DNA from: a virus
IMG/VR virus record: IMGVR_UViG_3300043410_001892
Coordinates: 183,145-247,144 of that record
Direction: 5' to 3' (one strand)
DNA: 64,000 nucleotides
Part shown: positions 1-64,000 of the stretch, piece after piece
How the letters are laid out: each line of letters starts with the position of its first letter
Numbering within the stretch: the stretch's first letter is position 1
Made by a program: the position numbers and the translations under genes
The notes under the pieces: generated by a model
Seen by the model: only the letters and a program-made list of their open reading frames with translations
Databases searched by the model: none
What the model was told of the DNA's origin: nothing

Positions 1-138
1 ACCTTTAAAGTCAGCCCATGCTTTTTTTACACTACCAAACACAATGTTTAGTGCCATGCCTGTTTGTAAATCAGATTGTGATACTGAGTGTTTTGCTCGT
101 GCAAACATGTTTGCTGTATCAACTATGATAAATGCCAT
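1..138 (-). CDS. Partial CDS (N-terminal ~46 aa, continues past window start) resembling RNaseH/FEN 5'-3' exonuclease
   Basis: Reverse-strand translation from ATG at 136-138 gives MAFIIVDTANMFARAKHSV..., an I-x-VD-x-x-N-x-x-x-R FEN/5'-exo N-terminal motif. GAGAGG RBS upstream. Runs off the window edge. Confidence 0.4.
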   Translation of the reverse strand, partial: MAFIIVDTANMFARAKHSVSQSDLQTGMALNIVFGSVKKAWADFKG

Positions 139-147
139 ATAACCTCT

Positions 148-594
148 CTATTTGTTAACTCTAAGGATTCCAAAGTCTTGATCAGAAATATCAATGCCTT
201 CTGCTGCTGCAGCATTGTAACAGATATCTCTATACCAACGACCAATAATTTCATCTTCTGGATCGCCATCAAAACCATAACCTTCTTGTTTTAATTTTTC
301 AATCCAATGATCATTCCAGTCAATTTCAAAAAAACCGTTTCTAACATTGTCTGGATTAACTCTAAAACCAATTACATCTACCCATGGTTCTTTTTTTAGT
401 GTTGCTTTTTCTTTTTCACTTAATTGCGGTTTTTCAGTTTTTGGTTTAGCTTTTGGTTTAGTTTTAGCTTTTGGTTTTTTAACTTTAGGCACTGGGGGAT
501 TGCTAGTTACTACTGGTAATCCCCGACTATCAATTTGATTATCGTTAGTACCAAATATTTTGTTTATTAGTTTATCAAACATTATGTTGCCCAC
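148..594 (-). CDS. Hypothetical protein with Lys/Pro-rich basic N-terminal segment
   Basis: 148-aa ORF co-directional with and overlapping the queE-like gene. KPKAKTKPKAKPK basic repeat. No recognisable catalytic motif. Confidence 0.5.
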   Translation of the reverse strand: MGNIMFDKLINKIFGTNDNQIDSRGLPVVTSNPPVPKVKKPKAKTKPKAKPKTEKPQLSEKEKATLKKEPWVDVIGFRVNPDNVRNGFFEIDWNDHWIEKLKQEGYGFDGDPEDEIIGRWYRDICYNAAAAEGIDISDQDFGILRVNK

Positions 595-1424
595 TCATTT
601 TTAAATAACGGAACTTGCAATCGATCACTGTATCGCAGTCCGTGTTTCAGTGCTAAATCTGCCACTGCTCTATTGTTTAGATTATACACAGCTTCAACCC
701 CGCCTACTGGCATCAAATATACATGCCCATTGAACCCTGCAGCTTTATATAATTCAATTTTTTCTAATGCTTCGTTTGCATCTTCTTCTGTTGCTATTAC
801 AAATTTTAGATATACGTCACTACCTGCAAACTTATATTGTACAACTGCGTCTGGAACTATAGCTTTTTCAGCAGGTTCACCGCTTACACTTAATTTTGGA
901 CTAACTGAGAACGTTACCCATCTTTTATTATTATAATATAAGTAATCTAAAAACTCTTTAGATAGTCGTTGTGTACCATTTGTTTCAAATGTAATATTTT
1001 GCACAGTTGATAATAACGGATGATCAAGTAATTGCGGATATAGTTTTTGCCATCCAAGTAATAAGGGTTCACCGCCTGTAATGACTAAGTGAATACCTTC
1101 CCAACTATTATTAGGCAGTAATTCAATCATTCTATTTGCAATTTCATCAATAGTCATAGTTGGACTAAGATGTTTAAACTTTGGATGCCAACTTGCATAG
1201 CTATCACAACCTGTAGTAACAAGTGGTAATGAATCATATGTTGGATATTGCTCACTGTTAGCAGCAATAGCATTTGCTTGGATACTTAGTTTACCTTTTT
1301 CCATACCAAATCCTGCACAAGTAAAATTGCAGCCATACGTGCGTAAGAATATTGAAGGTACACCCATAAAGCGACCTTCGCCTTGCATAGAATAAAATAA
1401 TTCTGATACTTTAATTTGTGACAT
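582..1424 (-). CDS. queE: 7-carboxy-7-deazaguanine synthase (QueE-like radical SAM)
   Basis: N-terminal FYSMQGEG...PSIFLRTYGCNFTC and ITGGEPLL motifs typical of QueE. Sits in an operon with folE. Confidence 0.75.
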   Translation of the reverse strand: MSQIKVSELFYSMQGEGRFMGVPSIFLRTYGCNFTCAGFGMEKGKLSIQANAIAANSEQYPTYDSLPLVTTGCDSYASWHPKFKHLSPTMTIDEIANRMIELLPNNSWEGIHLVITGGEPLLLGWQKLYPQLLDHPLLSTVQNITFETNGTQRLSKEFLDYLYYNNKRWVTFSVSPKLSVSGEPAEKAIVPDAVVQYKFAGSDVYLKFVIATEEDANEALEKIELYKAAGFNGHVYLMPVGGVEAVYNLNNRAVADLALKHGLRYSDRLQVPLFKNEWAT

Positions 1425-1432
1425 ATTATTCC

Positions 1433-1699
1433 TTAAACATTGTTTAATCCAATTCTAGCATATCCTAGTGCTGCTTTGAGTTCTCTACGCCCTTCACGGT
1501 TGTCTAACTCGTTCTCTAAGATAGTAAGATCATTTTGTAACTTTTGAAGATATGGCTTACCATTACGTTCCATTCTATCAGCTGGATAGTTTTTAATTCT
1601 GTCCGCATACCGTTGAATCTCATCTTTTTTGAGCTGGATTCTATGCTCAAGATTCTCTTTAGTTTTTTTCATTGTAAGCCTCTTTACGAAATTCTTCAC
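1433..1699 (-). CDS. Hypothetical protein (88 aa, charged/coiled)
   Basis: ORF packed between the queE and folE genes on the same strand. Confidence 0.45.
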   Translation of the reverse strand: MKNFVKRLTMKKTKENLEHRIQLKKDEIQRYADRIKNYPADRMERNGKPYLQKLQNDLTILENELDNREGRRELKAALGYARIGLNNV

Positions 1700-2102
1700 A
1701 ATCTTTAACAGCAGACTTTAATGCTTCTGCATAGTTGAAAGCCTGCTGTCTAGACATTATTGTTGATTGTTGATATTTAAGATAGCCATCAATCCACAAA
1801 TTCCATGTCATTTTAATACGATGATGTAATCCATTTAGAAAACTTAACCAACCATATGCAATACTACTTAAAAATGCATTTTCAATTTTATAAGTTTCTG
1901 ATAAATCAAATGGTCTATCCCAATATGCAGTTTTTTGTGTAGTAAAGGTAGTTACTGTAACGTTAAATTCATCAGCTTCTACCATAAACTCAATATTGTC
2001 ATCATCGTTACCGCACTCGCATTTAATTGCGTACATTTTACTGTTACCCCAGTCATTTGTTTGCATAATGCCTACTGCTGGAATTTGTGGTTCTAGTTTC
2101 AT
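1659..2102 (-). CDS. Hypothetical protein (147 aa)
   Basis: ORF in the deazaguanine operon with no motif recognised. Overlaps neighbours by short out-of-frame overlaps typical of phage coupling. Confidence 0.5.
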   Translation of the reverse strand: MKLEPQIPAVGIMQTNDWGNSKMYAIKCECGNDDDNIEFMVEADEFNVTVTTFTTQKTAYWDRPFDLSETYKIENAFLSSIAYGWLSFLNGLHHRIKMTWNLWIDGYLKYQQSTIMSRQQAFNYAEALKSAVKDCEEFRKEAYNEKN

Positions 2103-2110
2103 AAAGCTCC

Positions 2111-2842
2111 TTACTTGTTAACAATACTCATAAATTCTGAGCGTGTTGTTGGATCGTTTTTAAATGCACCACCAAGTTTACTTGTAACAGTAGTGCTACC
2201 TGTATCTTCAACACCTCTCGCAGCCACACAATAGTGTTTAGCATCAATTACTACTGCAATATTGTCAGTGCCTAAAATATATTCTAAAGCATGAAAAACT
2301 TGTTCTGTTAGTCTTTCTTGTACTTGTGGACGTTTTGCAAAATATTCTACAACTCTGTTTATTTTACTTAGACCAAGTACAACTTTATTTGGAATGTAAC
2401 CAACAGTAGCATAACCATCAATTACTACAAAATGATGTTCGCAATTTGATTGTACGTTGACATTGCGTTCAACAACCATTTCGTTATAACTCATTTTATT
2501 TTCAATAGTTGTACACTTTGGAAATGACGCATAATCAAGACCCCAAAATATTTCATTGACAAACATTTTTGCAACACGTTTTGGTGTGTCATTTAAACTA
2601 TCATCTGTTAAATCTAATTTTAATAGCATCATAATATCTTTGAATTTTAATTCAATCATGCTAATTTGTACATCTCTTGTTAACTCTGATAATAATACTT
2701 CTGTACCGTCAGATAACATTTGAACAGTAGAAATACCATCAACTACTGCATCATTCATAGGCGTCTCTACACCTAATTTTACTAAGTATTCGTGTACTTC
2801 TTTTCCTAATACTGGATCTATTTTTAATTTATTATAACTCAT
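2111..2842 (-). CDS. folE: GTP cyclohydrolase I (FolE)
   Basis: Conserved FolE blocks: NEMVVERNV, SNCEHHFVVIDG, SKINRVVEYFAKRPQVQERLTEQ, KHYCVAARGVEDTGSTTVTS. Confidence 0.85.
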   Translation of the reverse strand: MSYNKLKIDPVLGKEVHEYLVKLGVETPMNDAVVDGISTVQMLSDGTEVLLSELTRDVQISMIELKFKDIMMLLKLDLTDDSLNDTPKRVAKMFVNEIFWGLDYASFPKCTTIENKMSYNEMVVERNVNVQSNCEHHFVVIDGYATVGYIPNKVVLGLSKINRVVEYFAKRPQVQERLTEQVFHALEYILGTDNIAVVIDAKHYCVAARGVEDTGSTTVTSKLGGAFKNDPTTRSEFMSIVNK

Positions 2843-2865
2843 GCTGGTTCCTTATGTAAGCGTAT

Positions 2866-2894
2866 ATTATAAAGTAATGTTTATTTTTTGTCAA
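2866..2894 (-). promoter_or_regulatory. Sigma70-type early promoter (TTGACA-17-TATAAT) driving the folE-queE operon
   Basis: Reverse strand reads TTGACA aaaaataaacattactt TATAAT with an exact 17-nt spacer, 24 nt upstream of the folE ATG. Confidence 0.6.
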
Positions 2895-3032
2895 GTAATT
2901 TTAGCTCATCTTCTAAGTATTCAATGTATTCAGTTAGACCTGATATCATCTTTGAATTACCTGAACTTTGATGTTTAGCTAGATCTGATTTTACTTGATT
3001 GATTTTTTCTTTCAACTCTTCTTTAGTTAAGC

Positions 3033-3350
3033 TCATTTTAATTCCGTCCTTGCTAATTCTAAAAACATTTGATATTTTTCGTAGGCTTGTTTGACAGCTG
3101 GAACTTTTTCTCTAACAAACATATCTTCGTAATATGTTTTATTCCATTCTTCACATTTTTCAGCTTTCACTATTAACTCTTCAAAACTTCGTTGGTTTAT
3201 CTTAACAGTTAGTAGTTGCTCATATCGATAATCATTGGCACTTATATAGTGTTGATCTAAACAAACTTCCCTAATTCCATATTTTCCAAATTTTTCAACT
3301 ATATTAGACATTATTTCTTCCAAAAGTCTTCCCAGGGAAACACAATCCAA
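3033..3350 (-). CDS. Hypothetical protein (105 aa)
   Basis: ORF overlapping the end of the gpt-like gene. No motifs. Confidence 0.45.
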   Translation of the reverse strand: MDCVSLGRLLEEIMSNIVEKFGKYGIREVCLDQHYISANDYRYEQLLTVKINQRSFEELIVKAEKCEEWNKTYYEDMFVREKVPAVKQAYEKYQMFLELARTELK

Positions 3351-3805
3351 GTATCTTCTTCACGTTTGTCAATTTCTTCAACAGCAAAGTCAACTTCTAC
3401 TGTACTACCTAAATTATTAAAGATTGTAGCAAACTTAACATTTTCATGCCAAACATTATCGGCCCATCTTGGATCAGTTGGTATACAATTTGATTGCCAA
3501 TCTTGCATAATCCAGTTAAATGTTTCACCTGAATCGTTTATATCATCAACAATTAAGATATTTTCAGATTCAAATGCATCGTTAGCTAACCAACAGTTAG
3601 ATTCAGTATATACATGGTCACGTAAACTAACGTGTATTACGTACATCTTAATTCCTAAGTATTGACTTAACATATTGGCGGGTGTAACCCCGCCTCTACT
3701 AATACCAATAATATATTCTGGAGTCCAACCGCTGGCATTAATTTGACGAGCAAGTTCTAAAACTGCACCTTCAAGTTGTTGCCAAGAGTAATGTACTTTT
3801 TTCAT
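3311..3805 (-). CDS. Xanthine-guanine phosphoribosyltransferase-like (Gpt-type type I PRTase)
   Basis: Collinear with E. coli Gpt: YSWQQLEGAVLELARQI, IIGISRGGVTPANML, the PRPP-binding LIVDDINDSGETF, and C-terminal DTWIVFPWED. Confidence 0.75.
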   Translation of the reverse strand: MKKVHYSWQQLEGAVLELARQINASGWTPEYIIGISRGGVTPANMLSQYLGIKMYVIHVSLRDHVYTESNCWLANDAFESENILIVDDINDSGETFNWIMQDWQSNCIPTDPRWADNVWHENVKFATIFNNLGSTVEVDFAVEEIDKREEDTWIVFPWEDFWKK

Positions 3806-4272
3806 TCTGGTTCCTTTGGTAATAAGCTATCTGCATAGCAAACTGAGTAAACTAATTTTAGATTTTCGTATGCTTTATCTAAACCTGGGTATTCTTCACA
3901 TAGTTTTCTAAAAGCATTCCATTCTGGAAACTTATCTACAAAATCTGTTCCATAACTTGGACTAACCGGACTCCAACCTCCGCCAGTTCCGGTATACACG
4001 TAATTTGAATTATTAGTAGTATTATAAAACATTGAACCAGTGTACGATCCACTAAAGGTAGAACCAGTGTAAGGACCATTAGTGTTGTTACTAATAGTAA
4101 TAGTATCACCAGCACTCATTGACGATGATATACCATAACTACCAGTTACACTCATACCAGTTAAATAAGATGACAACGTGTCTGTTGTAAATGCTGGAAT
4201 AGAAGTTGTACTGTATAATGATTCTGGAAGTGTAATTGTATCAATTGAATTTGTCATATAATTTCTCTGCAT
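3802..4272 (-). CDS. Hypothetical S/T/G-rich protein (156 aa)
   Basis: Low-complexity Ser/Thr/Gly/Tyr-rich ORF between the glycosyltransferase-like and gpt-like genes. Confidence 0.4.
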   Translation of the reverse strand: MQRNYMTNSIDTITLPESLYSTTSIPAFTTDTLSSYLTGMSVTGSYGISSSMSAGDTITISNNTNGPYTGSTFSGSYTGSMFYNTTNNSNYVYTGTGGGWSPVSPSYGTDFVDKFPEWNAFRKLCEEYPGLDKAYENLKLVYSVCYADSLLPKEPE

Positions 4273-5374
4273 TAAAAAATGCCTTGGTTAAATAATCAGC
4301 TTGTTGCTGAATATATGTTTTCATTGAATCGTAATTTTCAATATAATCGATAATTTTGTTACATAACTCAAAACTATGATCCTCATATGCTTTAAAGTCT
4401 TCTGTCCATTCTGATGGATATTTAAAATGGAACTTATACATTTCTTTATAGCTTAATCTATCTGGTACCATAGGTATAGCATCAAGCATTACTCCTTCAT
4501 AACAGCTAATACCAAGTGTTTCTTGTAAGTTTGCACTAAACACAATCTTTGCTTCGCTTAATAATGTATGATATTCATCTTTAGTTAGTTTTTCATCTTG
4601 GCAAACTACAAAATCGTATTGTGGCATTTGCTTTGCTATTGCTCTAAATATTTCAACTTGTTTCTCTGGAGCAATACGATGTGGAAAAACAATCAAATCA
4701 CGTTTTTCTTTATTTTTAAAAGGAGCTAATGTGTCTGTTAAGTATTCCATTGGCCAGCCAGTACGTACAATACTACCATCGTCATATACTTCATCCCAGT
4801 CTTCGTCGTACCATGGATTTTCACTAGGATATCCACTATTGATAACTTTGTCAAAGAACATTTTAACATGGAATTCTGTAGCAAAGTAATTATGAGTAAA
4901 TGCAGTGTATAATGCTCGTTCGGTATGTTTAACCCAAGCATCTTTGATAGCACCTAAGAAGTCATGTTCATCGTAATTACCAGCATGCCATAGTCCATGA
5001 AATTGCCAATTAAACCCCATTAAGTCATTGATGTATTTTAATTGAAGTATTGAAGTATTCCAAGCATCTGTAAATAAGAAATGATCGTCAGGTGTTGTTT
5101 TGCCTTCAAATTGCTTTAATAAGAATGTACATAATTGTGAACTTTTCCAGTAGTTAGTATCTACAAAGTTTAAGAATGCGCCTTGTGTGACTTCTGTTGA
5201 TTGACGATAACCATCTATTTGGCAAATATTAAATTTATCATTAAGATTGTCTTGTAGTTGCTGAGGTATATGAGTATGCCATTGACCAGTATAACGTGTG
5301 TCTAAAGGTTCTACAGGAAATATCCATATTGTAGGTTTCATAATGTATTCCAAGTAATTGAAAGAAAGCCCCAA
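4241..5374 (-). CDS. Putative GT-B fold glycosyltransferase (T4 alpha-glucosyltransferase-like C-terminal half)
   Basis: C-terminal half has a GT4/GT-B-like pattern: FPHRIAPEKQVEIF...AKIVFSANLQETLGISCYEGVMLDAIPMVPD. This resembles the E...LE.G..G.IPV block of T4 agt. Confidence 0.45.
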   Translation of the reverse strand: MGLSFNYLEYIMKPTIWIFPVEPLDTRYTGQWHTHIPQQLQDNLNDKFNICQIDGYRQSTEVTQGAFLNFVDTNYWKSSQLCTFLLKQFEGKTTPDDHFLFTDAWNTSILQLKYINDLMGFNWQFHGLWHAGNYDEHDFLGAIKDAWVKHTERALYTAFTHNYFATEFHVKMFFDKVINSGYPSENPWYDEDWDEVYDDGSIVRTGWPMEYLTDTLAPFKNKEKRDLIVFPHRIAPEKQVEIFRAIAKQMPQYDFVVCQDEKLTKDEYHTLLSEAKIVFSANLQETLGISCYEGVMLDAIPMVPDRLSYKEMYKFHFKYPSEWTEDFKAYEDHSFELCNKIIDYIENYDSMKTYIQQQADYLTKAFFNAEKLYDKFN

Positions 5375-5401
5375 TTGGAGCTTTCAAGTTAAAGAGGTTG
5401 A

Positions 5402-5650
5402 TTAAGATTTTTTAAAGTTTTTTGGTCTAACGCCGTTAGGCCATGGTTTATTACCTTGATAAGGTTTACGTGGGCGTTTGCTTGCTAAATACGCACCGTA
5501 TGATTTAGTGTCCTTGCGATATAAATCTGCTGGATCAAACTTACGCATTTCAATTCTACAAAAATCATGAAATGCTTCGAGATCTTCAAAGATCTTAACA
5601 ACATCAGGACGTGATTCAAAGTATGAGAATGATTTGTAATTTTTAGCCAT
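5402..5650 (-). CDS. Hypothetical basic protein (82 aa)
   Basis: ORF with no motifs. Possible weak hairpin downstream at 5378-5400. Confidence 0.4.
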   Translation of the reverse strand: MAKNYKSFSYFESRPDVVKIFEDLEAFHDFCRIEMRKFDPADLYRKDTKSYGAYLASKRPRKPYQGNKPWPNGVRPKNFKKS

Positions 5651-5651
5651 T

Positions 5652-5861
5652 TTATTTTTTTCCGTTTCTTAATATAGTTGTATGGGTACGAAGTGAAAGT
5701 AATGTTTTTAATTCGTGCAATTCACATCTTAGTTTTGCTATTTTTGGATCGTTTTTTTTAGTATTATTGATGTAATAATATTTTTGTTCAAACAGTTTTA
5801 TCTCTTGACGCTTTTGCTCAATCTTTTTTTGTAGCATTGTTTTAGATATATAATGTTTCAT
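5652..5861 (-). CDS. Hypothetical protein (69 aa)
   Basis: Small ORF packed between neighbours. Confidence 0.35.
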   Translation of the reverse strand: MKHYISKTMLQKKIEQKRQEIKLFEQKYYYINNTKKNDPKIAKLRCELHELKTLLSLRTHTTILRNGKK

Positions 5862-6220
5862 GAATATTTAATAAATGAACCATTTTCATTATCTTCAGAT
5901 ATTTCAATCCAAATCTCTCTATCTGAATATTTCTGTGAAATAGTTTGATGTAACTCATTACTAATCATTTCACAGCTCTTATTATCTAGTGATAGTATAG
6001 CATCACTATACAATAAAGTCAACCAACGTTTAAATTGGATAAACTCAATATCTCTGTCAGCGTGTGTAACTTCAATCCAAACTTTAAAATGAAATATATG
6101 TCTATGTGGATATCCTAAGAACTCTACATCCTCTAATTTTGGATCAGTTAGAGCAGCAGGATAACAGTGTATTCCTTCTTTTGAAAATGTGACAAAAATA
6201 AATTTGCTAGTTGTTTCCAT
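5858..6220 (-). CDS. Small PTPS/T-fold-like protein (possible second QueD-like)
   Basis: 120 aa, the size of QueD. FSKEGIHCYP...LGYPHRHIFHFKV gives a His-x-His pattern reminiscent of PTPS zinc ligands. Weak. Confidence 0.3.
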   Translation of the reverse strand: METTSKFIFVTFSKEGIHCYPAALTDPKLEDVEFLGYPHRHIFHFKVWIEVTHADRDIEFIQFKRWLTLLYSDAILSLDNKSCEMISNELHQTISQKYSDREIWIEISEDNENGSFIKYS

Positions 6221-6890
6221 GTTTTTTCTTATTTTGATGTGCTAAAAGTCTAGCCTCTGACCAAGGTTTGCCTTTCTCAGGGCCGGTTTTTTTTTGTGAT
6301 TCTGCGGCTAAAATTCGTGCTTCAGACCACGGTTTACCTTTTAATGATTTACTTATTTTTTCTTTATGAATATCAGTTAACATTACACCTGTTTTTGATT
6401 TACTAATTTTTAATTTAGTTTCATTACGATGTAACTTCCCCTCCATACCTGATTTAAGAGTTCCATTTTTAATTTTAGTTTCAATAATTTTCCGTTTAGT
6501 GTCAGCTGGCAATTTTTTACCTAAATGCGATTTTGATAAGTTTTTTCGATGCTCTTCACTCTTAACTCTATTCTTCCACGATGGCGGTTTGTTATCTAAA
6601 CAAATGTTCGTTAATATGCCATTTTCTTCAAATCCAATTCTGCCGTATTTAAGAATTTCTTCAGTTTCTAATTTGTAAGCGTCGTCTTCATTAATGATAT
6701 TATCTATAACTTTTTTGATTATAGGAGGCATATTATGTTGAATTAAAAATTGTATGCGATAAAACTTATGACGATTTAACGTATTTTCTGCTGTTTCGGT
6801 TAAATGATCAAAACATCTGTTGGCTGTTCCTTTACCTATATAAAATGGTAAGTTATCTCTAGGATCTATATAATGATAAATGTAATACAT
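6207..6890 (-). CDS. Free-standing GIY-YIG homing endonuclease with NUMOD3-like repeats
   Basis: N-terminal YIYHYIDPRDNLPFYIGKGTANRCFDH matches the GIY-YIG motif. C-terminal repeated KGKPWSEAR(I/L)LA resembles NUMOD3 DNA-binding repeats, as in I-TevI/Seg enzymes. Confidence 0.85.
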   Translation of the reverse strand: MYYIYHYIDPRDNLPFYIGKGTANRCFDHLTETAENTLNRHKFYRIQFLIQHNMPPIIKKVIDNIINEDDAYKLETEEILKYGRIGFEENGILTNICLDNKPPSWKNRVKSEEHRKNLSKSHLGKKLPADTKRKIIETKIKNGTLKSGMEGKLHRNETKLKISKSKTGVMLTDIHKEKISKSLKGKPWSEARILAAESQKKTGPEKGKPWSEARLLAHQNKKKHGNN

Positions 6891-6908
6891 GGTATTCTCC
6901 TTGTAGTT

Positions 6909-6916
6909 TATTTATC
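6909..6916 (-). promoter_or_regulatory. T4-late-like promoter motif GATAAATA upstream of the homing endonuclease gene
   Basis: Reverse strand reads GATAAATAaactacAAGGAGaataccATG: motif, RBS and start in phase, 26 nt from motif to ATG. Confidence 0.45.
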
Positions 6917-6948
6917 AAACGTTACCCATATCATTTGCTGTTTCATAT

Positions 6949-7476
6949 TTAACTCTTTAATGTATCGTTGTTGTAAGCATCCCAACCTGTAAACATATTA
7001 GGATTTTGTAATGTCTGTAAACTATGTGTCCAAATACCTGGATTAGTTGCATTAAATGTAACATCATCGAGTTTAATCATAGTATTAGTATTCCATTTGT
7101 GTATATTTGCAATTGGCATTCTAATTTGTGGAATAAACTTTTCATATGAGCATAGCTCAGTTTTTACATTAAAGTCATTTAATACAGTATATGGAATATC
7201 TAATGAACAAGTTTTACCTGTTTTTAAAAAATACTCAATAGTATGAGCCCAAGACATCCATGATCCGGCATTTTGTGGATTAAAGCTATGGTTTGCACCA
7301 AAGAATATATGATCTACATCGTCTTCAAGATATATCTCAATTGCTTCTATGGTTTGAATACCTACTACAAACAGTGTTTTCATACCGTATGCAGGTGTAT
7401 GTTCTACTTCATTGCCTGTAAAAAACTTTACAGGCGTTGTAATTTCGTTTTTATATGGTCTTATCATTTTTAACAC
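6949..7476 (-). CDS. Hypothetical protein (175 aa)
   Basis: ORF between the homing-endonuclease gene and dpdA. No motifs. Confidence 0.5.
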   Translation of the reverse strand: MLKMIRPYKNEITTPVKFFTGNEVEHTPAYGMKTLFVVGIQTIEAIEIYLEDDVDHIFFGANHSFNPQNAGSWMSWAHTIEYFLKTGKTCSLDIPYTVLNDFNVKTELCSYEKFIPQIRMPIANIHKWNTNTMIKLDDVTFNATNPGIWTHSLQTLQNPNMFTGWDAYNNDTLKS

Positions 7477-9109
7477 TTTCTTCTAAGTTAGTTAATACTT
7501 CTATTTGTTTTTCGGTAAACTCTTCAGAATCAACATCATCTTCGTTATCACCGAAGTCAAAATATTTATTCAATATTGTTTGATGGTTATAAATTTTAAG
7601 TCCGGTATTTCCTCTAGTACCAGGAATTGTCATCCATAGTCTATCGTATTTTTCAATTATATCTAAAGATTCTTGTTTGTTCTTAGTTGCAAATATTGAA
7701 TCAATTAGATCACGTACAATAATTGTATCATGAACTTCTTTTATTAGCATATTTGGAAATACATTATTGTCGTATGCTTGATTTGCCTCTTGTACAGCAT
7801 TCACATGGCTCCAAACATTGTGACCCATTAAAATTGCATAACTAAAACTATCCCAACTTGTTCTACCAACTTTGTTAACTTTATTAACATCGCCAAGTGT
7901 AATCCAATACTTAGGATCATTTAAGTATTTAGGGTCTTTAAATAACGCTACATGGTCAATATTATCAGCATTGACTTCTGTCCAATTAGGAACACCTTGT
8001 TTATAAATGCAAATATCTTTAATTTCTACTTGATCAATAATTGGACTAGATTTAAATACATTAAAGATTTTATCTTGAATAACTGCATCTTTAAATAATC
8101 TAGTATCCGTTGAATATTTTTTATCATCAACGCTTGGAACCATTCGATAAACCCATTTAGATCTATCTGTTAGTTCAGTATTGATGTATACTTGTCCATT
8201 TGCTGTAGCTAAAAACGGACTAGCACAATCATAACTAATTGTAAAGTTAGGATTATGATATTTTCGTACTGCTCGTTGAATATCAGTTAGCAAACAAGCC
8301 CATTCGAGCTTGCTTGTTCCTAAAAAGTGCATCCAGTCTTGTTTTCCTTGTTCTAATAAACCGTCATGTATAATAGTAATAAGTCTTCTAAGAACTAAGG
8401 ATAAATCGCACATATTCTGACCACCCATTGCCCATCCATTAAATGCTTTATCGCCATAGATGTTAGGATCACAATATTTTTTCATACGATCATACCAATC
8501 ATTTGCATCATCGTGTGTTTCGCCTTGCAGTACATTAAGGAATTTACATTTACCAGTTCTATTTTGGATAAAGTATTCATTATTGATATCTGTACCTGCT
8601 ACTGCATCAGCATATGAGTTAACACCTGTTGCCTTACGCCCAGCCGGGCTACGTGCTACCCAAGCCGGAATATCAAGACACATGCCATAATCCATTAGCT
8701 CATCCATCCAACGCAATACTTGTTCACGTTTCTTTTGTGCTTTAGGACAATTAGGATTTTTCCAATCAGCTGGCCAGACACCTTTACCAATTTGGAATCC
8801 TCCTGAGTCGCCTAATACAAAACTTGTAGTTCTATCTCTGTTACGAAACATGTCTTCACTATCGTCAAACTTGTCTAAATCTAAGTTTGCATGTCCAGCT
8901 GAATACAAGCACCATTTATAATAAAATTGCCCTTTCTCTGGTTCCAAGTAGTTAAGACTTTCTACACCTGCAGAAAAAGATGCAGGAATTCTTGCTGGAT
9001 CTACATACTGATTATATCTCTGTTTTCCAATAAACGTAGCATAAAAGCCCGACGTTGCTGGTAGAAACACAGCGTAATCATTCTGTGTTGCTGTTAGGTT
9101 CCTGTTCAT
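7451..9109 (-). CDS. dpdA: DpdA-like DNA-guanine transglycosylase (TGT superfamily)
   Basis: VLGDSGGFQIGKG matches the TGT catalytic DSGGFQ block. 552-aa TGT-sized protein co-located with folE/queE. Confidence 0.65.
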   Translation of the reverse strand: MNRNLTATQNDYAVFLPATSGFYATFIGKQRYNQYVDPARIPASFSAGVESLNYLEPEKGQFYYKWCLYSAGHANLDLDKFDDSEDMFRNRDRTTSFVLGDSGGFQIGKGVWPADWKNPNCPKAQKKREQVLRWMDELMDYGMCLDIPAWVARSPAGRKATGVNSYADAVAGTDINNEYFIQNRTGKCKFLNVLQGETHDDANDWYDRMKKYCDPNIYGDKAFNGWAMGGQNMCDLSLVLRRLITIIHDGLLEQGKQDWMHFLGTSKLEWACLLTDIQRAVRKYHNPNFTISYDCASPFLATANGQVYINTELTDRSKWVYRMVPSVDDKKYSTDTRLFKDAVIQDKIFNVFKSSPIIDQVEIKDICIYKQGVPNWTEVNADNIDHVALFKDPKYLNDPKYWITLGDVNKVNKVGRTSWDSFSYAILMGHNVWSHVNAVQEANQAYDNNVFPNMLIKEVHDTIIVRDLIDSIFATKNKQESLDIIEKYDRLWMTIPGTRGNTGLKIYNHQTILNKYFDFGDNEDDVDSEEFTEKQIEVLTNLEESVKNDKTI

Positions 9110-9488
9110 CTTTTTCCTGTGTTAGTTTTTTAATTTCGTTTTCTAAAACTGTGATTTTGTTTTGTAATTCTTTTACAAGATAATGCTCTGTAACATTATT
9201 AGTACTTCTAGCATCAATTTGATTATTTAACCAAGTATTATAGATGTAATTTGTCGCCGGATTGCGCTGAAATTGTTCTAAGGTATAGATTTTTGACCTT
9301 ACTTCATCTATTTGCCATTTTATATTTTGAAAGTCGTTATAAAAACTCTCAAATGGTCCAAATGCGCCAGTTGTTTGATCTAAACTGGCTAATACTGCTA
9401 TTTTATTGTATGATTCTCTAATAGAATCATTATCAGAAGTATAAATTACATCTAATAGTTTTAATGCTTTTCTAAAATCAGTAATCAT
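9078..9488 (-). CDS. Hypothetical coiled-coil protein (136 aa)
   Basis: ORF overlapping the dpdA start by 32 nt. Charged C-terminus. Confidence 0.45.
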   Translation of the reverse strand: MITDFRKALKLLDVIYTSDNDSIRESYNKIAVLASLDQTTGAFGPFESFYNDFQNIKWQIDEVRSKIYTLEQFQRNPATNYIYNTWLNNQIDARSTNNVTEHYLVKELQNKITVLENEIKKLTQEKDEQEPNSNTE

Positions 9489-10225
9489 TTTGTTTGTGCA
9501 GGTAATGTATAAGTGTAAACTGAAACGCCACTTTCAACTACAATTTGAAGCATTCCCATATCTGATATTTTCATAGTAATATTGCCATCAAGATTTAAAA
9601 TACTTAATACTTGAGGAATTGACCATGCAAACGTATTTTTTAATCCAACTGGAACATTTGGTTGAAATACTAAAGAACCTGCATGTGAGTTTGCATCACC
9701 AAACTTAAATATAAGGTTGTTATTTTCTGTTGTTACTTGAAAGAACGTTTCTTCAGTATGTGCAGCAGCTTGAAACTTTAATTTTGTTATACTTGCTGAC
9801 GACGGAGTAAATTCAATGTCATATGATATCTGTACTTTATTTTTTGGTGTTTTTACTTTTTCTTCAATAATAGATCGATTCATAAATCGATAATGATTTT
9901 GAAAATCGCCTGATGCATTATTAAAGTGTAACCCAGTTGGAGTAGGTTCACCATCTCTTGCTTCTAATGTCAATGTAATAACTGCATCTTTTTTGTATTC
10001 TGGACATTTAAGATGTAGATCTAGTTTGTTTAAGTTTGGAAAACCAAATACAAACCCTTCATGTAGTCCGTATACTAGACCGTTTGTTTTACCACTCATA
10101 AGTACTGATCTATCTTCAGACTGTGATTCGACTTCAATATAGTCTGCATGGGTTGTAATTTTAGCTAAAGGTAAAAAACCTAATGAATTTGTATGTGCTA
10201 CAACGTCTTGTAAAAATGATTTCAT
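9485..10225 (-). CDS. Hypothetical protein (246 aa), possibly sliding-clamp-like
   Basis: Size and position next to the DNA polymerase are compatible with a gp45-like clamp. Similarity to T4 gp45 is not convincing by eye. Confidence 0.35.
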   Translation of the reverse strand: MKSFLQDVVAHTNSLGFLPLAKITTHADYIEVESQSEDRSVLMSGKTNGLVYGLHEGFVFGFPNLNKLDLHLKCPEYKKDAVITLTLEARDGEPTPTGLHFNNASGDFQNHYRFMNRSIIEEKVKTPKNKVQISYDIEFTPSSASITKLKFQAAAHTEETFFQVTTENNNLIFKFGDANSHAGSLVFQPNVPVGLKNTFAWSIPQVLSILNLDGNITMKISDMGMLQIVVESGVSVYTYTLPAQTK

Positions 10226-10244
10226 GTTATTCTCCTAGTGTTTT

Positions 10245-10273
10245 ATTATAATATAGTTTGTTCAGTAAGTCAA
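10245..10273 (-). promoter_or_regulatory. Sigma70-type early promoter (TTGACT-17-TATAAT)
   Basis: Reverse strand reads TTGACT tactgaacaaactatat TATAAT, followed by AGGAG and the ATG of the 9485-10225 gene. Confidence 0.55.
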
Positions 10274-10280
10274 GTTTATT

Positions 10281-12941
10281 TTAATCAAAGTCAAAAAATA
10301 AGTTAGATAAGTTTGTTTCAGAAGTTTCAATTAGTTTCCAGTTTAGTATACCAATTAAGTTGTCTAATTTATTATCAATGATAGTTTTTTCCATTTCTCT
10401 ATGATCAAATGGTAGATCTTTAAACCATTGTGGTAATCTTAGTTCATCTACCGGGTATGCAACACTTACATAACCTAATGGATTGGGTTTAAGTTTACAT
10501 ACAATTACTTTTGCACCATCAGTAATGCTCATAGAATACTTGTCACCGTTCATACGTTTTAAAGAATTCCAGTTTGCACTTGCTCTAACATGCCCAGGCA
10601 TATTAACTTTACCAATTTTTGCCTCTTTTTCAGTATATGAAGTAATGCTGTTAGCTCGTTTAGGTGATCCTTTTTCCCATCCTGGTCTTGATTTAAATAA
10701 GGTTCTAAACTCACTAATAAAGTTTAGCACAGATTGTTCTGATTCACCGTCTAGCACCTTAGTTAGTATATCAGATAAGAAGTCTTGGATAAATTCTGGA
10801 GTATCACTACGCTTTAAATCTAAACCCATAGCTTTAATTTCACCAGTTTTACCATGTGTATCCTTACGTTTACCTTCTTTGTCGTATACTAATACTGCAT
10901 ATCGCTTTTTAGTAATAAACAATGATTTACTTCCTACGATCTCACGACCAGCTTTAATTACTTCACCGCGTGTTTTAGGACAATGAAATGCATCTAACAT
11001 AAATTGTTGGAATGTATTATTCACTTGATCACTGATTTGATCATACAACTGTACAATAGTTTCTTTAGTCCATGGAATAGTTCCAGCATCAATATCTTTT
11101 TTCAATGTATTATATGCTGAAAAGTAACAAGAGTCAGTATCACCATATATAATAGCTTTGCCTAAATGATTATATTCACCTGTAATAATTTCATTTACCT
11201 TTGCAGCCATATGTTTAGCTACTTGTCTACCAGTTAGTGTAGTAGATTGACCAATACGCTTATCAAAGAATCTACAACCTGGATTAAGAATTGCACCGTA
11301 TAAACTATTTAGGTTAATCTTCTTAACTAGTTGTCGTTTATCCCAGTATTCTTCTTCAATTTTATTACCAGAAGCAATGGCTTCTTTCAGTTTCTTCTGC
11401 ATATCTTTACGTTCTGAATACCAACGTTTAAGTAGACCTGAAATAACACCTTCTTTTTCGTATGTAAATATAGTTCCATTGGCTGACATGACCCATGGTT
11501 GATTACTTTCAAACACTAGTCTATATACTTCTGCAGCACTCAATACATTACTATCGCCGTTTTCCCAGTCAACTACGATATCAGTACCTATTTCTTCATT
11601 CATTACTGAAGTATATTCAAGTGTACCAAATAATCCTTCCCATGCAGCAGCAAATGATTTACCTTTAGCTATTTGTAAGCTAATATATTCGTCAGTTGCT
11701 ATTGGTCTTAATTGTCCTACAATAGTTTCCGGACCCATATTTAATGCTCTAATAACACTAGGATATAGTGAATTGATATCAAGTGATCCAACCCAATCGT
11801 GAATACCTTCTTTTGGATATGCAACATACGCACCGGCAGCTTGAACTGCATCTTCTCTGCGTCTATTTGGAACAACAAAACCTCTATTATGTGCTTCGTT
11901 GATAATAGCTTGCTCTGTTACTGCAACTGCGCCCATGGTTGTTTGTAATAATACAGTATTTTCATGTGCAACAGTATTAGCCAAATCGATAAACTTTAGT
12001 TTTTTATCAAGACGATCTAATAGCATAGTATCTTGTCTGTTATATTCAATGAATGTTTTAAAATCATTGTTGTATAACTGATCAAGTGTACCTTCGTATT
12101 GTGTTTTTCTATCACCTAACTCGTATTCTGCAATAGCATCGAGTCTAAAACTATGTCGTTCTTCATATGTGTACTTTTGATATAGTTGTAAACTATCTAA
12201 ATGGATACGTCCAATAAGATCATATGTTACTGCAGTTTTGCCATAGCGTTCATATTCACGTCTTTTTGGAAATTGATCAAATAAACAGAATCTGCGGGTA
12301 TCATCTTTTGATAATACTTTAGTAACACGATTTACTGTATATGGAATATCAAACCCTTCGCTATTCCAACCACTTAAAATGTCAGCATCATCGATTAGTG
12401 TAAGAAACGTATCTAATAATTCTGCTTCAGTTTTAAATAAAAAAGTATTTGGGAACTCTTTTACTTGTTCAGTGGCTTCCTCCATGGTTAATGTCTTAGG
12501 AGGAATAGCTAAACAGATAAGAGTTTCCAACCATTGTAAGTGTACAGCAATTGAAGTGATTGGCATAAATGCATCATCAGGTGTTGCATAGCCACGTTCT
12601 GGGTCAAAATCAACCTCGATATCAAAAAACGCAACATTTAACTTAGGTGCGTCATGATTGAGGTAATTTTCAGATAAATGTGTGAAAATTGGATTGATAT
12701 CAGCTTCAAACGTTTTTGAATTTGCGTGTATAGAAAGTTCTTTTCTATACTCTTTTGTATTTTTACAGACAATACGTGATACTGGATCACCGTAAATTGA
12801 TTGATATCTACCTTTTGGGTCTTTATAATATAATGTGTGTTTAACAGGTGAATCTTTAAACTCTCTTTCACCTTTTTCATTTCTTTCTACAATTTTAATG
12901 ACATCGTTACTTCTATCAAAGTATGCATCTACATAACTCAT
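10281..12941 (-). CDS. Family B DNA polymerase (T4 gp43-like)
   Basis: Exo I FDIEVD, motif A DINSLYPS, KINLNSLYGA, motif C YGDTDS. N-terminus is collinear with T4 gp43 (IVERNEKGERE). Confidence 0.95.
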   Translation of the reverse strand: MSYVDAYFDRSNDVIKIVERNEKGEREFKDSPVKHTLYYKDPKGRYQSIYGDPVSRIVCKNTKEYRKELSIHANSKTFEADINPIFTHLSENYLNHDAPKLNVAFFDIEVDFDPERGYATPDDAFMPITSIAVHLQWLETLICLAIPPKTLTMEEATEQVKEFPNTFLFKTEAELLDTFLTLIDDADILSGWNSEGFDIPYTVNRVTKVLSKDDTRRFCLFDQFPKRREYERYGKTAVTYDLIGRIHLDSLQLYQKYTYEERHSFRLDAIAEYELGDRKTQYEGTLDQLYNNDFKTFIEYNRQDTMLLDRLDKKLKFIDLANTVAHENTVLLQTTMGAVAVTEQAIINEAHNRGFVVPNRRREDAVQAAGAYVAYPKEGIHDWVGSLDINSLYPSVIRALNMGPETIVGQLRPIATDEYISLQIAKGKSFAAAWEGLFGTLEYTSVMNEEIGTDIVVDWENGDSNVLSAAEVYRLVFESNQPWVMSANGTIFTYEKEGVISGLLKRWYSERKDMQKKLKEAIASGNKIEEEYWDKRQLVKKINLNSLYGAILNPGCRFFDKRIGQSTTLTGRQVAKHMAAKVNEIITGEYNHLGKAIIYGDTDSCYFSAYNTLKKDIDAGTIPWTKETIVQLYDQISDQVNNTFQQFMLDAFHCPKTRGEVIKAGREIVGSKSLFITKKRYAVLVYDKEGKRKDTHGKTGEIKAMGLDLKRSDTPEFIQDFLSDILTKVLDGESEQSVLNFISEFRTLFKSRPGWEKGSPKRANSITSYTEKEAKIGKVNMPGHVRASANWNSLKRMNGDKYSMSITDGAKVIVCKLKPNPLGYVSVAYPVDELRLPQWFKDLPFDHREMEKTIIDNKLDNLIGILNWKLIETSETNLSNLFFDFD

Positions 12942-13129
12942 GCTGCACCTCCGTTACGATTAATATCGCGGTTTGTTGCATGATTGTTAATCCATGTCAT
13001 AAATGATTCTTCGTCACGTATTTTAGCAACTTCTTCATGTGCGTGTACAACGATGCTGCATTCACATCTTGATGAGCATATTTCTGGACGGATACAATCC
13101 GCACAGGTACTAAATTTAAAGTCTTCCAT
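12938..13129 (-). CDS. Small Cys-rich protein (63 aa) translationally coupled to the DNA polymerase
   Basis: ATGA stop/start overlap with the polymerase gene. CxxC...C...C pattern. Confidence 0.4.
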   Translation of the reverse strand: MEDFKFSTCADCIRPEICSSRCECSIVVHAHEEVAKIRDEESFMTWINNHATNRDINRNGGAA

Positions 13130-13215
13130 ATTGTAAATCTCTGTGTATGTGATTTGTGGCTCACAAATACCCTTTTGCAGCTTATGGCCTGCCTACCATG
13201 TTCTATAATTTTTAT

Positions 13216-13470
13216 TTAGATTTTTTTAGTAACGTCTAAGATTGCTTCAATTTCTTCCCAATCTTCGTTATGATCTGCCCAGTTACCTTTATGTGCAATT
13301 TTAATAGCTTTATTGATAACTGCTGGTTTGATTTGTAACTCTTCTGCTACTGCTTTTACAGTATCTTTTAAGCCAGTTTGTAAATCTTCAACTTCTCTTA
13401 ATACTAATGAACCTTCATTGATTAGTTTTTCAAGTTTAGATTTTTCTTCTGGACCGTATGCTCTACTCAT
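13216..13470 (-). CDS. Hypothetical protein (84 aa)
   Basis: Preceded by a perfect sigma70 promoter and a hairpin terminator. Confidence 0.5.
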   Translation of the reverse strand: MSRAYGPEEKSKLEKLINEGSLVLREVEDLQTGLKDTVKAVAEELQIKPAVINKAIKIAHKGNWADHNEDWEEIEAILDVTKKI

Positions 13471-13500
13471 TGTTTTCTCCTTTGTTTAAATTATGTATAT

Positions 13501-13529
13501 ATTATAGTATCAGTTGTTCGTATTGTCAA
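13501..13529 (-). promoter_or_regulatory. Sigma70-type early promoter (TTGACA-17-TATAAT)
   Basis: Reverse strand reads TTGACA atacgaacaactgatac TATAAT, about 30 nt upstream of the ATG at 13470. Confidence 0.6.
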
Positions 13530-13540
13530 CTACTAATTAT

Positions 13541-13570
13541 AAAAAAAGGCAGTTTAACCTGCCTTTTTAT
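13541..13570. terminator. Bidirectional intrinsic terminator hairpin
   Basis: aaaaaaAGGCAGtttaacCTGCCTtttttatt: a 6-bp GC-rich stem flanked by an A-run and a T-run. Confidence 0.6.
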
Positions 13571-14518
13571 TTAATAGTTTCTTAATTCATTTGCCGTTTC
13601 TGGATCTTTTTCCATTTCTTGTTTAAGTGAATTTAATTGCTGTAATAAATTACGAATTTCTTCAACATCTGTTTGAGCCGGCGGAGGCGTAACTGGTGCA
13701 GCTGGCGGAGGTGTTCCCTGTGAAGCTGGCGGTGTTACTTGGTCTGCAGGTTTAGCACCTTGCCCTTTAGGCGGTTGATTATTTAACCCCCCTTGAATCT
13801 GATCAGTTCTGAGCGCATTACTGTCTGGTTGATCTTTTTCTTTTTTAGGATCTGGTTCAACTTTTGGAGTTACTGGTTCAACTTTTGGAGTTACTGGTTT
13901 AACTTTTGGAGTTACTGGTTCAACTTTAGCAGCAGTTAATTCGTCAAACTTAGATTGAAATGCTGGAGTCCAAATACCATCTTCAGGTATTCCTGCATTA
14001 TATTTAAGATTCAAAAGATGTTGTAACGCTTGAATACTACCGTCTGGTTTTGGTTTTGTCTTTTCATCTTTGTTTGGTTTTTCATTATTAGTTGGCTTTT
14101 CATTATTGTCTGTCTTAACTTTTCCTGTAAGTGCATCAAAATAATCTTTAGCCAGCCATCCGCTGCCAACTAATCCAGCAGCACCTATTCCTTTGCCAAG
14201 TGTTTGTCCAGTTTTGTTTACTGCAACATCTTCAGGTGATGGAACATCCCATGTTTTATGAGCAGCAGTTACTTTACCACTTGGATCTTTAACTTTTGGA
14301 ACTTTGATAGTTTTTCCAAGTGCTGATTGTTGTCCAAGACCTCTAATTAAGTTCCAAAATGGTCGATCAGCACCTTCAGACAAATATTCATTCTCAACTG
14401 TATTCATATGTTCTTGCAACAAAGATACAGGTGATTGAATTGGTTGTTCTTGATGATCAATTGCATCTAATTTTTGTCGTAAATTAGACATTGATTCCGC
14501 TATAGTAACTTGTTTCAT
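13571..14518 (-). CDS. Hypothetical Pro/Lys-rich protein with KVEPVTP tandem repeats
   Basis: 315-aa ORF containing repeated PKV(E/K)PVTP units and a proline-rich C-terminus. Confidence 0.55.
   Translation of the reverse strand: MKQVTIAESMSNLRQKLDAIDHQEQPIQSPVSLLQEHMNTVENEYLSEGADRPFWNLIRGLGQQSALGKTIKVPKVKDPSGKVTAAHKTWDVPSPEDVAVNKTGQTLGKGIGAAGLVGSGWLAKDYFDALTGKVKTDNNEKPTNNEKPNKDEKTKPKPDGSIQALQHLLNLKYNAGIPEDGIWTPAFQSKFDELTAAKVEPVTPKVKPVTPKVEPVTPKVEPDPKKEKDQPDSNALRTDQIQGGLNNQPPKGQGAKPADQVTPPASQGTPPPAAPVTPPPAQTDVEEIRNLLQQLNSLKQEMEKDPETANELRNY
13855..13930. repeat. 21-bp tandem repeat (~3.6 copies) inside CDS
   Basis: ggttcaacttttggagttact repeated head-to-tail. Confidence 0.8.
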
Positions 14519-15720
14519 TATTTTTGTGCTCCGTATTTTTGTAAGATATGTTGTCTAATTGCTTGTACTGTCTGCTCATTAAACTCACCATCTTCCGGAA
14601 TTTGATCACCGTACTGTTGATTTATCGCAGATTGGAACATTTGAACTTCTTGAGATGCTTGTTCAAGGTTTGAAGGTTGTGCATCTGCGCCAATTTCTGG
14701 GGTTTCAACACCGTATCCGCCACGCAATGCTGCTTGTCCGCCGTATGCTGCTGCACCGGCTGCTATTCCTTTTCCTAATCCTAAAAACTTACCAGGTCCT
14801 ACGATTGAACCAGCTACATTTCCGCCTGTGTATGCTCTGGGATAATTTTTATCAGCATTTTGAAAACGAGCTATTTCTGCAGGAACTTCATCTTTATACG
14901 ATGTTCCTTTTACAAGTGATTTTACACCTGCGTTAATATCTGGACCTAATCCAAACGTTGCACCATTATACGCACCAAGTCCGGCTGCCTTAGCAGCTTC
15001 CCAATCAAAGTCTTCATTCATACTAAGTACAATTGATTCTGCTAATGACGGTACATTTGGAGTAATTTTATTTTTTGCTATATTGTTCATTGAATCTGAT
15101 CCTAAACTTGGTGGCGGAGCCGGAGGAGCCGGAGGAGTTGAATAATTGTTAGGTGTATCTTGTCGACCATATACTGGTGCTTTATGAGCATCATAGTCTT
15201 GAAGAAAACTTAACGCCTCAGGCGGTAATTGAACTCCACGTTGTTGTAGATTAAGGATCTTATCTCTAATAGCTCTTTTTAATCTTACATATTCAGCTAG
15301 TCGATGCGTTCTTAAGTTTTGTTTCTCAGCTGCGGCTTGGCTTTGTGTAGTTAAATGAGCACCTGCAGCTTTATATACTCTATCATCATCAAACCAACCA
15401 GCTTGTGGTAGTTTAGCGTTTGGAGGAAGTAATCCGGCAGCTGAGAGTTTCTCAGCTGCTTCAAATGGTACTTCATCTTCATCATCGACATCAGTACTTC
15501 CATCGGCTTCGATGTAATTTCCTGTAACAGGATCCACTAGTCCTTCAAACCCATTTTGTTTAGCTAATTTTGCTATTATTGGATATCGTATACTATTGTC
15601 TTGTTCGTAGCCTGAGATATAGGCAACTAATGATGAAAGTGTTAAACCTTCAGATAACACGTCTAACTTGTTTAATAAATTTCTAAAATCCATTATCTTT
15701 TCCTTGACGTGGGGCACCAA
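14518..15720 (-). CDS. Hypothetical protein (400 aa) with Pro-rich and Gly-rich segments
   Basis: Long ORF with a PPAPPAPPP segment and a Gly/Ala-rich C-terminal half. Confidence 0.55.
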   Translation of the reverse strand: MVPHVKEKIMDFRNLLNKLDVLSEGLTLSSLVAYISGYEQDNSIRYPIIAKLAKQNGFEGLVDPVTGNYIEADGSTDVDDEDEVPFEAAEKLSAAGLLPPNAKLPQAGWFDDDRVYKAAGAHLTTQSQAAAEKQNLRTHRLAEYVRLKRAIRDKILNLQQRGVQLPPEALSFLQDYDAHKAPVYGRQDTPNNYSTPPAPPAPPPSLGSDSMNNIAKNKITPNVPSLAESIVLSMNEDFDWEAAKAAGLGAYNGATFGLGPDINAGVKSLVKGTSYKDEVPAEIARFQNADKNYPRAYTGGNVAGSIVGPGKFLGLGKGIAAGAAAYGGQAALRGGYGVETPEIGADAQPSNLEQASQEVQMFQSAINQQYGDQIPEDGEFNEQTVQAIRQHILQKYGAQK

Positions 15721-16234
15721 CTATTCTGTCATATTGGTGCATACTTAAAACTTTTCCAGTTGAACTTAACTTAATCAATCTTTCAGTAACATCGTGTAAG
15801 TCCATATCTGTTTGAGCATCTTCTCTTGCATACTCTAATAATCGAATTAGTAATGGTATATCCATTTTAACAATATCTGTTGGATTTTCTGTAGATTCAG
15901 TCGGTACAGCACTGTAACCAGGTATAGCATCTTCCATTACTTTAGCTGCAATCATTTGAGCATAACTTTTGAGTTCTGCTTTTTGAGCAAAAACTTGTTC
16001 TTCTTGTTCAGCAGATGCCTCAGCCATGTATTTTTTAAATAATGATGGCTTTGATGGTTTCTTTTCAATTGGTTCAGCATAGTGCTGCATTGCCATTTGT
16101 ACAGGCAATGCAACTTTATGCGGATTTGAACCTTCTGTAATGATAGACATGAATTTCTTCATATCGTTAGTATTTTCTACAGGAACAGACTCTTTAACTG
16201 AGTCCATTGCTTGTAGAATCTTTTTCATATCCAT
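15683..16234 (-). CDS. Hypothetical acidic protein (183 aa)
   Basis: ORF in the same co-directional block. No motifs. Confidence 0.5.
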   Translation of the reverse strand: MDMKKILQAMDSVKESVPVENTNDMKKFMSIITEGSNPHKVALPVQMAMQHYAEPIEKKPSKPSLFKKYMAEASAEQEEQVFAQKAELKSYAQMIAAKVMEDAIPGYSAVPTESTENPTDIVKMDIPLLIRLLEYAREDAQTDMDLHDVTERLIKLSSTGKVLSMHQYDRIVGAPRQGKDNGF

Positions 16235-18045
16235 TATTTAATAACTCGTTCAGTGATCATTTTTAAACGATCTAATTCAGTTGATTCTTTATATGCACCG
16301 TAACCCATTCCTTGATTTAAGCCTTGAGTATATTTTTGTAATTCTTCTGGATGTTGTGAATAGTACAATCTACGTGCTGCATAATCTTGTTCTTTAGCAG
16401 CATTATCTGCATCTTTTTGTGCCATTCTAGCATCAAATTGAGCTGAATGTTTATTGGCCATTTGATCAAAATTATCACTTTTGTTATCAAACCATTGTTG
16501 GGCACGTTCGTGATCTCGATCCATTTGTGCCCATTGTCTTTCATCAGCACCTGGTCCAAATAATCCTGGCATTCTTTGTTGCGCACGTTTCCAATCTGCA
16601 TCTGAAATTGGTTTTCCACCTTGTGACATTGGCTCTTGTGACATTGGCTCAAATTGTGCGTTTTGTTTTTCTTGAGCGGCATATTCTTCAGGTGAAATAT
16701 CATAACCCATGTCATCTTTGAATTCATTCAATCCGCTATTTCTCATAATTGCATTAATTTCTGCTGACTCAGTTTTAGATTTTTTAATAGCGTTATCTAC
16801 TGCACCTCTATGTTCTTCTGGACCAGTTTCAAGTTTACCATCCTCGTCATAATCTTTGTCAGCTGTTTTTGCAGCTTTCTTTTCTTCTAAATAAGAAACA
16901 GATTCTTTAATATTTTTCCACATTGCAGCAGCGGCGATTTTTTTACCTTTTTCGCCGCCACCTGCTTTGGCTGCAACTTTATCAAAGTTTTTGCCTGGTT
17001 TACCGATGTCTTTGCCTGCTTTTGCGTCTTTAGCTACTTTTGATCTTTCTTTAGAGGTAAGATGACCGCCAGGTTTTTTTTTACCTTCGTAAAATGACTC
17101 ATCAGTTTTTGTTTCTTTTTTAGCGTAAGGATTGCCAGTATCTTGACTGTTTACACTTGATTTAGGTTTTTCTTTTTTTTCACCTGAATCTTTTTTAGGT
17201 TCTGATTTAGAACTAGAATCTTTTTTTGGTTGTGTTTTTTTAGCAGGTTGTTTTGGTGCAGATGATTCTGCAGATTTACTTCCTGGACGTTTAGGCTGTT
17301 CTTTTTTGGTGATAATTTCATCATCCATTGCGTTGCCTTTTAAGTTTTCTTCATCATCTGGAATGCCGTTGTGGTTAGCATCAACTTTTGATTGAACAAA
17401 GTTACGTAAGATTCTATGTTTGTTTACTAATTTTTTAGTACTAGCTGGAAGTTGTTTCTCTACCATACCGGATCCACCACATTCTCCGCATGTATGCATA
17501 ACACCTTCTTTAACTGCTTTTGGTTTTTCAAGTTTATCGGCTTGATCAATTTTAAGGGCTGCAAGTGTTTTTCTTGCTTCCATTAAAGCTTTTTTCATTT
17601 GTCTTTTTTCACTTTCTGAGTACATATCGCTTTTCTCTATCTTATCGCCGTATTCGCTGAACTTCATTTCGTATTCTAAATAATGATAAACTGAAGAAAT
17701 ATAATCTGCAGCTTTGGTAATTTTAGCTTGAACCCAAGATTCAAACTGATCATTATCTTCAATTTTCTTAAATAATTTAACACTGTATTTTGCCAACTTA
17801 AACAAGTCAGCTTTAACCATTGCACCTTCATCATCACTTTCGATGTTATGATCTTTATGATCAATTTCTTTATGTGAAATATCAACACTTGGTGCAGGTA
17901 AATCGAATTTAGGCAAATCTAGTTCAAGACCTGCAAATTCTGAAAGTTTTTTTCTATGTTTCATGATAAACTCCGTTATAGTATATTTAGCTTCTTTTAA
18001 TGGTTCCACCGGTAAATAAGTCTCCGCCTTCCATTTGTGCGCCAA
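16234..18045 (-). CDS. Hypothetical highly charged/disordered protein (603 aa)
   Basis: Lys/Glu/Asp-rich low-complexity protein (KKTQPKKDSSSKSEPKKD). CGECGG motif. Confidence 0.55.
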   Translation of the reverse strand: MAHKWKAETYLPVEPLKEAKYTITEFIMKHRKKLSEFAGLELDLPKFDLPAPSVDISHKEIDHKDHNIESDDEGAMVKADLFKLAKYSVKLFKKIEDNDQFESWVQAKITKAADYISSVYHYLEYEMKFSEYGDKIEKSDMYSESEKRQMKKALMEARKTLAALKIDQADKLEKPKAVKEGVMHTCGECGGSGMVEKQLPASTKKLVNKHRILRNFVQSKVDANHNGIPDDEENLKGNAMDDEIITKKEQPKRPGSKSAESSAPKQPAKKTQPKKDSSSKSEPKKDSGEKKEKPKSSVNSQDTGNPYAKKETKTDESFYEGKKKPGGHLTSKERSKVAKDAKAGKDIGKPGKNFDKVAAKAGGGEKGKKIAAAAMWKNIKESVSYLEEKKAAKTADKDYDEDGKLETGPEEHRGAVDNAIKKSKTESAEINAIMRNSGLNEFKDDMGYDISPEEYAAQEKQNAQFEPMSQEPMSQGGKPISDADWKRAQQRMPGLFGPGADERQWAQMDRDHERAQQWFDNKSDNFDQMANKHSAQFDARMAQKDADNAAKEQDYAARRLYYSQHPEELQKYTQGLNQGMGYGAYKESTELDRLKMITERVIK

Positions 18046-19354
18046 ATAAATTACCTTTTTTTCCTTTTATATCTAAAGCATTAACTGCAGTACCGTCTTT
18101 CTTTTTTGGTTGTAGAGTTTTAGTTTGAATTACCTTTGTACCGCTCTTACCAGGTGATCCGCTGTATGCTTTCATTTTTCTATTTTTTCCAAGACTACCT
18201 ACTGGATTTTCAACTGAACCAATATTTGCTGCAGTTGTATCACTTGCTGATTCAGCAAGTGGTAGTTTTGCATTGCATTGATCAAGATGAGTCTTTAATT
18301 CAGTATATAATATTTTAATATATCTTTTGTACACTTTTTGATACTGTGGTTTAGGGTTTTGTCTAAAGAACTGATAATAATGTTCTGTATTGTCGTCCTT
18401 AGACATACCAAGATGTCCAGTCTTTGATAATTCATTAAGAATGGCTTGCATATTTGCAGCATGACTTTTTAAATCACGATATTGACTTTTAGATTTTCTA
18501 ATAATAGACACTGCAGAGTTATGTGCAAATGCTGGTATTTCTCTTTGATCAGCAAGATACAATTCAACTGTTCTTTTATCCATCGGACCGCTTGATACAT
18601 TAGATTGTGTACCTTGTGCAGTTTCTCCACGCTTTGCTACATAAGATTTAGTTTCATGATTTTCAGGATCTTTTTTTATTTGAATTACATGAGTTAGCTC
18701 GTGTATTAAAACTGGAGTTAGTGAAGAAGCAATTGTTTCAGCTATGCTGTGACTGAAATTAGTTGGATCAAATGAATGAATAAATTCATTAAATTGCTCA
18801 ATATCAGTAACCTGTACTTGTGGCATTTTAACATTTACAAATGGTAGCCCTTTAGTTAGCAACTTATTTGCAATTGATGTTACAAAATTCAATAACGGAG
18901 TTCTAATCAATTTGTAATTAAGAACAACCATTGGTATATTACCAAATAGTTCACCTGTGTTTTTCTCAGTTGCATACGCAGTTGCTTTCATTTCATCAAA
19001 CTCTAATATTACCATTAGTTGCATTATATCACTGGTGTGTCTCCCAAATTCTGCAGATAGGTTTTCAGCAATGCGCCCAACAGCAGCTTCACATAACAAA
19101 TAAGCAAACTCTTTATTAGTAATTACTGAATTATTTGATACGGTAATGCCTGCTGGTATTTTTTTAGTATTGGGATTGTTTGATTGAACTTGAGATCGGG
19201 TTGAAGTAATAGTAGTTCCATCAAATTGTATGTTATTTGATAAATCAACTTCGTTACCTGCATTATTATTGATTATAGATATAATTGCTGATTTTAATTG
19301 ATCTGCATGTTGTGATAATGATATAGCTTCTGCTATAATTTCAGAGATTATCAT
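17987..19354 (-). CDS. Hypothetical protein with HExxH zinc-metallopeptidase-like motif
   Basis: LTPVLIHELTHVIQ contains HExxH preceded by hydrophobic residues. 455 aa. Confidence 0.45.
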   Translation of the reverse strand: MIISEIIAEAISLSQHADQLKSAIISIINNNAGNEVDLSNNIQFDGTTITSTRSQVQSNNPNTKKIPAGITVSNNSVITNKEFAYLLCEAAVGRIAENLSAEFGRHTSDIMQLMVILEFDEMKATAYATEKNTGELFGNIPMVVLNYKLIRTPLLNFVTSIANKLLTKGLPFVNVKMPQVQVTDIEQFNEFIHSFDPTNFSHSIAETIASSLTPVLIHELTHVIQIKKDPENHETKSYVAKRGETAQGTQSNVSSGPMDKRTVELYLADQREIPAFAHNSAVSIIRKSKSQYRDLKSHAANMQAILNELSKTGHLGMSKDDNTEHYYQFFRQNPKPQYQKVYKRYIKILYTELKTHLDQCNAKLPLAESASDTTAANIGSVENPVGSLGKNRKMKAYSGSPGKSGTKVIQTKTLQPKKKDGTAVNALDIKGKKGNLFGAQMEGGDLFTGGTIKRS

Positions 19355-19611
19355 AACTTATTACCCCACAATTCAAACCATGCAGGAGTACCAGGTTTGA
19401 TGTTATTTTCACGCTGATACTTTCCACGCTCGTCGTTTATAAATGATTCTTGTTTTAGGTTAGCGCGGTATTCGTGTAGTCTTGCTTCAGCACCTAAACC
19501 ACCTAGATAGCTTGCAATTTTTAATTCTTGTATTGGATCATCGGGCGCGAGAAAACAGTCATCAGGACTGTCTTGTATTATGTTTTCTGTTGTTATTCTA
19601 TACTGTTTCAC
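19351..19611 (-). CDS. Hypothetical protein (86 aa)
   Basis: Small ORF with a 4-nt overlap to the downstream gene. Confidence 0.4.
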   Translation of the reverse strand: MKQYRITTENIIQDSPDDCFLAPDDPIQELKIASYLGGLGAEARLHEYRANLKQESFINDERGKYQRENNIKPGTPAWFELWGNKL

Positions 19612-19614
19612 ATT

Positions 19615-20028
19615 TTAAACCCCATATCTGTTTCGTTTTGCAGCAGCAACTGGGCTAATTTTATGAGTATCGGGCGATTCTGTTGATCTTTTAGATGATC
19701 CTACTGACTTTCTGCTAATGCCCATTTGTTTTGCTGCAGCATCGAGCATTTTATCATCTTCGTCTGAGAATGAGATTGTAACAAAATCACCACCTAATGA
19801 TCCTTTATGAGTTACTGCTGCTTTGTTAGGAGCACTTGAGAGCATCACACCGTACTTGTAAGCACGATATGGGTCGTTATTGTTATTTAATGCAGGATAT
19901 GCAGTTAAACCAGGAACTGCATCTCTTGCAGATTTATGTAGTTTATTCTCACGAATGATAACTTGCATCTCAGCAATGTCACGTTCTAGTTGTTCTATAT
20001 CTTCTTTTGTAATTTTTTTCATATTCAT
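19615..20028 (-). CDS. Hypothetical protein (137 aa)
   Basis: ORF overlapping the end of the 569-aa gene. Confidence 0.45.
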   Translation of the reverse strand: MNMKKITKEDIEQLERDIAEMQVIIRENKLHKSARDAVPGLTAYPALNNNNDPYRAYKYGVMLSSAPNKAAVTHKGSLGGDFVTISFSDEDDKMLDAAAKQMGISRKSVGSSKRSTESPDTHKISPVAAAKRNRYGV

Positions 20029-21734
20029 TCCAATGTACAGTTTAATCCCTCCCGTGTGGCTTGAAATAAAGTTTTACCGTCTACAGTAATTTCTTCATCT
20101 ACACCCGTTATTAGTTGGAAATTAATTTTGTCACCTAATTTAGCGTACTCTCTTGCTTGTGTGCTACTAACGTTTGTATCATTAGATCTGTCACCGCTAC
20201 TGACAAACTTTAATACTACGTGTTCTCTACCATTTGGTCCTCGTACATAATCGGTTGTACGAGTTGGACCACTGTTCCAGTTATTTAATGCAGTTTCTAA
20301 ACTATTATTACCTGGGCCTAACCTATCACTTCCTGCAATAAATGTCATGTGTCTATAGCCTTTATCGTATAGCCAACATGCAGCTTTCCATGGATCTGTT
20401 ACAAAATCTGACACTATAAATTCAGCATATTCCGGATGAATTTTCTTAATAAACTCAGTCTTAATATCGTAATTTAATGGATCATGTTTTGGATCACATT
20501 TGTTACTAGCAAAAATATACGCATGATTCTTACCAAGATCTACAGTTTGTTGCATTACTTTTGTATGTCCAATAGTCGGCGGATTCATTCTACCAAAGCA
20601 AAAAACTGCCATTGGCATATTGCTTTTTGTTTCAATTTCTTCCGCTGGTATTTTGTATTTTGAAAAGTTAGCACGACTAAATTCTAACCGATTAATGATC
20701 TTTAATTTATCATTACCGGCTCCTATTACATAGCCTTCGTGACTTATAATACTATTTATAATAGGTTGAACGGCACTGTGCAGTTGTTGCTCGTCAATCT
20801 GTCGTTTAATATCTAATTTAAGATTAGATATAGCACTCCATATTGCCCATAATCCTATTATACCTCTTTGAATATCTGCATTAAAACTGCCATCTTTTCT
20901 ACACAGTTTTTCTCGTACACTATGGGTAAATCGAGGCTGTGCAAATTCTAAAAACCGTTCAACAATATTAGTTTCCATATCACCAGAGTTTATCATTTTA
21001 GTAATAAATGGACTCATTGCTGCAATTATACATTTGCATTTAGCCGTAGTAATTTTAGCAATACAAGCGTCTACGTTGCTGGAATGCGTTGTTATTGCAT
21101 CTTGTGCGCGTAAAAGTAATGTGTTGTTTACTGTTATATTTGGTTTATTAGGCATTTGAGTTGCAATAAATGTGATATCTTTGCAATTTGAAAATACATC
21201 AAACCCTGTAATAGGTTCGTCGGCTGCGTTTAGCCCTGGAAAGAATGTGTGTACAGCAATACCGCCTACACTATTAGAAATTGATTGTCCTAAGTCACTA
21301 TTACAATCGACATGATATTCAACAGTGTTAGGTTTAAAGATAAATTGATTGTTAATACAAGTAGGAGTTCCTGTCCATAACAAATCACCCATATAATACG
21401 TGTCTGTTACTTTTGGAATAATATTTTCTAATGCAGGACGTAGAATATCTTCTTTAGCCCATAAGTCGCTACGTAATGAATTTCGAGAATTGTCATAATC
21501 TCGAATAGTTGTAAAGTCAAGTTTGCCAGCAGCGATTTGTTTAAACATGTGTTTATCAACAAATACTAAATTACCATTTGGATCTCGACCAAAAACTATT
21601 GCAGGAAAGCCATCCCATTTAATAGTTAATGTATCAGTGTTAAAAGAAAGACTACTTAGTTCATTAACTGCTCTCTGAGCTCCTTTAGATCCTTCTAAAA
21701 TAATTAGATCTTCAGGGTGTGCAATTCCTGCCAT
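20025..21734 (-). CDS. Two-domain nucleotidyltransferase: N-terminal ligase/capping-like KxDG domain fused to C-terminal NMNAT/cytidylyltransferase-like domain
   Basis: N-terminus has TIKWDGFPAIVFGRD (KxDG motif I). C-terminus has FGRMNPPTIGH ((H/T)xGH) and VSSTQAREY (ISSTxxR-like), both diagnostic of the NMNAT/cytidylyltransferase fold. Confidence 0.55.
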   Translation of the reverse strand: MAGIAHPEDLIILEGSKGAQRAVNELSSLSFNTDTLTIKWDGFPAIVFGRDPNGNLVFVDKHMFKQIAAGKLDFTTIRDYDNSRNSLRSDLWAKEDILRPALENIIPKVTDTYYMGDLLWTGTPTCINNQFIFKPNTVEYHVDCNSDLGQSISNSVGGIAVHTFFPGLNAADEPITGFDVFSNCKDITFIATQMPNKPNITVNNTLLLRAQDAITTHSSNVDACIAKITTAKCKCIIAAMSPFITKMINSGDMETNIVERFLEFAQPRFTHSVREKLCRKDGSFNADIQRGIIGLWAIWSAISNLKLDIKRQIDEQQLHSAVQPIINSIISHEGYVIGAGNDKLKIINRLEFSRANFSKYKIPAEEIETKSNMPMAVFCFGRMNPPTIGHTKVMQQTVDLGKNHAYIFASNKCDPKHDPLNYDIKTEFIKKIHPEYAEFIVSDFVTDPWKAACWLYDKGYRHMTFIAGSDRLGPGNNSLETALNNWNSGPTRTTDYVRGPNGREHVVLKFVSSGDRSNDTNVSSTQAREYAKLGDKINFQLITGVDEEITVDGKTLFQATREGLNCTLE

Positions 21735-21755
21735 AATATACCTCTTATAAAAAAA

Positions 21756-22124
21756 TTAATCGTAAGTGCCGTCTTTTATATTATCAGACACGTCCTTAAA
21801 CAACTGCTTACATACTTTCTTACAAATCTTAATATCTATATCATCTGGTAATTCACGTATTGGATAATCCGTTAGATAACATTTATATGCTTTTTCTATT
21901 GTAGGTTTAAACATTTTAAAACTAACATCTTTACCATCTTTTATTTTATCTTTGCATTTAAGAATAGTAGGATGCAAGTGTCGACGATAAACTTCGTCAT
22001 TATTATGTAAATAGTGGAGAAGATCATCGACTAAGTCAAAATCTATTTCACTACCTTTTTCAGTTTGTTTTGTAAATTGCTCACTTTTAAAGTGTGCATT
22101 TTCAAGTAATTCGTTAATACGCAT
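21756..22124 (-). CDS. Hypothetical protein (122 aa)
   Basis: ORF immediately downstream of an exact TATAAATA motif. Confidence 0.45.
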   Translation of the reverse strand: MRINELLENAHFKSEQFTKQTEKGSEIDFDLVDDLLHYLHNNDEVYRRHLHPTILKCKDKIKDGKDVSFKMFKPTIEKAYKCYLTDYPIRELPDDIDIKICKKVCKQLFKDVSDNIKDGTYD

Positions 22125-22146
22125 GATAAATCCCGTGTTATTAGTA

Positions 22147-22154
22147 TATTTATA
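22147..22154 (-). promoter_or_regulatory. T4-type late promoter TATAAATA (exact)
   Basis: Reverse strand reads GTATAAATATACTAATAACACGGGATTTATC ATG, 22 nt upstream of the ATG at 22124. Confidence 0.5.
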
Positions 22155-22760
22155 CTAATTAAGAATCCTATCGATTGATAACTTAATATTGCCTAAATGT
22201 AATTTAACAAATAAAAGAGTGTGTTCTCCTTTAACATATAATTGTGAGCCAGCATCATATCTATTTGGTTTTACAGATAACAACCGTTCAGTTTTTGGTT
22301 GAAGTTTAATTTTGTCATTGTTGTTAGACCATTCTATAAACTCAGGATTAAGATTAGCTACTCCACCGAGCGTAACTCTAAAATCATATGGAGTATTTGG
22401 CATGTATACCATTCCTCGTTCTAATCCATCTGGTGGAATACCAATTGAATCAACAAACCTTGGTATTAAATCTCGAATAGCAGTAATATCATTGTAATTG
22501 TTAGTATAGATAATTAACGTTGGTAAATTAACTCTTGTTGCAAAGTTTTCCATATTCATTATATGTTCATATAGAAGAGTAGTTGCGTTATAATGATCTG
22601 GATAACGAATACTATCTATTTTAGAAACCATCTTAAGTCGTTTAGCATATTTAGACTTGTCATGTCCTTTAAAGATATCGCCATTGGCGAGAGTCAATAC
22701 GATATTGTATTGAAACTCGCCTTTGTACAATTTCTTAACAGTGGTAAACTTAATTGTCAT
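22155..22760 (-). CDS. Hypothetical protein (201 aa)
   Basis: ATGA-coupled to the upstream clpA-like gene. Confidence 0.5.
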   Translation of the reverse strand: MTIKFTTVKKLYKGEFQYNIVLTLANGDIFKGHDKSKYAKRLKMVSKIDSIRYPDHYNATTLLYEHIMNMENFATRVNLPTLIIYTNNYNDITAIRDLIPRFVDSIGIPPDGLERGMVYMPNTPYDFRVTLGGVANLNPEFIEWSNNNDKIKLQPKTERLLSVKPNRYDAGSQLYVKGEHTLLFVKLHLGNIKLSIDRILN

Positions 22761-25036
22761 ACTGCTTGATTAACTGCCCGTACATGATCAAGTGTTAGTA
22801 CTGGCCCTTTAGTAATTACTTTAGGTTTTGCTGTTAATGAAATCTTGTCATCAACAACACTAATTGTTAACCAACCGCCGTTTTTAAGATCACCAAACAA
22901 CATCATTTTAGCAAGATCGCGCTTGATCTCTTTATCAATTACACGATGTAGCGGTCTAGCACCCATCTTAGGATCAAAGCCTTTTTCTAACAACCAATTA
23001 GTTGCAGTTTTGTCAACTTTAATACGTACACCTTTGTCTTTAACTTGTTCACGAACTTCATCCATAAACTTGTTAATAACTTTAACCATTGAATCTTTAC
23101 CTAATTTGCTAAAGGTAATAATACCGTCAAGTCTGTTACGGAACTCAGGAGTTAAAAACTTCTTAAGTTCTGCATCTGAATAGTCTTTTTCTTGAGTACC
23201 AAAGCCAATTTGATTCTTTTCTGCAGCTTGAGCACCAGCATTAGTGGTTAGAATTAGTACAATATGTCGACAATCTGCTTGTCTGCCGTTTGAACCTGTA
23301 ATAAAACCATTGTCCATCATTTGCAATAGTACAGTTGATACATCCGGATGTGACTTTTCAATCTCATCAAACAGCAATACTGCGTTAGGATTTTCTTGAA
23401 TTTGTGTGATCAATAACCCTGCACTGTCTTCAAAGCCAACATAACCCGGAGGACTACCAATTAATTTACTAATACTATGCTTTTCTTGATACTCAGACAT
23501 ATCAAAACGTAACAATTTAGTACTCAAGTGTTTAGCAAGTGCCTTAGCAGTTTCAGTTTTACCGCAACCTGTAGGCCCCATAAACACAAAACTACCAATT
23601 GGTTTATTTTCAGGTTTTAAACCTGCTTGTGCAACCATGATCTTATCAACAATTTCAGTAATTGCAGTGTCTTGGCCAAATACTTCTGTTTCAAGGGATT
23701 CTTGTAATGTGGCAATAGCACCGGTTTCAGTTTGCATAATTTGTTCAATAGGCATATTGATCATTTTTGCTAATTCAAACTGAATTTCAGGCTCAGATAC
23801 GATTCTGTGTTCAGCAAGTTTTAAGTTAAATCGCGAACATGCACAGTCAATTAAGTCAATAGCTTTGTCAGGTAGCTTTTTATCCGCTTGATATTTAACA
23901 GATAATTTAATTGCAGCCTGTAATGCATCGTCTTTGATTTTAAGTTTATGATGTCCTTCGTAGTATTTCTTAATACCTTTAAGAATCTGCAAAGTCATTT
24001 CTTGTGTAGGTTCATCAACAGTAATACGTTGGAATCTACGCATCAATGCACGATCTTTCTCAAAATGCTTACGATATTCATCCCATGTAGTTGACGCAAT
24101 AACTTTGATGTTACCTTTACTAAGTGCAGGTTTCATCATATTAGCCAAGTCATTAGATGAATTACCTGAAGCACCTGCACCACTAATCATGTGTGCTTCG
24201 TCGATAAACAATACGCATTTGCCTAATTTTTGTAGTGCTTTGATTACTTGTTTAAAGCGTTCTTCAAAGTCGCCTCTGTACTTAGATCCTGCTAACATTG
24301 CAGCAATATCAAGATTGTACACTGTATAATCTAATAAGAAATCTGGCACTGCTTCGTTGACAATATTATAAGCAAGCCCTTCAGCAATTGCAGTTTTACC
24401 TACACCTGGATCACCTACCATAATAATATTATTTTTACTACGACGACCTAATGCTAGTGCAATATGCTCTAACTCGTCTTCTCTACCAATAACAGGATCA
24501 ATCTTTTTATTCTTAACTTCTTCATTTAAGTTAGTAGTATAAGATTGCAACGCCTTGTTAGTTGATTGATTTTTATTATCACCTACGTCATCGCCCATGT
24601 CAGTTGAATTCTGCATGTATTCGTTGAACTTTTCTTTAGTGATATTTACTTGTGATATATAGTAAAATGCCCATGTGCGCTTTTCACCTAACATTGCTAA
24701 GAAAAAGTTAGATGGTTCTATTTTTTGCCCACCATTAAACAATACCTGTGTAAATGATCTATTCAACACACGTTCAACTGCTTGTGTTTTTTTAGGTTTA
24801 ACAACAACGTCAACTGTAGTAATTTCTTGACATTTAGTTTGTAAATGATTAAGTAATAAATTTTTCAAATAGTTTACGTCTGCCCCAACTCCTTGTAAAG
24901 CATTAGTAAATGAACTATCTTCCATAAGCATCGAGCATAGAACATGTTCTAATGTTACATACTCATGGTGCATATTTTTTGCAGAGATAATAGCTTTGTC
25001 AAAAATCTCTTGTAATTTTTCGCTTGGTTCAACCAT
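22757..25036 (-). CDS. ClpA/ClpB-family double AAA+ chaperone ATPase
   Basis: Two Walker A sites (IMVGDPGVGKTAIAEGLA and FMGPTGCGKTETAKALA), a Clp N-domain-like N-terminus, and ClpA-like length (759 aa). Confidence 0.9.
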   Translation of the reverse strand: MVEPSEKLQEIFDKAIISAKNMHHEYVTLEHVLCSMLMEDSSFTNALQGVGADVNYLKNLLLNHLQTKCQEITTVDVVVKPKKTQAVERVLNRSFTQVLFNGGQKIEPSNFFLAMLGEKRTWAFYYISQVNITKEKFNEYMQNSTDMGDDVGDNKNQSTNKALQSYTTNLNEEVKNKKIDPVIGREDELEHIALALGRRSKNNIIMVGDPGVGKTAIAEGLAYNIVNEAVPDFLLDYTVYNLDIAAMLAGSKYRGDFEERFKQVIKALQKLGKCVLFIDEAHMISGAGASGNSSNDLANMMKPALSKGNIKVIASTTWDEYRKHFEKDRALMRRFQRITVDEPTQEMTLQILKGIKKYYEGHHKLKIKDDALQAAIKLSVKYQADKKLPDKAIDLIDCACSRFNLKLAEHRIVSEPEIQFELAKMINMPIEQIMQTETGAIATLQESLETEVFGQDTAITEIVDKIMVAQAGLKPENKPIGSFVFMGPTGCGKTETAKALAKHLSTKLLRFDMSEYQEKHSISKLIGSPPGYVGFEDSAGLLITQIQENPNAVLLFDEIEKSHPDVSTVLLQMMDNGFITGSNGRQADCRHIVLILTTNAGAQAAEKNQIGFGTQEKDYSDAELKKFLTPEFRNRLDGIITFSKLGKDSMVKVINKFMDEVREQVKDKGVRIKVDKTATNWLLEKGFDPKMGARPLHRVIDKEIKRDLAKMMLFGDLKNGGWLTISVVDDKISLTAKPKVITKGPVLTLDHVRAVNQAV

Positions 25037-25070
25037 TATTAGATCCTTGTGTAGTAGTTAATAAAGCAAT

Positions 25071-25099
25071 ATTATAAAGTATTTTAATTATAAAGTCAA
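25071..25099 (-). promoter_or_regulatory. Sigma70-type early promoter (TTGACT-17-TATAAT) upstream of the clpA-like gene
   Basis: Reverse strand reads TTGACT ttataattaaaatactt TATAAT, 34 nt upstream of the ATG. Confidence 0.55.
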
Positions 25100-25947
25100 A
25101 TAATTTGACTGTTTATTTGTTGCAATTGTGCCACCAATTCTGGTTTGGTAACTGCAGGGGTTTTTATTTTTACAACAGTAACAAATCTTCCAATCTGTCT
25201 ATTGTGTAAATTAGTAAACCCGCCGTGCGCTTTTGCATATTCTGTACCAGGTTGTACTCCTGGTTTAATAGTAATGTTATGTTTTTCACCTATTAAGTTG
25301 GTAACTTCTTTAACACAACCAATCATTGCTTCAATTGGTGAAATTTCAATTGAAGTAAATATGTCATTACCTTCGCGTCTAAAATTAGGATCAGGTATTA
25401 CATTTATAGTTACATTTAAATTACCACGTGGAACACCCGGCTGTGAGTTATCTCCTAAGCCGTCATATCTAATAGTATCTCCGTTATCAATACCTGCAGG
25501 TACGTTAATTACAACATGCTGTGGTTCTCCGCTAGGCAAGTTAATATTAGCATCTATTTGTTTTCCTTTAAATGTATCTGCTAATGTGACTTGAATTTGT
25601 AAATTTAAATCTCGGTTACGGCGACCTTGTTGGAATCCATGTGCAAAGTGTTGTCCAAAAATATCATGCATATTAAACTGGAAGCCTCCACCGAAACTGT
25701 TACTAAATGGTCCTCCTCCACCAAATCCACCAAATCCACCAAATGGATTTCCATTTTGTTGCATATCATATTCTTGGCGTTTTTGTGGATCACTTAATGT
25801 ATCATATGCTACTGAAATATCTTTAAATGTAGCTTGGTCTCCACCTTTGTCGGGATGATGTTTATTTGCTAATGAACGATATGCTTTTTTAATATCGTCT
25901 TGTGATGCATCTTTTGATACACCTAATTTTGAATAAAAGTCTGTCAT
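25096..25947 (-). CDS. DnaJ-like J-domain co-chaperone
   Basis: N-terminal J-domain YSKLGVSKDASQDDIKKAYRSLANKHHPDK with the HPD motif, followed by a Gly/Phe-rich linker (GGFGGFGGGGPF). No CxxCxGxG zinc finger seen. Confidence 0.8.
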   Translation of the reverse strand: MTDFYSKLGVSKDASQDDIKKAYRSLANKHHPDKGGDQATFKDISVAYDTLSDPQKRQEYDMQQNGNPFGGFGGFGGGGPFSNSFGGGFQFNMHDIFGQHFAHGFQQGRRNRDLNLQIQVTLADTFKGKQIDANINLPSGEPQHVVINVPAGIDNGDTIRYDGLGDNSQPGVPRGNLNVTINVIPDPNFRREGNDIFTSIEISPIEAMIGCVKEVTNLIGEKHNITIKPGVQPGTEYAKAHGGFTNLHNRQIGRFVTVVKIKTPAVTKPELVAQLQQINSQII

Positions 25948-25985
25948 GATTAATCTCTCATAATAAAAGGTCAGTTAGTATAGTA

Positions 25986-26014
25986 ATTATACTATACTAG
26001 AACTGACCTGTCAA
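25986..26014 (-). promoter_or_regulatory. Sigma70-type early promoter (TTGACA-17-TATAAT) upstream of the dnaJ-like gene
   Basis: Reverse strand reads TTGACA ggtcagttctagtatag TATAAT with exact 17-nt spacing. Confidence 0.55.
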
Positions 26015-26022
26015 GATTTTGA

Positions 26023-26268
26023 TTACTTACGTTTTTTAACTACTTTTTTTGGTGCAGGTTTAGCTGCTGGTTTTACAACTGGTTTTTTAGGTGGAACTTT
26101 TTTACCTTCAAACTTCTTGTGAACTTTGATAGTTTTACATTGTTTCTTACCTTTTACAGTTTTGCAAACTTCTTTAGTAGTTGGACCAACGTGTCCTTCT
26201 TCATGATTAGCATACGCAACTGGAGCTGCTAACATGCCAATAATAATTAATGATAATAGTTTTTTCAT
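26023..26268 (-). CDS. Small secreted Lys-rich protein (81 aa)
   Basis: N-terminal signal-like MKKLLSLIIIGMLAAPVAYA followed by a KKP/KPA-rich basic tail. Confidence 0.45.
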   Translation of the reverse strand: MKKLLSLIIIGMLAAPVAYANHEEGHVGPTTKEVCKTVKGKKQCKTIKVHKKFEGKKVPPKKPVVKPAAKPAPKKVVKKRK

Positions 26269-26279
26269 ATTATTTCCTT

Positions 26280-26744
26280 TTATGATTTTGGAATTGGTTT
26301 AGCTGCAGGGCGTTTTCTTGCCACTTTAGGAGCTTCTTGTACAACAGGTTCTGGAGCTGGCTCTGGAATAACAACTGGTTCTGGTGCTATCACAGGAGCT
26401 GGTGCAGGCGCTGCTGGTGGAACATATACCGGTGCAGGAGCTGGTGCTGCTGGCGGTGGTGTAAAGCTGCTAAAGTCAGGTAAACTCGGACCTGCAATTT
26501 TTTCTTGTGTACGACCGTGTGCTGAGATACCTAATACAACACCCATTGCAATGTGATAAAGACCGCCACCTTGTAATGTTAGTGGTTGCCACATATCTAA
26601 GTTTTGGCCTGGGTTATAGTATTGTAATATATTGTATAAGATTGGTCCTAAAACGAAGTCAAACAAACATGTAACCATGTATGTCATTGCCATCATTGGG
26701 CGCCAGTATCTTGTCATAAAATCCTCTTTATTTTGTTCTTCCAT
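26280..26744 (-). CDS. Membrane protein with two predicted TMDs and Pro/Ala-rich tail (holin candidate)
   Basis: Hydrophobic segments MAMTYMVTCLFDFVLGPILYNIL and LYHIAMGVVLGISA, followed by PPAAPAPAP repeats. Lies downstream of the lysis genes. Confidence 0.4.
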   Translation of the reverse strand: MEEQNKEDFMTRYWRPMMAMTYMVTCLFDFVLGPILYNILQYYNPGQNLDMWQPLTLQGGGLYHIAMGVVLGISAHGRTQEKIAGPSLPDFSSFTPPPAAPAPAPVYVPPAAPAPAPVIAPEPVVIPEPAPEPVVQEAPKVARKRPAAKPIPKS

Positions 26745-26759
26745 GTACGTTCCTTGTAT

Positions 26760-27029
26760 TTAAATCGCTTTTGCTGCGGTTGATGCAATTGTGATTGCAA
26801 TTTCTATAATTTTATTCAATTCTGCTTGTGCGTTAAGTGCTGCAGCATCTTCTATGATAATCCCTGTCGTAGAAATGTCTGATAATAATTCTTCATATTC
26901 TGAAGCACTAAGTTTTCCATTTTGATAATTGTTAGTTAGATCTTTAAGTTCTGTAGCTGCAGCCTCTAATGCATGACTTTTAACTGCATCAAATCCACTT
27001 AAACTATTTAAAATGTCTTGTGTATTCAT
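26760..27029 (-). CDS. Hypothetical small protein (89 aa)
   Basis: ORF in the lysis-region operon. Hydrophobic C-terminus. Confidence 0.4.
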   Translation of the reverse strand: MNTQDILNSLSGFDAVKSHALEAAATELKDLTNNYQNGKLSASEYEELLSDISTTGIIIEDAAALNAQAELNKIIEIAITIASTAAKAI

Positions 27030-27430
27030 CTTGGTTTACCTCCTATAGTTTGGGCAATTGTAGTTGCCGCTGTTGTTAAAATATCCATTTTTTGTTTACA
27101 ATAAGCTTCACTTATCTTTTCTGTTTTATGATATCGAACATGTAACGGTTGTGTTAAGTCCATTAGTGATTCTGATAATTTTATAGTAGCTTTATTTTCT
27201 GGTATGAATTCAGCATAGTTTTTAAATTCAATACTTTTTAAATATATACGATCTACAATAGGAACCATTTGTTGTTGGTTGCTGCAGAACTCGGAGCTTA
27301 TTTGAGATAAGCTACGGATATCGTTAATTAGTTGATATTCATTTTGATCAAACTTAGCCATAAAATATGCATCCATTGCAGCGCAACCAGATAGCATACT
27401 AAGTATAATAATTGCTAATACTTTTTTCAT
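27026..27430 (-). CDS. Putative lipoprotein (134 aa)
   Basis: Signal peptide with lipobox LSGC (MKKVLAIIILSMLSGCAAMD). Confidence 0.5.
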   Translation of the reverse strand: MKKVLAIIILSMLSGCAAMDAYFMAKFDQNEYQLINDIRSLSQISSEFCSNQQQMVPIVDRIYLKSIEFKNYAEFIPENKATIKLSESLMDLTQPLHVRYHKTEKISEAYCKQKMDILTTAATTIAQTIGGKPR

Positions 27431-27726
27431 TTTACGTCCTCATATATTTTCTTTTGTTGCGTGTACCAATCTTGCCAAGCAAGATATCGTTCTCGTAGTT
27501 CATAGTAAGAACCGTAATTCTCACTAGCATTTTCTAATATATCACTTAGTTCCGGGTTAGTTTGAGATAATGTCTTTAACGTCGGTGCCGACTCCATCAA
27601 GGATGGAGGTACCTTTGGGAAGCTCATTGTTAACGGCACTGTTGTAGAGCACCCTTGCAACATCAGGAACAGTACACTCGGCATTGATAATTTCTTTGTG
27701 TTCTTGAATAATCTTTTTTGTTGCAT
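27427..27726 (-). CDS. Outer-membrane spanin (o-spanin, Rz1-like lipoprotein), overlapped with i-spanin gene
   Basis: Signal plus lipobox LMLQGCSTT. Pro-rich. Encoded in an alternate frame over the 3' 170 nt of the i-spanin-like gene. Confidence 0.55.
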   Translation of the reverse strand: MQQKRLFKNTKKLSMPSVLFLMLQGCSTTVPLTMSFPKVPPSLMESAPTLKTLSQTNPELSDILENASENYGSYYELRERYLAWQDWYTQQKKIYEDVK

Positions 27727-28057
27727 ATACTTTTTCCTTGATAACTTTTACTTTTTCTACTACACGAGTTTCAATTTGAACATTAACTTCTTTAGATTGT
27801 TGTTCAGCTATTTCTATTTTTTGTTCAAGTTCTGCTACACGATTACGCCATTCCATTTCAACACCGTAACCACCTTTAAAGTAAACACCGGCAACTAATA
27901 AGATTGTTGACAGTATATTTAACAATAACTGATATTGGTTAAGGAATGGTATGTACTTAATAAAAAATCCTGCTATAGTACCAATAGCACCTAATAGCAG
28001 GACTGTATTAACTACCCAAAGTAAATATGCATCAGGGAGGAAATGTAAGAAAAACAT
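27557..28057 (-). CDS. Inner-membrane spanin-like protein (N-terminal TMD(s) plus coiled-coil). Alternatively a holin-like protein
   Basis: N-terminal hydrophobic helices followed by a charged coiled-coil (RNRVAELEQKIEIAEQQSKEVNVQ). Immediately downstream of the endolysin, with an embedded lipoprotein gene. Confidence 0.5.
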   Translation of the reverse strand: MFFLHFLPDAYLLWVVNTVLLLGAIGTIAGFFIKYIPFLNQYQLLLNILSTILLVAGVYFKGGYGVEMEWRNRVAELEQKIEIAEQQSKEVNVQIETRVVEKVKVIKEKVYATKKIIQEHKEIINAECTVPDVARVLYNSAVNNELPKGTSILDGVGTDVKDIISN

Positions 28058-28677
28058 TATGCACTCAATACTTTGATTGCGTTAGCATAGTGGTGTTTTC
28101 TGTCTTCTAACCCAATAGTTCCGCCATTAATTCTTTTTGTTAAAGTAACAATGTCACCTTTGTCTGCCCATTGATTTAAATTATTAGTTTCCCAGAACCA
28201 GCAAGCACTTTGTACTGCACCTTCAAATGTTTCTAAATATTCAATTGTTTCATCGATATCCATTTCTAAGCTTTCTGCAAAACGAGTATAGTTGTCTTTA
28301 CCGGTTAATTGGATAAGCCCACGCCCACAGAATTTAAATCCGTCACCAGTTGATTCATCGCCATTCCCCATACGACCGCCATACACTTTGCTTGCAATTT
28401 TTTGTGGATTTCCAGCATATGATTCTGCTAATGCATCGGTTGGGAAATATTTAGGGAATACTTTTCTCAATGTTGCTGCACGATAGTTTAAGTTTTCTTT
28501 CAATGCAGTGTAGTTTCCACTTTCGTGAGCAGTTTGAGCTAAAAATGCAGCAACTCGTTCTTTGCTCCAGATATCGTATTCTGGTAAGATTGAGCTTAAT
28601 GCATCATACCATTCTGCGATGTAAGGGTTGCCTGGTATAATTTTTGCTAAGTGTTCTTGTGTAAATGTAAATGCCAT
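28057..28677 (-). CDS. Endolysin, glycoside hydrolase family 19 (chitinase-like)
   Basis: FLAQTAHESGNYTAL...GRGLIQLTGKDNY are GH19 catalytic blocks. Start chosen at ATG 28675-28677 (MAFTF) because it follows GGAG. The ORF track's alternative start is 28704. Confidence 0.8.
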   Translation of the reverse strand: MAFTFTQEHLAKIIPGNPYIAEWYDALSSILPEYDIWSKERVAAFLAQTAHESGNYTALKENLNYRAATLRKVFPKYFPTDALAESYAGNPQKIASKVYGGRMGNGDESTGDGFKFCGRGLIQLTGKDNYTRFAESLEMDIDETIEYLETFEGAVQSACWFWETNNLNQWADKGDIVTLTKRINGGTIGLEDRKHHYANAIKVLSA

Positions 28678-29405
28678 TATTTTTTCTCCAATGCTACAGC
28701 CCATCCGCTGTTTTCAAATATAAATGTATTACCAACTTTGGTAATATTGTAGTTTCCAATTCTTTTTGTAAAGTACATTACTTCTGCAATAGCACTTCCT
28801 TCTATTATAATTGGACCTTGTATAGAATTATATACTTCAGATTTAGGTCCACTTGTAATAATATCAAAAGTTATAGTATCACTGTACGGTGTTTTAAATC
28901 TAAGTGACTCGTTAACAATATCAACTTCTGAAAAACTTTCTTTAAAGAAGGTACTAAAATTATCTAAACCGTGTTGTTTAGTTTTTTCTTCGTATGCTGC
29001 AGTGTCAGTAGGTATTGCTGATTTTAAATTTCTTAAAGTTGCGTCTTTGCTCTTAAAATTTTTAAAATATCGAAATCTCATATCAGACATTCCAGTTAAT
29101 AATTCTATACCGTTTAGTAATTCAAGAATGTTTGCCGGAGCTCTACTATTTCTTTCTAATTCAACAAAAACTTTATAAGTTCCATCTTCTGTTTCGCCAG
29201 GACTAACATCTGCATCAAGTACAAAGTCATATCCCATTTCAACAAAGTTTTCTAAATCGTTTGCAGGATCTTCATGATCAACTGTAAATGAGAGTACAAT
29301 TACATCTTTGTCATTTCCGATTTTACTTTGGTAACAATCAATTTCAAAAACTTTTTTTACTAATTCTCGAAGATCTTTTGCGTGTAAACTTTCATTGATA
29401 CTCAT
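28677..29405 (-). CDS. Hypothetical protein (242 aa)
   Basis: ORF in the late operon upstream of the endolysin. Confidence 0.5.
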   Translation of the reverse strand: MSINESLHAKDLRELVKKVFEIDCYQSKIGNDKDVIVLSFTVDHEDPANDLENFVEMGYDFVLDADVSPGETEDGTYKVFVELERNSRAPANILELLNGIELLTGMSDMRFRYFKNFKSKDATLRNLKSAIPTDTAAYEEKTKQHGLDNFSTFFKESFSEVDIVNESLRFKTPYSDTITFDIITSGPKSEVYNSIQGPIIIEGSAIAEVMYFTKRIGNYNITKVGNTFIFENSGWAVALEKK

Positions 29406-29408
29406 AAT

Positions 29409-30020
29409 TTACATCGGCATAGAAGCCGACCCTCCTGGCATTCCACCGCCCATTGGTGGCATTCCGCCACCTGGAGGAGGCATTCCACCACCTAACCCTG
29501 GCATAGGAGGTGTTGCTGCACCTGGTGCACCAGGTGCACCAGGAACTGGTGTTCCTTGACCTGGTATTGAATTTGGATCTATGTTTTCATTTTTTAATTT
29601 AGCCATGTAACCATGGTACATATCAAATGCTAATTTTTTTGGCATTTGAATTTCTACAATCCAAATTGGATGTCTATCTAATTTACCTTTTTTAGTGTTA
29701 GGTCTGATATCTTCTTGTGTTTTAATTGGACGTGGTTCGATGAGATGCGATTTTTGATATTTAACTTTGCATTTTAAATCTACTAATCGTTTTCCACCGT
29801 CAGGATTTGGCATGCTTTCTCTCGGCCACATAAAACCAGCTGTAATATAATGGCGATCAACTTTTGGACCATAGGCCAATTCACCATTTTCCCAGTTTTC
29901 ATATACATATAGATCTAATTCATCGAGAACTCGTTCAAAGTCTTTTAGTATTGCTAAATTTGAATTATTTTCATATAGATCTTGTATGTTTTTAATAATG
30001 TCTAATACATCATGATGCAT
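29409..30020 (-). CDS. Hypothetical protein with C-terminal Gly/Met/Pro (GGMP-like) repeat tail
   Basis: C-terminus PGAPGAPGAATPPMPGLGGGMPPPGGGMPPMGGGMPGGSASMPM. Confidence 0.5.
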   Translation of the reverse strand: MHHDVLDIIKNIQDLYENNSNLAILKDFERVLDELDLYVYENWENGELAYGPKVDRHYITAGFMWPRESMPNPDGGKRLVDLKCKVKYQKSHLIEPRPIKTQEDIRPNTKKGKLDRHPIWIVEIQMPKKLAFDMYHGYMAKLKNENIDPNSIPGQGTPVPGAPGAPGAATPPMPGLGGGMPPPGGGMPPMGGGMPGGSASMPM

Positions 30021-30045
30021 AATAATATCCTAAAATGTTTATACT

Positions 30046-30053
30046 TATTTATC
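30046..30053 (-). promoter_or_regulatory. T4-late-like promoter motif GATAAATA driving the lysis-cassette operon
   Basis: Reverse strand reads GATAAATAagtataaacattttAGGAtattatt ATG, 25 nt upstream of the ATG at 30020. Confidence 0.45.
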
Positions 30054-30167
30054 TTGGTTCGAAATCATACAGTATTTCTTTGTATTTGGCGAAATGCCAG
30101 TAAATATATGTGTAGCGACCATGTCGCTGTGGTTGTTACTATTCTAACATAACTAGGAGTTACCTAT

Positions 30168-30899
30168 ATGGGACACAAACGAGTACAAAAACGTTTTACA
30201 TCACACGTCAACATAGTAGAATTTCAACAACCAAAACAAATTAAACCTAAACGCTACAGTGTATCTTTAAATCCTCGCAACCAAAGTCAAAAAGAGTATG
30301 TTGCGATGTTACAAGATGAATCTACTAGTATTGTTTTTGCAATTGGTCCGGCTGGAACAGGGAAAACGATGTTAGCTGTGCAACAAGGTATTAAATTGTT
30401 TCAAGAGGGAGTTATAGATAAAATTATTGTGACGAGACCGGCAGTGTCGGTAGATGAAGAATTGGGATTCTTACCAGGAACTTTAAATGAAAAGATGGCT
30501 CCTTGGACAAGACCTATTTTTGATGTATTCGGAGAGTATTACCATCAGACAGATATTGCAAAGTTTTTGGCTGAAGGTGAGATTGAGATTAGCCCACTAA
30601 GCTATATGAGAGGTAGGACATTTAAGAATGCTTATATCATTTTTGATGAGGCGCAGAATACAACGCCAAATCAAATGAAAATGGCTCTTACCCGCTTAGG
30701 AGAAAATTCGAGAATGGTTGTAACAGGGGATTTAGCACAAGCTGATCGCTTGCATGACAATGGATTATTAGAATTTATTGATAGATTAGACAATAATAAG
30801 ACAGCGTTAAGCCATATTGATGTTGCGTATTTTACGCATAAAGATATTGAACGTCATAGTGCAGTTAAGGAGGTATTAGCACTCTACGGGGAAAGTTAG
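30168..30899 (+). CDS. phoH: PhoH-like ATPase
   Basis: Walker A IGPAGTGKTMLAV, PhoH blocks IVTRPAVSVDEELGFLPG and IIFDEAQN. AGGAG RBS. Confidence 0.9.
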   Translation: MGHKRVQKRFTSHVNIVEFQQPKQIKPKRYSVSLNPRNQSQKEYVAMLQDESTSIVFAIGPAGTGKTMLAVQQGIKLFQEGVIDKIIVTRPAVSVDEELGFLPGTLNEKMAPWTRPIFDVFGEYYHQTDIAKFLAEGEIEISPLSYMRGRTFKNAYIIFDEAQNTTPNQMKMALTRLGENSRMVVTGDLAQADRLHDNGLLEFIDRLDNNKTALSHIDVAYFTHKDIERHSAVKEVLALYGES

Positions 30900-30917
30900 A
30901 AGTTTAAAAATAGAACT

Positions 30918-30941
30918 AGCAGCTGACTAATCAGCTGCTAT
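30918..30941. terminator. Hairpin between convergent phoH and minus-strand genes
   Basis: aGCAGCTGActaaTCAGCTGCtatgtttt: 8-bp perfect stem with a weak T-run. Confidence 0.45.
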
Positions 30942-31140
30942 GTTTTAGCATAAAAAGAAAAAACTTTTGTTCATCAAATACCTTGTAACTTTCAATTTTA
31001 CGATTGTTAAAATCAAAGTACACTTCGACACCATAGGTTTCTTTAAGCCAATTCCAAAAGATGTTTGGAAATCCTAGCTCTTTCCATTCTATAGTTGCTT
31101 TATTATGAGCATCCTGTAATATATCAAGATCAATTGTCAT
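30931..31140 (-). CDS. Hypothetical protein (69 aa)
   Basis: Small ORF ATGA-coupled to the dCMP deaminase gene. Confidence 0.4.
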   Translation of the reverse strand: MTIDLDILQDAHNKATIEWKELGFPNIFWNWLKETYGVEVYFDFNNRKIESYKVFDEQKFFLFMLKHSS

Positions 31141-31568
31141 AGTTTTTCAACAGTTATACCACATTTTTCTAAAAACTCAAGTCCAGCAGTACTACGATAA
31201 GTTTCTGTATAGAACACTTTAATAATGCCGGACTGATATATCCCTTTAGCACACTCTATACACGGAGCATGTGTAATAAACATAAAAGCACCTTTACCTG
31301 ATTCAGTCGAACTAGCTAATTTCATTAGCGCATTCATTTCTGCATGGATGACTTCTGGTTTGGTTTTAAGATATGAACCACCATCTTGGATAATATCCAT
31401 TTCTACTTCGCAAACATTATTCCAACCGGTAGGTGTACCGTTGTAGCCAAGACTAATAATACGATCATCTTTAACTACAACCGCACCAACTTTAAGCTTA
31501 ACTGCGGAACTAAGTTCCGCAAATGTATAAGCCGTTTTCATAAAAGCTTGTTTAAACTTAGCTTTCAT
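31137..31568 (-). CDS. dCMP deaminase (cytidine/deoxycytidylate deaminase family)
   Basis: Zinc-binding HAEMNAL and PCIECAKGI motifs. Size fits T4 cd-like enzymes. Confidence 0.8.
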   Translation of the reverse strand: MKAKFKQAFMKTAYTFAELSSAVKLKVGAVVVKDDRIISLGYNGTPTGWNNVCEVEMDIIQDGGSYLKTKPEVIHAEMNALMKLASSTESGKGAFMFITHAPCIECAKGIYQSGIIKVFYTETYRSTAGLEFLEKCGITVEKL

Positions 31569-32419
31569 TACTTAATGCCAATCATCGGTAATGAGCTGTT
31601 AGGAACCATAGTAGTAGGCAATTCACCGTTCCATTTTTCAATAGCATTAAGTTCTGCTACGCCTGGGTTGTTTTTAACAGCTTCACCTTTTAAGTGAATG
31701 GCTTTAGCTTCAGCTTCTGCTACTAATAACCTTGCATTAGCTTCACCTTCTGCCTGTGCAACCGCAATAGCAGCCTGTGCTTTAGCAGTTTCAACTTGGT
31801 TTTGTCTTGTAATTGCCTGTTGCGATGCATTAATCTTTTCATTTATTGCAGTAGTAACAGTGTCTGGTAATCTAATATCGCCGACCCAAGAAAGATGATC
31901 TAAAATAATACCGTATTGTTCAATCTCACCACGAACACGCTTTTCAGCAGCTTTGATTAAATCACTTTTGCCTTCGCCGTAGACTGTTTCAATTGACTTA
32001 GTCGATGATTCAGTATTGATTGCATCGCGCACTAGGTTTCTTAAGTAAACATCTGTAATTTCAGTAATACCTTTACGATACTTTTGGAATAAAACTGGAA
32101 TTTTATCCTCTTGTAGCGTATATGTGATACCAATATCAGCATTTACACTTAAACCTTCTTTAGTTTGGAAGGTAATTGATTCGTCTTCTGCACGTCCTTC
32201 GGTATGTGATTTAGTCCAAGTGTAGTTCTGCATAAAGGTTGGAAACGTGTATAACTCTTCGTTTACACCAATCCAGTATCGTCCTGGTCCTAATTGTTCA
32301 GTATCAACACCTTTGTCGCCACCAAGTAAATGAACTTTAACACCAACTGTACCTACTTCAACTTTTGAACAACCTACGAGTGCAGTGGCAATTGCAGCAA
32401 CTAAAAGTAATTTTTTCAT
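31568..32419 (-). CDS. SPFH/band-7 domain lipoprotein
   Basis: Lipobox LVGCSK signal, a band-7 core, and a long Ala/Glu-rich coiled coil (AKAQAAIAVAQAEGEANARLLVAEAEAKA). Confidence 0.7.
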   Translation of the reverse strand: MKKLLLVAAIATALVGCSKVEVGTVGVKVHLLGGDKGVDTEQLGPGRYWIGVNEELYTFPTFMQNYTWTKSHTEGRAEDESITFQTKEGLSVNADIGITYTLQEDKIPVLFQKYRKGITEITDVYLRNLVRDAINTESSTKSIETVYGEGKSDLIKAAEKRVRGEIEQYGIILDHLSWVGDIRLPDTVTTAINEKINASQQAITRQNQVETAKAQAAIAVAQAEGEANARLLVAEAEAKAIHLKGEAVKNNPGVAELNAIEKWNGELPTTMVPNSSLPMIGIK

Positions 32420-32625
32420 TATTTTTTCTCCTCAAAAAGTTTTTCAATTTTGACATTTGCATCTTTAAGTAATGCGTAAAGTACAATTGGATCAATGACT
32501 AGTGCAATAAACCAACCTAGTGTAAAAATATACCAGTCGTTTGATGACATACAGTATGGTAACACAAATATAAATTGGAGTGTAAAAAACACTAACACTC
32601 CAAGTAGTTTAAAATATGACAGCAT
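32419..32625 (-). CDS. Small membrane protein (68 aa, 2 TMD)
   Basis: Two hydrophobic helices. 1-nt overlap with the SPFH gene start. Confidence 0.4.
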   Translation of the reverse strand: MLSYFKLLGVLVFFTLQFIFVLPYCMSSNDWYIFTLGWFIALVIDPIVLYALLKDANVKIEKLFEEKK

Positions 32626-32684
32626 AAATGCTCCTGTTTATAAAAATAAAAGTATATTATACACTATATTATAATAAATGCAAA

Positions 32685-33608
32685 TTATAAATTACCTAAC
32701 CGTATTAAAGTGGCTGCAAGGTTTATTTCAACATCACTAACTAGTGTATGGTCTACTAACCCTTGTTTAATAATAAGGATTGCTTTATCTTGTTTTGACT
32801 CGTCGTCACCAAATAATTGAATATTATCATATAACCATCTGTAGATGTCTTCCATTTCTTCTGGTCTTGCTTGCGAGCACACTAGTTTACGTGCATCAGA
32901 TATCTTTCCTGCTTTAAAAAGTTCAACCATTTGAAGTTTATAATCAGTATCAGATGCACTGCCTTGTGTTGCAGCAACTAATTTACCATCTATACAGCTC
33001 ATTTGTAATGTGTTGATACATTTTCTTAAATCAGGATAAGTTGCTGTTACAAAAGTATCAAGAGTATCTAAATCAAATTCAATATTTTCTTCTACTAAAA
33101 TAGTTGCTACCCTTGCTGTAAATTCTACAATATCAATTTTTTCAATATGGAAACCTTGACAACGTGAGTGAATTGCAGGAATAATTTTATTTGGGTAGTT
33201 ACAAGTAAGAATAAATCTTGCAGTTTCGTGATATTCTTCCATAACTCCACGTAAACTTGCTTGTGCTGGAGGAGTTAAGTAATCTGCTTCGTCTAATAAT
33301 ACAATTTTAAATTGTCCAAATGGAATCATTTGCACGAACGACGTAATTCGATCACGCATTGTATCAATACCGCGTTCTCTTGATGCGTTTATTTCTAAAA
33401 TGTCCAATGGATCGATGTCTAATTCGTTGAATAGTATTTTTGCAAGAGTAGTTTTACCAATACCTGCAGCGCCACTGAATAAAAGATGTGGAATAGTTTT
33501 TTGGGCAACCCATGATTCAATTTTATTCTTTTGATCTTCGTCTTTAAAAACATAGCCATTAAGAGTTTTTGGTCGATATGATTCAACCCATAGAGCTTTT
33601 GTTGCCAT
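32685..33608 (-). CDS. Clamp loader subunit (RFC/gp44-like AAA+)
   Basis: LWVESYRPKTL, Walker A SGAAGIGKTT, DEAD-box-like LLDEADYL, SRC motif IHSRCQ. Confidence 0.85.
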   Translation of the reverse strand: MATKALWVESYRPKTLNGYVFKDEDQKNKIESWVAQKTIPHLLFSGAAGIGKTTLAKILFNELDIDPLDILEINASRERGIDTMRDRITSFVQMIPFGQFKIVLLDEADYLTPPAQASLRGVMEEYHETARFILTCNYPNKIIPAIHSRCQGFHIEKIDIVEFTARVATILVEENIEFDLDTLDTFVTATYPDLRKCINTLQMSCIDGKLVAATQGSASDTDYKLQMVELFKAGKISDARKLVCSQARPEEMEDIYRWLYDNIQLFGDDESKQDKAILIIKQGLVDHTLVSDVEINLAATLIRLGNL

Positions 33609-33637
33609 TGTGTTACCTTTATTAGTTAAAAAAATAT

Positions 33638-33666
33638 ATTATACAGTGAACGACACAACTTGTCAA
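33638..33666 (-). promoter_or_regulatory. Sigma70-type early promoter (TTGACA-17-TATAAT) for the clamp loader
   Basis: Reverse strand reads TTGACA agttgtgtcgttcactg TATAAT. Confidence 0.6.
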
Positions 33667-33687
33667 GTGTCGTGTCGTTCAGTATTA

Positions 33688-34071
33688 TTAGTACATTGGT
33701 TGACTAAAGTCAAACGTTTGTTCTGTGGAAGGATTTGATAGTCCAATATTAACATCGGACGGCAAATGATTAGAAACTGCTAAAATTGCCTTATTGTCAA
33801 CTCGTCTAACGGTGACAATATCACCGTTTTCTTTTTTAACTTTAACGCCGCGTGTCCAACGACCGTGTTCAATTAAAATCCAGTCACCAACGCTTACATC
33901 TTGTTGTTCTGGACCAATTTTATATACTTGACCCCATCTTGGTCTAATACCTTCGGATGTTCCGTCGTCACTTTTAATAATAATACCACCTGCTGATACT
34001 TGTTCTTCAAAGTTCATATCAGTAATTAATACATTATCGTGTATAGTTTCTAATGTTTCTGTTATTATCAT
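33688..34071 (-). CDS. GroES-like co-chaperonin (T4 gp31-like)
   Basis: 127 aa. SAGGIIIKS...GQVYKIGP...VGDWILI pattern resembles the GroES mobile loop and core. Confidence 0.55.
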   Translation of the reverse strand: MIITETLETIHDNVLITDMNFEEQVSAGGIIIKSDDGTSEGIRPRWGQVYKIGPEQQDVSVGDWILIEHGRWTRGVKVKKENGDIVTVRRVDNKAILAVSNHLPSDVNIGLSNPSTEQTFDFSQPMY

Positions 34072-34430
34072 GCTTTACCTTTGTGTTTCTCTTTTAAACC
34101 ATTTTGCAAATCTTCTGTTTTTACAAGTTCAGTTGATGTTGATACAAATGGAACAGGAGTAGATTGTGTTACCGGAGTAGTAATTGGGGCTAACACATGT
34201 GGTTTAGGTTTAACCATTGGTTCTGGAATTCTGTGTGATTGTACAGGAGTCCCAGATGACGGAATATCATCTGTATGAGTAGCTCGAATGATCTGTCCAT
34301 TTGGACCAATTTCGTCGCCTCTTGCATTAATTTTAACATTGCTAACAGCAGGTGTTAATTCATGTTGAGCTGCTAATTTAGCCATGTCGACATATTTGCC
34401 TCTTGCTGATCGATATAAATTTTGTGTCAT
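34068..34430 (-). CDS. Hypothetical protein (120 aa)
   Basis: Preceded by GATAAATA and AAGGAG. Confidence 0.45.
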   Translation of the reverse strand: MTQNLYRSARGKYVDMAKLAAQHELTPAVSNVKINARGDEIGPNGQIIRATHTDDIPSSGTPVQSHRIPEPMVKPKPHVLAPITTPVTQSTPVPFVSTSTELVKTEDLQNGLKEKHKGKA

Positions 34431-34451
34431 ATATAATCTCCTTTAGTTTTA

Positions 34452-34459
34452 TATTTATC
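34452..34459 (-). promoter_or_regulatory. T4-late-like promoter motif GATAAATA
   Basis: Reverse strand reads aGATAAATAtaaaactAAAGGAGattatat ATG, 22 nt upstream of the ATG at 34430. Overlaps the stop of the upstream gene. Confidence 0.45.
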
Positions 34460-34964
34460 TTAAAAAATCATGCCAATCTAAATTATATTTGATGCTATCA
34501 ATTTTATGCACACCTAGCAAATATAAAACAAAACTTGAAACGCTTGAGCCTCTCCCAACTCCCCAGACAACATTATTTTCTAAACAAGTATCTATAAAGA
34601 ATTTAAGCCATTGAAGAAGGTGCATCATATTTCTATTCTTAAATTCAGTTAGTTCTTCGTGTACACGGGTAGTTTCAATAGTTGAGTTACATTTAGCTAT
34701 GCAATAAGATTCTACATCAAAATTATAGTAATAATCAGGCATAAACCATTCATTTTGATTTAACATGTCATATTCTTCAATTGACAATGAGTTTACAGAT
34801 TCATCAAATTGATGAATTTCAATTTCTGATACGGTTGATAATTGTGAAATTTCGTAACATTTTTCGGTTACAATAGTAGTTAATGGGATTTGATGCCCTG
34901 CGTACAAGGCATCAAATATGTCTTTTTTATTAAAAATTGGATTTGAAAATTTGTCTGTTCTCAT
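34455..34964 (-). CDS. Hypothetical protein with C-terminal DnaE-like GxGRGS...Y.LG motif
   Basis: C-terminus GVGRGSSVSSFVLYLLGVHKIDSIKYNLDWHDFL parallels Pol III alpha [31 protein letters not shown]. Confidence 0.4.
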   Translation of the reverse strand: MRTDKFSNPIFNKKDIFDALYAGHQIPLTTIVTEKCYEISQLSTVSEIEIHQFDESVNSLSIEEYDMLNQNEWFMPDYYYNFDVESYCIAKCNSTIETTRVHEELTEFKNRNMMHLLQWLKFFIDTCLENNVVWGVGRGSSVSSFVLYLLGVHKIDSIKYNLDWHDFLR

Positions 34965-34972
34965 AATGTATT

Positions 34973-35203
34973 TTAACTTACATTAATGAGTTTGTCAAGT
35001 CCTTTATTGCGAGATTCAACGGCTAAATCCCATTCTGCTTTTCTTCTTTGTCTTAATTCTTCAGTGTACACATCTAATATGTTTATTATCTGTGATTGTA
35101 CACTTGGGTTAGAAGTTAAGAAATACTTTTTATTTAAATCATTTATTTTTGATTCAATTTCATTTGTTTTGAGTTCAGCCAAGTTTGTTACTAATGGATG
35201 CAT
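34973..35203 (-). CDS. Hypothetical coiled-coil protein (76 aa)
   Basis: Small ORF in the late operon. Confidence 0.4.
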   Translation of the reverse strand: MHPLVTNLAELKTNEIESKINDLNKKYFLTSNPSVQSQIINILDVYTEELRQRRKAEWDLAVESRNKGLDKLINVS

Positions 35204-35211
35204 AAATTACC

Positions 35212-35811
35212 TTATGGTTTTACATATTTTCCAAGATATCGCATAAACACTGTAACCCCGTGATCATTTGACCAGGCTTCTAATACAACGTAAGATTCTT
35301 TACTTACATGCAATGTAGTTGGGAAACTAATGTCTTTAATTACGTACCCGTTATTTTGTGTTGTGAACACAGTAACATCAACACCTGCTGCAATAGTAGG
35401 AACAGTAGTTAAATGAACACGCACTGATGCATATTGTCCTGTAGCAGGCCAATTAACAAATGCTAATGTAGTATCAGAGTTAATAGTTAATGTTAATTGT
35501 TGTGATATTCCTGAATCTAAGTTTACAGTTGCAACGTTTGATGCAATTGATCCAGTGTAGCTTGTACCGTATAATTTGTTAAAATTTCCATTTACAATTG
35601 AACTACCATTGATATCATTTTCAACTGGGTCTTCGTTGCTATCTAATGTACTTTTTAATACTGCTCGATTTTCAAATAATTGAAGTTCGATTTTTGCTTG
35701 ATCTAAAGCTGTTTTGATTCTTAAGAAATTATCACGAAACCCTTGGCTATCGTTATCAACACCTGCGATTGGATAATTAGTAAGAATTGTGTTAGTTATA
35801 ATACTGCTCAT
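35212..35811 (-). CDS. Hypothetical protein, probably structural (199 aa)
   Basis: Co-transcribed with and overlapping the 790-aa structural gene. S/T/N/G-rich. Confidence 0.45.
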   Translation of the reverse strand: MSSIITNTILTNYPIAGVDNDSQGFRDNFLRIKTALDQAKIELQLFENRAVLKSTLDSNEDPVENDINGSSIVNGNFNKLYGTSYTGSIASNVATVNLDSGISQQLTLTINSDTTLAFVNWPATGQYASVRVHLTTVPTIAAGVDVTVFTTQNNGYVIKDISFPTTLHVSKESYVVLEAWSNDHGVTVFMRYLGKYVKP

Positions 35812-38180
35812 ATGTTGTTCCTGTTATTAGTGAATATAATGTATTTATCAGCATATTTGTTTGAAGATCGAATAATAATTCTATCTATCAAATAATCTAA
35901 TAAATTAAATTTAAAATTACTGTGTTTGATATTAAGTAAAACTTGATCTGCAGATCCAACTTTACAATAACACAATGGAACTGCTAAAGTATATCCAAGT
36001 TCTGTCCGTGTGTTTGGTTGAATTGATCTCATCCACAGGGGTAATAATTCATTGTCTGTCGTACTAATTAGACTTAAACTCTGTTGCCATCTTGTTACAC
36101 TACTTGGATAATACGTGTTGTTATTGACAATAGTATTTCGTGATAAATGATTTACTAATGAATCAATTGGATCGATCATGTGAATATAAATTACCTCATA
36201 TACTGCTGTATGTGTACCAGGTATCAATGCTACAGCTTTCTTTACTTCACCAAATCGAAATCTTTTATTTTTATAATTAGTCTGCATTTGATTAATATAA
36301 TCTGATACATCGGCTTCTTGTATACCTGCATAAATTAACATTGATAAATCTGTTTGCACACCAAATGCACGATCGTATGGACGATATATTAAATTTGGTT
36401 CAAAAATCGATTGGTTTGTAATAAAGCCATCCCACAATATTCTATCATTAAGATCCATAAATGGTTTAACTACTACATTATCAAAGTTTGAGTGTGTAGG
36501 TGTTTTTATAGTTATTGAGAAGGTACGTTCAGTTGCGCTGTAATAAAACTGATCACGTGCTTCAACTGTAAATTTAAATTGCCGATCAATTGTAGTTTCA
36601 CCGCCATCATATATTGTATCAGTGTCTAATCGATAATCAAATGTAGTCAATCCCTTACGACTAAATTGTTTATCAAATGTAGTAGTAGGTGATTGATCAA
36701 ATGTAGTAAGCCCGTCATCCATCGCCGGAATTGAAATTACTGTTGTGAATTTAGTAATACCGTTAATGTTAAAGGTAGTTTCTCCATTATCAAAACTAAT
36801 TAAAGTCGTCTTTACATCAAAATAGGTATCATCACTATCAAATCTTAAATTACTTGATAATAATGGAACTACTCCCATTATTTCACCGTCATATGACATA
36901 GTTAGCCCTGGCGGTAATGAACCAGCAACTACTGAATGAATTACTACAGCATCTTCAATTGTACTTGTTGCCTGTACACTAAACATCGATGGATAATCAG
37001 TTCGTATTTGTCCTAAATCGTTAGATCCAGCCCAAGTAATAACACTGTCTATTTCACCGATAAGTTTAACAGTAAAGGTTCTCGAAGAACTATTAGTTTC
37101 AGTTTTATTCTCATCTCCGTGGGTTGATGCTGTTACTGTAAATGAGTAGGTAGTTGTAATAGCAGGCTGGTATGGAACATAACCATATATTTCACCAGTG
37201 ATAACATCAAATGACAATCCAGTAGGTAATTTTGTAATATCATCAATTGAATAGTAAACTATACCAACGCTATAAACATCTAAAACTATAGTAACATAAT
37301 TATTAGCTCGATATGTTCCTAAGTCACTTGGAGTAATCCATACTGGAGCTTGTAGATATGTTACATCAGCTGTAAACAACCCAACATTTGAAATTAATTC
37401 GTCAGCATCTGCTCTAAAATAATCTTCGTTAACTACATATATTTCAAATTTACGTTTTGGAGTTAATATTCCATCTGTAACAGAAACAATAAATTCAAAT
37501 TTACGATTAATAGATTTAACTTTTCGTACAGCAAGATAATCGTACACTGCATAATCAAATGGAATAGTATCATAACCGTTTTGTTTTGGAGGAATAGCAA
37601 AGTCAAATGGGCCTACATCGTAATAACCGTTGTCATATGATCCAGATCCGCTTGCTGGTGTGATTGCAGTTACTTCGTTAACAACACCAACAATTCTACC
37701 ATCAGGTGTTAGTGTAAGACCTGATGGTAATTCTCCATCACCTCGATTAATGAAAAAAGATATTTCTTGTCCTGCAGATAAATCGTAATCAATTGCATTG
37801 AGTTGATAATTTACAACCGAATTATCAATTACAAATAATTGTTTTGCAGGACCAATATCAAGTAATCCAGCATTAGTTAGAATAATTGGAGCATCTGGCC
37901 CAACAACTGTTACTTCAAATGTTCTGTCAGCAATTAAATTATTGTATTTTGCACGAATACAAAAGTTATAGATTGTATCATCTGTTACTTCAACTGGTGC
38001 TCCGATTAGTCGATTTCCTTGTAATTTTAGGCCGCGAGGCAACGACCCAGTTATAATTGAATACGATACATTCAAATCGTCAGTTACTGGTAATTTTATA
38101 TCAACATCAATTCCCTCGGCGAGGGTTTCAAGGTTAATTTTATTTAAGGTGGAATTTTGTGTCCAAACATTAAGTGCCAT
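35808..38180 (-). CDS. Large structural protein with repeated putative Ig-like (LPxGL) domains (baseplate/fibre-associated)
   Basis: Repeated GSLPRGLKLQGNRLIG, GELPSGLTLTPDGRIVG and GSLPPGLTMSYDGEIMG segments of the LPxGL...G.i.G type seen in phage Ig-like domains. 790 aa. Late-promoter motif upstream. Confidence 0.55.
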   Translation of the reverse strand: MALNVWTQNSTLNKINLETLAEGIDVDIKLPVTDDLNVSYSIITGSLPRGLKLQGNRLIGAPVEVTDDTIYNFCIRAKYNNLIADRTFEVTVVGPDAPIILTNAGLLDIGPAKQLFVIDNSVVNYQLNAIDYDLSAGQEISFFINRGDGELPSGLTLTPDGRIVGVVNEVTAITPASGSGSYDNGYYDVGPFDFAIPPKQNGYDTIPFDYAVYDYLAVRKVKSINRKFEFIVSVTDGILTPKRKFEIYVVNEDYFRADADELISNVGLFTADVTYLQAPVWITPSDLGTYRANNYVTIVLDVYSVGIVYYSIDDITKLPTGLSFDVITGEIYGYVPYQPAITTTYSFTVTASTHGDENKTETNSSSRTFTVKLIGEIDSVITWAGSNDLGQIRTDYPSMFSVQATSTIEDAVVIHSVVAGSLPPGLTMSYDGEIMGVVPLLSSNLRFDSDDTYFDVKTTLISFDNGETTFNINGITKFTTVISIPAMDDGLTTFDQSPTTTFDKQFSRKGLTTFDYRLDTDTIYDGGETTIDRQFKFTVEARDQFYYSATERTFSITIKTPTHSNFDNVVVKPFMDLNDRILWDGFITNQSIFEPNLIYRPYDRAFGVQTDLSMLIYAGIQEADVSDYINQMQTNYKNKRFRFGEVKKAVALIPGTHTAVYEVIYIHMIDPIDSLVNHLSRNTIVNNNTYYPSSVTRWQQSLSLISTTDNELLPLWMRSIQPNTRTELGYTLAVPLCYCKVGSADQVLLNIKHSNFKFNLLDYLIDRIIIRSSNKYADKYIIFTNNRNNI

Positions 38181-38198
38181 ATTTGTTCTCGTTTTTAG

Positions 38199-38206
38199 TA
38201 TTTATC
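38199..38206 (-). promoter_or_regulatory. T4-late-like promoter motif GATAAATA
   Basis: Reverse strand reads GGATAAATActaaaaacgagaacaaat ATG, 18 nt upstream of the ATG at 38180. Confidence 0.45.
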
Positions 38207-38269
38207 CTTTAATTTACTTAATGCAGACTCCCATAATAACCGTACTAAATACAGTATCATATAGGAATA

Positions 38270-38596
38270 TTGATGACAAATAATAAAAATACACAACTTT
38301 CGGAGAAGATTTTACAATTAGAAAAAGTTTACGTACAAAGAAAGTGGTGGTTGTATGCTAGCTCTCTTGTCTACACTATACTAATAGTTGTAATTTTTAG
38401 TTGGGATTATTTAGTAAATAATGTGAGTAACAGATTATGGTGGGTTGGGATATCACTAGCGTTATTAGTTAGTATAAATTGGTGGTATTGGACTATGAGA
38501 TCATTAGCTTCATTAATTCAAAGCATCTATGTTGAATATGGAATTTTAGATGAATTGCGTGTTGAAATTGACGAAATAAAAAGAATAATAAAATGA
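38270..38596 (+). CDS. Small membrane protein (108 aa, 2-3 TMD)
   Basis: Hydrophobic helices LYASSLVYTILIVVIFSW and LWWVGISLALLVSINWWYW. Confidence 0.45.
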   Translation: MMTNNKNTQLSEKILQLEKVYVQRKWWLYASSLVYTILIVVIFSWDYLVNNVSNRLWWVGISLALLVSINWWYWTMRSLASLIQSIYVEYGILDELRVEIDEIKRIIK

Positions 38597-38814
38597 AAGT
38601 AAAAGAAATCACACAATTAGATGAAAAAGCAGTAAGTAAAGCCCAACAAAGATTTATGGGTATGGTTCATGCTGCTCATAAAAGTGGAAAAGCTGCCAGT
38701 CCTGAAGTTGCAAAAGTAGCCAAAGGAATGAGTAAAAAAGCTGCTAAAGATTTTGCCAGTACAAAACATAAAGGTTTGCCTAATAAAAAGACAAAAAAGA
38801 AAAAGAAAGATTGA
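38593..38814 (+). CDS. Small basic protein (73 aa)
   Basis: ATGA-coupled to the upstream gene. Lys-rich C-terminus (KKTKKKKKD). Confidence 0.45.
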   Translation: MKVKEITQLDEKAVSKAQQRFMGMVHAAHKSGKAASPEVAKVAKGMSKKAAKDFASTKHKGLPNKKTKKKKKD

Positions 38815-38839
38815 CTTATTGATTAAATGATCGTATAAT
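38811..38839 (+). promoter_or_regulatory. Sigma70-type promoter (TTGACT-17-TATAAT) for queD
   Basis: TTGACT tattgattaaatgatcg TATAAT, 27 nt upstream of the queD ATG, with an AAGAGA RBS. Confidence 0.6.
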
Positions 38840-38866
38840 ATGTTTTTTTAAATAAAGAGATATTAT

Positions 38867-39409
38867 ATGAAATGGCAAATAGATAAAGAGTTCCATTTTG
38901 AAATGGGGCATAGAGTATGGGCACAAAAATTAGAACATGCTGAGTTAAGTATTACAACTGATTGTGCGTGTAAACATTTACACGGGCATAGTTATGCAAT
39001 TAAAGTGTTTTTAGGATCTGATAGTTTAGATCAATCAGAAATGGTTACTGACTTTAAAAATTTAAACTTTATGAAACAATTTGTAGATGATGTATTAGAT
39101 CATAAGTTTATGATCGATGTTAATGATCCAAACTTCAAATTAATTACAGGTCAAGATTGGGAAAATAATCCAACAACAGATCATCCATTTGCAAACTTTA
39201 TAAACCTTGGTAGTTATAACTGGGTTGGTTTATCAGATGATGAAAAATTACATCTTAATAGTTTTGTATTAGTAGATTTTGTACCAACTAGTGAAAATAT
39301 TTGTAGATATTTGTTTGAATATGCACAATCACGTATTGGTGATTTAGCAAAAGTTACTGCAGTTGAGCTGTGGGAAACAAAGAAAAGTCATTGTAGATAT
39401 ACAGGATAA
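38867..39409 (+). CDS. queD: 6-carboxy-5,6,7,8-tetrahydropterin synthase (QueD/PTPS family)
   Basis: FHFEMGHRV...CACKHLHGHSY (the CxxxHGH zinc site) and DHKFMIDVND are QueD hallmarks. Confidence 0.8.
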   Translation: MKWQIDKEFHFEMGHRVWAQKLEHAELSITTDCACKHLHGHSYAIKVFLGSDSLDQSEMVTDFKNLNFMKQFVDDVLDHKFMIDVNDPNFKLITGQDWENNPTTDHPFANFINLGSYNWVGLSDDEKLHLNSFVLVDFVPTSENICRYLFEYAQSRIGDLAKVTAVELWETKKSHCRYTG

Positions 39410-39414
39410 AACAA

Positions 39415-39438
39415 AGGCAGCGTAAGCTGCCTTTTTTA
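39415..39438. terminator. Bidirectional intrinsic terminator between convergent queD and minus-strand gene
   Basis: aaaGGCAGCgtaaGCTGCCtttttt: 6-bp GC stem, tetraloop and T-run. Confidence 0.7.
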
Positions 39439-39442
39439 TTGA

Positions 39443-39808
39443 CTAAACAGTCTTATCTTTTTTAGGACGACCTTTTTTCTTTTCAACAGGTGGTACTAAT
39501 TTAACAATATTTGTTAATGCGTCAGCTTTTGTAGGTTCTTTAACTTCTACAACTTTAGCTACTTTTGGCTTAGCTGGTTTTTTAACAGGTTTAACTTCTG
39601 CAACAACAGGTGTTACTACATCAATTGGTTTAGTTGCAGATGGTTTAGCTTTAGTTTTTGGTTTAGTTGCTTTTGGTTTTGCAGCTGGAGTTAATTTAAC
39701 TTCTTTCACTACAATAGTTTCACCGATGTCAGCATGCACTAATATAGGTGCTGATGTATCTTCTTTTACTTCTGATTTTTTGAATAATTGTTTAATAAAT
39801 TCAAACAT
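39443..39808 (-). CDS. Lys/Pro/Ala-rich histone-H1-like protein with C-terminal AT-hook (KKGRPKK)
   Basis: KPKATKPKTKAKPSATKP repeats and a terminal GRP AT-hook motif. Confidence 0.5.
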   Translation of the reverse strand: MFEFIKQLFKKSEVKEDTSAPILVHADIGETIVVKEVKLTPAAKPKATKPKTKAKPSATKPIDVVTPVVAEVKPVKKPAKPKVAKVVEVKEPTKADALTNIVKLVPPVEKKKGRPKKDKTV

Positions 39809-39827
39809 AAACTCTCCTTTTAATTAT

Positions 39828-40115
39828 TTATAAATGCCCTAGTGTCTTAAGACTACTTACTGGCATATCCCATATCTTTCTTCGTTCTACTCCTTTTTCT
39901 TGAGCAAATCGTTTAGTGTCACAATTCTCACAAACATGATAAACTTCATTTGTTAGTCGTTGAGGTGACATTGACCCTTTTTCTCTTTTAAAAATTGTAC
40001 TGCATTTATCGCACCTTAAGACTACCATAGATTTTTTTCGAGAATAAACATGGTGTTTACCTAATTTGCTAGTACGATAATACTGTGTAAGTTCGTATTC
40101 AATAGATATAATCAT
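39828..40115 (-). CDS. Small zinc-finger protein (CxxC...CxxC)
   Basis: LRCDKCST ... CENCDT arrangement. 95 aa. Divergent from the giant structural gene. Confidence 0.45.
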   Translation of the reverse strand: MIISIEYELTQYYRTSKLGKHHVYSRKKSMVVLRCDKCSTIFKREKGSMSPQRLTNEVYHVCENCDTKRFAQEKGVERRKIWDMPVSSLKTLGHL

Positions 40116-40149
40116 ACTTATATTTACATTAAGATTATAAAAATCTTTT

Positions 40150-40157
40150 GATAAATA
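40150..40157 (+). promoter_or_regulatory. T4-late-like promoter motif GATAAATA upstream of the 12-kb structural gene
   Basis: tGATAAATAttgtaaaacaagcgttcacaaaggggtgtgacataat ATG, 37 nt upstream of the ATG. Confidence 0.4.
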
Positions 40158-40194
40158 TTGTAAAACAAGCGTTCACAAAGGGGTGTGACATAAT

Positions 40195-43100
40195 ATGGCA
40201 AAAAAAATAATTGAAATTGGTGTTCAAGGGAATGACGGTACTGGCGACAGTATACGTGAAGCGTTTAGTAAAGTTAATGATAACTTTAGTGAAATTTATG
40301 CAGTATTTAAGAGTGAGGGTAAAATTAATTTTAGTGATCTATCTGATGGATGTACTTACATCAGTGATCAGCTTATCACCGCAAGTCACGATGGAACTAC
40401 GTTAATTGCAAGAGATTTAGTACCAGGGAATGGTATATTCATATCTGCAACATCGTCGGCTATTACAATTGAAGCACAAGCAGCTTCATTATCAAATGAT
40501 TTAAAACCAGAGATATCAGCACCATTTAATGCTAATAAATTTGCAATTGGTCGTTTGTCGGATCCAAGCGAAGACCTTGTAGATCTTTTTAACTTAGTAT
40601 ACGATATACCAACTACATTAGATGAGTTACCAGTAACTGTGGGATATGCAAATAGACGATATGCACAGTTAACTGAATCAGGTGTTATTGGTGTTTTAGA
40701 AAATGGGGTTATAGTTCCAAGTCCTATACAAACAAGAGCAGAACCTACAACTCCTGATATTACAAACCCATTGTACGATCCAACATTAACTGGTAATTAC
40801 TTGTCAACTGAAGTATTACCACGTAAGGACGTAGTATACCGTGGTGGTGATAAGATGACCGGTGCGTTAATCTTAAATGATCACCCAGGAGCAATGGCTG
40901 GAACAGTTGGTGCAATGTTTGATTCTGATCTACAGGCAGCAACTGCATTTTATGTAGATAACAAAACATTCACAAGTAATGTTAATTTATATGTTTCTGC
41001 GGCATCAGGTGACGATTTGCAACTTAGAACACCTGCAGGGAAAGAAGGTAGATATTGGAATTATGCGTTTAAATCTATCGGTGCTGCATTGTTACATGCT
41101 GAGTCATTGATTAATTTAGCAAGTCAAGAACCTGGTCCTTACAAACAACGTATTTCTTATACACTTGGAGCAGATCAAACATTTTCAACAGTTCAACGTG
41201 TAAGATTAACCGGTGGTGAATCTACAACACCTGGCTATGTTGCTGCATTTAACTTATTACAAGCTAATCGGTCATTTATTCAATCAGAAACAATTTCATA
41301 TATTAATAAAAAGTATGTGAATAAATTTTCTTATAATAAAACACTATTTTCAAACAGAATAGAGTTTTTAATTAAAGCAGTATGTGATGATTTATTGTTA
41401 GGTGCTACTGATCCAGATACATCAGTACCTGGAACAAATTATAGATCAATTCGGTCTGCTGTAAAATATTTACATGATGATCCATATTTAGAGCAATCGA
41501 TTCAATGGTTATCTGCTATTGAGTTTATTAGAAATCAAATTATTGAGTTTACATACGATGGACCTGCATTGCAAGATTATACTACTCAGTTAGTTACTGC
41601 ATTATGCTATGATTTGATTTTTTCTTCAAACTATCAAAGTATTCAAGCTGGTATTGCATTTAAAAATGCCGGAACTAAAGTAAGTGCAGAACAATTAGGT
41701 TCAATGCTTACTATTAAACCTATTAACATTTTATCTGTAACAGTTAACGGTGGTGTTGTAACACTTAATTTCTTAACTCAATCATCGGCATTCTTATTAA
41801 ACAGTGAAATATTAATTGATGCAGTGTTTACAAACGTTGACGATGAAACAAATGAAATCATAATTAAACCGAGTGAAACTGTTAACAATGTTACTACTAT
41901 TACTTCTGTTACTATTGATTCTGCATCAACTGTTTCATCTGTTAGTTTTAGAAAAGGTGGATATCCATTTATTAACGATGGCACATACACTGTAACAGGG
42001 TCGTTTGATCGTAAGAACTTAATTAATCTGTTGTTATTAACACCAGGTATTACAACTTATCCAAGTTCTGCAGTTGATATTACTGCTAATGCTACAATAG
42101 TGCGTGATATAGTGTTAACTGGGACTATCCCAGAACCGGTTATGCCTACACCAAACAATCCACCAGCAGGGTATAATGTTCTTGGTCATGTTCATGCAAA
42201 ATCGTTGTTATTAGATAACATTTCATTTATTCAAGCTGAAGTAGTTGCTTATCTTAGTTCAGAATTCCCAGATGTATCATATAATCGAGAATTATGTTTG
42301 CGAGATGTGAAATATATCATTTGGAGTTTAGCATATGATTTAACATATGGCGGTAATAGTCAAAGTGTATATGCTGGTAAAAAATATTGGAATAATTCAA
42401 CCAACTTTATCATTGCATCTGAAAAAACCGCATGTGTAAGCGTAATTAACTATATCAATACATTGGCTCAAGCAGTCATTATAAACAGTGCGACTACTAC
42501 GACCTATCAACAATCAGTTAGACAGTACAGAAATGATACATTAACTAATGGTAATGTAGCATCAGCATCAATTGCAAGCAATGTTGCTACGATTGCAGCA
42601 ATTGTGACCAGTTTAAGTAATGTTCCTGCTATTATAAATCCAAGTGTTACAACTGGTTTAGCAGAAATGCAAACTATTTTTGATAGAATTACTGCAGATA
42701 TTGGAAATTACACAGATGACACAAAATCTACATCGACAATATGGTATTTAGATAGTTATTTCCCAGTAATTAAGACATTAACTGATAAAGATAAGATTAA
42801 TAACTTGTTTGATCAGATAATATCTATTGTATCCGGTGGTGTTTATCCGTCAGTAGTACCAGTTTATCCAATTGTAACTATTCCAACACCAGTTAACGTA
42901 AATGTTACTGATGCATGGATTGTTCAAGCTACCGGATTGCTTGATCAAACAGCAATTAATACCATTGCACAATCTACAAATTCTTATATTGCGTCAGTTT
43001 ATACAACAATTACCTATAATTCAACTACTTTACAAAATGATATTAAAGATTTGTTGTTTGCAGCAATTTACGATTTAAAATATGGTGGTACATTGGCTAG

Positions 43101-46100
43101 TTTTGATGTTGCAACTACATTTACATTGTTAGGATCTAATGTTAATACTCAAAAAACAATAGTTCAAGCTGCAATTGATCATGCATGGTCTCTTACAAAT
43201 ACTTTATTAGTTGGAAATATAACTGGAGATACTTCAAATCATACAGTTAACAAATTGCGTGAAAAATTCACATTTGCTTCTTCATATTTTAGCAATAATC
43301 CGCCAATACAAGGCGACGATATTACAGTATCATTATTCTCAACTACTACATATGACAATGCTACTAAATTAAGAACCTTAATTTTAAATAGTTTATCTAC
43401 TATTTCAAACGATACCTTAACTTACATTGATTCAGTGTTTAAAGGTGGGTTTACTTATGATGAATCTTTATGTTATAGAGATTTAGGTTTGATTATTGAT
43501 GCAATGTCAATTGATTTAATCACTGGTGGTACATATCAATCTATAAATGCAGGTAAAAGTTTTTATAAAAACTCAAGTGCAAGAGCAGTTTCAATTGGTA
43601 CACAATATACACAGTCATTTGATGGTATAATGTTTGCTCAATCAGTAGCATTGCAAGTATTAAATAAACAACTTAAGAATAGATACCAATTATTACCGCA
43701 AATTACACAATTTGCAACAACAAATCCATCTAATTTAACATATATTAGCACAGGCGAATTACCAACTGATAGTATCGGTGTTACAGGCGATCGTTCATTG
43801 CCAGTTTCTCAAAATGCAATTGACACATTTGTTGCAAACATGTTAAGATTAACTGATATTATACAGTACGGTATAAGCGTTGCAGCAACACCGTCGTTTG
43901 GTTCAGGTATTTGGAATTTATTAATTGACAATGGCGGGAGAGGCTATGTAGATCAAGGTTCTCCGTCAAATAACGACTTATTCCCAGCTAAAGTAATTGT
44001 AGGTGTTGGTACTTCATCTATTGCTGCATCCAATGCGTATGGAAGTATTGTTACATATACATACGGCAGTGATATTTCCGGTGCACCTTTAGTGTTAGGC
44101 GATGTTGATACACTTCAAGTACGGTTAACAAAGCCTGGATTCTTTAAATCTGCTTACACTTTAGTAGATCTTAACTGGTCTTTTGTTGGAACTACTGTTA
44201 CAGTTACTAAAGCTAACCATACAATTACACAAGGTACTCGTATAATTGTAAACTTTGCCCAATTCTTTGGGTCTGGATCTAATGCCCCAATTGGAACTTG
44301 GATTGTATCGGCAGTAACAACTAACACATTTTCATTTGTAACAAGTTTAGCACCAATTGGAACTAGTACATTAATGACTGTAACGGTTCAAGTAGGTGAA
44401 CAAATTGAATTTGGTGAAACTGTTCGTGATTTGCAACTAACAATGTTCATTGAAAGTGGCATTTATTACGAAGATTATCCATTGAGAGTGTCATCAAACA
44501 TATCTATTAAGGGTGACGAGTTCCGTAGAACTATAATTAGACCAAAAGATCGTATTAGTCAAAGCCCATGGCGTAAGATTTTCTTCTATCGTGATGCAAT
44601 TGTTGATGCTTTAGAGGTAGGTTTAATTGATTATACCGGAACTAACTATGCTCCGAGCGGAATTACAGCGTCTTTAGACGGTGTAACTAATAAAATTGTG
44701 GTAACATTGAGCGGTAATTTCCAAGCACCATTGAGTTGGGTTGGTAAAGTGTTTGCTGATACTAATACTACAAACGGAAATGCAAAACGCGGTAAAGCTG
44801 TAGTTGACTCTGTTAGTGGTAATACTATAAATTGTACAGTAATTTACCCATTTAGCGTAAGTGGATTATATGCTGCCGGTAGTTGGAAGCTATTTGGTAC
44901 TATAAATTACGGTCGTCACTACTTAACTAACCCATTAGATGTAACAAGTACGGCTAAAAACAACAAAGATATCGACGTTTTATTATGTAATGAAGGTACA
45001 CGTATTGTTGGTGTAACATTCCAAGGTCATGGCGGGTTTGCTATGGTACTTGATCCAGAAGGAAACATCAAAACTAAGTCACCGTATATTCAAGAATGCG
45101 CAAGTTTCACACAAAGTAACAATTATAAGAGATTTGCAGGTGGACAATACATTGACGGATTTGCAGGAAGACTATACGGTAACATCATAGGTGTTTCTAA
45201 TGACGGTATTACTGTAACTGTACAAGGTGAAACTAATAGTGGTTTAGATATTAGACCTCCACAACCACCATGTTCGTTCTATGTACGTGGAAAACGTTAT
45301 CAAATTGATGATATTGTAAGTTTTGATGCAACTACTGCAACTGTAGTATTAACATTGGATAAAACTACACCGTATTTACATACAACATCTGGTGTTTTAA
45401 CATACGACGATGTTAAAGCAAAACGTGATATCGGTTATGTTTTGGATGCAATTGCAAGCGATGCTGCATTAGGTACAACATATCGTTCAGTACATGCTGG
45501 TCGTTCTTTCTTAAAAATATATTCTAGTCGTTTAGTGGGAGATTTACAAGATCTTACTATTGCAGGTATTAATAAAGCATTAGAATTGTCAAATACAACA
45601 CTTAGCGGTAGTACATATTCAAGTATTAGAACTCAATATGCCACTAATATTGCTATTATTACTTCTATGATTTCAAATGGAGTTAATGCAACACCAACTA
45701 TTGTATGGTCTACTAGTTCAACAGCTGATGATAACTTAGCTCGTAATATTATTCAAAACAATAAAGCATTTATTAAGTCAGAAATTAGTGCATATATCGC
45801 ACAATACTTTACTTTAGGTGATTACCCAAGATACAATGTATTAACAAGTGAACGAGATGTTGGTTATGTACTTGACGCTATGACATATGACATGTTCTAT
45901 GGTGGTGATAGTCAAACAAAAGATAGTGCAGAAGCATTCTTTTACAATAATACATCGTATATACCTGATGAAAATGTAATTTGTTCAGCTGCGTATACCA
46001 GATTAAAAGCTGTATTAGCTGCTGTAGTTGCGGGATCACCAGTTGTTGTAAGTTCAGGTAACAGTGTTTCACAAATACTAACAAATCCGCCAGCATCATC

Positions 46101-49100
46101 AGCCGGTTATGTTACTAAATTAAACACACTGAGCGACATTGTTATTGATTATATTGCAGACGGTAGTTATAGTTCACCAAGAACAAGTGCTCGTACATAT
46201 CCATTGTTACCAGTAGGTACAACTGGAACTACAGCTTATAACTTATTCTTTGATACCGGAACAAATCCAGCTACTAAAACAACTGCTGAAACTACTATTG
46301 AAACTTCTGTATCAACTTTCTTAAAAAATGGTGCAAACTTAAGAATTAATATTGAAGCTGGCGGTAACCGTTCAATGTTAGGTAACGATTTTGCTATGTT
46401 TAATGATTTAGCATATGGTATTTTAGCTACTAATGGTGCATTTACTGAACAAGTATGTACATTCACATATTATGCGCATACCGGGCTTTGGGCAAACAAT
46501 GGTAGTAACTTACGTGGTGTAGGATGTTCAAATACATTTGGTAACTACGGTATGAGAGCATCCGGTTATGACGTTACTGAATTACCAGATAGTACAAATC
46601 TTGCTAATCATATGATTCAAACTGCTCGAGTATATAAGCAAGGCATAGTTGCAAACGAAATGATTCCAACCGCAACTGTTCCGGCTATTGCAGTGTGGAT
46701 CATTGGGTATGATTATATTCCAACTAATGGTTCAATTATGGAAATTAATCATTCTGTTAATAGTGGAACTATCAATAGTTACACTGTAACATCGGCAGAA
46801 TATACTACTATACAATTTGCAAATCAAACTGTTCTTAAATTAAATTTAAACACAACTGACACAGGTTCTGGATCAGGTTTATCAAAAGAATTGTACGATG
46901 GACAAATGGTTTCTATTAGATCACTTAAAAATGTTAAGTTTAATAATGTTGATAATGTTAAACCAACAAGACCGTCAACTGCGTTACAATATGTTGATAA
47001 TTTAAATGATGTATATCGTATCATTGCTTACAATTTAACAGAATCAACTGGTGATATGTTAGGTGATAACATTGCAATATTACAAAGTGATAACTCATTT
47101 GCATATTACAATTTTACAACTGATCCTAAATCAATAATAATAGGTGATCCTGATTCAAGTATCTATACTACTGTAGCATTAAACGGAGGCGCAACTACTA
47201 GTACATCATTAACTGTTACAAGTGCAACAGGTATTTTACAAGGTCACATAATTAGTGGTGTTGGCTTTACTGGACAGATAATTACTAACATTAACGGTAA
47301 TGTTCTTACATTAAGTTCAGCACCAAATGCCACACCATATGGCACTGTGTATTTTTCATTCAAAACACAAGGTTCTAAAGTAGGTGATACTAAAATTGCA
47401 GTTGATCAAGTTTCTCAATTAAGAATAATAGATCAAATTAACAAAGGCACTTATATTACAGCATGGAATGGTAGATTACATCGTGTATTGAGATATGTAA
47501 CTCCAACATTTGCAGTGTCTAAAACTTATGCATCTTACAACAGTGGTACTTCTACAATGGTAGTAACTGGTTCAGCAGGATCGATTACTGCTGGTATGTT
47601 AGTTATTAAACGAAATGCAACAACCGAAGCACTTGAATTTACCGGTACTGTAGTGTCGGCAACTGTAGTAGGTCTTACAACAGAAGTTGTGATATCAACT
47701 CCAAATCAAGTAGTAACTCCGTTAACTCAAGGCCCTGTAACATTTGGTGTAACTGCAAACGGTTATATTGAACTATCACCAAATGCATTTATAAACAATG
47801 CTGCTAATGGTGTTTCTGTTAATGCAATGACTTATCTAAGTTCAGACTTCCAAGTTGATAGTATTACTGCTAAAGTAGTAACTTTTGATATACCATTTAG
47901 TAAAGATAATTTATTACCAAAAGTTGATAGTTATCTAACATTTGCAGGCAACTCAAATGCAAGTTATAATGGCGAATATCAAATAACCAGGGTAATAAAT
48001 CAAACATTAGTAACATTGTCAACTATTACTGATTTTGTAGTAGGTATGGTTGTAACTTCACAAGTAACTACACAATTTATTACAAACTCAGGCGGTGTTT
48101 CAACATTTACATCAACTGCAAATCATAACATGGTATTAAATGATCCAGTAACAGTAAATGTTTCAAGTAATATGAATGGTCTTGTTCAAAGCACTACGTA
48201 TTATGTTAAAACAATTCCAACTTCAACATCGTTTACATTAAGTGCGACATCAGGCGGTACTGCATTAGGTAATTTTGGTATTGTTGTATCAGCTGGGGTT
48301 GTGATTATTTCGATAGCAACTAATTTAGGTGTATCAACGTTTACAACAAACACATCACATGGTTTAGTTTCTGGTAATACATTTGCACCAAATATCAGTA
48401 CAAACAGTTTTGTTGCTGGAACTACCTATTATGTTAAAGATGTAACATCAAATACGTTTACATTAAGTGCAACATCAGGTGGTTTAGCGTTAGGAAACTT
48501 TGGAACTACTAATGTAATTTCATCGTCAGTATCATTTAAAACTCCACAGACTGCTATTATACCCGGCGGTAGTGCAATTATTCAATCTGTTTCATCTGAT
48601 CCATTAGTTAAAACAATTGTAATCAGTCCTGCAGCATGGGTTCCTGCAAACTCGCCAATTAGAGCATCGTTAGCTGCAAGTGTAATGAGTATTTCAATTA
48701 CATCAGGTGGTTCAGGATATACATCTGCACCATCTTTAACAATTGAAGGTGGTTCTCCAACTCAACGAGCAACTGCAACTTGTACAATTGTTAACGGTGA
48801 GATTAATGAAGTTCGTGTAATTATTAAAGGTAGTGGATATGTTTCTATACCGTCAGTTACAGTTACACCTGCGGTTGGTAATATTCCAACTTCAACTGCT
48901 GTATTATCTGTAAACTTATCAACTGCTGTATTGCGTGATGCTACTTCAACAACTGGTGTGTCTACAATACAGATGTCTGCATTGTATCCAACAGATCCAG
49001 GTACATTTGGAACTGTTACATCGATTACAGTATCTGCTGAAACTACAACTACTACTACATATAATTCAGTTAGTGGTTATTCAATGGCTTATACAGTATC

Positions 49101-52100
49101 ATCAGGATCTACAAAACCTGCAAATGATACTTGGTGCAAGGTTGAAGGTAATAGTAATGCGTTGTATAATGGATTTTTCCAAGTTATTTCAACTGCAAGC
49201 ACTACAATTACATTATTTTCTCCATTAAATCCAGGAATTTATGGAACTGGTACTACAACTATTACTTCTACTCCTACAAACGGAACAAGTACAAGTTTAG
49301 GTATTAGTAAACCATTTAGTACTAAAGATGGATACACATTTAACATTGGTTATGCCGCAAATACATTTGCTCAAGTAACAACACGCATTAGTACATGTCG
49401 TGCTACTGGACATGACTTCTGTGATATTGGGACAGGTGGATATAGTACAACAAATATTCCATATTCAATCTATGGTGAGCCTGCATTAAGTCGTCAAGTT
49501 TCACATGAAACATTAGATGAAAGTGTAGGACGTTGTTTCTATGTATCAACTAACCAAGATGGTATATTTAGAGTAGGTAAATTCTTCTCAGTAGACCAAG
49601 GTACAGGTGTTGTAACACTTAGTTCAAAGACTGCATTGTCAAATATTGAAGCATTTGGATTTAGTGGCGGCGGTGCTGTTGTAAATGAATTTTCAACAGA
49701 CTCAACATTAACTGATAACTCCTCTAATAAAGTACCAGTTGAAAGTGCAGTACGTGGATATATTGATAAACGGTTAGGCATTGATCATGGTGGTTCTCCA
49801 TTACCGTTCTTGTCAATTATTGGACCAGGATTTGTTCCATTAAATGGTTCAGCAAAAATGACAGGAGATTTGGTATTAGGTGGAAATGGTATTACAGGTG
49901 TTAGATCTCCAATTTCATCGTCTGATGTAGTAACTAAAGGTTATTTAGAGCAATCATTATTAGCACACAATTCATTAAATGAACTCGATGATGTAACATT
50001 AACTACTCCAAGTAACGGACAATCAATATTTTATGATTCAGTATCAGCTAAATGGAGAAATGCTGTATTCTCAGGAGATGTTTCAGTTTTAGTTCGCCCA
50101 TCGACTACACTTGACAATGTTATTGTTAGTAGAGGAACAGCATCTGGTATTGATAGTGAGTTTACATGTGATGCAAATGTTGGATTGTTTGTTGGACAAC
50201 AAGTTACATTCTCTGGGACATATTCTGGTTCTGGGTTAATAAATGGTTATACTAATCCATCTACATATTTTATTATTGCAACTAATGGAACTACAACTTT
50301 CCAACTTTCAACTGTAAAAGGTGGTGTTGCTGTTACTGCTACTGCAGGTACATTAGGTTTAACTGTAACGGTTCCGTTGATGTCAATTGCAATAGGTAGT
50401 GGAAGAATTGTTAATAGTATGATTAGTTCTGCTGCTAAAATTGATCAAAGTAAATTATCTTTGAATTTAGCAGGTACATCAACTACTACAGGCGGAACAT
50501 TAGGTGTAGCAAGTTTCAGTAGTTATCAATTTAGTGTTGATGCTAACGGTTGGGTAACATTAGCTAATTCATCATCAGAAACAACCGGAACAACATTAAC
50601 TAAATTGCAGCATGTTCCAGCTAAAACTGTATTGAGTAACTTAACCGATGGTTCTACAAATGTTGTTGCAAATTCTGCATCTGAGGTAGTTAGAGTTGGT
50701 GAAGGTATACAACTTGGGTCGTTTACATCAGTTGGTGTTATGACAGTTACTTCAGTTTTAAATTCAAAACCAACTGGATTTGCTGTCGTTGGTATTACAA
50801 CAACAGGTGAAGGGTCAAAAATTGTTAAAACTGGTACATCAGGTGGTATTGATGTTGCTGAATTATTAATTGATGGTTATTCTGTTCTTGATGTTGATGC
50901 AACACCTGTAGGTGGAGCTGCTTCAGCAATTGTACAGTTTAAGACACCAGGTAACTACACATTCTTAACTGCAACAGGTAACAACACAGTTAATAACCCA
51001 AGTGTTATTAGTGTTGCCGGAACATTAGATGTTACTGGTACTAATAGTTCAATAAAATGTTCATCTTTATCAACCGGTAGCACAGGTACAGAAGGTACAT
51101 TAACTGGAGCTTGGAAATTAGCATCAGGTAGTTCGTTAGACTTTTCAGCAGGTTTTGTAACATCTTCGTCTGCAGGGTTAACATCGAGTGATTTAAATAC
51201 AATAACAAGACCAGCATTGATATTAGATTTTGCAAATAGTAAAACACTTGATCCTCGTATTTCGTTTACTCGTAATTCAATTGGAACATATACTAATGCA
51301 CAAGGTTTATTAGTAACTGCAAGCGTTCATCAAGCAAGATTTGATTTTAATCCAACAACTGGTGTATCAAAAGGTTTGTTAATTGAAGAACAAAGAACTA
51401 ATGTGTTATGTGGATCTGCATCATTTGCAATATCAGGCGGAACTAACCAATGGGTTGATAGCAGTATTTCAAGAGGGGTAGGATCAACTTCACCTGCAGG
51501 AACAGCTACTATTACATTTACTGCATCGGCAGGAAATGCAACAATTATAAGTAACGCAGTTGCATCGGGTACTTCATACAGAACTTTTTCAATATGGTTA
51601 AAAAGAGAAGCAGGTACAGGTGATATTCAATATACATTAAATAACGGTGCTACTTGGACTACACAGGCGATTACAAGTACATTAACACGTTATAGTTGGT
51701 CTGCTTCAGTTACTAATGCAAGTGTTGGTATTAGAATTGTAACATCAGGTAATTCAATTACAATGTGGGGAGCTCAGTTAGAAGATGGAGCATTTGCAAC
51801 ATCTTACATTCCGACTACAACTGCTGCAGTTATAAGAAGAGCAGATGTTGCAATCGTAAATGGAACTAATTTTTCAAGATGGTATAGACAAGCCGAAGGA
51901 ACATTTGTATTAACACATGCTGCATTAGGCATTGATGCTGTTGCAAATTCATATAATGGTGTTAAAGTTCAATCTACTGATTTAACTGCGTCTATGGAAA
52001 TACGATGCGGGTCAACTGGTACAGGTTTATTGTATGATGTAAAAGGTTTAACTAATACTGGTACTACTCAGTTTGATTTTATTGGATATTCAACATTAAC

Positions 52101-52320
52101 AGTAAATACTCCAGTTATGCAAGCATTTGGTTATAAGGCAAATGATTGTGCATATAGTGTAAATGGTGATGTTGCAGAAGAAGATACTGTAGCAACTATT
52201 CCAACTACAATTGCTGAAATGGTAATCGGAGGCGCAGGCGCACAATATATCGAAAGAATTGCGTATTATCCACGTAGGTTAACTAACTTGGAAATTCGTT
52301 CACTCACATCAACTCTATAA
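40195..52320 (+). CDS. Giant (4041 aa) fibre-like virion structural protein
   Basis: Single uninterrupted 12,126-nt ORF. N-terminus GNDGTGDSIREAFSKVNDNFSEIY resembles conserved tail-fibre N-terminal anchor segments. S/T/N/G/V-rich beta-type composition throughout. Confidence 0.85.
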   Translation: MAKKIIEIGVQGNDGTGDSIREAFSKVNDNFSEIYAVFKSEGKINFSDLSDGCTYISDQLITASHDGTTLIARDLVPGNGIFISATSSAITIEAQAASLSNDLKPEISAPFNANKFAIGRLSDPSEDLVDLFNLVYDIPTTLDELPVTVGYANRRYAQLTESGVIGVLENGVIVPSPIQTRAEPTTPDITNPLYDPTLTGNYLSTEVLPRKDVVYRGGDKMTGALILNDHPGAMAGTVGAMFDSDLQAATAFYVDNKTFTSNVNLYVSAASGDDLQLRTPAGKEGRYWNYAFKSIGAALLHAESLINLASQEPGPYKQRISYTLGADQTFSTVQRVRLTGGESTTPGYVAAFNLLQANRSFIQSETISYINKKYVNKFSYNKTLFSNRIEFLIKAVCDDLLLGATDPDTSVPGTNYRSIRSAVKYLHDDPYLEQSIQWLSAIEFIRNQIIEFTYDGPALQDYTTQLVTALCYDLIFSSNYQSIQAGIAFKNAGTKVSAEQLGSMLTIKPINILSVTVNGGVVTLNFLTQSSAFLLNSEILIDAVFTNVDDETNEIIIKPSETVNNVTTITSVTIDSASTVSSVSFRKGGYPFINDGTYTVTGSFDRKNLINLLLLTPGITTYPSSAVDITANATIVRDIVLTGTIPEPVMPTPNNPPAGYNVLGHVHAKSLLLDNISFIQAEVVAYLSSEFPDVSYNRELCLRDVKYIIWSLAYDLTYGGNSQSVYAGKKYWNNSTNFIIASEKTACVSVINYINTLAQAVIINSATTTTYQQSVRQYRNDTLTNGNVASASIASNVATIAAIVTSLSNVPAIINPSVTTGLAEMQTIFDRITADIGNYTDDTKSTSTIWYLDSYFPVIKTLTDKDKINNLFDQIISIVSGGVYPSVVPVYPIVTIPTPVNVNVTDAWIVQATGLLDQTAINTIAQSTNSYIASVYTTITYNSTTLQNDIKDLLFAAIYDLKYGGTLASFDVATTFTLLGSNVNTQKTIVQAAIDHAWSLTNTLLVGNITGDTSNHTVNKLREKFTFASSYFSNNPPIQGDDITVSLFSTTTYDNATKLRTLILNSLSTISNDTLTYIDSVFKGGFTYDESLCYRDLGLIIDAMSIDLITGGTYQSINAGKSFYKNSSARAVSIGTQYTQSFDGIMFAQSVALQVLNKQLKNRYQLLPQITQFATTNPSNLTYISTGELPTDSIGVTGDRSLPVSQNAIDTFVANMLRLTDIIQYGISVAATPSFGSGIWNLLIDNGGRGYVDQGSPSNNDLFPAKVIVGVGTSSIAASNAYGSIVTYTYGSDISGAPLVLGDVDTLQVRLTKPGFFKSAYTLVDLNWSFVGTTVTVTKANHTITQGTRIIVNFAQFFGSGSNAPIGTWIVSAVTTNTFSFVTSLAPIGTSTLMTVTVQVGEQIEFGETVRDLQLTMFIESGIYYEDYPLRVSSNISIKGDEFRRTIIRPKDRISQSPWRKIFFYRDAIVDALEVGLIDYTGTNYAPSGITASLDGVTNKIVVTLSGNFQAPLSWVGKVFADTNTTNGNAKRGKAVVDSVSGNTINCTVIYPFSVSGLYAAGSWKLFGTINYGRHYLTNPLDVTSTAKNNKDIDVLLCNEGTRIVGVTFQGHGGFAMVLDPEGNIKTKSPYIQECASFTQSNNYKRFAGGQYIDGFAGRLYGNIIGVSNDGITVTVQGETNSGLDIRPPQPPCSFYVRGKRYQIDDIVSFDATTATVVLTLDKTTPYLHTTSGVLTYDDVKAKRDIGYVLDAIASDAALGTTYRSVHAGRSFLKIYSSRLVGDLQDLTIAGINKALELSNTTLSGSTYSSIRTQYATNIAIITSMISNGVNATPTIVWSTSSTADDNLARNIIQNNKAFIKSEISAYIAQYFTLGDYPRYNVLTSERDVGYVLDAMTYDMFYGGDSQTKDSAEAFFYNNTSYIPDENVICSAAYTRLKAVLAAVVAGSPVVVSSGNSVSQILTNPPASSAGYVTKLNTLSDIVIDYIADGSYSSPRTSARTYPLLPVGTTGTTAYNLFFDTGTNPATKTTAETTIETSVSTFLKNGANLRINIEAGGNRSMLGNDFAMFNDLAYGILATNGAFTEQVCTFTYYAHTGLWANNGSNLRGVGCSNTFGNYGMRASGYDVTELPDSTNLANHMIQTARVYKQGIVANEMIPTATVPAIAVWIIGYDYIPTNGSIMEINHSVNSGTINSYTVTSAEYTTIQFANQTVLKLNLNTTDTGSGSGLSKELYDGQMVSIRSLKNVKFNNVDNVKPTRPSTALQYVDNLNDVYRIIAYNLTESTGDMLGDNIAILQSDNSFAYYNFTTDPKSIIIGDPDSSIYTTVALNGGATTSTSLTVTSATGILQGHIISGVGFTGQIITNINGNVLTLSSAPNATPYGTVYFSFKTQGSKVGDTKIAVDQVSQLRIIDQINKGTYITAWNGRLHRVLRYVTPTFAVSKTYASYNSGTSTMVVTGSAGSITAGMLVIKRNATTEALEFTGTVVSATVVGLTTEVVISTPNQVVTPLTQGPVTFGVTANGYIELSPNAFINNAANGVSVNAMTYLSSDFQVDSITAKVVTFDIPFSKDNLLPKVDSYLTFAGNSNASYNGEYQITRVINQTLVTLSTITDFVVGMVVTSQVTTQFITNSGGVSTFTSTANHNMVLNDPVTVNVSSNMNGLVQSTTYYVKTIPTSTSFTLSATSGGTALGNFGIVVSAGVVIISIATNLGVSTFTTNTSHGLVSGNTFAPNISTNSFVAGTTYYVKDVTSNTFTLSATSGGLALGNFGTTNVISSSVSFKTPQTAIIPGGSAIIQSVSSDPLVKTIVISPAAWVPANSPIRASLAASVMSISITSGGSGYTSAPSLTIEGGSPTQRATATCTIVNGEINEVRVIIKGSGYVSIPSVTVTPAVGNIPTSTAVLSVNLSTAVLRDATSTTGVSTIQMSALYPTDPGTFGTVTSITVSAETTTTTTYNSVSGYSMAYTVSSGSTKPANDTWCKVEGNSNALYNGFFQVISTASTTITLFSPLNPGIYGTGTTTITSTPTNGTSTSLGISKPFSTKDGYTFNIGYAANTFAQVTTRISTCRATGHDFCDIGTGGYSTTNIPYSIYGEPALSRQVSHETLDESVGRCFYVSTNQDGIFRVGKFFSVDQGTGVVTLSSKTALSNIEAFGFSGGGAVVNEFSTDSTLTDNSSNKVPVESAVRGYIDKRLGIDHGGSPLPFLSIIGPGFVPLNGSAKMTGDLVLGGNGITGVRSPISSSDVVTKGYLEQSLLAHNSLNELDDVTLTTPSNGQSIFYDSVSAKWRNAVFSGDVSVLVRPSTTLDNVIVSRGTASGIDSEFTCDANVGLFVGQQVTFSGTYSGSGLINGYTNPSTYFIIATNGTTTFQLSTVKGGVAVTATAGTLGLTVTVPLMSIAIGSGRIVNSMISSAAKIDQSKLSLNLAGTSTTTGGTLGVASFSSYQFSVDANGWVTLANSSSETTGTTLTKLQHVPAKTVLSNLTDGSTNVVANSASEVVRVGEGIQLGSFTSVGVMTVTSVLNSKPTGFAVVGITTTGEGSKIVKTGTSGGIDVAELLIDGYSVLDVDATPVGGAASAIVQFKTPGNYTFLTATGNNTVNNPSVISVAGTLDVTGTNSSIKCSSLSTGSTGTEGTLTGAWKLASGSSLDFSAGFVTSSSAGLTSSDLNTITRPALILDFANSKTLDPRISFTRNSIGTYTNAQGLLVTASVHQARFDFNPTTGVSKGLLIEEQRTNVLCGSASFAISGGTNQWVDSSISRGVGSTSPAGTATITFTASAGNATIISNAVASGTSYRTFSIWLKREAGTGDIQYTLNNGATWTTQAITSTLTRYSWSASVTNASVGIRIVTSGNSITMWGAQLEDGAFATSYIPTTTAAVIRRADVAIVNGTNFSRWYRQAEGTFVLTHAALGIDAVANSYNGVKVQSTDLTASMEIRCGSTGTGLLYDVKGLTNTGTTQFDFIGYSTLTVNTPVMQAFGYKANDCAYSVNGDVAEEDTVATIPTTIAEMVIGGAGAQYIERIAYYPRRLTNLEIRSLTSTL

Positions 52321-52330
52321 GGAATAAACA

Positions 52331-54382
52331 ATGAGTAGTTTTATAGGTAATAAACCAAATCAAGTACCAACAAATGGTGATCTGGGAAGATTAGCATTTA
52401 TGGATTTTATAGGCATGGAGGACATTGGGTCCTCCATCCCAACTATTGTATCTGCATCTAACATTTATCCACAAGTAAAGATATCTTATGTTAGTGGAAC
52501 TGTTACAATTGATACAATAACTCCTCCTCAGGATTTAATAAATGGTGGACAAATAACGTTAATACCAACTGGAGTATTTGCATTAAGCACTTCTGGAAAT
52601 ATTGCACTTGCAATCAACTCTGAAATTTCAAAAGCAATTATTTTGACATATGATTCAGTTGTTGCAAAATGGTATCCAAGTTATACTAATACAGTTAATA
52701 ATTTAACACTAAATGGTACTGCAAATTCTACTATTACACTTGGAACAGGTGGTACCGTTGCATACACAAAAGATAAATTATCAGTATTTGCGCAAACAAC
52801 TGCATCAGAATTTGCCAGTGTTATTTCAGATGGATCAACCGGTTCCGGTAAAATAGTATTGGCAACAAGTCCAACATTAGTAACACCTGTATTAGGTGCT
52901 GCAACTGCAACTTCGATTAATAAAATTGCACTTACTGCAGTGGCTACTGGATCTACAATTACACTTGCAGATCAAAAAACATTAACCGTAAATAACACCG
53001 TAACACTTACTGGTACTGATGCATCAACCATTACATTTGGGACAGGCGGTACCGTTACTTATACATCTAATAAATTATCAGTATTTGCTGCAACAACTTC
53101 ATCTGAATTAGCTGGTGTTATTTCAGATGAAACTGGATCTGGTTTATTAGTGTTTAATACAAGTCCAACATTAGTAACACCTGCATTAGGTGCTGCAACT
53201 GCAACTTCAATTAATAAAATTGCACTTACTGCGGTAGCTACTGGGTCTACAATTACACTTGCAGATCAAAAAACATTAACTGTAAATAATACAGTAACAC
53301 TTACTGGTACTGATGCATCAACCATTACATTTGGGACAGGCGGTACAGTTGCATATACATCTAATAAATTATCAGTATTTGCTGCAACAAGCTCATCTGA
53401 ATTAGCCGGTGTTATTTCAGATGAAACTGGATTTAGTACAACTGGTTTACTGATGTTTAATAACAATCCAACAGTAGTTACTGGAATAGTTGCTGATGCA
53501 GCATCAACTACATTTAATTTAATCAATACTGTTTCAACAACGGTAAATGCATTTGGTGCAGCAACAACATTAAATGTTGGATATACTGGTACAGGTGTAG
53601 CATCAACTACAAATATTTCAACAGGAGCATTAGCTGGATCATTTATTAAAACAGTTAACTTAGGAACCGGCGCTGCTTCTGGATCAACTACTAATATTAA
53701 TATTGGTTCAAATATTGCCGGAACTACAGCAATTAATAGTCCAACTATTTCTACATTAAGTGCTACTCTTGATTTATTTACAACAACTGTTGGAACTGTT
53801 AATTTTGGTAGTGTAGCCACTACTATGGGTATAGGATATACTGGTACTGCAGCATCTACACTTAATATTTCAACAGGCGCAGTTACAACTGGTACAACAA
53901 AAACAATCAATATAGGAACAGGTGGAGCTGCAAGTTCTACTACAACTATGAATATTGGAACAAGTGCAGGCGCATCTAATGTAACAATTGGGTCAACTGT
54001 ATCTGGTACAACTACTGTTAATTACAATTTAGATGTATTGCAGAACATTACAGCTCGTCAAAATGTTACAGCATATTTTAGTTCTGATAGAAGATTAAAA
54101 GAAAACATCACACCTATTGAAAACCCATTAGATAAGTTGTTAACATTATCAGGAAATACATTTAAGTGGTCTGATGAATACTATGCAACACAAAATCAAG
54201 AAATGGTTAAACAATATGATGTTGGGGTTATTGCTCAAGAAGTATTAGAAGTATTGCCAGAAGCAGTACATGAGCGTGATTCTGGAATGTTAGCAGTTGA
54301 TTATACAAAATTAATACCATTATTAATTGAATGTATTAAGGCTCAACAAAAACAGATTGATAATTTATTAGCAAAGGAGTAA
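52331..54382 (+). CDS. Tail fibre protein with C-terminal peptidase-S74 intramolecular chaperone domain
   Basis: C-terminus SSDRRLKENITPIENPLDKLLTLSGNTFKWSDE...VGVIAQEVLEVLPEAV...MLAVDYTKLIPLL matches the autoproteolytic chaperone domain of endosialidase/tail-fibre proteins. Internal ~98-aa tandem repeats. Confidence 0.85.
   Translation: MSSFIGNKPNQVPTNGDLGRLAFMDFIGMEDIGSSIPTIVSASNIYPQVKISYVSGTVTIDTITPPQDLINGGQITLIPTGVFALSTSGNIALAINSEISKAIILTYDSVVAKWYPSYTNTVNNLTLNGTANSTITLGTGGTVAYTKDKLSVFAQTTASEFASVISDGSTGSGKIVLATSPTLVTPVLGAATATSINKIALTAVATGSTITLADQKTLTVNNTVTLTGTDASTITFGTGGTVTYTSNKLSVFAATTSSELAGVISDETGSGLLVFNTSPTLVTPALGAATATSINKIALTAVATGSTITLADQKTLTVNNTVTLTGTDASTITFGTGGTVAYTSNKLSVFAATSSSELAGVISDETGFSTTGLLMFNNNPTVVTGIVADAASTTFNLINTVSTTVNAFGAATTLNVGYTGTGVASTTNISTGALAGSFIKTVNLGTGAASGSTTNINIGSNIAGTTAINSPTISTLSATLDLFTTTVGTVNFGSVATTMGIGYTGTAASTLNISTGAVTTGTTKTINIGTGGAASSTTTMNIGTSAGASNVTIGSTVSGTTTVNYNLDVLQNITARQNVTAYFSSDRRLKENITPIENPLDKLLTLSGNTFKWSDEYYATQNQEMVKQYDVGVIAQEVLEVLPEAVHERDSGMLAVDYTKLIPLLIECIKAQQKQIDNLLAKE
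52730..53470. repeat. ~294-bp tandem duplication (about 2.5 copies, >90% identity between the two full copies) inside the tail-fibre gene
   Basis: Copies start at 52877 and 53171 (ttagtaacacctg[t/c]attaggtgctgcaactgcaacttc...). A partial earlier copy ends near 52876. Confidence 0.8.
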
Positions 54383-54385
54383 TAC

Positions 54386-57300
54386 ATGACACTACCATTA
54401 AGCAATAATGCTATATCAATGGGACAAGTTAACACTGAATTAAACTTAGCAGCCAATGCACAAATATCATTAAATGATCCTGCAGTTCGTACATTACTTG
54501 CAAAAACAGGTGATAAGACAACCATTTCGTTAGCAGACGGTTGGGGTAAATCTAACATTGGAGCTGTAACAAATCTTGCAGTTACAAATGGATCAGTTAC
54601 TGTTATGTCAGCTACTGTTACATGGACTACACCTGCAACAGGAACTATAACAAAATATGAAATTTATGCAAAAGATGCAAATAATGTAGTTAAAGGTTTA
54701 ATAACAATTAATGCACCATTTTCTCCAATACCAACATCTGCAACAGTAACTGGTATGGCGTCAAATACTGCATATACCATTTATGTTACTACGTCAAACA
54801 CATCGTCAAGTGCAACTGCAAGTGCAACTGTTCCGGTAACAACATTAGCATACAACTTCCCATTTACTACAGTTTCCAATGTAAATCCAAATACAGTTAC
54901 ATCATCAACTGTGGTTTCAGTTGGTGGATTACCAGTAAATCAAATTGTTACAGTTTCGGTCTCAGGTAGTGCTGGCGCACAATTTGCTGCAGCAAGCACA
55001 CAAGCTGGTGCAACTTCATTTACGTCAACTTCTGGATTATACACAGCATCATCAAGTGGTATATTATATGTTGCTGCTCGAGTCACTTCAGGAACATTTT
55101 TAGCTGATGCAACTGCAACTGTTACAGTTGGTGATGGCAGTAGTACATTCACTGCAACTACACGAGCAGCTGATATATCTCCATCAAACACAGTGCCAAT
55201 TATAATTCCAGCAAAAATAGATGTTCCTATCAATTCAGCAGTAACGTCAGAACAGTTTACAATTACTGGATTAGAACCAAATTATACTGGATTAGTAATT
55301 AGTGCATCGGCTGGCGCAACATTTGTTGCAGGTCCAACTAGTGGATCGTTACCGTCAGTTTATGTAAATTCTGGGACATTTACAGTTGGCGCAGACACTA
55401 ACATTTATATTAAAGCAAGAGTAACATCGAGCTCATTATTTGGAGCTGATGTAACTGGAACTTATACTATTGGATCAGGTACAGCCACATTTAAAGCTAC
55501 AACAACTTCAAATGCATTTACTATTCCTGCAAAAACTGGACAGGCAATTAATACATTAATTACTTCAGATTCAATACTTGTTACTGGTCTTGAATATTCT
55601 ACAAGTTATCAAGTATCAGTTGCAAATGGGTCTGGTTCTACAGGTGCAGCTTATGAAGCAGTTACTGGTACAGGTACGTTAACAGGAACATTTACATCAT
55701 CTACTACATCAGTAACATCATCTGCTGTAGGTGAAATAAGAGTACAAGTAAGAGTTCAATCAAGTACACAAGGTTCTACAACAACTAGTGCTACATTATC
55801 AATTGGATCTTATAAGTCAGGTACATTTAGTGTAACAACACCAGTTCCTGATACAAGTCCAACATTTGGATCAACTTTTGCAGCTATTACAAACGTTCCG
55901 TTAGGTTCGTTAATTTTAGCAGCAGAATCTCCAATAACAGTAACCAGTTTAGAACCAAATTATAATATTCCAGTTAGTGTTACTGGTGGGTATTATTATA
56001 TATCATCATCAACATTTACACCAGGTAATGTAACATTTATTAATACCGACTCAACAGTTACAACACCGACCGGTACATTGTATCTTGGTCTTAAAGCATC
56101 TGCTAACTCGTCTTCGTTTTTAACTGATTCGACTGCAACTGTAACTATAGGTTCGGGATCAACTTCGTTTAAAGTTACAACTACAACAGGAACATTTTCA
56201 TTTACAACAGCTTCAAATCTTAATATAAGCACATCTTCAACTTCAAATGTTATAGCAGTAAATGGTTTACCATATCCGGGTACTGTTACAGTTAGTATAC
56301 CAAACGCTGATGCTAAAGTTGATGCAGGTACAACAACATCAATGAGCGGAACATATGAGTTTATTAAGAGTAATGTTTCTACTGTACAAGACGGAACTGG
56401 CGGTAAGGTTTATTTAGCAATCCGAGGAACATCGAGTGATTTATTCTCAACTACCGTTACATATACTGCCAGCATAGCATACACGCAAGGAACAAAATCT
56501 GGTACTTATAGTATTGGAACAAGAGCAGCAGTTACACAACCATCGACTCAATTTACATTTACAGATTTAACTGGACAGGCAAGATCTTCAACAATTACAT
56601 CTAGTCAGATTTCAATTACTGTAGAACCTAATTATACTCACACTATCACTGCTACTACAAATACTGGTACAACTGTAGGAGTTGATGCAGGTACAACTAC
56701 ATCAATGAGTGGTTCTTATGGTACATCAAAATCAGTAACAACTGATGGAACTGGTGTAATTTATATAACGGCATCGGTACAAACAGGTACTGCATATTCG
56801 ACTGCATATAATTGTACAATAACCGTTGGCACAATGTCTGATACTTTTACAGCAACAACTCTTGTACAGATTATTATTCCAGGATCAATCACATTGGGAT
56901 TTAGTGGCACTACATCAAGTTCAACTACAATGACTATTTCAGCTGGAAGCGGAAGTGCACCTGATTCATATTATTATGAAAGATACACAGATGCTGCATA
57001 TACTGCTAATAAGTTTACTGGAACAAGTCAAAGTTCAAATAGTTTTTCAGTTAGCTTACCAAGTTCAAACACTACTTATTATATTAAAGGTTTTGCAACT
57101 AATACTGCAGGAACAGGTTCAGGAACAGGTTCAGTTACATCAGCTGCAGCAGCACCAACAAGTGCTTCGATAGCATTTTCGTCAATTGCTGAAACATCTG
57201 CAACATTAACTGTTACATCGACTGGTGCAACAACATGGGGTTATCAGCAATATACTGATGCAAATTATAATGTAGCAGTCGGAAGTACTGTATCAAGTAA

Positions 57301-59752
57301 TGCTACAAATAGTTTTGGGTTGTCAAGTTTAACAGGTGCAACTTATTATTATTTTAAAGGGTATGGTTCAAATACTGGTGGATCATCACCGTATTCAGCA
57401 GGACAATCAGTTTTAACAGTTCCTGGGTCAGTATCGGTGACTGCATCAACTCCAGTTTGGAATGCAGCTAGTTCAGTTTACACTTATACTATTAGTCTTT
57501 CGTATACCGGAACGGTTTCATCGTGGATAGCATATAGAGGACAAAATCCAAATTTAACTGCACCAACCGCACTTGGTACTGGAATTTTACCAAGTTCGTC
57601 ATTTTCTGCAACATCAGCTGTAAGTACAACTACATATTATTCAGGAAAGGCAACTAATGCATCTGGAACATCTGCGTCATATGGGCCAACTATATCAGTA
57701 ACAGTTGGAGCTGCTCCAATTACTGCACCATCTAGTGCATCAATTGCATCTTCGTCAATTACTGAAACTACGTTAACATTGACTATTACATCTACTAATG
57801 CTACAACTTGGGGTTATCAAGAATATACTAACTCAAATTATAACGTAGCAGTTGGAAATGCTGTATCAAGTACGTCTACAAATAGCTTTGGTGTAACAGG
57901 TCGTACTGGTGGTTCTACATATTATTATGCAGGTTTTGGTTCAAATGCATCGGGAACATCGCCGTATTCTACAGGAATATCAGTATTAATGAAACCAAGT
58001 ACACCAACATTAACAGTTAGTAGTACACCATCCTGGAATGCAACTACATCAAAATATGATTATAGTACAACTTATTCTGGAGGTGGAACAACAGTTTCTA
58101 GTTATAAATTGTATCAAGGAACTTCAACAAGTGATTCTAATCCTACATTGTTAGGATCTAGTATTGTTGCGGTAGGTGTGACAGCTTCTACTAGCATGTA
58201 CCTTAGGGCAACTGCAGTTAACACTTCAGGTGAGTCTAGTGCAACTGGGTATGCTACTATAACTGCACCAGCAGCACCAATAACACCAGCAGCTCCAACA
58301 ATAACGTTTACAGCAGGAACTGGTACAGGAGTTACAGTAACTATTTCAAGTACAAATGCAACCGCATACAAATATAGTTACGCAACAACTACACCGTCAT
58401 CTGCATCAACTGATAGCAATGGCACTGTTACAATAGCTAATGGTACACTGTCAACTAACACAACGTATTATTTCGTTGCAATTGCAATAAGAACTGCAGG
58501 TGGTGTAACTACACAATCAGCACTATCAAGTGCATATTCATATGCAACACCAGCACCGGCAGTTGGTACTGCATCTATTACTATATCTGATGTAGGTATA
58601 AGAAGTATTAAAGGAACAGTTTCTGCAACCAATGCAACTTACTACTATACACAAAATTACGATCCATATGCAGTCGGTGTTTGGCCAACTCCAAGATATA
58701 GACCATCAAGTTCATCACAATGGACCACTAGTACTGCATTTTCTCAAAACATACCTAGCGGACAAGCTATGTATGTATTAGCAATTAATTATAAATCTGG
58801 GTTTAATCCATATTCATCGACTGACGGATGGACAGGTGTAAATTCATTTTCAGAAGGATATTCGTCTGGAACTGTTACACTAGTAGCATCTACTGGAACA
58901 TACAATTCTCCTTCAACATCTACTGCGTCATTAGCAATACCATGGGATGTTGTTAAAATTAGAATCAGTGCAACCGGCGGCGGCGGTGGAGGCGGTGGTG
59001 CTAACTCAGTTAATAATGACGGTACTGGAGGTGCAGGTGGTGGATCACCGACATTGGCTGCAACATTTAATAAACCATCAGGCCAAACACACTTACTGAT
59101 TTCAGTAGGCGGTGGCGGATACAGTGGTAACGGCGGTGGTTATACAAGTGGAAGTGGCACTGGCGGTAATGGTGGTATTGGTATATCTGGATATGCAGGT
59201 GGTGCAGGTGGCACTAAAGGCGGCACTGGAGTTTCAGGTGGTGGCGGTGGCGGTGGCGGCGCTTCTGTAGTTTCTACATACCCTAATAGCTATACATTAA
59301 TAGTAGTAGGCGGTGGCGGTGGCGGACTCGGTGGTACATATCAATATAAAAGCAACATACCAATCGGTGGTGTAGTAACATCGTATTCGGGTAAAACTGA
59401 CTATTCGGGAATGGTTAATGGTACTGCCGGTGCAACACCAATTGCAACCGTTAACGGTGGTGGCGGTGGCGGTGGCGCCGGACCAGGCGGAGCAGGTGGG
59501 GTTGCTGGTAAAGACAGTGTAAATCTACCCGGAATAGGCGGTGCAAGTGCAGTATATTATAACAGTACTTATTATGTCGGGTCTGGTGCAACTTGGACTG
59601 CAGCACCTACTGCACTTGTAACATCAACGTCTACTGATGCACCAGGTACCGGTGGTAAAGGTGGAACTTCATTTAGTAATACTAATTATATTGCAGCTGA
59701 TTCATGGGCTGGATCTGCCGGACAGGTAACTTATACATTCTATGATGTATAA
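54386..59752 (+). CDS. Large (1788 aa) fibre/adhesin-like structural protein with FN3/Ig-like tandem domains and Gly-rich C-terminal region
   Basis: AAGGAG RBS. Repeated ~180-aa modules (SASIA(F/S)SSI(A/T)ET...TTWGYQ(Q/E)YT..NYNVAVG...YYY..G.GSN..G.SPYS). C-terminal poly-Gly blocks (GGGGGGGG, GGGGYSGNGGG). Confidence 0.8.
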   Translation: MTLPLSNNAISMGQVNTELNLAANAQISLNDPAVRTLLAKTGDKTTISLADGWGKSNIGAVTNLAVTNGSVTVMSATVTWTTPATGTITKYEIYAKDANNVVKGLITINAPFSPIPTSATVTGMASNTAYTIYVTTSNTSSSATASATVPVTTLAYNFPFTTVSNVNPNTVTSSTVVSVGGLPVNQIVTVSVSGSAGAQFAAASTQAGATSFTSTSGLYTASSSGILYVAARVTSGTFLADATATVTVGDGSSTFTATTRAADISPSNTVPIIIPAKIDVPINSAVTSEQFTITGLEPNYTGLVISASAGATFVAGPTSGSLPSVYVNSGTFTVGADTNIYIKARVTSSSLFGADVTGTYTIGSGTATFKATTTSNAFTIPAKTGQAINTLITSDSILVTGLEYSTSYQVSVANGSGSTGAAYEAVTGTGTLTGTFTSSTTSVTSSAVGEIRVQVRVQSSTQGSTTTSATLSIGSYKSGTFSVTTPVPDTSPTFGSTFAAITNVPLGSLILAAESPITVTSLEPNYNIPVSVTGGYYYISSSTFTPGNVTFINTDSTVTTPTGTLYLGLKASANSSSFLTDSTATVTIGSGSTSFKVTTTTGTFSFTTASNLNISTSSTSNVIAVNGLPYPGTVTVSIPNADAKVDAGTTTSMSGTYEFIKSNVSTVQDGTGGKVYLAIRGTSSDLFSTTVTYTASIAYTQGTKSGTYSIGTRAAVTQPSTQFTFTDLTGQARSSTITSSQISITVEPNYTHTITATTNTGTTVGVDAGTTTSMSGSYGTSKSVTTDGTGVIYITASVQTGTAYSTAYNCTITVGTMSDTFTATTLVQIIIPGSITLGFSGTTSSSTTMTISAGSGSAPDSYYYERYTDAAYTANKFTGTSQSSNSFSVSLPSSNTTYYIKGFATNTAGTGSGTGSVTSAAAAPTSASIAFSSIAETSATLTVTSTGATTWGYQQYTDANYNVAVGSTVSSNATNSFGLSSLTGATYYYFKGYGSNTGGSSPYSAGQSVLTVPGSVSVTASTPVWNAASSVYTYTISLSYTGTVSSWIAYRGQNPNLTAPTALGTGILPSSSFSATSAVSTTTYYSGKATNASGTSASYGPTISVTVGAAPITAPSSASIASSSITETTLTLTITSTNATTWGYQEYTNSNYNVAVGNAVSSTSTNSFGVTGRTGGSTYYYAGFGSNASGTSPYSTGISVLMKPSTPTLTVSSTPSWNATTSKYDYSTTYSGGGTTVSSYKLYQGTSTSDSNPTLLGSSIVAVGVTASTSMYLRATAVNTSGESSATGYATITAPAAPITPAAPTITFTAGTGTGVTVTISSTNATAYKYSYATTTPSSASTDSNGTVTIANGTLSTNTTYYFVAIAIRTAGGVTTQSALSSAYSYATPAPAVGTASITISDVGIRSIKGTVSATNATYYYTQNYDPYAVGVWPTPRYRPSSSSQWTTSTAFSQNIPSGQAMYVLAINYKSGFNPYSSTDGWTGVNSFSEGYSSGTVTLVASTGTYNSPSTSTASLAIPWDVVKIRISATGGGGGGGGANSVNNDGTGGAGGGSPTLAATFNKPSGQTHLLISVGGGGYSGNGGGYTSGSGTGGNGGIGISGYAGGAGGTKGGTGVSGGGGGGGGASVVSTYPNSYTLIVVGGGGGGLGGTYQYKSNIPIGGVVTSYSGKTDYSGMVNGTAGATPIATVNGGGGGGGAGPGGAGGVAGKDSVNLPGIGGASAVYYNSTYYVGSGATWTAAPTALVTSTSTDAPGTGGKGGTSFSNTNYIAADSWAGSAGQVTYTFYDV
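58975..59510. repeat. GGN-codon low-complexity (poly-glycine) region, a local GC-rich island in an AT-rich genome
   Basis: Runs of ggcggtggcggtgg... encoding Gly8/Gly7 tracts. Confidence 0.7.
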
Positions 59753-59753
59753 G

Positions 59754-60962
59754 TTATGAAATCTTCAATAATATAGTATCTTCATTAATGCGACCGTTTA
59801 ATTTAGTATCGGTCGCATTAATATCTTCTAAAAACTTACGCAACATGATTTTATTCGCATCTTTAAACTCTTTAATCTTTTCTTCTGGCTTTCTTATAGA
59901 TTTTTGAACACTTTTATGCTCATCAAAACCTAAAATAACAGTACCTTTAACAGTTAAAGGCCCTGTAAACTCATCTGCAACGTATTTTCCAATTTTTCTG
60001 TTCTTAGTATTGTAAACCCATAGCTCAGATGCACCAATTATGTTCACTGGATTAGCAGAAACAAGCTTCAATGGTTCAAATGTCTTCAAATATTTCAATT
60101 TTTCAACTAATTTGTCCTTAGAAACTGACTTTTTAACTCTTGGGGCTTTATTAACCTTGCTTTCTTCAATCAACATGTTGCATGCTGATTCAATTTCTTT
60201 ATAAAATGCCAATAAATTTCGTATTTCTTTCTTAGATTTAGTATTATATGCTTCTTGAAGTTGTTCGTAGCTGTCTAATTTTGTTTCATCAGTGGGTTTT
60301 CCGGCATTTAGCTCTTCTAAATCCTTTAAATTACGCGAGTAAATGTCTTTAATTATACGTGCATGCGCTGCTTTAGTTTCCTTAGCTTTAAACACGTTTA
60401 TTAGCTTAAATGCTTTGGGATCAAACGTAGCTGCGTTAGTAACCCAGCTGTCTATAGCATCTTCTATAACTTCGCACATGCTAATAGACGCTTCTTTTAC
60501 ACGAGCTTGTATAGTAATAGTTTGAGTTGGCTTTTTAATATCGCTATCTTCATCTTCTACTTCAATATCAGCAGTACCTGCTTCAATAGTATCAGCAATT
60601 GCTTGTCTTAGCCATTCAGCCGCATCTCTGCCGTTATTAAAAGTTTCATGAACAGCTGGCATACCTCTGACAAGACAAGAAGCAATAGAACCCATAGTAG
60701 TACTTGACCGCCAATCTTTAGTAGCTTTATAATCTGTAATTTCTTTGTCTGTAAAGTCATTTGTATTCATCCATTTAAGTACTGCTGGTTTAATATCTTT
60801 ACTGCTCAATTGTAAATTATAATAATGCATGGCATTATGCCATCTTTTTCTATATTCACTTGGAGACCAATATTCCCAGTCAGCCCAACTTGGGCTTAAA
60901 TCTTTCTTAGCATTTTCACGTATTGTTACTGATGTAACTTTTGTTTTCTTTTTTGTTGCCAT
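59754..60962 (-). CDS. Hypothetical protein (402 aa)
   Basis: Long ORF convergent with the 1788-aa gene. A 13-bp perfect inverted repeat lies in its 3' end. Confidence 0.55.
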   Translation of the reverse strand: MATKKKTKVTSVTIRENAKKDLSPSWADWEYWSPSEYRKRWHNAMHYYNLQLSSKDIKPAVLKWMNTNDFTDKEITDYKATKDWRSSTTMGSIASCLVRGMPAVHETFNNGRDAAEWLRQAIADTIEAGTADIEVEDEDSDIKKPTQTITIQARVKEASISMCEVIEDAIDSWVTNAATFDPKAFKLINVFKAKETKAAHARIIKDIYSRNLKDLEELNAGKPTDETKLDSYEQLQEAYNTKSKKEIRNLLAFYKEIESACNMLIEESKVNKAPRVKKSVSKDKLVEKLKYLKTFEPLKLVSANPVNIIGASELWVYNTKNRKIGKYVADEFTGPLTVKGTVILGFDEHKSVQKSIRKPEEKIKEFKDANKIMLRKFLEDINATDTKLNGRINEDTILLKIS

Positions 60963-60963
60963 G

Positions 60964-61761
60964 TTATGTCCAAAGTCCGTCTCTTATTTTAATAAGTCTA
61001 ATCATCATTTCAGTATCTTCGATTTGATATTTTTGTTCAATCTCATGTTCAATTTCTCGCATAGATTTAAGTTTAGCATCTTCTTCTGGAGGACGATCTC
61101 TAAATATATCACCTGTGTCGTTATCGTAAAACTCATTAATACCCGATGTATCACTTGGATCAACTCGGTTAGGACGCTCTTCAGTCCACCAAGTATATAA
61201 TCTTGCAAGTTCTATTGCTACTACTGCTTGGTGTGATAACCTTGGAAAGTTAGATTCTGAATCAGGATAAGTTATTGAAGAAGCCCATTGTAAATAGTCT
61301 AAACCAGCTTGTTTACAACGCCAACCTCTAACATGTCCAAACCAACGATCTGGGTAATTATATTTTTCTTTTGCATGTTCATCGTCCCATCTAATATAAC
61401 TCCATGCTAATTCAATTTCAACAAAATTAACTAATTCGTTAAACATACATGGTAAAAATCTACCACCAAGATCTTGCCATGTTCCGGGTTTAATATCTTG
61501 TGGGTGAGCAGTCAATGCATGTGTTTTTGTAATCCATCTATTATCAATATAATATTTAATATTGTAATAAGTGTCTTGAGGAAACATAACCACATCTTGA
61601 ATTTTATCAAGTAGTGTTTCTGCAATCCAATATCGAACTGGGTGGGTGGCCTTAGCAATCGTAGAAATAGAAGTCCACCCTTCACTAGATGCGTATTCAG
61701 GGTACTCAGTTCCACGAATCCAAGTACCAAACTTGCTTAAAGACCAATAGTTAGCTCTCAT
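60964..61761 (-). CDS. Hypothetical Trp-rich protein (265 aa)
   Basis: ORF 1 nt upstream of the next gene. No motifs. Confidence 0.55.
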   Translation of the reverse strand: MRANYWSLSKFGTWIRGTEYPEYASSEGWTSISTIAKATHPVRYWIAETLLDKIQDVVMFPQDTYYNIKYYIDNRWITKTHALTAHPQDIKPGTWQDLGGRFLPCMFNELVNFVEIELAWSYIRWDDEHAKEKYNYPDRWFGHVRGWRCKQAGLDYLQWASSITYPDSESNFPRLSHQAVVAIELARLYTWWTEERPNRVDPSDTSGINEFYDNDTGDIFRDRPPEEDAKLKSMREIEHEIEQKYQIEDTEMMIRLIKIRDGLWT

Positions 61762-61773
61762 TGTTTTTATCCT

Positions 61774-62274
61774 TTAGTTATTTACGAATTGTTGTAAACT
61801 TGGTGGAGAATAAGATTCTGGTTTTAAGATCTTACCATCCTCTCTTTTGATAACTTTACCTGTAGTTGGATCTACTTTAGACATATTTGATCGAATTACT
61901 TCATTCCATGCACCTTCTGCATCTACACCTAATGAATGTAATGCACCAACTGTAACAACTAAAATATCAATTAGTGCATCAAGTTGTTCAACACGATCAT
62001 TATCATCAACTGCAGCATGTAATTCACCGACTTCTTCTTTAATTAAATCTAAGTACATATTATATTGTGATTCACTGTAAGTGTCAACTGATTGATCACC
62101 AGCTATCATAAATGTTTTTTGATCTGTAAATACGTTTGTCATATAATTCCTTTTTTTAGTTGTTTCTATTAAATCTTTAATTATTTCTTTGTCGACTTCT
62201 TTCATTATTTCTTCGCCTAATATACGAGTTAGTTCTCTTTCTTGCAGTGACCGGTAATGTGGTTTAAGTTTCAT
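61774..62274 (-). CDS. MazG-like all-alpha nucleoside triphosphate pyrophosphohydrolase
   Basis: EEVGELHAAVDDNDRVEQLDALIDILVVTVGALHSLGVD...AWNEVIRSNMSK matches the EExxE...D metal-binding helix pattern of MazG/HisE-type NTP-PPases. Confidence 0.65.
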   Translation of the reverse strand: MKLKPHYRSLQERELTRILGEEIMKEVDKEIIKDLIETTKKRNYMTNVFTDQKTFMIAGDQSVDTYSESQYNMYLDLIKEEVGELHAAVDDNDRVEQLDALIDILVVTVGALHSLGVDAEGAWNEVIRSNMSKVDPTTGKVIKREDGKILKPESYSPPSLQQFVNN

Positions 62275-62318
62275 CTTCTGGTTCCATTGCTAAGTAAATT
62301 AAAGCACATTCTTCTAAC

Positions 62319-62347
62319 ATTTTAAATTCTAATTGCATTGCTGTCAA
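62319..62347 (-). promoter_or_regulatory. Sigma70-type promoter (TTGACA-17-TAAAAT) for the MazG-like gene
   Basis: Reverse strand reads TTGACA gcaatgcaattagaatt TAAAAT. Confidence 0.45.
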
Positions 62348-62354
62348 CTCTGAT

Positions 62355-62549
62355 TCATTCATTTTTAATGTCTTTGGTTAGGGTTGGTGTAACACATCCG
62401 ACCGGTTTAGGTCGGATGTATGGTTCTTTTATAAACTCTACGTGGCAATCCACGCATATAAACATATCCCTAGATGTTATAATTAACATCCCAGCGCCGC
62501 AACGCGGACACTGGTTTCCTGTTACTTCTTCATATGACTGTGTAGTCAT
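62355..62549 (-). CDS. Small zinc-ribbon protein (64 aa)
   Basis: CPRCGAG...CVDCH four-Cys arrangement. Overlaps the ligase gene end by 4 nt. Confidence 0.4.
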   Translation of the reverse strand: MTTQSYEEVTGNQCPRCGAGMLIITSRDMFICVDCHVEFIKEPYIRPKPVGCVTPTLTKDIKNE

Positions 62550-63904
62550 TTAGTCTTTCCCATTGCGCTATCAAACTGATCCTGTATTCGTTGCAACGAA
62601 TCAGCTTCTGATTTATCTTTGCGGAACTCTACAAATCTTGGCAAAAATAAACTGTAATATTGGTTGCTTGATGTAGGTGGCATAATGTTATTAGATTTAA
62701 TTGTTACAATAGTTCCATATAACTCGTCTTTACGAGTAAAGATATCTTTACGTAAATCATCTGAGAAACCAGAAGCATTTACTTCTAACAATTCATCTGA
62801 AGAGCGACAAGTAATTGAACCAAACAGTTTTTCGTTTTTACCTTTGCCTTCTGTAAATCCTACAATTTCTAAATCAACATCTACTTCAAGTTTAAGTTTA
62901 ACTTGGTCTTTGCTTGTACCATCACGCCATTTAGCATCTGGACGTTTAATAATAGTACCTTCAAGACCTTGTTCTACTAACTCAAGGTAATGTTTAAATG
63001 CTTCTTCCCATGAAAACACTAACTTAGTTTCAATCATTTTAACATATTGATAATCAGTTACTGCTTGTGATGCTACTCGATTTTTTAATTTATGGTATCG
63101 ATCCCTATACTCTTCAGAGCCTTTACCTTTTGGTACAGCTTCAGATAACGGAATTTGATCCCATACTAAAAATAATGGCCATTCATTTTCAGCAAACGAT
63201 CCGCCGTCTGAAACACTGTTTAAAATACCATTGCCAATTTCACGTGGTAACACAACTCCGTCACGACATACAACAAGTTCGCCATGTGTTTGTGTATTAC
63301 ATTCCATTTTACGTTGCATGTAATCAACAATGCCTTTAAATTGGTCTAACGGCATTGGATTACCACTTCTGCTTAATAATTCAATAGACAAGTCTTCATA
63401 GAAGTTAGCATTGATATACATGCCGTCTGCTTTTAACTGTGAATACACACCTTTAGACCATGGCCAAGTATCAAGTTTAACATGTTTAGGTAATGAGCAA
63501 CGTTGATATGGAAACTCTGGAATTAAACCCTTCCACACTTTATTTACTGTGGCTGCTTGAACACCACAGCGCAAGTCTTTATTTACAATTTTGATAACAA
63601 CCTGTGCATCTTGTGCTGATACTGATTCTAAAATATTTTTAAGATGATCAATGCCTGCGTGACCTGTATAAGTACGGTCAGCTAGTGCATGTAAGTGGAC
63701 AATAGCTTCGTCAAGCTGCATTTTTGCAAGTCCTGTGTTAGGAGTAAACTCAGGAATTTTTTTGATATTAAACGGTAGTAATTTATTATTAGCACAGTAG
63801 CAAATGTCTTTCAACAACTTGTTAGTGCTGTTCTGTTTGAGGATAGCTAATTTAGCGTTAGTTTTAGGTTCATTAGCTAACTGCTCTAAAATTGTAGAGA
63901 TCAT
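62546..63904 (-). CDS. ATP-dependent DNA ligase (T4 gp30-like)
   Basis: Adenylation motif I SQLKADGMY, VNKVWKGLIPEFP (compare T4 ANKVWPGLIPEQP), motif V EGTIIKR. Start placed at ATG 63902-63904, preceded by AGGAG. The ORF track begins 6 nt earlier at a GTG. Confidence 0.85.
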   Translation of the reverse strand: MISTILEQLANEPKTNAKLAILKQNSTNKLLKDICYCANNKLLPFNIKKIPEFTPNTGLAKMQLDEAIVHLHALADRTYTGHAGIDHLKNILESVSAQDAQVVIKIVNKDLRCGVQAATVNKVWKGLIPEFPYQRCSLPKHVKLDTWPWSKGVYSQLKADGMYINANFYEDLSIELLSRSGNPMPLDQFKGIVDYMQRKMECNTQTHGELVVCRDGVVLPREIGNGILNSVSDGGSFAENEWPLFLVWDQIPLSEAVPKGKGSEEYRDRYHKLKNRVASQAVTDYQYVKMIETKLVFSWEEAFKHYLELVEQGLEGTIIKRPDAKWRDGTSKDQVKLKLEVDVDLEIVGFTEGKGKNEKLFGSITCRSSDELLEVNASGFSDDLRKDIFTRKDELYGTIVTIKSNNIMPPTSSNQYYSLFLPRFVEFRKDKSEADSLQRIQDQFDSAMGKTK

Positions 63905-63933
63905 ATACACTCCTGTTTAATTAAAAAAAATAT

Positions 63934-63962
63934 ATTATACAGCAATTAGCTAATGTTGTCAA
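63934..63962 (-). promoter_or_regulatory. Sigma70-type early promoter (TTGACA-17-TATAAT) for the DNA ligase
   Basis: Reverse strand reads TTGACA acattagctaattgctg TATAAT, about 30 nt upstream of the ATG. Confidence 0.6.
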
Positions 63963-64000
63963 GAGTTAATCATCTAATAAAAACATTAGTATTGCCAGTG

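Follow-up and report, generated by a model that had tools for sequence, protein, structure and literature searches.

The gene cluster at the start of the giant-phage DNA analysed here (64 kb in all, hereafter the window) reads, with reasonable but not high confidence, as a phage 7-deazaguanine DNA-modification pathway of the QueC-less, DpdL-containing type, which would yield 7-deazaguanine in DNA (dDG). The system is of a known kind, the dDG type; its transglycosylase, judged from its sequence, represents a new, deeply branching DpdA clade, and the cluster contains conserved partner genes that the published scheme does not explain. The original prediction of a 7-deazaguanine DNA-modification cluster is supported. 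FolE, QueE, QueD and the TGT-like ORF are all present (Table 1), the TGT-like protein retains its catalytic Asp residues, and every gene between positions 148 and 12941 lies on the minus strand, as had been claimed. Another contig, L013 (375 kb), has the same cluster gene order and is the closest relative of the window.

Table 1. Features of the window, with positions, strands and supporting matches.
Feature	Position	Strand	Remarks
QueE, 7-carboxy-7-deazaguanine synthase	582-1424	-	PHROG 2076 'QueE-like', E 7.7e-54
FolE, GTP cyclohydrolase I, first pathway step	2111-2842	-	Pfam GTP_cyclohydroI, E 1.6e-59; NCBIfam FolE equivalog, 305 bits vs cutoff 202
Promoter-like site	2866-2894	-	perfect sigma-70 consensus TTGACA-17-TATAAT, 12/12; just upstream of FolE; consensus match only
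Conserved small ORF, 51 aa	2881-3036	-	upstream of FolE; 55% identical counterpart between PRTase and FolE in L013
Gpt-like (xanthine/guanine-type) purine phosphoribosyltransferase (PRTase)	3311-3805	-	Pfam Pribosyltran, E 3.6e-15
Glycosyltransferase-like protein (GT-B/GT4 fold), conserved DpdL partner	4241-5374	-	GT-B fold
Conserved small ORF, 82 aa	5402-5650	-	between DpdL and GT-like gene; 61% identical same-position counterpart in L013
DpdL, QueD-like T-fold protein, predicted 7-carboxy-7-deazaguanine decarboxylase	5858-6220	-	LxxxHRHxF motif = FLGYPHRHIF, conserved His + Glu
GIY-YIG/NUMOD3 homing endonuclease	6207-6890	-	Pfam LEM-3_GIY-YIG + NUMOD3
Conserved ORF, 175 aa	6949-7476	-	directly downstream of and overlapping transglycosylase gene
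TGT-fold protein, 552 aa, predicted DNA guanine/7-deazaguanine transglycosylase	7451-9109	-	DSGGFQ at 8792-8809
QueD, 6-carboxy-tetrahydropterin synthase	38867-39409	+	Pfam PTPS, E 1.7e-28; CxxxHGH motif = CKHLHGH
MazG/PRA-PH-like NTP pyrophosphohydrolase	61774-62274	-	Pfam PRA-PH, 6.9e-14

The original prediction had made its case depend on the catalytic Asp residues of the TGT-like protein. D101, D146 and D294 are among the only seven residues invariant across 58 diverse family members (26-58% identity), and they are in register with those of DpdA2. Mutagenesis of Salmonella DpdA has defined the roles of the equivalent Asp residues (PMC10164549). The sequence places the 552-aa protein nearest to DpdA2, on a large branch that has so far no name. 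Profile-profile comparison (hhalign) with DpdA2 gave 97.7% and E 2.4e-12 and brought four pairs of motifs into register (552-aa family/DpdA2: DSGGFQ/DSGGLQ, LDIP/FDEIP, HFLG/HLLG and ISYDC/ISYDS). With E-values near 1e-5, the family HMM finds the DpdA2 proteins of Moby, ACP17 and pf16; in the reverse search, a DpdA2 HMM fails to pick up the window protein (E 15). HMM-to-sequence searches gave no match to Pfam TGT (PF01702) or to any PDB chain, and conservation does not extend to the canonical zinc site of TGT/DpdA, the 58-member alignment containing no invariant Cys. The AF2 model reaches moderate quality, with pLDDT below 50 in segment 82-105, which contains DSGGFQ. Four independent 7-deazaguanine clusters contain a family member: those of the window, L013, Pseudomonas phage PA5oct, where the neighbours are a GT-like gene, DpdL, PRTase and QueE, and Vibrio phage 2.275.O, where they are QueF, a YhhQ-like gene, QueC, Gat and FolE.

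It is very improbable that these genes merely boost host queuosine or folate metabolism, leaving the phage DNA unmodified, with the TGT-like protein acting on tRNA or being no transglycosylase at all. Boosting of tRNA-Q has been proposed for some phages that have preQ0 genes but no recognised DpdA. However, the closest profile match of the 552-aa protein is the DNA-acting DpdA2, not tRNA TGT, and since DpdL is present and QueC is not found, the product would not be a queuosine precursor. In addition, the cluster adjoins DNA polymerase/clamp-like genes, with RNase H on the other side in PA5oct and L013, and the DNA of PA5oct, which carries the same module, resists restriction enzymes that cut at G-containing sites.

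FolE exceeds its family cutoff, and the QueE product has the three radical-SAM Cys residues (C32, C36 and C73) that are invariant among nine phage QueE proteins, in a motif interrupted by an insertion of about 36 aa; NCBIfam QueE models match it below their cutoffs only. QueD lies about 30 kb away on the opposite strand, which counts against the dDG reading. The absence of QueC from the window, as originally reported, is borne out by motif and homology: no SGGxDS motif occurs in the six frames of the 64 kb, and tblastn with three phage QueC, two QueF, Gat and DpdN gave no match below E 0.2 in the window. Since the window covers just 64 kb and the contig measures at least 372 kb, QueC could be located elsewhere on the contig.

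It had been argued that, if QueC is lacking genome-wide, the pathway would stop at 7-carboxy-7-deazaguanine (CDG) and the transglycosylase would insert this base to give dCDG. We now consider this quite improbable, and the expected base is probably plain dDG, because ORF 5858-6220 is DpdL. DpdL is a QueD paralogue in which LxxxHRHxF replaces CxxxHGH; it has been proposed to be a CDG decarboxylase, and its reported occurrence is specific to phages having DpdA, FolE, QueD and QueE without QueC (PMC10516641). The gene is conserved in the cluster in both the window and L013, and its product is 55%, 49% and 31% identical (tblastn) to those of ACP17, PA5oct and phiST, respectively. In Cellulophaga phage phiST, which likewise has FolE, QueD, QueE and DpdL but no QueC, dDG replaces all dG and dCDG was not detected; this is the sole DpdL phage with a base analysed by LC-MS, and when DpdL was co-expressed in E. 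coli with DpdA, both from phiST or both from ACP17, no dDG resulted (PMC10516641). Insertion of CDG is not without precedent, as VH7D DpdA2 can perform it, very inefficiently, in E. coli mutated in queC, and in Sulfolobus virus STSV-2 dCDG amounts to 0.04% of G. However, STSV-2, the one virus with dCDG as its reported base, differs in gene set, having DpdA plus ArcS.

In the proposed dDG pathway, FolE, QueD and QueE would convert GTP to CDG, a chemistry established for these families, and DpdL would decarboxylate CDG to the free base 7-deazaguanine, the activity predicted for it in the literature. Fold, motif register and gene context suggest that the 552-aa enzyme cuts guanine out of phage DNA via a covalent Asp294-deoxyribose intermediate, with Asp101 as general acid/base and Asp146 reading the base, and then puts 7-deazaguanine into DNA to form dDG. 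The Gpt-like PRTase most likely recycles released or scavenged guanine to GMP and then GTP for FolE. The conserved GT4-like protein and 175-aa ORF are counted as partners in the pathway without an assigned role. If this pathway operates, the phage DNA is expected to resist restriction enzymes whose recognition sites contain G.

Two conserved helper genes, those for the GT4-like protein and the PRTase, are not accounted for in the published dDG scheme; the base finally formed, or the way it enters the DNA, may therefore be different. The PRTase, whose match to the NCBIfam xanthine PRTase (E 1.8e-16) is below cutoff, belongs to a subfamily found in just 31 of 50,697 phage records: PA5oct-like, phiST-like, immuto, Campylobacter CP21-like, BUCT-ZZ01 and Brevundimonas phages and two unannotated gut-phage records. 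Among the named lineages, the loci examined directly or described in the literature carry 7-deazaguanine genes. The gene is beside FolE or QueE in five lineages (immuto, CP21, BUCT-ZZ01, PA5oct and MaInes), and in MaInes it also adjoins RNR and dNMP kinase. PRTases turn 7-deazapurine bases into nucleotides in toyocamycin and tubercidin biosynthesis. The PRTase might act before replication, joining 7-deazaguanine or CDG to PRPP; kinases and RNR would then yield dDGTP for the family-B polymerase, and the TGT-like enzyme would be auxiliary (proofreading or repair of residual G) or have another substrate. Three PRTase-bearing lineages are reported with 100% G replacement, and cells infected with CP220 contained the ADG nucleoside in their cytoplasm. 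Nevertheless, we regard this route as rather unlikely: in every such cluster a TGT-fold enzyme is conserved with its catalytic triad intact, no dGTP-specific hydrolase was identified (the MazG-like gene is 55 kb off), guanine salvage explains the PRTase equally well, and the authors in this field favour post-replicative insertion.

The GT4-like gene probably starts at the ATG near 5341; it is directly beside DpdL in the window, L013, PA5oct, ACP17, Phosso and X1, and a few kb from it in BCSR5. Its 22 records in the phage collection are almost exclusively of DpdL phages. Its product has the fold of a nucleotide-sugar GT-B enzyme, with pterin glucosyltransferase and T4 DNA alpha-glucosyltransferase among its structural neighbours. 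These observations would fit an enzyme that, possibly with the 175-aa ORF, decorates 7-deazaguanine or an intermediate, for example by glycosylation, to give a hypermodified base not yet described. phiST, with its measured dDG, has neither the GT4-like gene nor the 175-aa ORF in the fetched locus, and it is not among the phage-wide tblastn matches of the former. We consider such a base unlikely. The 175-aa ORF is 51% identical to the same-position ORF of L013, and in Acidovorax phage ACP17 the ORF lying immediately upstream of DpdA2 is 30% identical to it; searches gave it no family match.

Some details of the layout differ from those first described. Four intervals had been listed as ORFs of unknown function and possible accessory genes. 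Of these, 6949-7476 is indeed a conserved member, whereas 5402-6220 comprises three ORFs (5402-5650, 5652-5861 and 5858-6220), the last being DpdL; no family match was found for the first. Similarly, the interval 1433-2102 splits into 1433-1699 and 1659-2102, two ORFs read in different frames, and neither these nor 9078-9488 have a conserved counterpart in L013. DpdL, the PRTase, the GT-like gene and the GIY-YIG endonuclease were absent from the earlier description of the interval. The endonuclease gene is missing from the corresponding position in L013 and is a mobile element inserted in the cluster, not a pathway gene. The block was also said to be driven by early promoters. The perfect site near FolE, together with an 11/12 match at 10273-10245(-), supports this weakly, but promoter-like sites are not enriched overall (76 vs 67.5 +/- 8.1 in shuffled sequence). 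The MazG-like pyrophosphohydrolase is a possible pathway helper because phiST has a MazG-like gene beside DpdL.

Among known transglycosylases, bacterial DpdA (Salmonella Montevideo, PDB 7UI4) is the best structural match to the window protein. Bacterial DpdA and tRNA-guanine transglycosylases have the Asp general acid in DSGGF, the base-reading Asp and the nucleophile Asp in like order, but identity is 9-12%, the window protein lacks their Pfam match and zinc site, and a DpdB-like ATPase partner is not seen here. The DpdA2 enzymes of Vibrio phages nt-1 and VH7D, for which insertion of preQ0/preQ1 into DNA was shown experimentally, share fold and motif order with it (Foldseek E 3.5e-6 to nt-1 DpdA2), and like the 552-aa family DpdA2 has no conserved zinc Cys cluster. 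They differ in having no BLAST-level similarity and in ending earlier at the C terminus, where the window protein has about 200 residues more. The share of G modified by DpdA2 is below 0.1%, and the substrate of the window enzyme is presumably 7-deazaguanine.

The system of phiST (Cui et al. 2023, PMC10516641) consists of FolE, QueD, QueE, DpdL and DpdA3, and a Gpt-like PRTase of the same subfamily is encoded elsewhere in its genome. Its transglycosylase, however, is the 259-aa DpdA3, which has LDNG where the window protein has DSGGFQ and matches the 552-aa family weakly (hhalign 44%, E 2e-4). The cluster of ACP17 (QueD, FolE, ORF, DpdA2, GT-like, DpdL, QueE) has the same module architecture, with homologues of the 175-aa ORF, the GT4-like protein (33%), DpdL and FolE (56%), and it adjoins replication genes. 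Here the transglycosylase is a 424-aa DpdA2, linked by BLAST to those of nt-1 and VH7D; used as a query, it leaves the window protein undetectable, and the PRTase was not found in the fetched locus. The Pseudomonas jumbo phage PA5oct (Wroclawvirus) differs in host and GC content, but EST35_0316 to EST35_0322 resemble the window in gene order after the DNA polymerase. These genes are annotated as hypothetical except QueE, and a 2025 preprint on PA5oct named just QueE and a PTPS-like gene, with no transglycosylase. They include homologues of the 552-aa protein (EST35_0316, 37%), the GT-like protein (43%), DpdL, the PRTase (32%) and QueE (31%), together with a clamp-like gene.

The 7-deazaguanine DNA-modification cluster at the start of the window is real and belongs to a kind that was described in 2023. 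As originally predicted, it forms a single block: all ORFs from 148 to 12941 are on the minus strand, clamp-like and polymerase genes stand at the end of the block, and its GC content is approximately 0.31-0.34. The assignments of FolE, QueE and QueD also held (see the table). QueD, which is encoded about 30 kb from the cluster, has the PTPS fold and its CxxxHGH motif in the form C-KHL-HGH. The NCBIfam QueE equivalogs match the QueE of the window below their cutoffs (52 versus 200 bits), and therefore this protein is a divergent phage QueE. Its three radical-SAM cysteines, C32, C36 and C73, are invariant in an alignment of nine phage QueE proteins, and the spacing C-x3-C-x36-C arises because about 36 residues are inserted before the third cysteine. 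The insertion is common to the phages PA5oct, X1, Moby and BUCT-ZZ01; ACP17, phiST and immuto have compact spacing. Two ORFs of unknown function in the original prediction proved to be composites, 1433-2102 of two overlapping ORFs in different frames and 5402-6220 of three ORFs. A perfect TTGACA-17-TATAAT is located at 2894-2866 on the minus strand just upstream of FolE; promoter-like sites as a class were not enriched compared with shuffled sequence. Megablast of window positions 1-9500 against 50,697 phage records gave no match.

Features of the window, with coordinates, strand and remarks
Feature	Position	Strand	Remarks
QueE	582-1424	-	PHROG 2076 'QueE-like radical SAM', E 7.7e-54
FolE	2111-2842	-	Pfam GTP_cyclohydroI, E 1.6e-59; NCBIfam FolE equivalog above cutoff
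PRTase	3311-3805	-	type-I purine phosphoribosyltransferase, closest to xanthine/guanine PRTases
GT4-like protein	4241-5374	-	
DpdL	5858-6220	-	120 aa; only an unannotated PHROG matches
GIY-YIG/NUMOD3 homing endonuclease	6207-6890	-	between 175-aa ORF and DpdL; absent there in contig L013
175-aa ORF	6949-7476	-	kept in contig L013 and in ACP17
TGT-like protein	7451-9109	-	552 aa
Clamp-like gene	9485-10225	-	block end, with polymerase
Family-B DNA polymerase	10281-12941	-	block end, with clamp-like gene
ClpB-like double-AAA ATPase, full DnaJ, Cpn10/GroES-like protein	22757-25036, 25096-25947, 33688-34071		chaperone set
PhoH	30168-30899	+	
dCMP deaminase	31137-31568	-	
SPFH/Band-7 protein	31568-32419	-	
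169-aa ORF	34455-34964	-	only match, fragment of DNA polymerase III alpha NTPase domain
QueD (CPH4 synthase)	38867-39409	+	Pfam PTPS, E 1.7e-28, 99.5 bits versus cutoff 22.4
Giant ORF	40195-52320	+	4,041 aa
Giant ORF	54386-59752	+	1,788 aa
MazG/PRA-PH-like NTP pyrophosphohydrolase	61774-62274	-	adjoins DNA ligase
ATP-dependent DNA ligase	62546-63910	-	

The 552-aa TGT-like protein had no match in Pfam, NCBIfam, PHROGs or the PDB sequences, and the family that it represents is very likely a family of DNA transglycosylases. For the family profile, 58 diverse members with 26-58% identity were used, and neither the protein nor any of these members matched the Pfam TGT model PF01702. At E <=10, Pfam gave no TGT match for the protein, three cultured-phage homologues, the DpdA2 of ACP17 or two DpdA3 proteins; hmmscan thus also misses the DpdA3 of phiST and that of immuto, both of them accepted. 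Phmmer and two profile searches with the family against PDB sequences returned spurious matches only. Clustering at 90% leaves more than 7,400 homologues, and clustering at 50% leaves 931 representatives, of which 616 have an E of 1e-10 or better. An identical protein is encoded on a 372-kb JGI contig and relatives are found on contigs of 200-390 kb, indicating a jumbo-phage lineage. Among phages in culture, the homologues are confined to PA5oct-like Pseudomonas jumbo phages (37%), Sinorhizobium phage Phosso and Vibrio phage 2.275.O, and every one of them is annotated 'hypothetical'. Phosso has, near its copy of the gene, a small 'DnaE-like' ORF comparable to the 169-aa ORF of the window.

The 552-aa protein has a TGT-type (beta/alpha)8 TIM barrel, with an AF2 model that is weak around the DSGGFQ loop. 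Foldseek against viral models gave eight matches at E 1e-3 or better, which include the DpdA2 of Vibrio phage nt-1 (R9TGF0) and a phage 'tRNA guanine transglycosylase'. In Salmonella DpdA, Asp95 is the general acid/base, Phe99 stacks, Asp130 recognises the base and Asp256, after the HxLG strand, is the nucleophile; Ala substitution of the general acid/base or nucleophile Asp abolishes guanine exchange (PMC10164549). Only seven columns are invariant among the 58 members: D101, S102, G104, D146, P148, H261 and D294. The general acid/base motif D101-S-G-G-F105-Q is aligned to DSGGLQ of DpdA2. LDIP, in which D146 and P148 are invariant, falls opposite FDEIP, a motif that is itself invariant in DpdA2, and D146 would be the counterpart of Asp130 by motif order. 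At the nucleophile position, D294 in ISYDCASP pairs with D263 in ISYDSTTH, which is invariant in DpdA2. By motif order, the general acid/base, the base-reading and the nucleophile Asp of Salmonella DpdA thus have their equivalents among the seven invariant residues. Loss of the catalytic Asp residues had been named as a finding that would reduce the cluster to feeding host queuosine; since D101, D146 and D294 are invariant in all 58 members, this refutation does not apply. We regard it as very unlikely that the cluster serves tRNA modification or metabolic boosting only. There is no invariant Cys for a structural zinc site (Cys/His cluster) among the 58 members, and none in the DpdA2 alignment either, so the zinc site is not general to phage DpdA clades.

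Aligned by hhalign, the 58-member family and a six-member DpdA2 profile matched over 203 columns with 97.7% probability and E 2.4e-12, and the motif pairs DSGGFQ/DSGGLQ, LDIP/FDEIP, HFLG/HLLG and ISYDC/ISYDS were in register. The significance was obtained only with deeper profiles: a shallow alignment (A1) against single sequences gave 0.2% for ACP17, where a DpdA2 (ASD50403) takes the syntenic place, and 4.5% for phiST. The family HMM matches three DpdA2 proteins at E ~1e-5; in reverse, the DpdA2 HMM gave E 15 for the 552-aa protein, and tblastn between the protein and DpdA2 found nothing in either direction. We did not file the protein as a DpdA2 member. Assignment to DpdA3 was rejected, because the match was much weaker than that to DpdA2 (44%, E 2e-4) and the protein keeps DSGGFQ where DpdA3 has LDNG/LDNS. 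The 552-aa protein reads best as a new deep DpdA clade nearest DpdA2, probably its sister rather than a member. The PA5oct-type proteins may already stand under some DpdA subgroup in the survey of Cui et al. 2023.

With no QueC in the window, the original prediction was that the pathway would stop at 7-carboxy-7-deazaguanine (CDG) if the whole genome lacks QueC, and that the DNA would then contain the carboxy form, dCDG. QueC was indeed not detected in the 64-kb window: no SGGxDS motif is present in any frame, and three phage QueC, two QueF, one Gat and DpdN as tblastn queries gave nothing below E 0.2. A tblastn search of QueC against all phages gave 347 records. However, the cluster contains an overlooked gene for DpdL. 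The signature LxxxHRHxF defines this family, which is paralogous to QueD; its proposed activity is the decarboxylation of CDG to 7-deazaguanine, and the phages in which it was reported carry DpdA, FolE, QueD and QueE without QueC (Cui et al. 2023, PMC10516641). Within the 64 kb of the window, out of at least 372 kb for the whole contig, the same combination is seen. In the window protein the signature is FLGYPHRHIF (L35-GYP-H39-R-H41-I-F43), replacing CxxxHGH of QueD, and this motif is invariant in an alignment of seven DpdL proteins together with H18, H39, H41, H53, E59, E84 and E109. By tblastn, it is 55% identical to ACP17 DpdL (E 1e-34), 49% to that of PA5oct and 31% to phiST CGPG_00067 (E 5e-5). 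The window DpdL is a predicted CDG decarboxylase. LC-MS of phiST DNA showed that 7-deazaguanine (dDG) replaces all dG and that dCDG was not detected (Cui et al. 2023, PMC10516641). Given DpdL in the cluster and this result in a QueC-less phage, dCDG is not the best prediction; dDG would be, and we regard dCDG as the final base as very improbable. Co-expression of DpdL and DpdA genes of phiST or ACP17 in E. coli gave no dDG (PMC10516641).

The gene order of the window is kept in a syntenic 375-kb ENA contig (ERZ4225947 NODE_6, hereafter L013): polymerase, clamp-like, TGT-like, 175-aa ORF, DpdL, 82-aa ORF, GT-like, PRTase, 51-aa ORF, FolE and QueE, with RNase H further on past QueE. In PA5oct, the polymerase is followed by the TGT-like gene, the GT-like gene, DpdL, PRTase and QueE. 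In Vibrio phage 2.275.O (L005:9905-17000), the family member is accompanied by QueF, a YhhQ-like transporter, QueC, an Ntn amidohydrolase-like amidotransferase and FolE. These different neighbours tie the family to 7-deazaguanine pathways with different end products, and some members of the clade probably insert preQ1 or preQ0. ORF 469 of 2.275.O, next after the family member, was considered as a GT4-like protein and rejected.

FolE of the window is 36% identical to that of L013 (L013:15028-15720) and 55-59% identical to those of ACP17, BUCT-ZZ01 and nt-1, while the genes around it share 48-68% identity with L013, a pattern suggesting that a xenologue replaced FolE. Between FolE and QueE, L013, the nearest large relative, has a gene for a 599-aa B12-binding radical-SAM protein (L013:15734-17533), which could provide a different C7 chemistry, e.g. 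methylation, in L013; the corresponding slot of the window (1433-2102) holds two small non-conserved ORFs instead. The window MazG-like protein could have a putative role in clearing canonical dGTP, and in phiST a MazG-like gene lies beside DpdL. PhoH, dCMP deaminase and the SPFH/Band-7 protein belong to the auxiliary genes that large marine or freshwater myoviruses typically carry.

PRTase and the GT4-like gene are conserved partners outside the published dDG scheme. PRTase homologues are present in only 31 of the 50,697 phage records: PA5oct-like phages, phiST-like phages (dDG), Flavobacterium immuto (fdPreQ1), Campylobacter CP21-like phages (dADG), Synechococcus phage BUCT-ZZ01, two Brevundimonas phages and two unannotated gut-phage records. 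For the three lineages with a named base, the replacement reported in the literature is 100%. The gene directly adjoins FolE or QueE in PA5oct, immuto, CP21, BUCT-ZZ01 and the Brevundimonas phage vB_BpoS-MaInes. In our preferred reading, PRTase would convert guanine, freed by the exchange or scavenged from the host, to GMP and on to GTP, the FolE substrate. In MaInes (L015:6313-7468), a PRTase of the same subfamily comes right after FolE, beside ribonucleotide reductase and dNMP kinase, and no further 7-deazaguanine gene is annotated in the 14 kb of this locus that the analysis covered. This setting fits a nucleotide-level role, such as a pre-replicative route in which PRTase makes a 7-deazapurine nucleotide; with the DpdA catalytic residues conserved in the 552-aa family, we consider that route improbable. 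The GT4-like protein has a two-Rossmann GT-B fold with a C-terminal nucleotide-sugar site, and a base further decorated with its help is conceivable but a shade less probable still. The word 'phosphoribosyl' is absent from the text of both key 7-deazaguanine papers, and the literature search returned nothing relevant on a role of PRTase or glycosyltransferase in 7-deazaguanine DNA.

Taken together, we favour with moderate confidence the following mechanism. FolE, QueD and QueE would convert GTP to CDG, and DpdL would convert CDG to 7-deazaguanine. After replication, the new DpdA-clade enzyme would swap DNA guanine for 7-deazaguanine to yield dDG, and PRTase would recycle the guanine released by the exchange. 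Of this, the analysis itself established which genes are present, the fold, the conservation of the catalytic residues, the synteny and the patterns of co-occurrence, whereas we infer the substrate, the chemistry of DpdL, how far replacement goes and what PRTase and the GT-like protein do. A more speculative idea, which we hold only tentatively, is that in the DpdL phages (among them the window lineage, PA5oct, ACP17 and Phosso) the base or the route departs from the simple one of DpdL and DpdA to dDG, and that the GT4-like protein and PRTase are obligatory, via a 7-deazapurine nucleotide incorporated by the polymerase or a further-decorated 7-deazaguanine. This would explain the failed reconstitution with DpdL and DpdA.

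Phages use 7-deazaguanine DNA as one of their major counter-defences, and DpdA is taken as the gene that marks it. Pfam, NCBIfam and PHROGs all miss this family of about 930 clusters at 50% identity, and therefore 7-deazaguanine phages are under-counted in current surveys. This bears most on jumbo phages, which are abundant in metagenomes. Whether the base is dDG or dCDG matters for sequencing, restriction behaviour and defence-system targeting. The authors of the PA5oct study suspected a modified G; QueE and a PTPS-like gene were the only ones they named, with no transglycosylase among them (PMC12191111). G modification of this therapeutic phage is known only from restriction resistance, and its homologue EST35_0316 is a candidate for the missing enzyme. 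Reconstitution of dDG synthesis was blocked by 'unknown enzymes', for which the GT4-like gene and PRTase are conserved candidates; with them, the question of how complete dDG replacement is achieved becomes directly testable. In conclusion, compared with the 2023 description, the new elements are a large unannotated transglycosylase clade, the prediction of dDG instead of dCDG, and two conserved accessory genes.

Follow-up and report, generated by a model that had tools for sequence, protein, structure and literature searches.

A putative Gpt-like phosphoribosyltransferase (PRTase) is encoded on the minus strand at positions 3311 to 3805 of the 64-kb stretch of viral DNA analyzed here (the window, part of a contig that is at least 372 kb long), and it represents a conserved, so far undiscussed accessory of phage deazaguanine clusters. 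Because this enzyme was confined to deazaguanine phages, among them the three that are fully substituted, it is a concrete candidate for a missing component of complete guanine replacement. We found no paper linking a PRTase to deazaguanine DNA in the accessible literature.

The ORF listing gives a single ORF at these positions, with a PRPP loop in its product (ILIVDDINDSGET at residues 83-95; the originally noted stretch LIVDDINDSGETF at residues 84-96). We consider this ORF a genuine gene, as metagenomes hold one protein 98% identical to it and hundreds at 50-87% identity, and its AlphaFold model is confident (pLDDT 93.6, pTM 0.90). A megablast search of positions 2800-5400 against phages returned zero matches. 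The start codon overlaps the stop of the upstream 156-aa ORF (ATGA at 3802-3805), and the stop codon shares bases with an ATG of the downstream ORF (TAATG at 3309-3313). QueE, FolE, a GT-B-like gene, DpdL and a DpdA-like gene with a TGT fold form a co-directional array with the PRTase gene. The relevant features of the window are:

582..1424, minus strand, QueE (7-carboxy-7-deazaguanine synthase), Radical SAM match
2111..2842, minus strand, FolE (GTP cyclohydrolase I), Pfam PF01227, 200.8 bits
2894..2866, minus strand, sigma-70 consensus TTGACA-17-TATAAT without mismatch, immediately before folE, a consensus match only
3033..3311, minus strand, small ORF of about 92 aa, read from the sequence, whose ATG overlaps the PRTase stop
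3311..3805, minus strand, predicted Gpt-like (XGPRT/HGXPRT-type) phosphoribosyltransferase, ATG start, 164 aa
3802..4272, minus strand, 156-aa ORF with a low-complexity N-terminus and a conserved C-terminus
4241..5341, minus strand, GT-B-like glycosyltransferase-like gene (GT377), weak Pfam Glyco_transf match
5364..5385, minus strand, hairpin resembling a terminator, close upstream of the GT-like gene, a consensus match only
5858..6220, minus strand, DpdL, a QueD paralogue and proposed CDG decarboxylase, signature LGYPHRHIF (LxxxHRHxF)
6949..7476, minus strand, 175-aa ORF (p175) overlapping the 3' end of the DpdA-like gene
7451..9109, minus strand, TGT-superfamily DpdA-like transglycosylase, 552 aa, for which the JGI gene call starts at 9070
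38867..39409, plus strand, true QueD (6-carboxy-tetrahydropterin synthase), Pfam PF01242, 99.5 bits, PHROG 2389 (QueD-like)
61774..62274, minus strand, MazG-like nucleotide pyrophosphohydrolase, Pfam PF01503, 52.5 bits, PHROG 671

Judged by its gene content (FolE, QueD, QueE, DpdL and a TGT-like gene), the window appears to carry a deazaguanine cluster of the DpdL (dDG) type, as described by Cui et al. (2023), and no QueC was seen within the 64 kb. FolE carries out the first, GTP-consuming step of deazaguanine synthesis. QueE is 51% identical to the annotated QueE of Synechococcus phage BUCT-ZZ01 and is matched by 194 phage records, and QueD is encoded outside the cluster, elsewhere in the window. 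The DpdL signature is the one defined in section 16 of that study (PMC10516641). The window DpdL was assigned to PHROG 17812, and an HMM of its family matched the DpdL of phiST (CGPG_00067, 6e-23) and not the phiST QueD. These neighbors bear out the original prediction that the PRTase is embedded in a deazaguanine cluster. Its proposed place between the folE promoter and the glycosyltransferase-like gene also held; a single small ORF intervenes toward the glycosyltransferase-like gene and two toward the promoter.

The 552-aa transglycosylase was recognizable mainly by its predicted fold and motifs. The gene had no Pfam, PHROG or NCBIfam match, and its family no PDB sequence-profile match. Its AlphaFold model was of moderate confidence (pLDDT 64.7), and the best 50 Foldseek matches were all tRNA-guanine transglycosylases (best E 1.7e-5). 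The protein carries the motifs DSGGFQ, GWAMGG, HFLG and YDCASPF, its residues D101 and D294 are invariant, and it has at least 7443 relatives in metagenomes. Unlike the dDG systems of Cui et al. (2023), the window has this 552-aa transglycosylase, in whose sequence no match to DpdA3 was detectable; since hhalign against DpdA3 gave a probability of only 6.8%, we assigned the gene to no DpdA subfamily. Among the smaller ORFs, relatives of the 156-aa ORF occupy the same place in related loci, and the 175-aa ORF is conserved together with the DpdA-like gene. Pfam and PHROG returned nothing for the 156-aa ORF or the ORF at 3033..3311, and Pfam, PHROG and NCBIfam nothing for the 156-aa ORF, a 105-aa ORF or the 175-aa ORF; the latter also had no Pfam match when searched with its family and no PDB sequence-profile match.

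By sequence and modelled fold, the product of the 3311-3805 gene belongs to the type I phosphoribosyltransferases and, among these, to the Gpt-like XGPRT/HGXPRT kind. Pfam PF00156 (Pribosyltran) scored 56.1 bits over residues 8-158 (cut-off 26.3; E 3.6e-15), and PHROG 8995 (phosphoribosyl transferase) matched with an E value of 8.5e-21. With the structural model as query, Foldseek returned 248 PDB matches at E<=0.001, the best 50 of which all belonged to PRTs of the 6-oxopurine type or to the APRT of S. solfataricus, itself derived from that type. The nearest solved structures by both sequence and fold (5bqo, 4z1o, 1vdm, 7kl6, 1a95-98, 1nul and 6kp5) include as closest relatives the S. solfataricus HGXPRT, the P. 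horikoshii purine PRT, the H. pylori XGHPRT and the E. coli and Yersinia XGPRTs. The window protein shares its fold with E. coli Gpt and the archaeal HGXPRTs (S. solfataricus GpT-2 and P. horikoshii PH0095; TM-scores of 0.6-0.79 depending on normalization), belongs to the same size class and has in common with them the RGG motif, the D-D-x-x-D-[ST]-G-x-T loop and the D-x-W-I-x-x-P-W block with its stacking Trp. In the alignment, the N-terminal block ISRGG is present and the C-terminal block reads DTWIVFPWED, where E. coli has DTWIEQPWD. Identity to these enzymes is only 25-29%, and unlike them the window protein is encoded within a phage deazaguanine cluster.

Thus, the earlier description of the gene as a clear Gpt homologue was right for a Gpt-type purine PRTase, as judged by fold, PRPP loop and the N- and C-terminal blocks, but it went too far for Gpt in the strict sense. 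The top NCBIfam match was the Gpt equivalog NF006613, at 60.1 bits over residues 2-100 only, which misses the equivalog cut-off of 138 bits. In addition, an insertion of about 20 residues specific to the window's clade follows the PRPP loop, and the position of E. coli Lys115, presumably the contact to O6, is taken by N131 (across the family, Asn in 173 members, Lys in 44 and Arg in 25). Because of this substitution and the insertion, substrate specificity may differ from that of Gpt.

The catalytic signature is almost unchanged across 246 family members. The D-D-x-x-D residues D87, D88 and D91 (D88, D89 and D92 in E. coli) and G38 are present in every one, T95 of the PRPP loop in 245, R37 and the stacking Trp153 (W134 in E. 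coli, in the motif DTWIVFPWE) in 244 each, and G39 in 240. In 6-oxopurine PRTs, the third Asp of the loop (D92 in E. coli, D137 in human HGPRT) is the partner of the purine N7. It is invariant across lineages whose final bases differ at C7, which bears H in phiST, a carboxamide in CP220 and a formylaminomethyl group in immuto; guanine is the sole substrate common to these lineages. 7-Deazaguanines are isosteric with guanine, so the conserved Gpt-like pocket might be compatible with deaza bases too.

To determine where else the enzyme occurs, we searched 50,697 phage records by tblastn with the window protein (at E<=1) and with E. coli Gpt. Genuine phage matches fell solely in deazaguanine phages, and the remaining matches were host-DNA fragments or mis-assigned records; one of these candidates, MT835497 ("Bacteriophage sp."), was dropped because the contig looks bacterial. 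Carriers were CP220, phiST, immuto_2-6A, PA5oct-like phages, Brevundimonas phages and BUCT-ZZ01. Complete (100%) replacement of G has been measured in CP220, phiST and immuto_2-6A (Cui et al. 2023, PMC10516641, Table 1 and Discussion), and the PRTase is present in all three, which are the whole sample on which this link rests. The partial-replacement phages in the collection, Rosebush, phi-Grn1, phiSM and HVTV-1, gave no PRTase match. The statement that known clusters normally lack a purine PRTase is correct for DpdA1 and DpdA2 phages but not for complete-replacement, PA5oct-like and Brevundimonas phages or BUCT-ZZ01.

In every phage context examined, the PRTase gene lies in or near deazaguanine genes, and in at least ten unrelated genome contexts it is beside FolE, QueD or QueE. 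The gene orders are QueD-QueE-..-PRT-FolE-..-DpdA3 in immuto, QueE-PRT-x-QueD-FolE in BUCT-ZZ01, PRT-QueE in PA5oct, PRT-x-QueE in CP220 and FolE-PRT in MaInes, where the run is RNR-dNMP kinase-FolE-PRT. The phiST gene is about 17 kb from the deazaguanine cluster, beside RNR. The same placement within a cluster was seen in 46 IMG/VR loci and six further metagenomic loci. Several of the phage copies are annotated as "phosphoribosyl transferase" (CP220, phiST CGPG_00045, immuto_2-6A gp211, MaInes, BUCT-ZZ01 and PA5oct EST35_0321) and belong to the same family, being matched by an HMM of the window's clade at 3e-45 to 6e-13. They differ from the window protein in identity (22-34%), in lacking the clade-specific insertion, in the type of transglycosylase that accompanies them (DpdA3 versus the 552-aa type) and in the final base. 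In a neighbor-joining tree of poor resolution, phage PRTases were nearest to other phage copies, and the tree gave no support to separate captures of the gene from each phage's own host lineage. In cellular genomes, the closest relatives, at 33-39% identity, are encoded on chromosomes of Sphingomonadales and marine Bacteroidetes, where no deazaguanine genes lie close by.

A TGT-like gene was present in every PRTase-carrying phage checked for one. DpdA3 accompanies the PRTase in CP220, immuto, phiST, MaInes and L066, the window-type gene is found in PA5oct and in those window-clade loci long enough to include it, and BUCT-ZZ01 encodes a 416-aa protein with the motif DSGGLQ. Among the phages checked, the gene is thus not widespread in relatives that lack dpdA, an outcome that would have counted against its proposed role, and the tblastn search of phage records found no carrier without deazaguanine synthesis genes. 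The converse fails, as some phages have DpdA, DpdL or GT-like genes and no PRTase. DpdL and GT-like genes are found without it in ACP17, Phosso, Xanthomonas X1/BUDD and BCSR5, and DpdL alone in RHph_I1_18 and others, so that about ten phage lineages have DpdL and no PRTase. ACP17, Phosso and others thus rule out that the PRTase strictly co-varies with DpdL or with the GT-like gene, and Vibrio phage 2.275.O and Phosso, which lack the PRTase, rule out the same for the 552-aa DpdA type. The suggested co-variation with dpdA consequently holds in one direction only, and the occurrence of DpdL and GT-like genes without the PRTase indicates that the PRTase is accessory rather than core. Metagenome counts (at least 7443 DpdA-like against 679 PRTase relatives) could be read to mean that many DpdA phages lack the PRTase; we rejected this, as both contigs sampled carry the PRTase and the gap therefore probably reflects search sensitivity.

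The one-way association, from PRTase to TGT-like gene, is what would be expected if the PRTase uses the product of the transglycosylase. We tentatively favor, at somewhat short of an even chance, a reading in which the PRTase recycles the guanine expelled by the transglycosylase to GMP and then to GTP for FolE. The PRTase would be an active 6-oxopurine enzyme of the XGPRT/HGXPRT kind that was recruited as an accessory of deazaguanine DNA modification. The TGT-fold DpdA-like enzyme would exchange guanine in DNA for a 7-deazaguanine base; in this case the base is probably unsubstituted 7-deazaguanine, which FolE, QueD, QueE and DpdL would produce. Each swap would release one free guanine and use one base at a cost of one GTP; the PRTase would join the guanine to PRPP, and host kinases would convert the resulting GMP to GTP, the substrate of FolE. 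Such recycling may clear guanine, which is poorly soluble and would compete with the deaza base for the transglycosylase, and would cut by half what heavy or complete replacement costs in guanine nucleotides. At 34.4% G+C, a 372-kb genome would contain about 128,000 G, and with a burst size of 50 about 6.4 million guanines would be set free, or roughly 10 mM in a volume of 1 fL. Since most hosts already have purine PRTs, this argument assumes that a phage copy is needed.

Complete base replacement in phage DNA is usually reached in the nucleotide pool, which fits a 7-deazapurine PRTase better than it fits recycling. In such a route, the main rival to recycling and somewhat less probable than it, a TubE- or ToyH-like PRTase would combine PRPP with CDG (or 7-deazaguanine, ADG, preQ0 or preQ1, depending on the lineage) to give a 7-deaza-GMP analogue. 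DpdL could decarboxylate the nucleotide. Through the action of kinases, ribonucleotide reductase and the phage polymerase, the analogue would enter DNA either ahead of replication or in its course, with a MazG- or HD-type enzyme removing dGTP. This would leave the TGT-like enzyme as a back-up, as a proofreader or as an enzyme itself active on nucleotides. Its precedent is TubE, a PF00156 enzyme of 194 aa that acts on CDG and PRPP ahead of a decarboxylase in a pathway with FolE, QueD and QueE and no QueC (PMC6112128; bioRxiv 10.64898/2026.04.15.718813). TubE and ToyH, which act as CDG/preQ0 phosphoribosyltransferases in making tubercidin and toyocamycin, are "purine PRPP transferases" of the same Pfam family as the window PRTase, and the likeness of their clusters to the window (FolE, QueD, QueE, a proposed decarboxylase and no QueC seen) is one of gene content. 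The decarboxylase of those clusters is of the UbiD type, whereas the DpdL of the window is a QueD paralogue.

Also consistent with the nucleotide route are the presence of the PRTase in the three completely replaced phages and the neighbors of the modification genes in several genomes. A "thymidylate kinase" (phrog_2107) adjoins DpdA3 in CP220 and immuto, RNR and a dNMP kinase adjoin FolE-PRT in MaInes, and phiST has a P-loop kinase-like gene and a MazG-like gene near DpdA3 or the PRTase, and its PRTase lies beside RNR. The MazG-like gene of the window, with no similarity detected to that of phiST, bears only on this nucleotide-level reading. E. coli supplied with DpdL and DpdA gave no dDG, for which missing enzymes were suspected, and ADG nucleoside in the cytoplasm of CP220-infected cells is cited in the same study (Cui et al. 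2023, PMC10516641). Against these points, an independent nucleotide route would need no TGT-like gene, and yet every PRTase phage checked has one; the Streptomyces TubE/ToyH clusters have none (bioRxiv 10.64898/2026.04.15.718813) and lead to a free nucleoside antibiotic, unlike the window with its TGT-fold gene at 7451-9109. The lineages with DpdL and no PRTase argue that the PRTase is no core step of the route to deazaguanine, the Gpt-like site, its N7-partner Asp included, does not vary across lineages whose bases differ at C7, TubE did not accept 7-deazaguanine (PMC6112128), and the window's own module contains no kinase or dGTPase. We consider it less likely than not that the PRTase is a dedicated 7-deazapurine enzyme and the missing enzyme of DpdL/DpdA3-type systems and that full replacement proceeds mainly at the nucleotide level, from base to 7-deaza-GMP analogue to dNTP to polymerase.

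Guanine salvage and a 7-deazapurine nucleotide route were the two mechanisms offered in the original prediction, and both survive the analysis. Two further explanations are less probable than either of these. Generic auxiliary salvage of purines from degraded host nucleic acids, with an incidental position in the deazaguanine cluster, is the default function of the family; the close cellular relatives sit in ordinary chromosomal contexts and the gene is sporadic among phages. We nonetheless think it unlikely, as a generic salvage gene would be expected also in phages without deazaguanine pathways, and the genuine phage copies are confined to deazaguanine phages and adjoin FolE, QueD or QueE so repeatedly. 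It is very unlikely that the protein is non-catalytic or regulatory, for example a sensor of nucleotides or (p)ppGpp or a structural partner of the modification enzymes. A ppGpp-bound PRT-fold protein (5vog) is among its structural neighbors and the PA5oct copy lacks the stacking Trp and the C-terminal motif, but the near invariance of the PRPP loop, the RGG motif and the stacking Trp in the 246 members argues for retained catalysis.

In the published model, phages install every 7-deazaguanine modification of DNA by base exchange after replication, and both DpdA3 and DpdL resisted reconstitution in E. coli (Cui et al. 2023, PMC10516641). If guanine recycling is correct, a closed loop from guanine to GTP to deazaguanine would explain how exchange is run to completion. 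If the enzyme instead phosphoribosylates a deaza base, the pathway would be pre-replicative, overturning the conclusion that all such modification is post-replicative. The answer is relevant to engineering fully 7-deaza-G DNA in vivo.

The scheme of Cui et al. (2023) includes neither a PRTase nor a GT-like partner of DpdL. The GT-like gene of the window, GT377, has a weak profile match to WlaC (6eji), and its HMM finds matches in PA5oct and BUCT-ZZ01. By tblastn, it adjoins DpdL in Phosso and ACP17 and is present together with DpdL in PA5oct, Xanthomonas X1/BUDD and BCSR5. GT377 is thus conserved beside DpdL in many phages, whether or not these carry the PRTase.

The ORF at 3311-3805 (minus strand) has an ATG start and encodes a 164-aa phosphoribosyltransferase (PRTase). 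The original prediction of a Gpt-type loop and C-terminal block was confirmed by the ORF listing, by matches to Pfam PF00156 (56.1 bits, cut-off 26.3) and PHROG 8995 ('phosphoribosyl transferase'), and by alignment: the loop LIVDDINDSGETF spans residues 84-96, and DTWIVFPWED aligns with E. coli DTWIEQPWD. The accompanying description as a clear Gpt homologue held for fold and motifs but not for equivalog status, as the top NCBIfam match, the Gpt equivalog NF006613, reached 60.1 bits where the cut-off is 138, with an alignment confined to residues 2-100. Compared with E. coli Gpt, the window clade carries a ~20-residue insertion after the PRPP loop and has Asn at the position of Lys115. The enzyme is Gpt-like and not a Gpt equivalog, a new member of an already known family.

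An AlphaFold model built on an alignment of 42 relatives was confident (pLDDT 93.6, pTM 0.90). Nearly all of its best 50 PDB matches were 6-oxopurine PRTs of the XGPRT/HGXPRT kind (among them S. solfataricus HGXPRT, P. horikoshii purine PRT, H. pylori XGHPRT, and E. coli and Yersinia XGPRT); the rest were S. solfataricus APRT and a PRT-fold protein of Neisseria with bound ppGpp. A PDB sequence search returned the same protein set. Among 246 distinct family members, D87, D88, D91 and G38 were invariant and R37, T95 and Trp153 were >99% conserved. The third Asp, D91, is typical of 6-oxopurine PRTs, in which it is the partner of N7. Metagenomes held one 98%-identical relative and hundreds at 50-87% identity. 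Sphingomonadales and marine Bacteroidetes supplied the nearest cellular relatives, which are ordinary chromosomal genes.

Every window gene from PolB (10281-12941) down to position 148 is on the minus strand. The deazaguanine genes and their neighbors are:

582-1424, minus: QueE
2111-2842, minus: FolE
p156, minus: 156-aa ORF; its stop codon and the start codon of the PRTase overlap (ATGA)
4241-5341, minus: GT-B-like gene (GT-like)
5858-6220, minus: DpdL, with LGYPHRHIF as its LxxxHRHxF signature
6207-6890, minus: GIY-YIG/NUMOD3 homing-endonuclease-like gene, between DpdL and p175
6949-7476, minus: p175, a 175-aa ORF overlapping the 3' end of the DpdA-like gene
7451-9109, minus: DpdA-like protein, 552 aa, with DSGGFQ, GWAMGG, HFLG and YDCASPF
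38867-39409, plus: true QueD, ~30 kb from the remaining pathway genes and on the opposite strand

LxxxHRHxF is the criterion of Cui et al. 2023 (PMC10516641) for telling DpdL from QueD, and a family HMM of the ORF at 5858-6220 matched the DpdL of Cellulophaga phage phiST and not its QueD; judged from sequence, this ORF is DpdL. No QueC was seen within the 64-kb window. By its genes, the cluster therefore belongs to those phage DNA-modification systems that use DpdL and 7-deazaguanine. A predicted unit of GT-like, p156, PRTase and a small ORF is bounded by a terminator-like hairpin, which immediately precedes the GT-like gene, and by a perfect sigma-70 consensus, which immediately precedes folE; both boundaries are consensus matches only.

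The DpdA-like protein had no Pfam or PDB sequence match. Its AlphaFold model was moderate (pLDDT 64.7), and the best 50 structure matches were all tRNA-guanine transglycosylases. At E≤1e-5 its metagenomic family numbers at least 7443 proteins, a very large set for which Pfam has no model and which shows no detectable similarity to DpdA3; among cultured phages, relatives were limited to Phosso, Vibrio phage 2.275.O and the PA5oct-like group. p175, which had no match in Pfam or by PDB sequence search, is kept together with the DpdA-like gene across the window clade and may be its partner subunit.

The module was conserved in 46 IMG/VR loci, all 46 with the PRTase, and in loci that were long enough its order was PolB, p246, DpdA-like, p175, DpdL, p82, GT-like, (p156), PRTase, FolE, QueE, p148. 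NUMOD3 genes occupy other positions within the module in relatives. Both contigs picked via the DpdA-like protein also carried the PRTase, and four 'MAG' contigs of the genome collection with the module are in fact phage contigs.

A tblastn search with the PRTase (E≤1) matched 42 of 50,697 phage records, a few of which were host DNA or mis-assigned. The phage groups were Campylobacter Firehammervirus (CP220 group), the Cellulophaga phiST group, Flavobacterium immuto phages, PA5oct-like Pseudomonas jumbo phages, Brevundimonas MaInes and StAshley, and Synechococcus BUCT-ZZ01; an E. coli Gpt query added no genuine phage case from these records. MT835497.1 (INPHARED 'Bacteriophage sp.') was rejected, as it looks like a high-G+C bacterial chromosome; its ORFs translate to PPK2-like, phosphoketolase-like, PTS and DeoR-like proteins, and its PRTase is cellular. 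Gene orders were:

immuto_2-6A: QueD-x-QueE-x-x-PRT-FolE-…-DpdA3-x-DpdN-kinase-QueF
MaInes: QueC-QueD-QueE-x-DpdA3-like-PolA-…-RNR-dNMP kinase-FolE-PRT
BUCT-ZZ01: QueE-PRT-x-QueD-FolE-GT1-like-TGT-like-DpdL-GT-like
PA5oct: PolB-p246-x-DpdA-like-GT-like-DpdL-x-x-PRT-QueE
CP220: PRT-x-QueE
phiST: PRT ~17 kb from the cluster, near RNR

A profile of distant PRTase copies recovered four further metagenomic lineages, all four with FolE within ~3 kb of the PRTase; one is a T4-like contig (QueE-PRT-QueD-FolE-…-DpdL-DpdA3). The gene already carries labels given by GenBank annotators; in the record of Campylobacter phage F379 the label is 'purine phosphoribosyltransferase / queuosine biosynthesis protein'.

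Replacement of 100% of dG was measured in three phages, CP220, phiST and immuto_2-6A (PMC10516641), and the PRTase was present in all three. No PRTase match was found by tblastn in Rosebush, phi-Grn1, phiSM and HVTV-1, the partial-replacement phages in the collection. Co-variation with dpdA, raised in the original prediction, held in one direction: a TGT-like gene was present in every PRTase phage examined for one, but two phages, Vibrio phage 2.275.O and Phosso, have the 552-aa DpdA type and lack the PRTase. DpdL was found without it in about ten lineages, including ACP17, and the GT-like gene tracks DpdL, not the PRTase. Because the PRTase is confined to deazaguanine phages, and this DpdA type and DpdL also occur without it, it is an accessory gene specific to such phages and not a core step. 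Our literature search found no paper linking the PRTase to deazaguanine DNA, and the main text of Cui et al. 2023 (PMC10516641) does not mention it; an earlier mention in Crippen et al. 2019 is possible. That the gene is systematically attached to deazaguanine systems with complete replacement is, as far as we can see, undescribed, and this attachment renders the mechanistic question testable.

The original interpretation, guanine salvage or a nucleotide-level route for a 7-deazapurine, was partly supported. Our preferred, still tentative reading is that the PRTase recycles guanine. It would convert guanine and PRPP to GMP, which via GTP would feed FolE, closing a loop and clearing a competing, poorly soluble product. 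By a rough estimate (genome of at least 372 kb, 34.4% G+C, burst of 50), guanine release would be ~6 million molecules, of the order of 10 mM in 1 fL. The third Asp is invariant across lineages with final bases that differ at C7, which points to a common substrate, and guanine is common to all. That the PRTase accompanies a TGT-like gene in every phage examined for one, and not vice versa, fits an enzyme using the transglycosylase product.

The main rival, serious though in our view doubtful, is that the PRTase phosphoribosylates a deazaguanine base before its incorporation into DNA. Phages that replace a base completely usually do so pre-replicatively, which counts for this route, as do the nucleotide enzymes beside DpdA3 or the PRTase in CP220, immuto, phiST and MaInes. 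Further points in its favor come from Cui et al., who could not reconstitute dDG from DpdL and DpdA and who cite a study that detected the ADG nucleoside in infected cells (PMC10516641). In tubercidin biosynthesis, CDG is phosphoribosylated by TubE, which belongs to PF00156, and a decarboxylase acts next; FolE, QueD and QueE are present in that setting and QueC is absent (PMC6112128; bioRxiv 10.64898/2026.04.15.718813). The genes of the window follow the same logic if DpdL takes the part of the decarboxylase. However, the TGT-like companion of the PRTase, the presence of DpdL in phages without the PRTase and the invariance of the N7-partner Asp all argue against phosphoribosylation of the modified base. 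A generic salvage role is unlikely, since the PRTase is exclusive to deazaguanine phages.

Unrelated phages have DpdA3 next to a P-loop nucleotide-kinase-like gene: CP220 (L054 5995-7355) and immuto (L052 14138-16142), where it matches phrog_2107 'thymidylate kinase', and phiST (L053 7601-8861), where it is AAA_18 kinase-like. In MaInes (L003 8635-10468), RNR and a dNMP kinase lie beside FolE-PRT, and upstream of DpdA3 in CP220 lies an HD/P-loop protein. These neighbors hint at nucleotide-level steps in DpdA3 systems. The phiST cluster also has a MazG-like gene; the window's MazG-like nucleotide pyrophosphohydrolase (61774-62274, minus), which adjoins an ATP-dependent DNA ligase (62546-63910, minus), shows no detectable similarity to it.

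The published DpdL scheme (Cui et al., PMC10516641) has no GT-like partner, whereas the window and many phages have one, and the GT-B-like gene might be a missing factor in the failed reconstitution. DpdL and this gene are directly adjacent in ACP17 (84815-86176) and Phosso (150437-151881), and both occur in PA5oct, Xanthomonas X1/BUDD and Burkholderia BCSR5; many phages carry the pair, whether or not they have the PRTase. Vibrio phage 2.275.O (L057 16898-19983) combines the 552-aa-type DpdA with QueF, QueC, a separate amidotransferase-like gene and a YhhQ-like putative vitamin/queuosine-precursor transporter, and represents other downstream chemistry on the same transglycosylase type.

In two metagenomic lineages, an NAD-dependent epimerase/dehydratase-like gene and a ~180-aa protein lie directly upstream of the PRTase. 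The equivalent place in PA5oct is taken by a truncated epimerase-like ORF, and BUCT-ZZ01 has a second, GT1-like gene; these PRTase clusters seem to include sugar chemistry (comparison loci L064 4296-5860, L065 8438-9969 and L050 14450-14968). The window also encodes ClpB-like, DnaJ-like and Cpn10-like chaperones (22757-25036, 25096-25947 and 33688-34071, all minus), PhoH (30168-30899), a Band 7/SPFH protein (31568-32419) and two giant ORFs of 4041 aa (40195-52320, plus) and 1788 aa (54386-59752, plus).

What the first reader, a model, noticed from the sequence alone, without database searches (positions are those of the whole stretch)
4241..5374. GT-B glycosyltransferase-like gene next to the deazaguanine genes: possible second DNA hypermodification
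The C-terminal half shows the GT-B/GT4 signature (R.APEK...E.LG.S..EG..L.AIP.V) with local resemblance to T4 alpha-glucosyltransferase. In T-even phages such enzymes glucosylate hmC in DNA. In the same window there are a dCMP deaminase and a MazG-like NTP pyrophosphatase, both part of a T4-style pyrimidine-modification toolkit. The phage might therefore combine a glycosylated pyrimidine with a deazaguanine. Alternatively the GT could decorate the deazaguanine side chain.
Basis: inference. Interest (0 to 1): 0.6.

Follow-up and report, generated by a model that had tools for sequence, protein, structure and literature searches.

The report
Sugar transferase inside deazaguanine DNA-modification cluster
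This phage gene encodes a genuine sugar-transferring enzyme that is almost always found beside the genes that replace guanine in phage DNA with 7-deazaguanine, which suggests an undescribed sugar-bearing version of that modified base and not a T4-style sugar on cytosine.

Summary
The ORF is real. Its likely CDS is 4241-5341 (-), 366 aa, starting at the ATG rather than the upstream TTG. A confident AlphaFold model (pLDDT 88) matches GT-B retaining glycosyltransferases of the GT4/GT5 type. The donor-binding residues R222, K227 and E274-x7-E282 are invariant.

No similarity to T4 alpha- or beta-glucosyltransferase was found. The window has no dCMP hydroxymethylase homologue.

Of 102 related loci, 93 carry DpdL on the same strand (median gap 263 nt). 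Five of the other nine are contig-edge cases. The loci include PA5oct, Phosso, ACP17, X1, BCSR5 and a four-gene Methylobacterium prophage operon. Distant branches add a PIG-L deacetylase, and one of them a Gat-QueC fusion.

Best reading: a tailoring enzyme that glycosylates the deazaguanine. The acceptor atom, the sugar, and whether it acts on DNA or on the free base are all unknown. No paper in the searchable library describes this link. Its alternative (decorating the deazaguanine) is supported by gene context only.

The parts
4241..5341 (-). GT-B, GT4-like glycosyltransferase CDS (366 aa from the ATG at 5341). This is the finding itself.
   Evidence: ORF. Homologues start at MKPTIWIF. AlphaFold model pLDDT 88. 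Foldseek PDB top hits are GT4/GT5 enzymes. R222, K227, E274 and E282 are invariant; with distant homologues added, E282 is nearly invariant.
5364..5385 (-). Terminator-like hairpin between the upstream small gene and the GT start. It overlaps the TTG of the mechanical ORF.
   Evidence: 9-bp stem, 5 G-C pairs, then a TTTC tail.
5402..5650 (-). 82-aa basic protein (pI 9.8) of unknown function, conserved directly upstream of the GT in this phage clade.
   Evidence: Found in 76 of 84 related loci, always just upstream of the GT. pI. No Pfam or PHROG hit.
5858..6220 (-). DpdL (QueD-like T-fold; proposed CDG decarboxylase giving 7-deazaguanine).
   Evidence: FLGYPHRHIF matches the published DpdL signature LxxxHRHxF (PMC10516641). 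phrog_17812 at 9e-33. Aligns with the phiST and ACP17 DpdL proteins.
6207..6890 (-). GIY-YIG/NUMOD3 homing endonuclease inserted in the cluster. A passenger, not part of the pathway.
   Evidence: Pfam hits. Detected in only 9 of 84 related loci, at varying positions.
6949..7467 (-). About 172-aa conserved protein of unknown function ('o175') between DpdA and DpdL.
   Evidence: Present in 64 of 84 related loci and in ACP17. No informative Pfam or PDB-sequence match.
7451..9109 (-). DpdA-family DNA-guanine transglycosylase (552 aa; subfamily not assigned).
3802..4272 (-). 156-aa Ser/Thr-rich protein of unknown function directly downstream of the GT.
   Evidence: Found in 26 of 84 related loci. 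No Pfam hit.
3311..3805 (-). Type I purine phosphoribosyltransferase (xanthine/guanine PRT-like).
   Evidence: PF00156 at 3.6e-15. NCBIfam xanthine PRT at 1.8e-16, below its cutoff. Found in 49 of 84 related loci and in PA5oct gp321.
2111..2842 (-). FolE (GTP cyclohydrolase I).
   Evidence: PF01227 at 1.6e-59.
582..1424 (-). QueE (7-carboxy-7-deazaguanine synthase, radical SAM).
   Evidence: phrog_2076 at 7.7e-54. Radical_SAM hit just below the Pfam cutoff.
38867..39409 (+). QueD/PTPS (6-carboxytetrahydropterin synthase), encoded away from the cluster.
   Evidence: PF01242 at 1.7e-28.

Best explanation
The gene encodes an NDP-sugar-dependent, GT4-like (retaining-type) GT-B glycosyltransferase. 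It is a dedicated tailoring enzyme of a phage 7-deazaguanine DNA-modification pathway.

Proposed flow: FolE, QueD and QueE convert GTP to 7-carboxy-7-deazaguanine. DpdL (the published proposal is a decarboxylase) converts that to 7-deazaguanine. The DpdA-family transglycosylase swaps this base for guanine in phage DNA. The GT then transfers a sugar from a host nucleotide-sugar onto the deazaguanine. I think it most likely acts on DNA after insertion, less likely on the free base before insertion. The product would be a glycosylated deazaguanine that has not been described. The neighbouring phosphoribosyltransferase plausibly recycles the released guanine into GMP and GTP.

Shown here: the fold, the intact donor-binding residues, the identity of the neighbours, and a very strong, lineage-spanning gene linkage. 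Inferred: that the acceptor is the deazaguanine, which atom is glycosylated, which sugar is used, and whether the reaction occurs on DNA.
For: Fold and motifs. Distant family members reach Pfam Glycos_transf_1.

Context in the window: QueE, FolE, PRT, GT, DpdL and DpdA all lie on one strand. No QueC, QueF or Gat homologue is present.

Linkage: in 102 loci with a full-length GT match, 93 carry DpdL on the same strand. The median gap is 263 nt and 89 lie within 1.5 kb. Five of the nine exceptions are contig edges. The linkage holds in lineages whose DNA polymerase is only 26-52% identical to the window's, or that have no polymerase nearby: PA5oct, Phosso, ACP17, X1, BCSR5 and MAG contigs with GT identity of 29-32%. 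It survives rearrangement (L019, L020, L061).

Methylobacterium prophages carry a compact operon, DpdA-like / 201 aa / DpdL / GT, with overlapping stop and start codons and no FolE or QueE within 10 kb.

Among cultured phages, every homologue covering at least 80% of the query co-occurs with DpdL. DpdL also occurs without the GT, for example in phiST, where dDG was measured (PMC10516641). That pattern fits an optional step downstream of DpdL.

A Vibrio phage with the same DpdA subfamily but a preQ1-type pathway has an unrelated protein in the GT slot.

In the X1/BCSR5 and PhiXhv branches the GT is paired with a PIG-L-type deacetylase. In PhiXhv it also sits with a Gat-QueC fusion and a Gfo/Idh/MocA oxidoreductase. 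That is sugar-tailoring logic next to deazaguanine enzymes.

PA5oct DNA resists several restriction enzymes in a pattern attributed to a modified G of unknown chemistry (PMC12191111).

Precedent: HuiG, annotated with the GT4-type domain PF13439, puts GlcNAc on N2 of a 7-deazaguanine base (PMC7439116; bioRxiv 10.64898/2026.04.15.718813).
Against: There is no chemical evidence of a sugar on any deazaguanine in DNA. 7-Deazaguanine has no hydroxyl, so the acceptor would have to be N2, O6, a carbon, or a so far unknown side chain. GT4 enzymes usually glycosylate hydroxyls. phiST makes dDG without this GT, so the GT is not needed for dDG itself. DpdL's activity has never been demonstrated (PMC10516641). 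The protein is acidic (pI 5.0), although the DpdA-like protein and the polymerase are acidic too. Most of the 80 IMG/VR loci belong to one broad clade, so their synteny is partly inherited. The independent support comes from roughly eight to ten more distant lineages. The window protein itself misses every curated family threshold.
Confidence: 0.55

Rival explanations
1. The GT acts on a small molecule of the pathway rather than on DNA. It might glycosylate the free 7-deazaguanine base (as HuiG does) or a pterin intermediate. The product could be a substrate for DpdA, a storage or export form, or an inhibitor of host enzymes.
For: HuiG is a GT4-type enzyme that N-glycosylates a free 7-deazaguanine. 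A tetrahydrobiopterin glucosyltransferase (5zer) is among the structural matches at rank 38. The GT is acidic. A PRTase in the cluster recalls the tubercidin route of CDG plus PRT plus decarboxylase.
Against: The Methylobacterium operon has DpdA, DpdL and GT but no FolE, QueD or QueE, which argues against a pterin acceptor. The tightest partners are DpdA and DpdL, the DNA-insertion end of the pathway. A sugar on N2 of the free base would have to be tolerated by DpdA.
Confidence: 0.17
2. The GT has nothing to do with nucleobases. It glycosylates a protein (virion protein, DpdA or another replication protein) or a host envelope component, and it lies in the cluster only because it shares early expression.
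For: Phage GT-B enzymes that glycosylate virion proteins or cell-surface polymers exist, and generic viral GT1-family proteins fill the BFVD hit list. No direct evidence for a DNA acceptor exists.
Against: Co-expression alone does not explain linkage to DpdL and DpdA across T4-like phages, jumbo phages, a temperate prophage operon with overlapping reading frames, and rearranged clusters. The family is discrete, with 354 to 868 representative clusters at 50% identity (E at most 1e-30 and 1e-10). In every locus with enough flanking DNA it lies next to deazaguanine genes, except one short contig, L090.
Confidence: 0.12
3. One reading: a T4-style enzyme that glucosylates hydroxymethyl-cytosine or hydroxymethyl-uracil, giving a second, pyrimidine hypermodification alongside the deazaguanine.
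For: It shares the GT-B fold with T4 Agt and Bgt. A dCMP deaminase and a MazG-like protein are present in the window.
Against: No profile similarity to T4 a-gt or b-gt, and neither is in the top 50 structural hits. No gp42/ThyA-family homologue in the window. Near the GT in about 100 related loci there is only a weak hit, 23% identity at E 0.006, in two loci about 9 kb away. The dCMP deaminase and MazG are far from the GT, and in the related loci mapped the deaminase appeared in only 5 of 84 and MazG in none. PA5oct was targeted by a nuclease that hit modified-G phages and not phages hypermodified on T or C (PMC12191111).
Confidence: 0.04
4. The protein is a catalytically inert GT-fold partner, for example a scaffold or specificity subunit for DpdA.
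For: It sits directly beside DpdA in PA5oct, ACP17, X1 and BCSR5. It gives no Pfam hit.
Against: The diphosphate-binding Arg and Lys and the first Glu of the E-x7-E motif are invariant from 25% to 77% identity, and the second Glu is nearly invariant. That would be unexpected for an inactive protein. Distant members are paired with sugar-tailoring enzymes.
Confidence: 0.05

Closest known systems
GT4/GT5 retaining GT-B glycosyltransferases (BshA, MshA, PglA, GlgM, archaeal glycogen synthase, TarM)
   Same: Two-Rossmann GT-B fold. C-terminal domain with the Arg/Lys diphosphate-binding pair and the E-x7-E motif. These are the best structural matches. Distant family members reach Pfam PF00534.
   Different: Only 10-16% identity. 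The window protein misses all Pfam, NCBIfam and PHROG thresholds. The N-terminal (acceptor) domain carries its own invariant residues (E11, R16, F56, K66, D92, H119, D127, E141). The genomic context is DNA modification, not cell-wall or thiol biosynthesis.
Phage 7-deazaguanine DNA modification system of the DpdL type (Cellulophaga phage phiST; dDG in DNA; Cui et al. 2023, PMC10516641)
   Same: FolE, QueD, QueE, DpdL (LxxxHRHxF) and a DpdA-family transglycosylase, with no QueC, placed beside the replication genes.
   Different: phiST has no GT homologue. The window cluster adds the GT, a purine PRTase and two conserved unknown proteins. The DpdA here is 552 aa, against 259 aa in phiST, and is only marginally alignable with it.
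T4 alpha- and beta-glucosyltransferases (Agt, Bgt)
   Same: Phage-encoded GT-B enzymes that use a nucleotide-sugar to decorate a modified base in DNA after replication. This is a functional analogy.
   Different: No detectable sequence or profile similarity. Not among the top structural matches. No hydroxymethylase partner. The partners here are purine, deazaguanine enzymes.
HuiG of the huimycin pathway (Kutzneria albida)
   Same: A glycosyltransferase encoded next to FolE, QueD, QueE and QueC homologues. It attaches GlcNAc to the 2-amino group of a 7-deazaguanine base, and the huimycin-family GTs are annotated PF13439, a GT4-type domain (PMC7439116; bioRxiv 10.64898/2026.04.15.718813). It shows that a GT4-type enzyme can use a deazaguanine as acceptor.
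   Different: It belongs to actinomycete secondary metabolism, acts on a free O-methylated preQ0 base, and has no DpdA.
QTMAN/GTDC1, the tRNA-queuosine mannosyltransferase (my own knowledge; not checked in a paper here)
   Same: A GT-B, GT4-like enzyme that glycosylates a 7-deazaguanine derivative within a nucleic acid.
   Different: Its acceptor is the cyclopentenediol of queuosine in tRNA, which this pathway cannot make. No match to its Pfam N-terminal family, which I recall as PF12038, appeared in the Pfam scan at E up to 0.1.

Membership tests
GT-B fold glycosyltransferase, GT4-like (Pfam Glycos_transf_1 clan) | Two Rossmann-like domains with an inter-domain cleft | tested here: met
   AlphaFold model pLDDT 88 with alternating strand/helix halves. 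Foldseek probability 1.00 to more than 40 GT-B structures.
GT-B fold glycosyltransferase, GT4-like (Pfam Glycos_transf_1 clan) | C-terminal donor-binding residues: conserved Arg and Lys plus the E-x7-E motif | tested here: met
   R222, K227, E274 and E282 are invariant among 42 close homologues. R222, K227 and E274 are invariant and E282 at least 90% conserved when the 25-47% identical phage homologues are added.
GT-B fold glycosyltransferase, GT4-like (Pfam Glycos_transf_1 clan) | Match to the curated family model above its gathering score | tested here: inconclusive
   Window protein: no PF00534 hit. PA5oct homologue: 1.1e-3, below cutoff. X1 and BCSR5 homologues: 8e-12 and 9e-11, above cutoff. 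Membership is therefore by transitive homology.
GT-B fold glycosyltransferase, GT4-like (Pfam Glycos_transf_1 clan) | Glycosyl transfer from an NDP-sugar | not testable with these tools
   Needs an enzyme assay.
T4-type DNA hmC glucosyltransferases (Agt/Bgt) | Sequence or profile homology to T4 a-gt or b-gt | tested here: not met
   hhalign probability 0.3% and 0.1%. tblastn of both proteins against the window gives E above 2.
T4-type DNA hmC glucosyltransferases (Agt/Bgt) | Co-occurrence with a dCMP or dUMP hydroxymethylase that supplies the acceptor | tested here: not met
   No gp42/ThyA-family hit in the 64-kb window. The rest of the roughly 372-kb genome was not available, so absence from the whole genome is untested.
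Phage DpdA/DpdL 7-deazaguanine DNA-modification cluster (the system this gene is filed under) | DpdA-family transglycosylase | tested here: met
Phage DpdA/DpdL 7-deazaguanine DNA-modification cluster (the system this gene is filed under) | CDG synthesis genes FolE, QueD and QueE | tested here: met
Phage DpdA/DpdL 7-deazaguanine DNA-modification cluster (the system this gene is filed under) | DpdL with the LxxxHRHxF signature, and no QueC | tested here: met
   LGYPHRHIF at 5858-6220. No QueC, QueF or Gat homologue in the window at tblastn E up to 1, nor in the 40 window ORFs scanned with Pfam. The remainder of the genome was not seen.
Phage DpdA/DpdL 7-deazaguanine DNA-modification cluster (the system this gene is filed under) | A 7-deazaguanine derivative actually present in virion DNA | not testable with these tools
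   Needs LC-MS/MS. For the relative PA5oct only restriction resistance is reported (PMC12191111).
QTMAN/GTDC1 queuosine glycosyltransferases | Match to the QTMAN N-terminal family (PF12038 as I recall it) | tested here: not met
   No such hit in the Pfam scan at E up to 0.1.

The most novel reading that the evidence does not exclude
A large, environmentally abundant group of phages carries a sugar attached to 7-deazaguanine in its DNA. The group includes the jumbo phage PA5oct, which a review I did not open lists among therapy-relevant P. aeruginosa phages. To my knowledge this would be the first glycosylated purine in any genome and a ninth, chemically distinct 7-deazaguanine derivative. This GT would be the writer. 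In sister branches (X1, BCSR5, PhiXhv) the sugar would be an amino sugar, made by GlcNAc transfer followed by PIG-L deacetylation. The GT may also be the 'missing enzyme' that explains why ACP17 dpdA plus dpdL alone gave no product in E. coli, since in ACP17 the GT gene lies between those two genes.
Probability: 0.4. Interest if true: 0.85.

Novelty: new variant of a known kind. Interest (0 to 1): 0.7.

Why it matters
Eight 7-deazaguanine derivatives are known in phage DNA, and none carries a sugar. To my knowledge all known glycosylated DNA bases are pyrimidines: glucosyl- and arabinosyl-hmC, and base J.

A conserved glycosyltransferase wired into the dpdA/dpdL cluster would extend DNA glycosylation to purines. 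It would give a concrete candidate for the chemically unidentified 'modified G' of PA5oct-like phages. That modification determines their sensitivity to END-type nucleases and their resistance to restriction enzymes.

It would also supply an untested gene for the unresolved DpdL/DpdA3 biochemistry. The family is common in metagenomes. More than 8000 clusters at 90% identity were scored, many of them on contigs of 200-390 kb.

The hypothesis is directly testable. PA5oct and ACP17 are cultured, and 7-deaza-dGTP is, to my knowledge, commercially available for making substrate DNA.

Tried and rejected
- **Family scans.** Pfam, PHROGs, NCBIfam and PDB-sequence searches of the window GT, alone and as a 42-sequence profile, gave nothing usable. 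Only structure prediction and distant homologues placed it.
- **T4 Agt/Bgt kinship.** Rejected.
- **afdb50 fold library.** It was unavailable, so the closest AlphaFold-database families, including QTMAN, could not be ranked.
- **The conserved 175-aa neighbour.** No informative PDB-profile or Pfam match. Phosso's 'glycosylase' and the Methylobacterium 201-aa protein are not its homologues.
- **Window contig.** Looking up the exact contig through the 100%-identical protein P0121 failed, so the remaining roughly 300 kb of the genome could not be searched for a hydroxymethylase or for sugar-nucleotide genes.
- **PA5oct whole genome.** I started fetching it for a ThyA/hydroxymethylase search and stopped after the first 50 kb. 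A ThyA hit would have been ambiguous and the output was very large.
- **Literature.** Searches for a glycosylated deazaguanine in DNA, or for any comment on this GT, found nothing.
- **pI as a clue to DNA binding.** Uninformative, because the whole proteome is acidic.
Full report
**1. The observation**

The minus strand carries an ORF at 4241-5374 (377 aa from a TTG). Close metagenomic homologues are 364-372 aa and begin at the position of the internal Met (MKPTIWIF...). A terminator-like hairpin at 5385-5364 overlaps the TTG. I therefore take the CDS as 4241-5341, 366 aa.

QETLGISCYEGVMLDAIPMVP). In a 42-sequence alignment R222, K227, E274 and E282 are invariant. R222, K227 and E274 stay invariant, and E282 stays at least 90% conserved, when homologues of only 25-47% identity from cultured phages are added.

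Curated libraries do not recognise the window protein: Pfam, PHROGs, NCBIfam and PDB sequences all fail. An AlphaFold model built on the alignment is confident (pLDDT 88.1, pTM 0.85). Foldseek against the PDB returns only GT-B glycosyltransferases at the top: P. abyssi glycogen synthase, BshA, GlgM, PglA, MshA and TarM, with E from 1e-8 to 1e-5. The more distant family members in Xanthomonas phage X1 and Burkholderia phage BCSR5 hit Pfam Glycos_transf_1 above its gathering score (8e-12 and 9e-11). The fold call is therefore correct.

The claimed resemblance to T4 alpha-glucosyltransferase is not reproducible. Profile comparisons with T4 a-gt and b-gt give probabilities below 1%. Neither protein is in the top 50 of the PDB or viral-structure searches.

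**2. The neighbourhood**

All genes from 582 to 12941 are on the minus strand. In transcription order they are:

- DNA polymerase and a clamp-like protein
- a 552-aa protein
- a 175-aa unknown protein
- a GIY-YIG homing endonuclease
- a 120-aa protein
- two small proteins
- the GT
- a 156-aa Ser/Thr-rich protein
- a purine phosphoribosyltransferase (PF00156)
- FolE
- QueE

The 120-aa protein carries FLGYPHRHIF. This is the DpdL signature LxxxHRHxF defined by Cui et al. 2023 for the proposed CDG decarboxylase. It aligns with the DpdL proteins of phiST and ACP17.

QueD/PTPS lies elsewhere, at 38867-39409. No QueC, QueF or Gat homologue is in the window. The set is the 'FolE, QueD, QueE, DpdL, DpdA, no QueC' type that in phiST yields 2'-deoxy-7-deazaguanine (PMC10516641).

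**3. Is the GT part of that system?**

Three independent collections say yes.

(a) Cultured phages. tblastn finds the GT in 22 records:

- In PA5oct the order is DpdA-like gp316, GT gp317, DpdL gp318..., PRT gp321, QueE gp322.
- In Sinorhizobium phage Phosso it is polymerase, clamp..., DpdL, GT..., FolE..., QueE.
- In the T4-like Acidovorax phage ACP17 it is QueD, FolE, the o175 homologue, DpdA, GT, DpdL, QueE.
- In X1 and BCSR5 the GT lies directly upstream of a TGT-like gene and near DpdL, QueE and FolE.

(b) IMG/VR. In 80 loci the order polymerase, clamp, DpdA, o175, DpdL, o82, GT, (o156), PRT, FolE, QueE is nearly universal. The linkage survives rearrangements in L019, L020 and L061.

(c) GTDB genomes. 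Of the 14 full-length homologues found in GTDB contigs, 13 lie next to DpdL; the exception is the short contig L090. They include contigs with only 29-32% GT identity. They also include Methylobacterium prophages with a compact operon of DpdA-like, a 201-aa protein, DpdL and GT. Its stop and start codons overlap, there is no FolE or QueE within 10 kb, and it is flanked by a serine recombinase, a VapE-like protein and endonuclease I.

Pooled figures: 93 of 102 loci with a full-length GT match have DpdL on the same strand. The median gap is 263 nt and 89 lie within 1.5 kb. Five of the nine exceptions are contig edges.

The relation is asymmetric. Every homologue in a cultured phage that covers at least 80% of the query co-occurs with DpdL. 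DpdL also occurs without the GT, in the phiST group, RHph_I1_18, Ahp1, D479 and others. A Vibrio phage has the same DpdA subfamily but a QueC/QueF (preQ1-type) pathway, and it has an unrelated protein in the GT position. This is the pattern expected of an optional tailoring step that acts after DpdL.

**4. Clues to the sugar**

In the X1/BCSR5 branch the cluster also contains a PIG-L-like deacetylase and a PP-loop (PAPS-reductase-like) protein.

In the PhiXhv/Ep032 branch, a distant GT homologue follows a PIG-L deacetylase (PF02585, above cutoff). It precedes a Gfo/Idh/MocA oxidoreductase. The gene annotated 'GlmS' just upstream is in fact a Gat-QueC fusion (QueC 4.4e-49 plus a GATase domain). 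Gat-QueC is a known phage deazaguanine enzyme (PMC10516641).

A GT paired with a PIG-L deacetylase is the classical arrangement for GlcNAc transfer followed by de-N-acetylation, as in MshA/MshB and BshA/BshB (my own knowledge). BshA is among the best structural matches. This hints at a HexNAc donor in those branches. The window clade has no PIG-L homologue, so its sugar is open. PA5oct has a short SDR/epimerase-like gene (gp320) in the cluster.

**5. Mechanism proposed**

The steps up to insertion follow established pathway knowledge plus the published, unproven DpdL proposal:

- GTP is converted to CDG by FolE, QueD and QueE.
- CDG is converted to 7-deazaguanine by DpdL.
- DpdA exchanges this base for guanine in DNA.

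The next steps are inference:

- The GT transfers a sugar from a host NDP-sugar to the deazaguanine.
- The PRTase plausibly salvages the expelled guanine to GMP.

The acceptor atom is unknown, and this is the main weakness, because 7-deazaguanine has no hydroxyl. The only precedent I could document is HuiG, a GT4-type enzyme that puts GlcNAc on N2 of a 7-deazaguanine base. The GT family also occurs beside a different C7 chemistry (Gat-QueC in PhiXhv). That makes a position common to all deazaguanines, or a branch-specific acceptor domain, equally conceivable.

Cui et al. could not obtain dDG from ACP17 dpdA plus dpdL in E. coli, and they suggested that further enzymes might be needed. In ACP17 the GT gene lies between those two genes.

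**6. Rivals**

- A small-molecule acceptor (free base or pterin) is possible. The Methylobacterium operon, which has no FolE or QueD, weakens the pterin version.
- A protein or envelope acceptor with merely shared expression does not explain linkage across such different genomes.
- The T4-like pyrimidine idea lacks every expected partner. It also conflicts with the modified-G behaviour reported for PA5oct.
- An inert scaffold role is unlikely given the conserved donor-site residues.

**7. Novelty**

The family is discrete. In 1.84 billion representatives at 50% identity there are 1552 hits at E up to 1e-3, 868 at up to 1e-10 and 354 at up to 1e-30. It is abundant in metagenomes: more than 8000 clusters at 90% identity were scored, many on contigs of 200-390 kb.

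Iyer et al. 2021 noted a deazaguanine system in PA5oct without mentioning a GT. The END-nuclease preprint inferred a modified G of unknown identity. None of nine literature searches found a glycosylated deazaguanine in DNA, or this gene linkage.

I rate it a new variant of a known kind: a DpdA/DpdL deazaguanine system with an added glycosyltransferase. The chemistry is still to be shown.

Noticed in passing
window 6207-6890 (-): A GIY-YIG/NUMOD3 homing endonuclease is inserted between DpdL and the 175-aa conserved gene. Most related loci lack it there, so it looks like a recent mobile-element insertion inside the modification cluster.
   Followed up: partly
window 3311-3805 (-): A xanthine/guanine-type phosphoribosyltransferase is conserved in the deazaguanine cluster (49 of 84 related loci, and PA5oct gp321). 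It could recycle guanine released by DpdA. It could instead make a deazapurine nucleotide, as in the tubercidin pathway (CDG plus PRT plus decarboxylase).
   Followed up: partly
window 6949-7467 (-) and 5402-5650 (-): Two conserved proteins of unknown function travel with the cluster. The roughly 172-aa one (invariant EVEHT, NHSF, KxDD and NPG.W motifs) is also present in ACP17. The 82-aa basic one always sits just upstream of the GT in this clade. Neither matches Pfam or PHROGs, and a PDB-sequence profile search of the larger one also found nothing informative.
   Followed up: partly
L087 (Xanthomonas phage PhiXhv-15) 2265-10692: The gene annotated 'L-glutamine-D-fructose-6-phosphate aminotransferase' is really a Gat-QueC fusion (QueC 4e-49). 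It heads a block of PIG-L deacetylase, a distant homologue of this GT and a Gfo/Idh/MocA oxidoreductase, with a GNAT fusion protein upstream. This may be a different sugar-bearing deazaguanine pathway. No DpdA was recognised within 9 kb.
   Followed up: partly
L095-L098 (Methylobacterium genomes), e.g. L098 7587-11065: Prophages carry a minimal four-gene operon with overlapping reading frames: DpdA-like, a 201-aa unknown protein, DpdL and GT. There are no FolE, QueD or QueE genes nearby, so the host presumably supplies the precursor. This is a convenient compact system for experiments.
   Followed up: partly
L086 (Rhizobium phage RHph_I1_18) 8983-10244: Here DpdL is followed by a macro-domain (Appr-1-p processing) protein instead of the GT. 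This may be another tailoring or counter-defence variant of the same pathway.
   Followed up: no
L001 (PA5oct) 13794-14312: gp320, between DpdL and the PRTase, is a short (172 aa) protein that matches only the N-terminal NAD-binding part of the epimerase/dehydratase family (6e-7). It may be a sugar-nucleotide or reductive tailoring enzyme.
   Followed up: no
window 34455-34964 (-): A 169-aa ORF matches only a fragment (profile positions 20-94 of 260) of the bacterial DNA polymerase III alpha NTPase domain. It may be a remnant or a split gene, in a phage whose main polymerase is a different type.
   Followed up: no
window 20025-21734 (-): A 569-aa protein combines DUF6267 (6.7e-39) with a weak cytidylyltransferase-like C-terminal region. 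A nucleotidyltransferase could in principle make an activated sugar or a cofactor. No link to the GT was found.
   Followed up: no
window 22757-25947, 30168-30899, 31568-32419 and 33688-34071: The window holds an unusually rich set of chaperone and host-physiology genes: a ClpB-like double AAA+ ATPase, a protein whose sequence looks DnaJ-like (not scanned against Pfam), Cpn10/GroES, PhoH and an SPFH/Band-7 protein.
   Followed up: no
window 40195-52320 (+) and 54386-59752 (+): Two giant ORFs of 4041 aa and 1788 aa lie on the plus strand. They were not examined; I presume they are structural or fibre proteins. The GC skew changes sign near 38 kb, where gene orientation switches.
   Followed up: no
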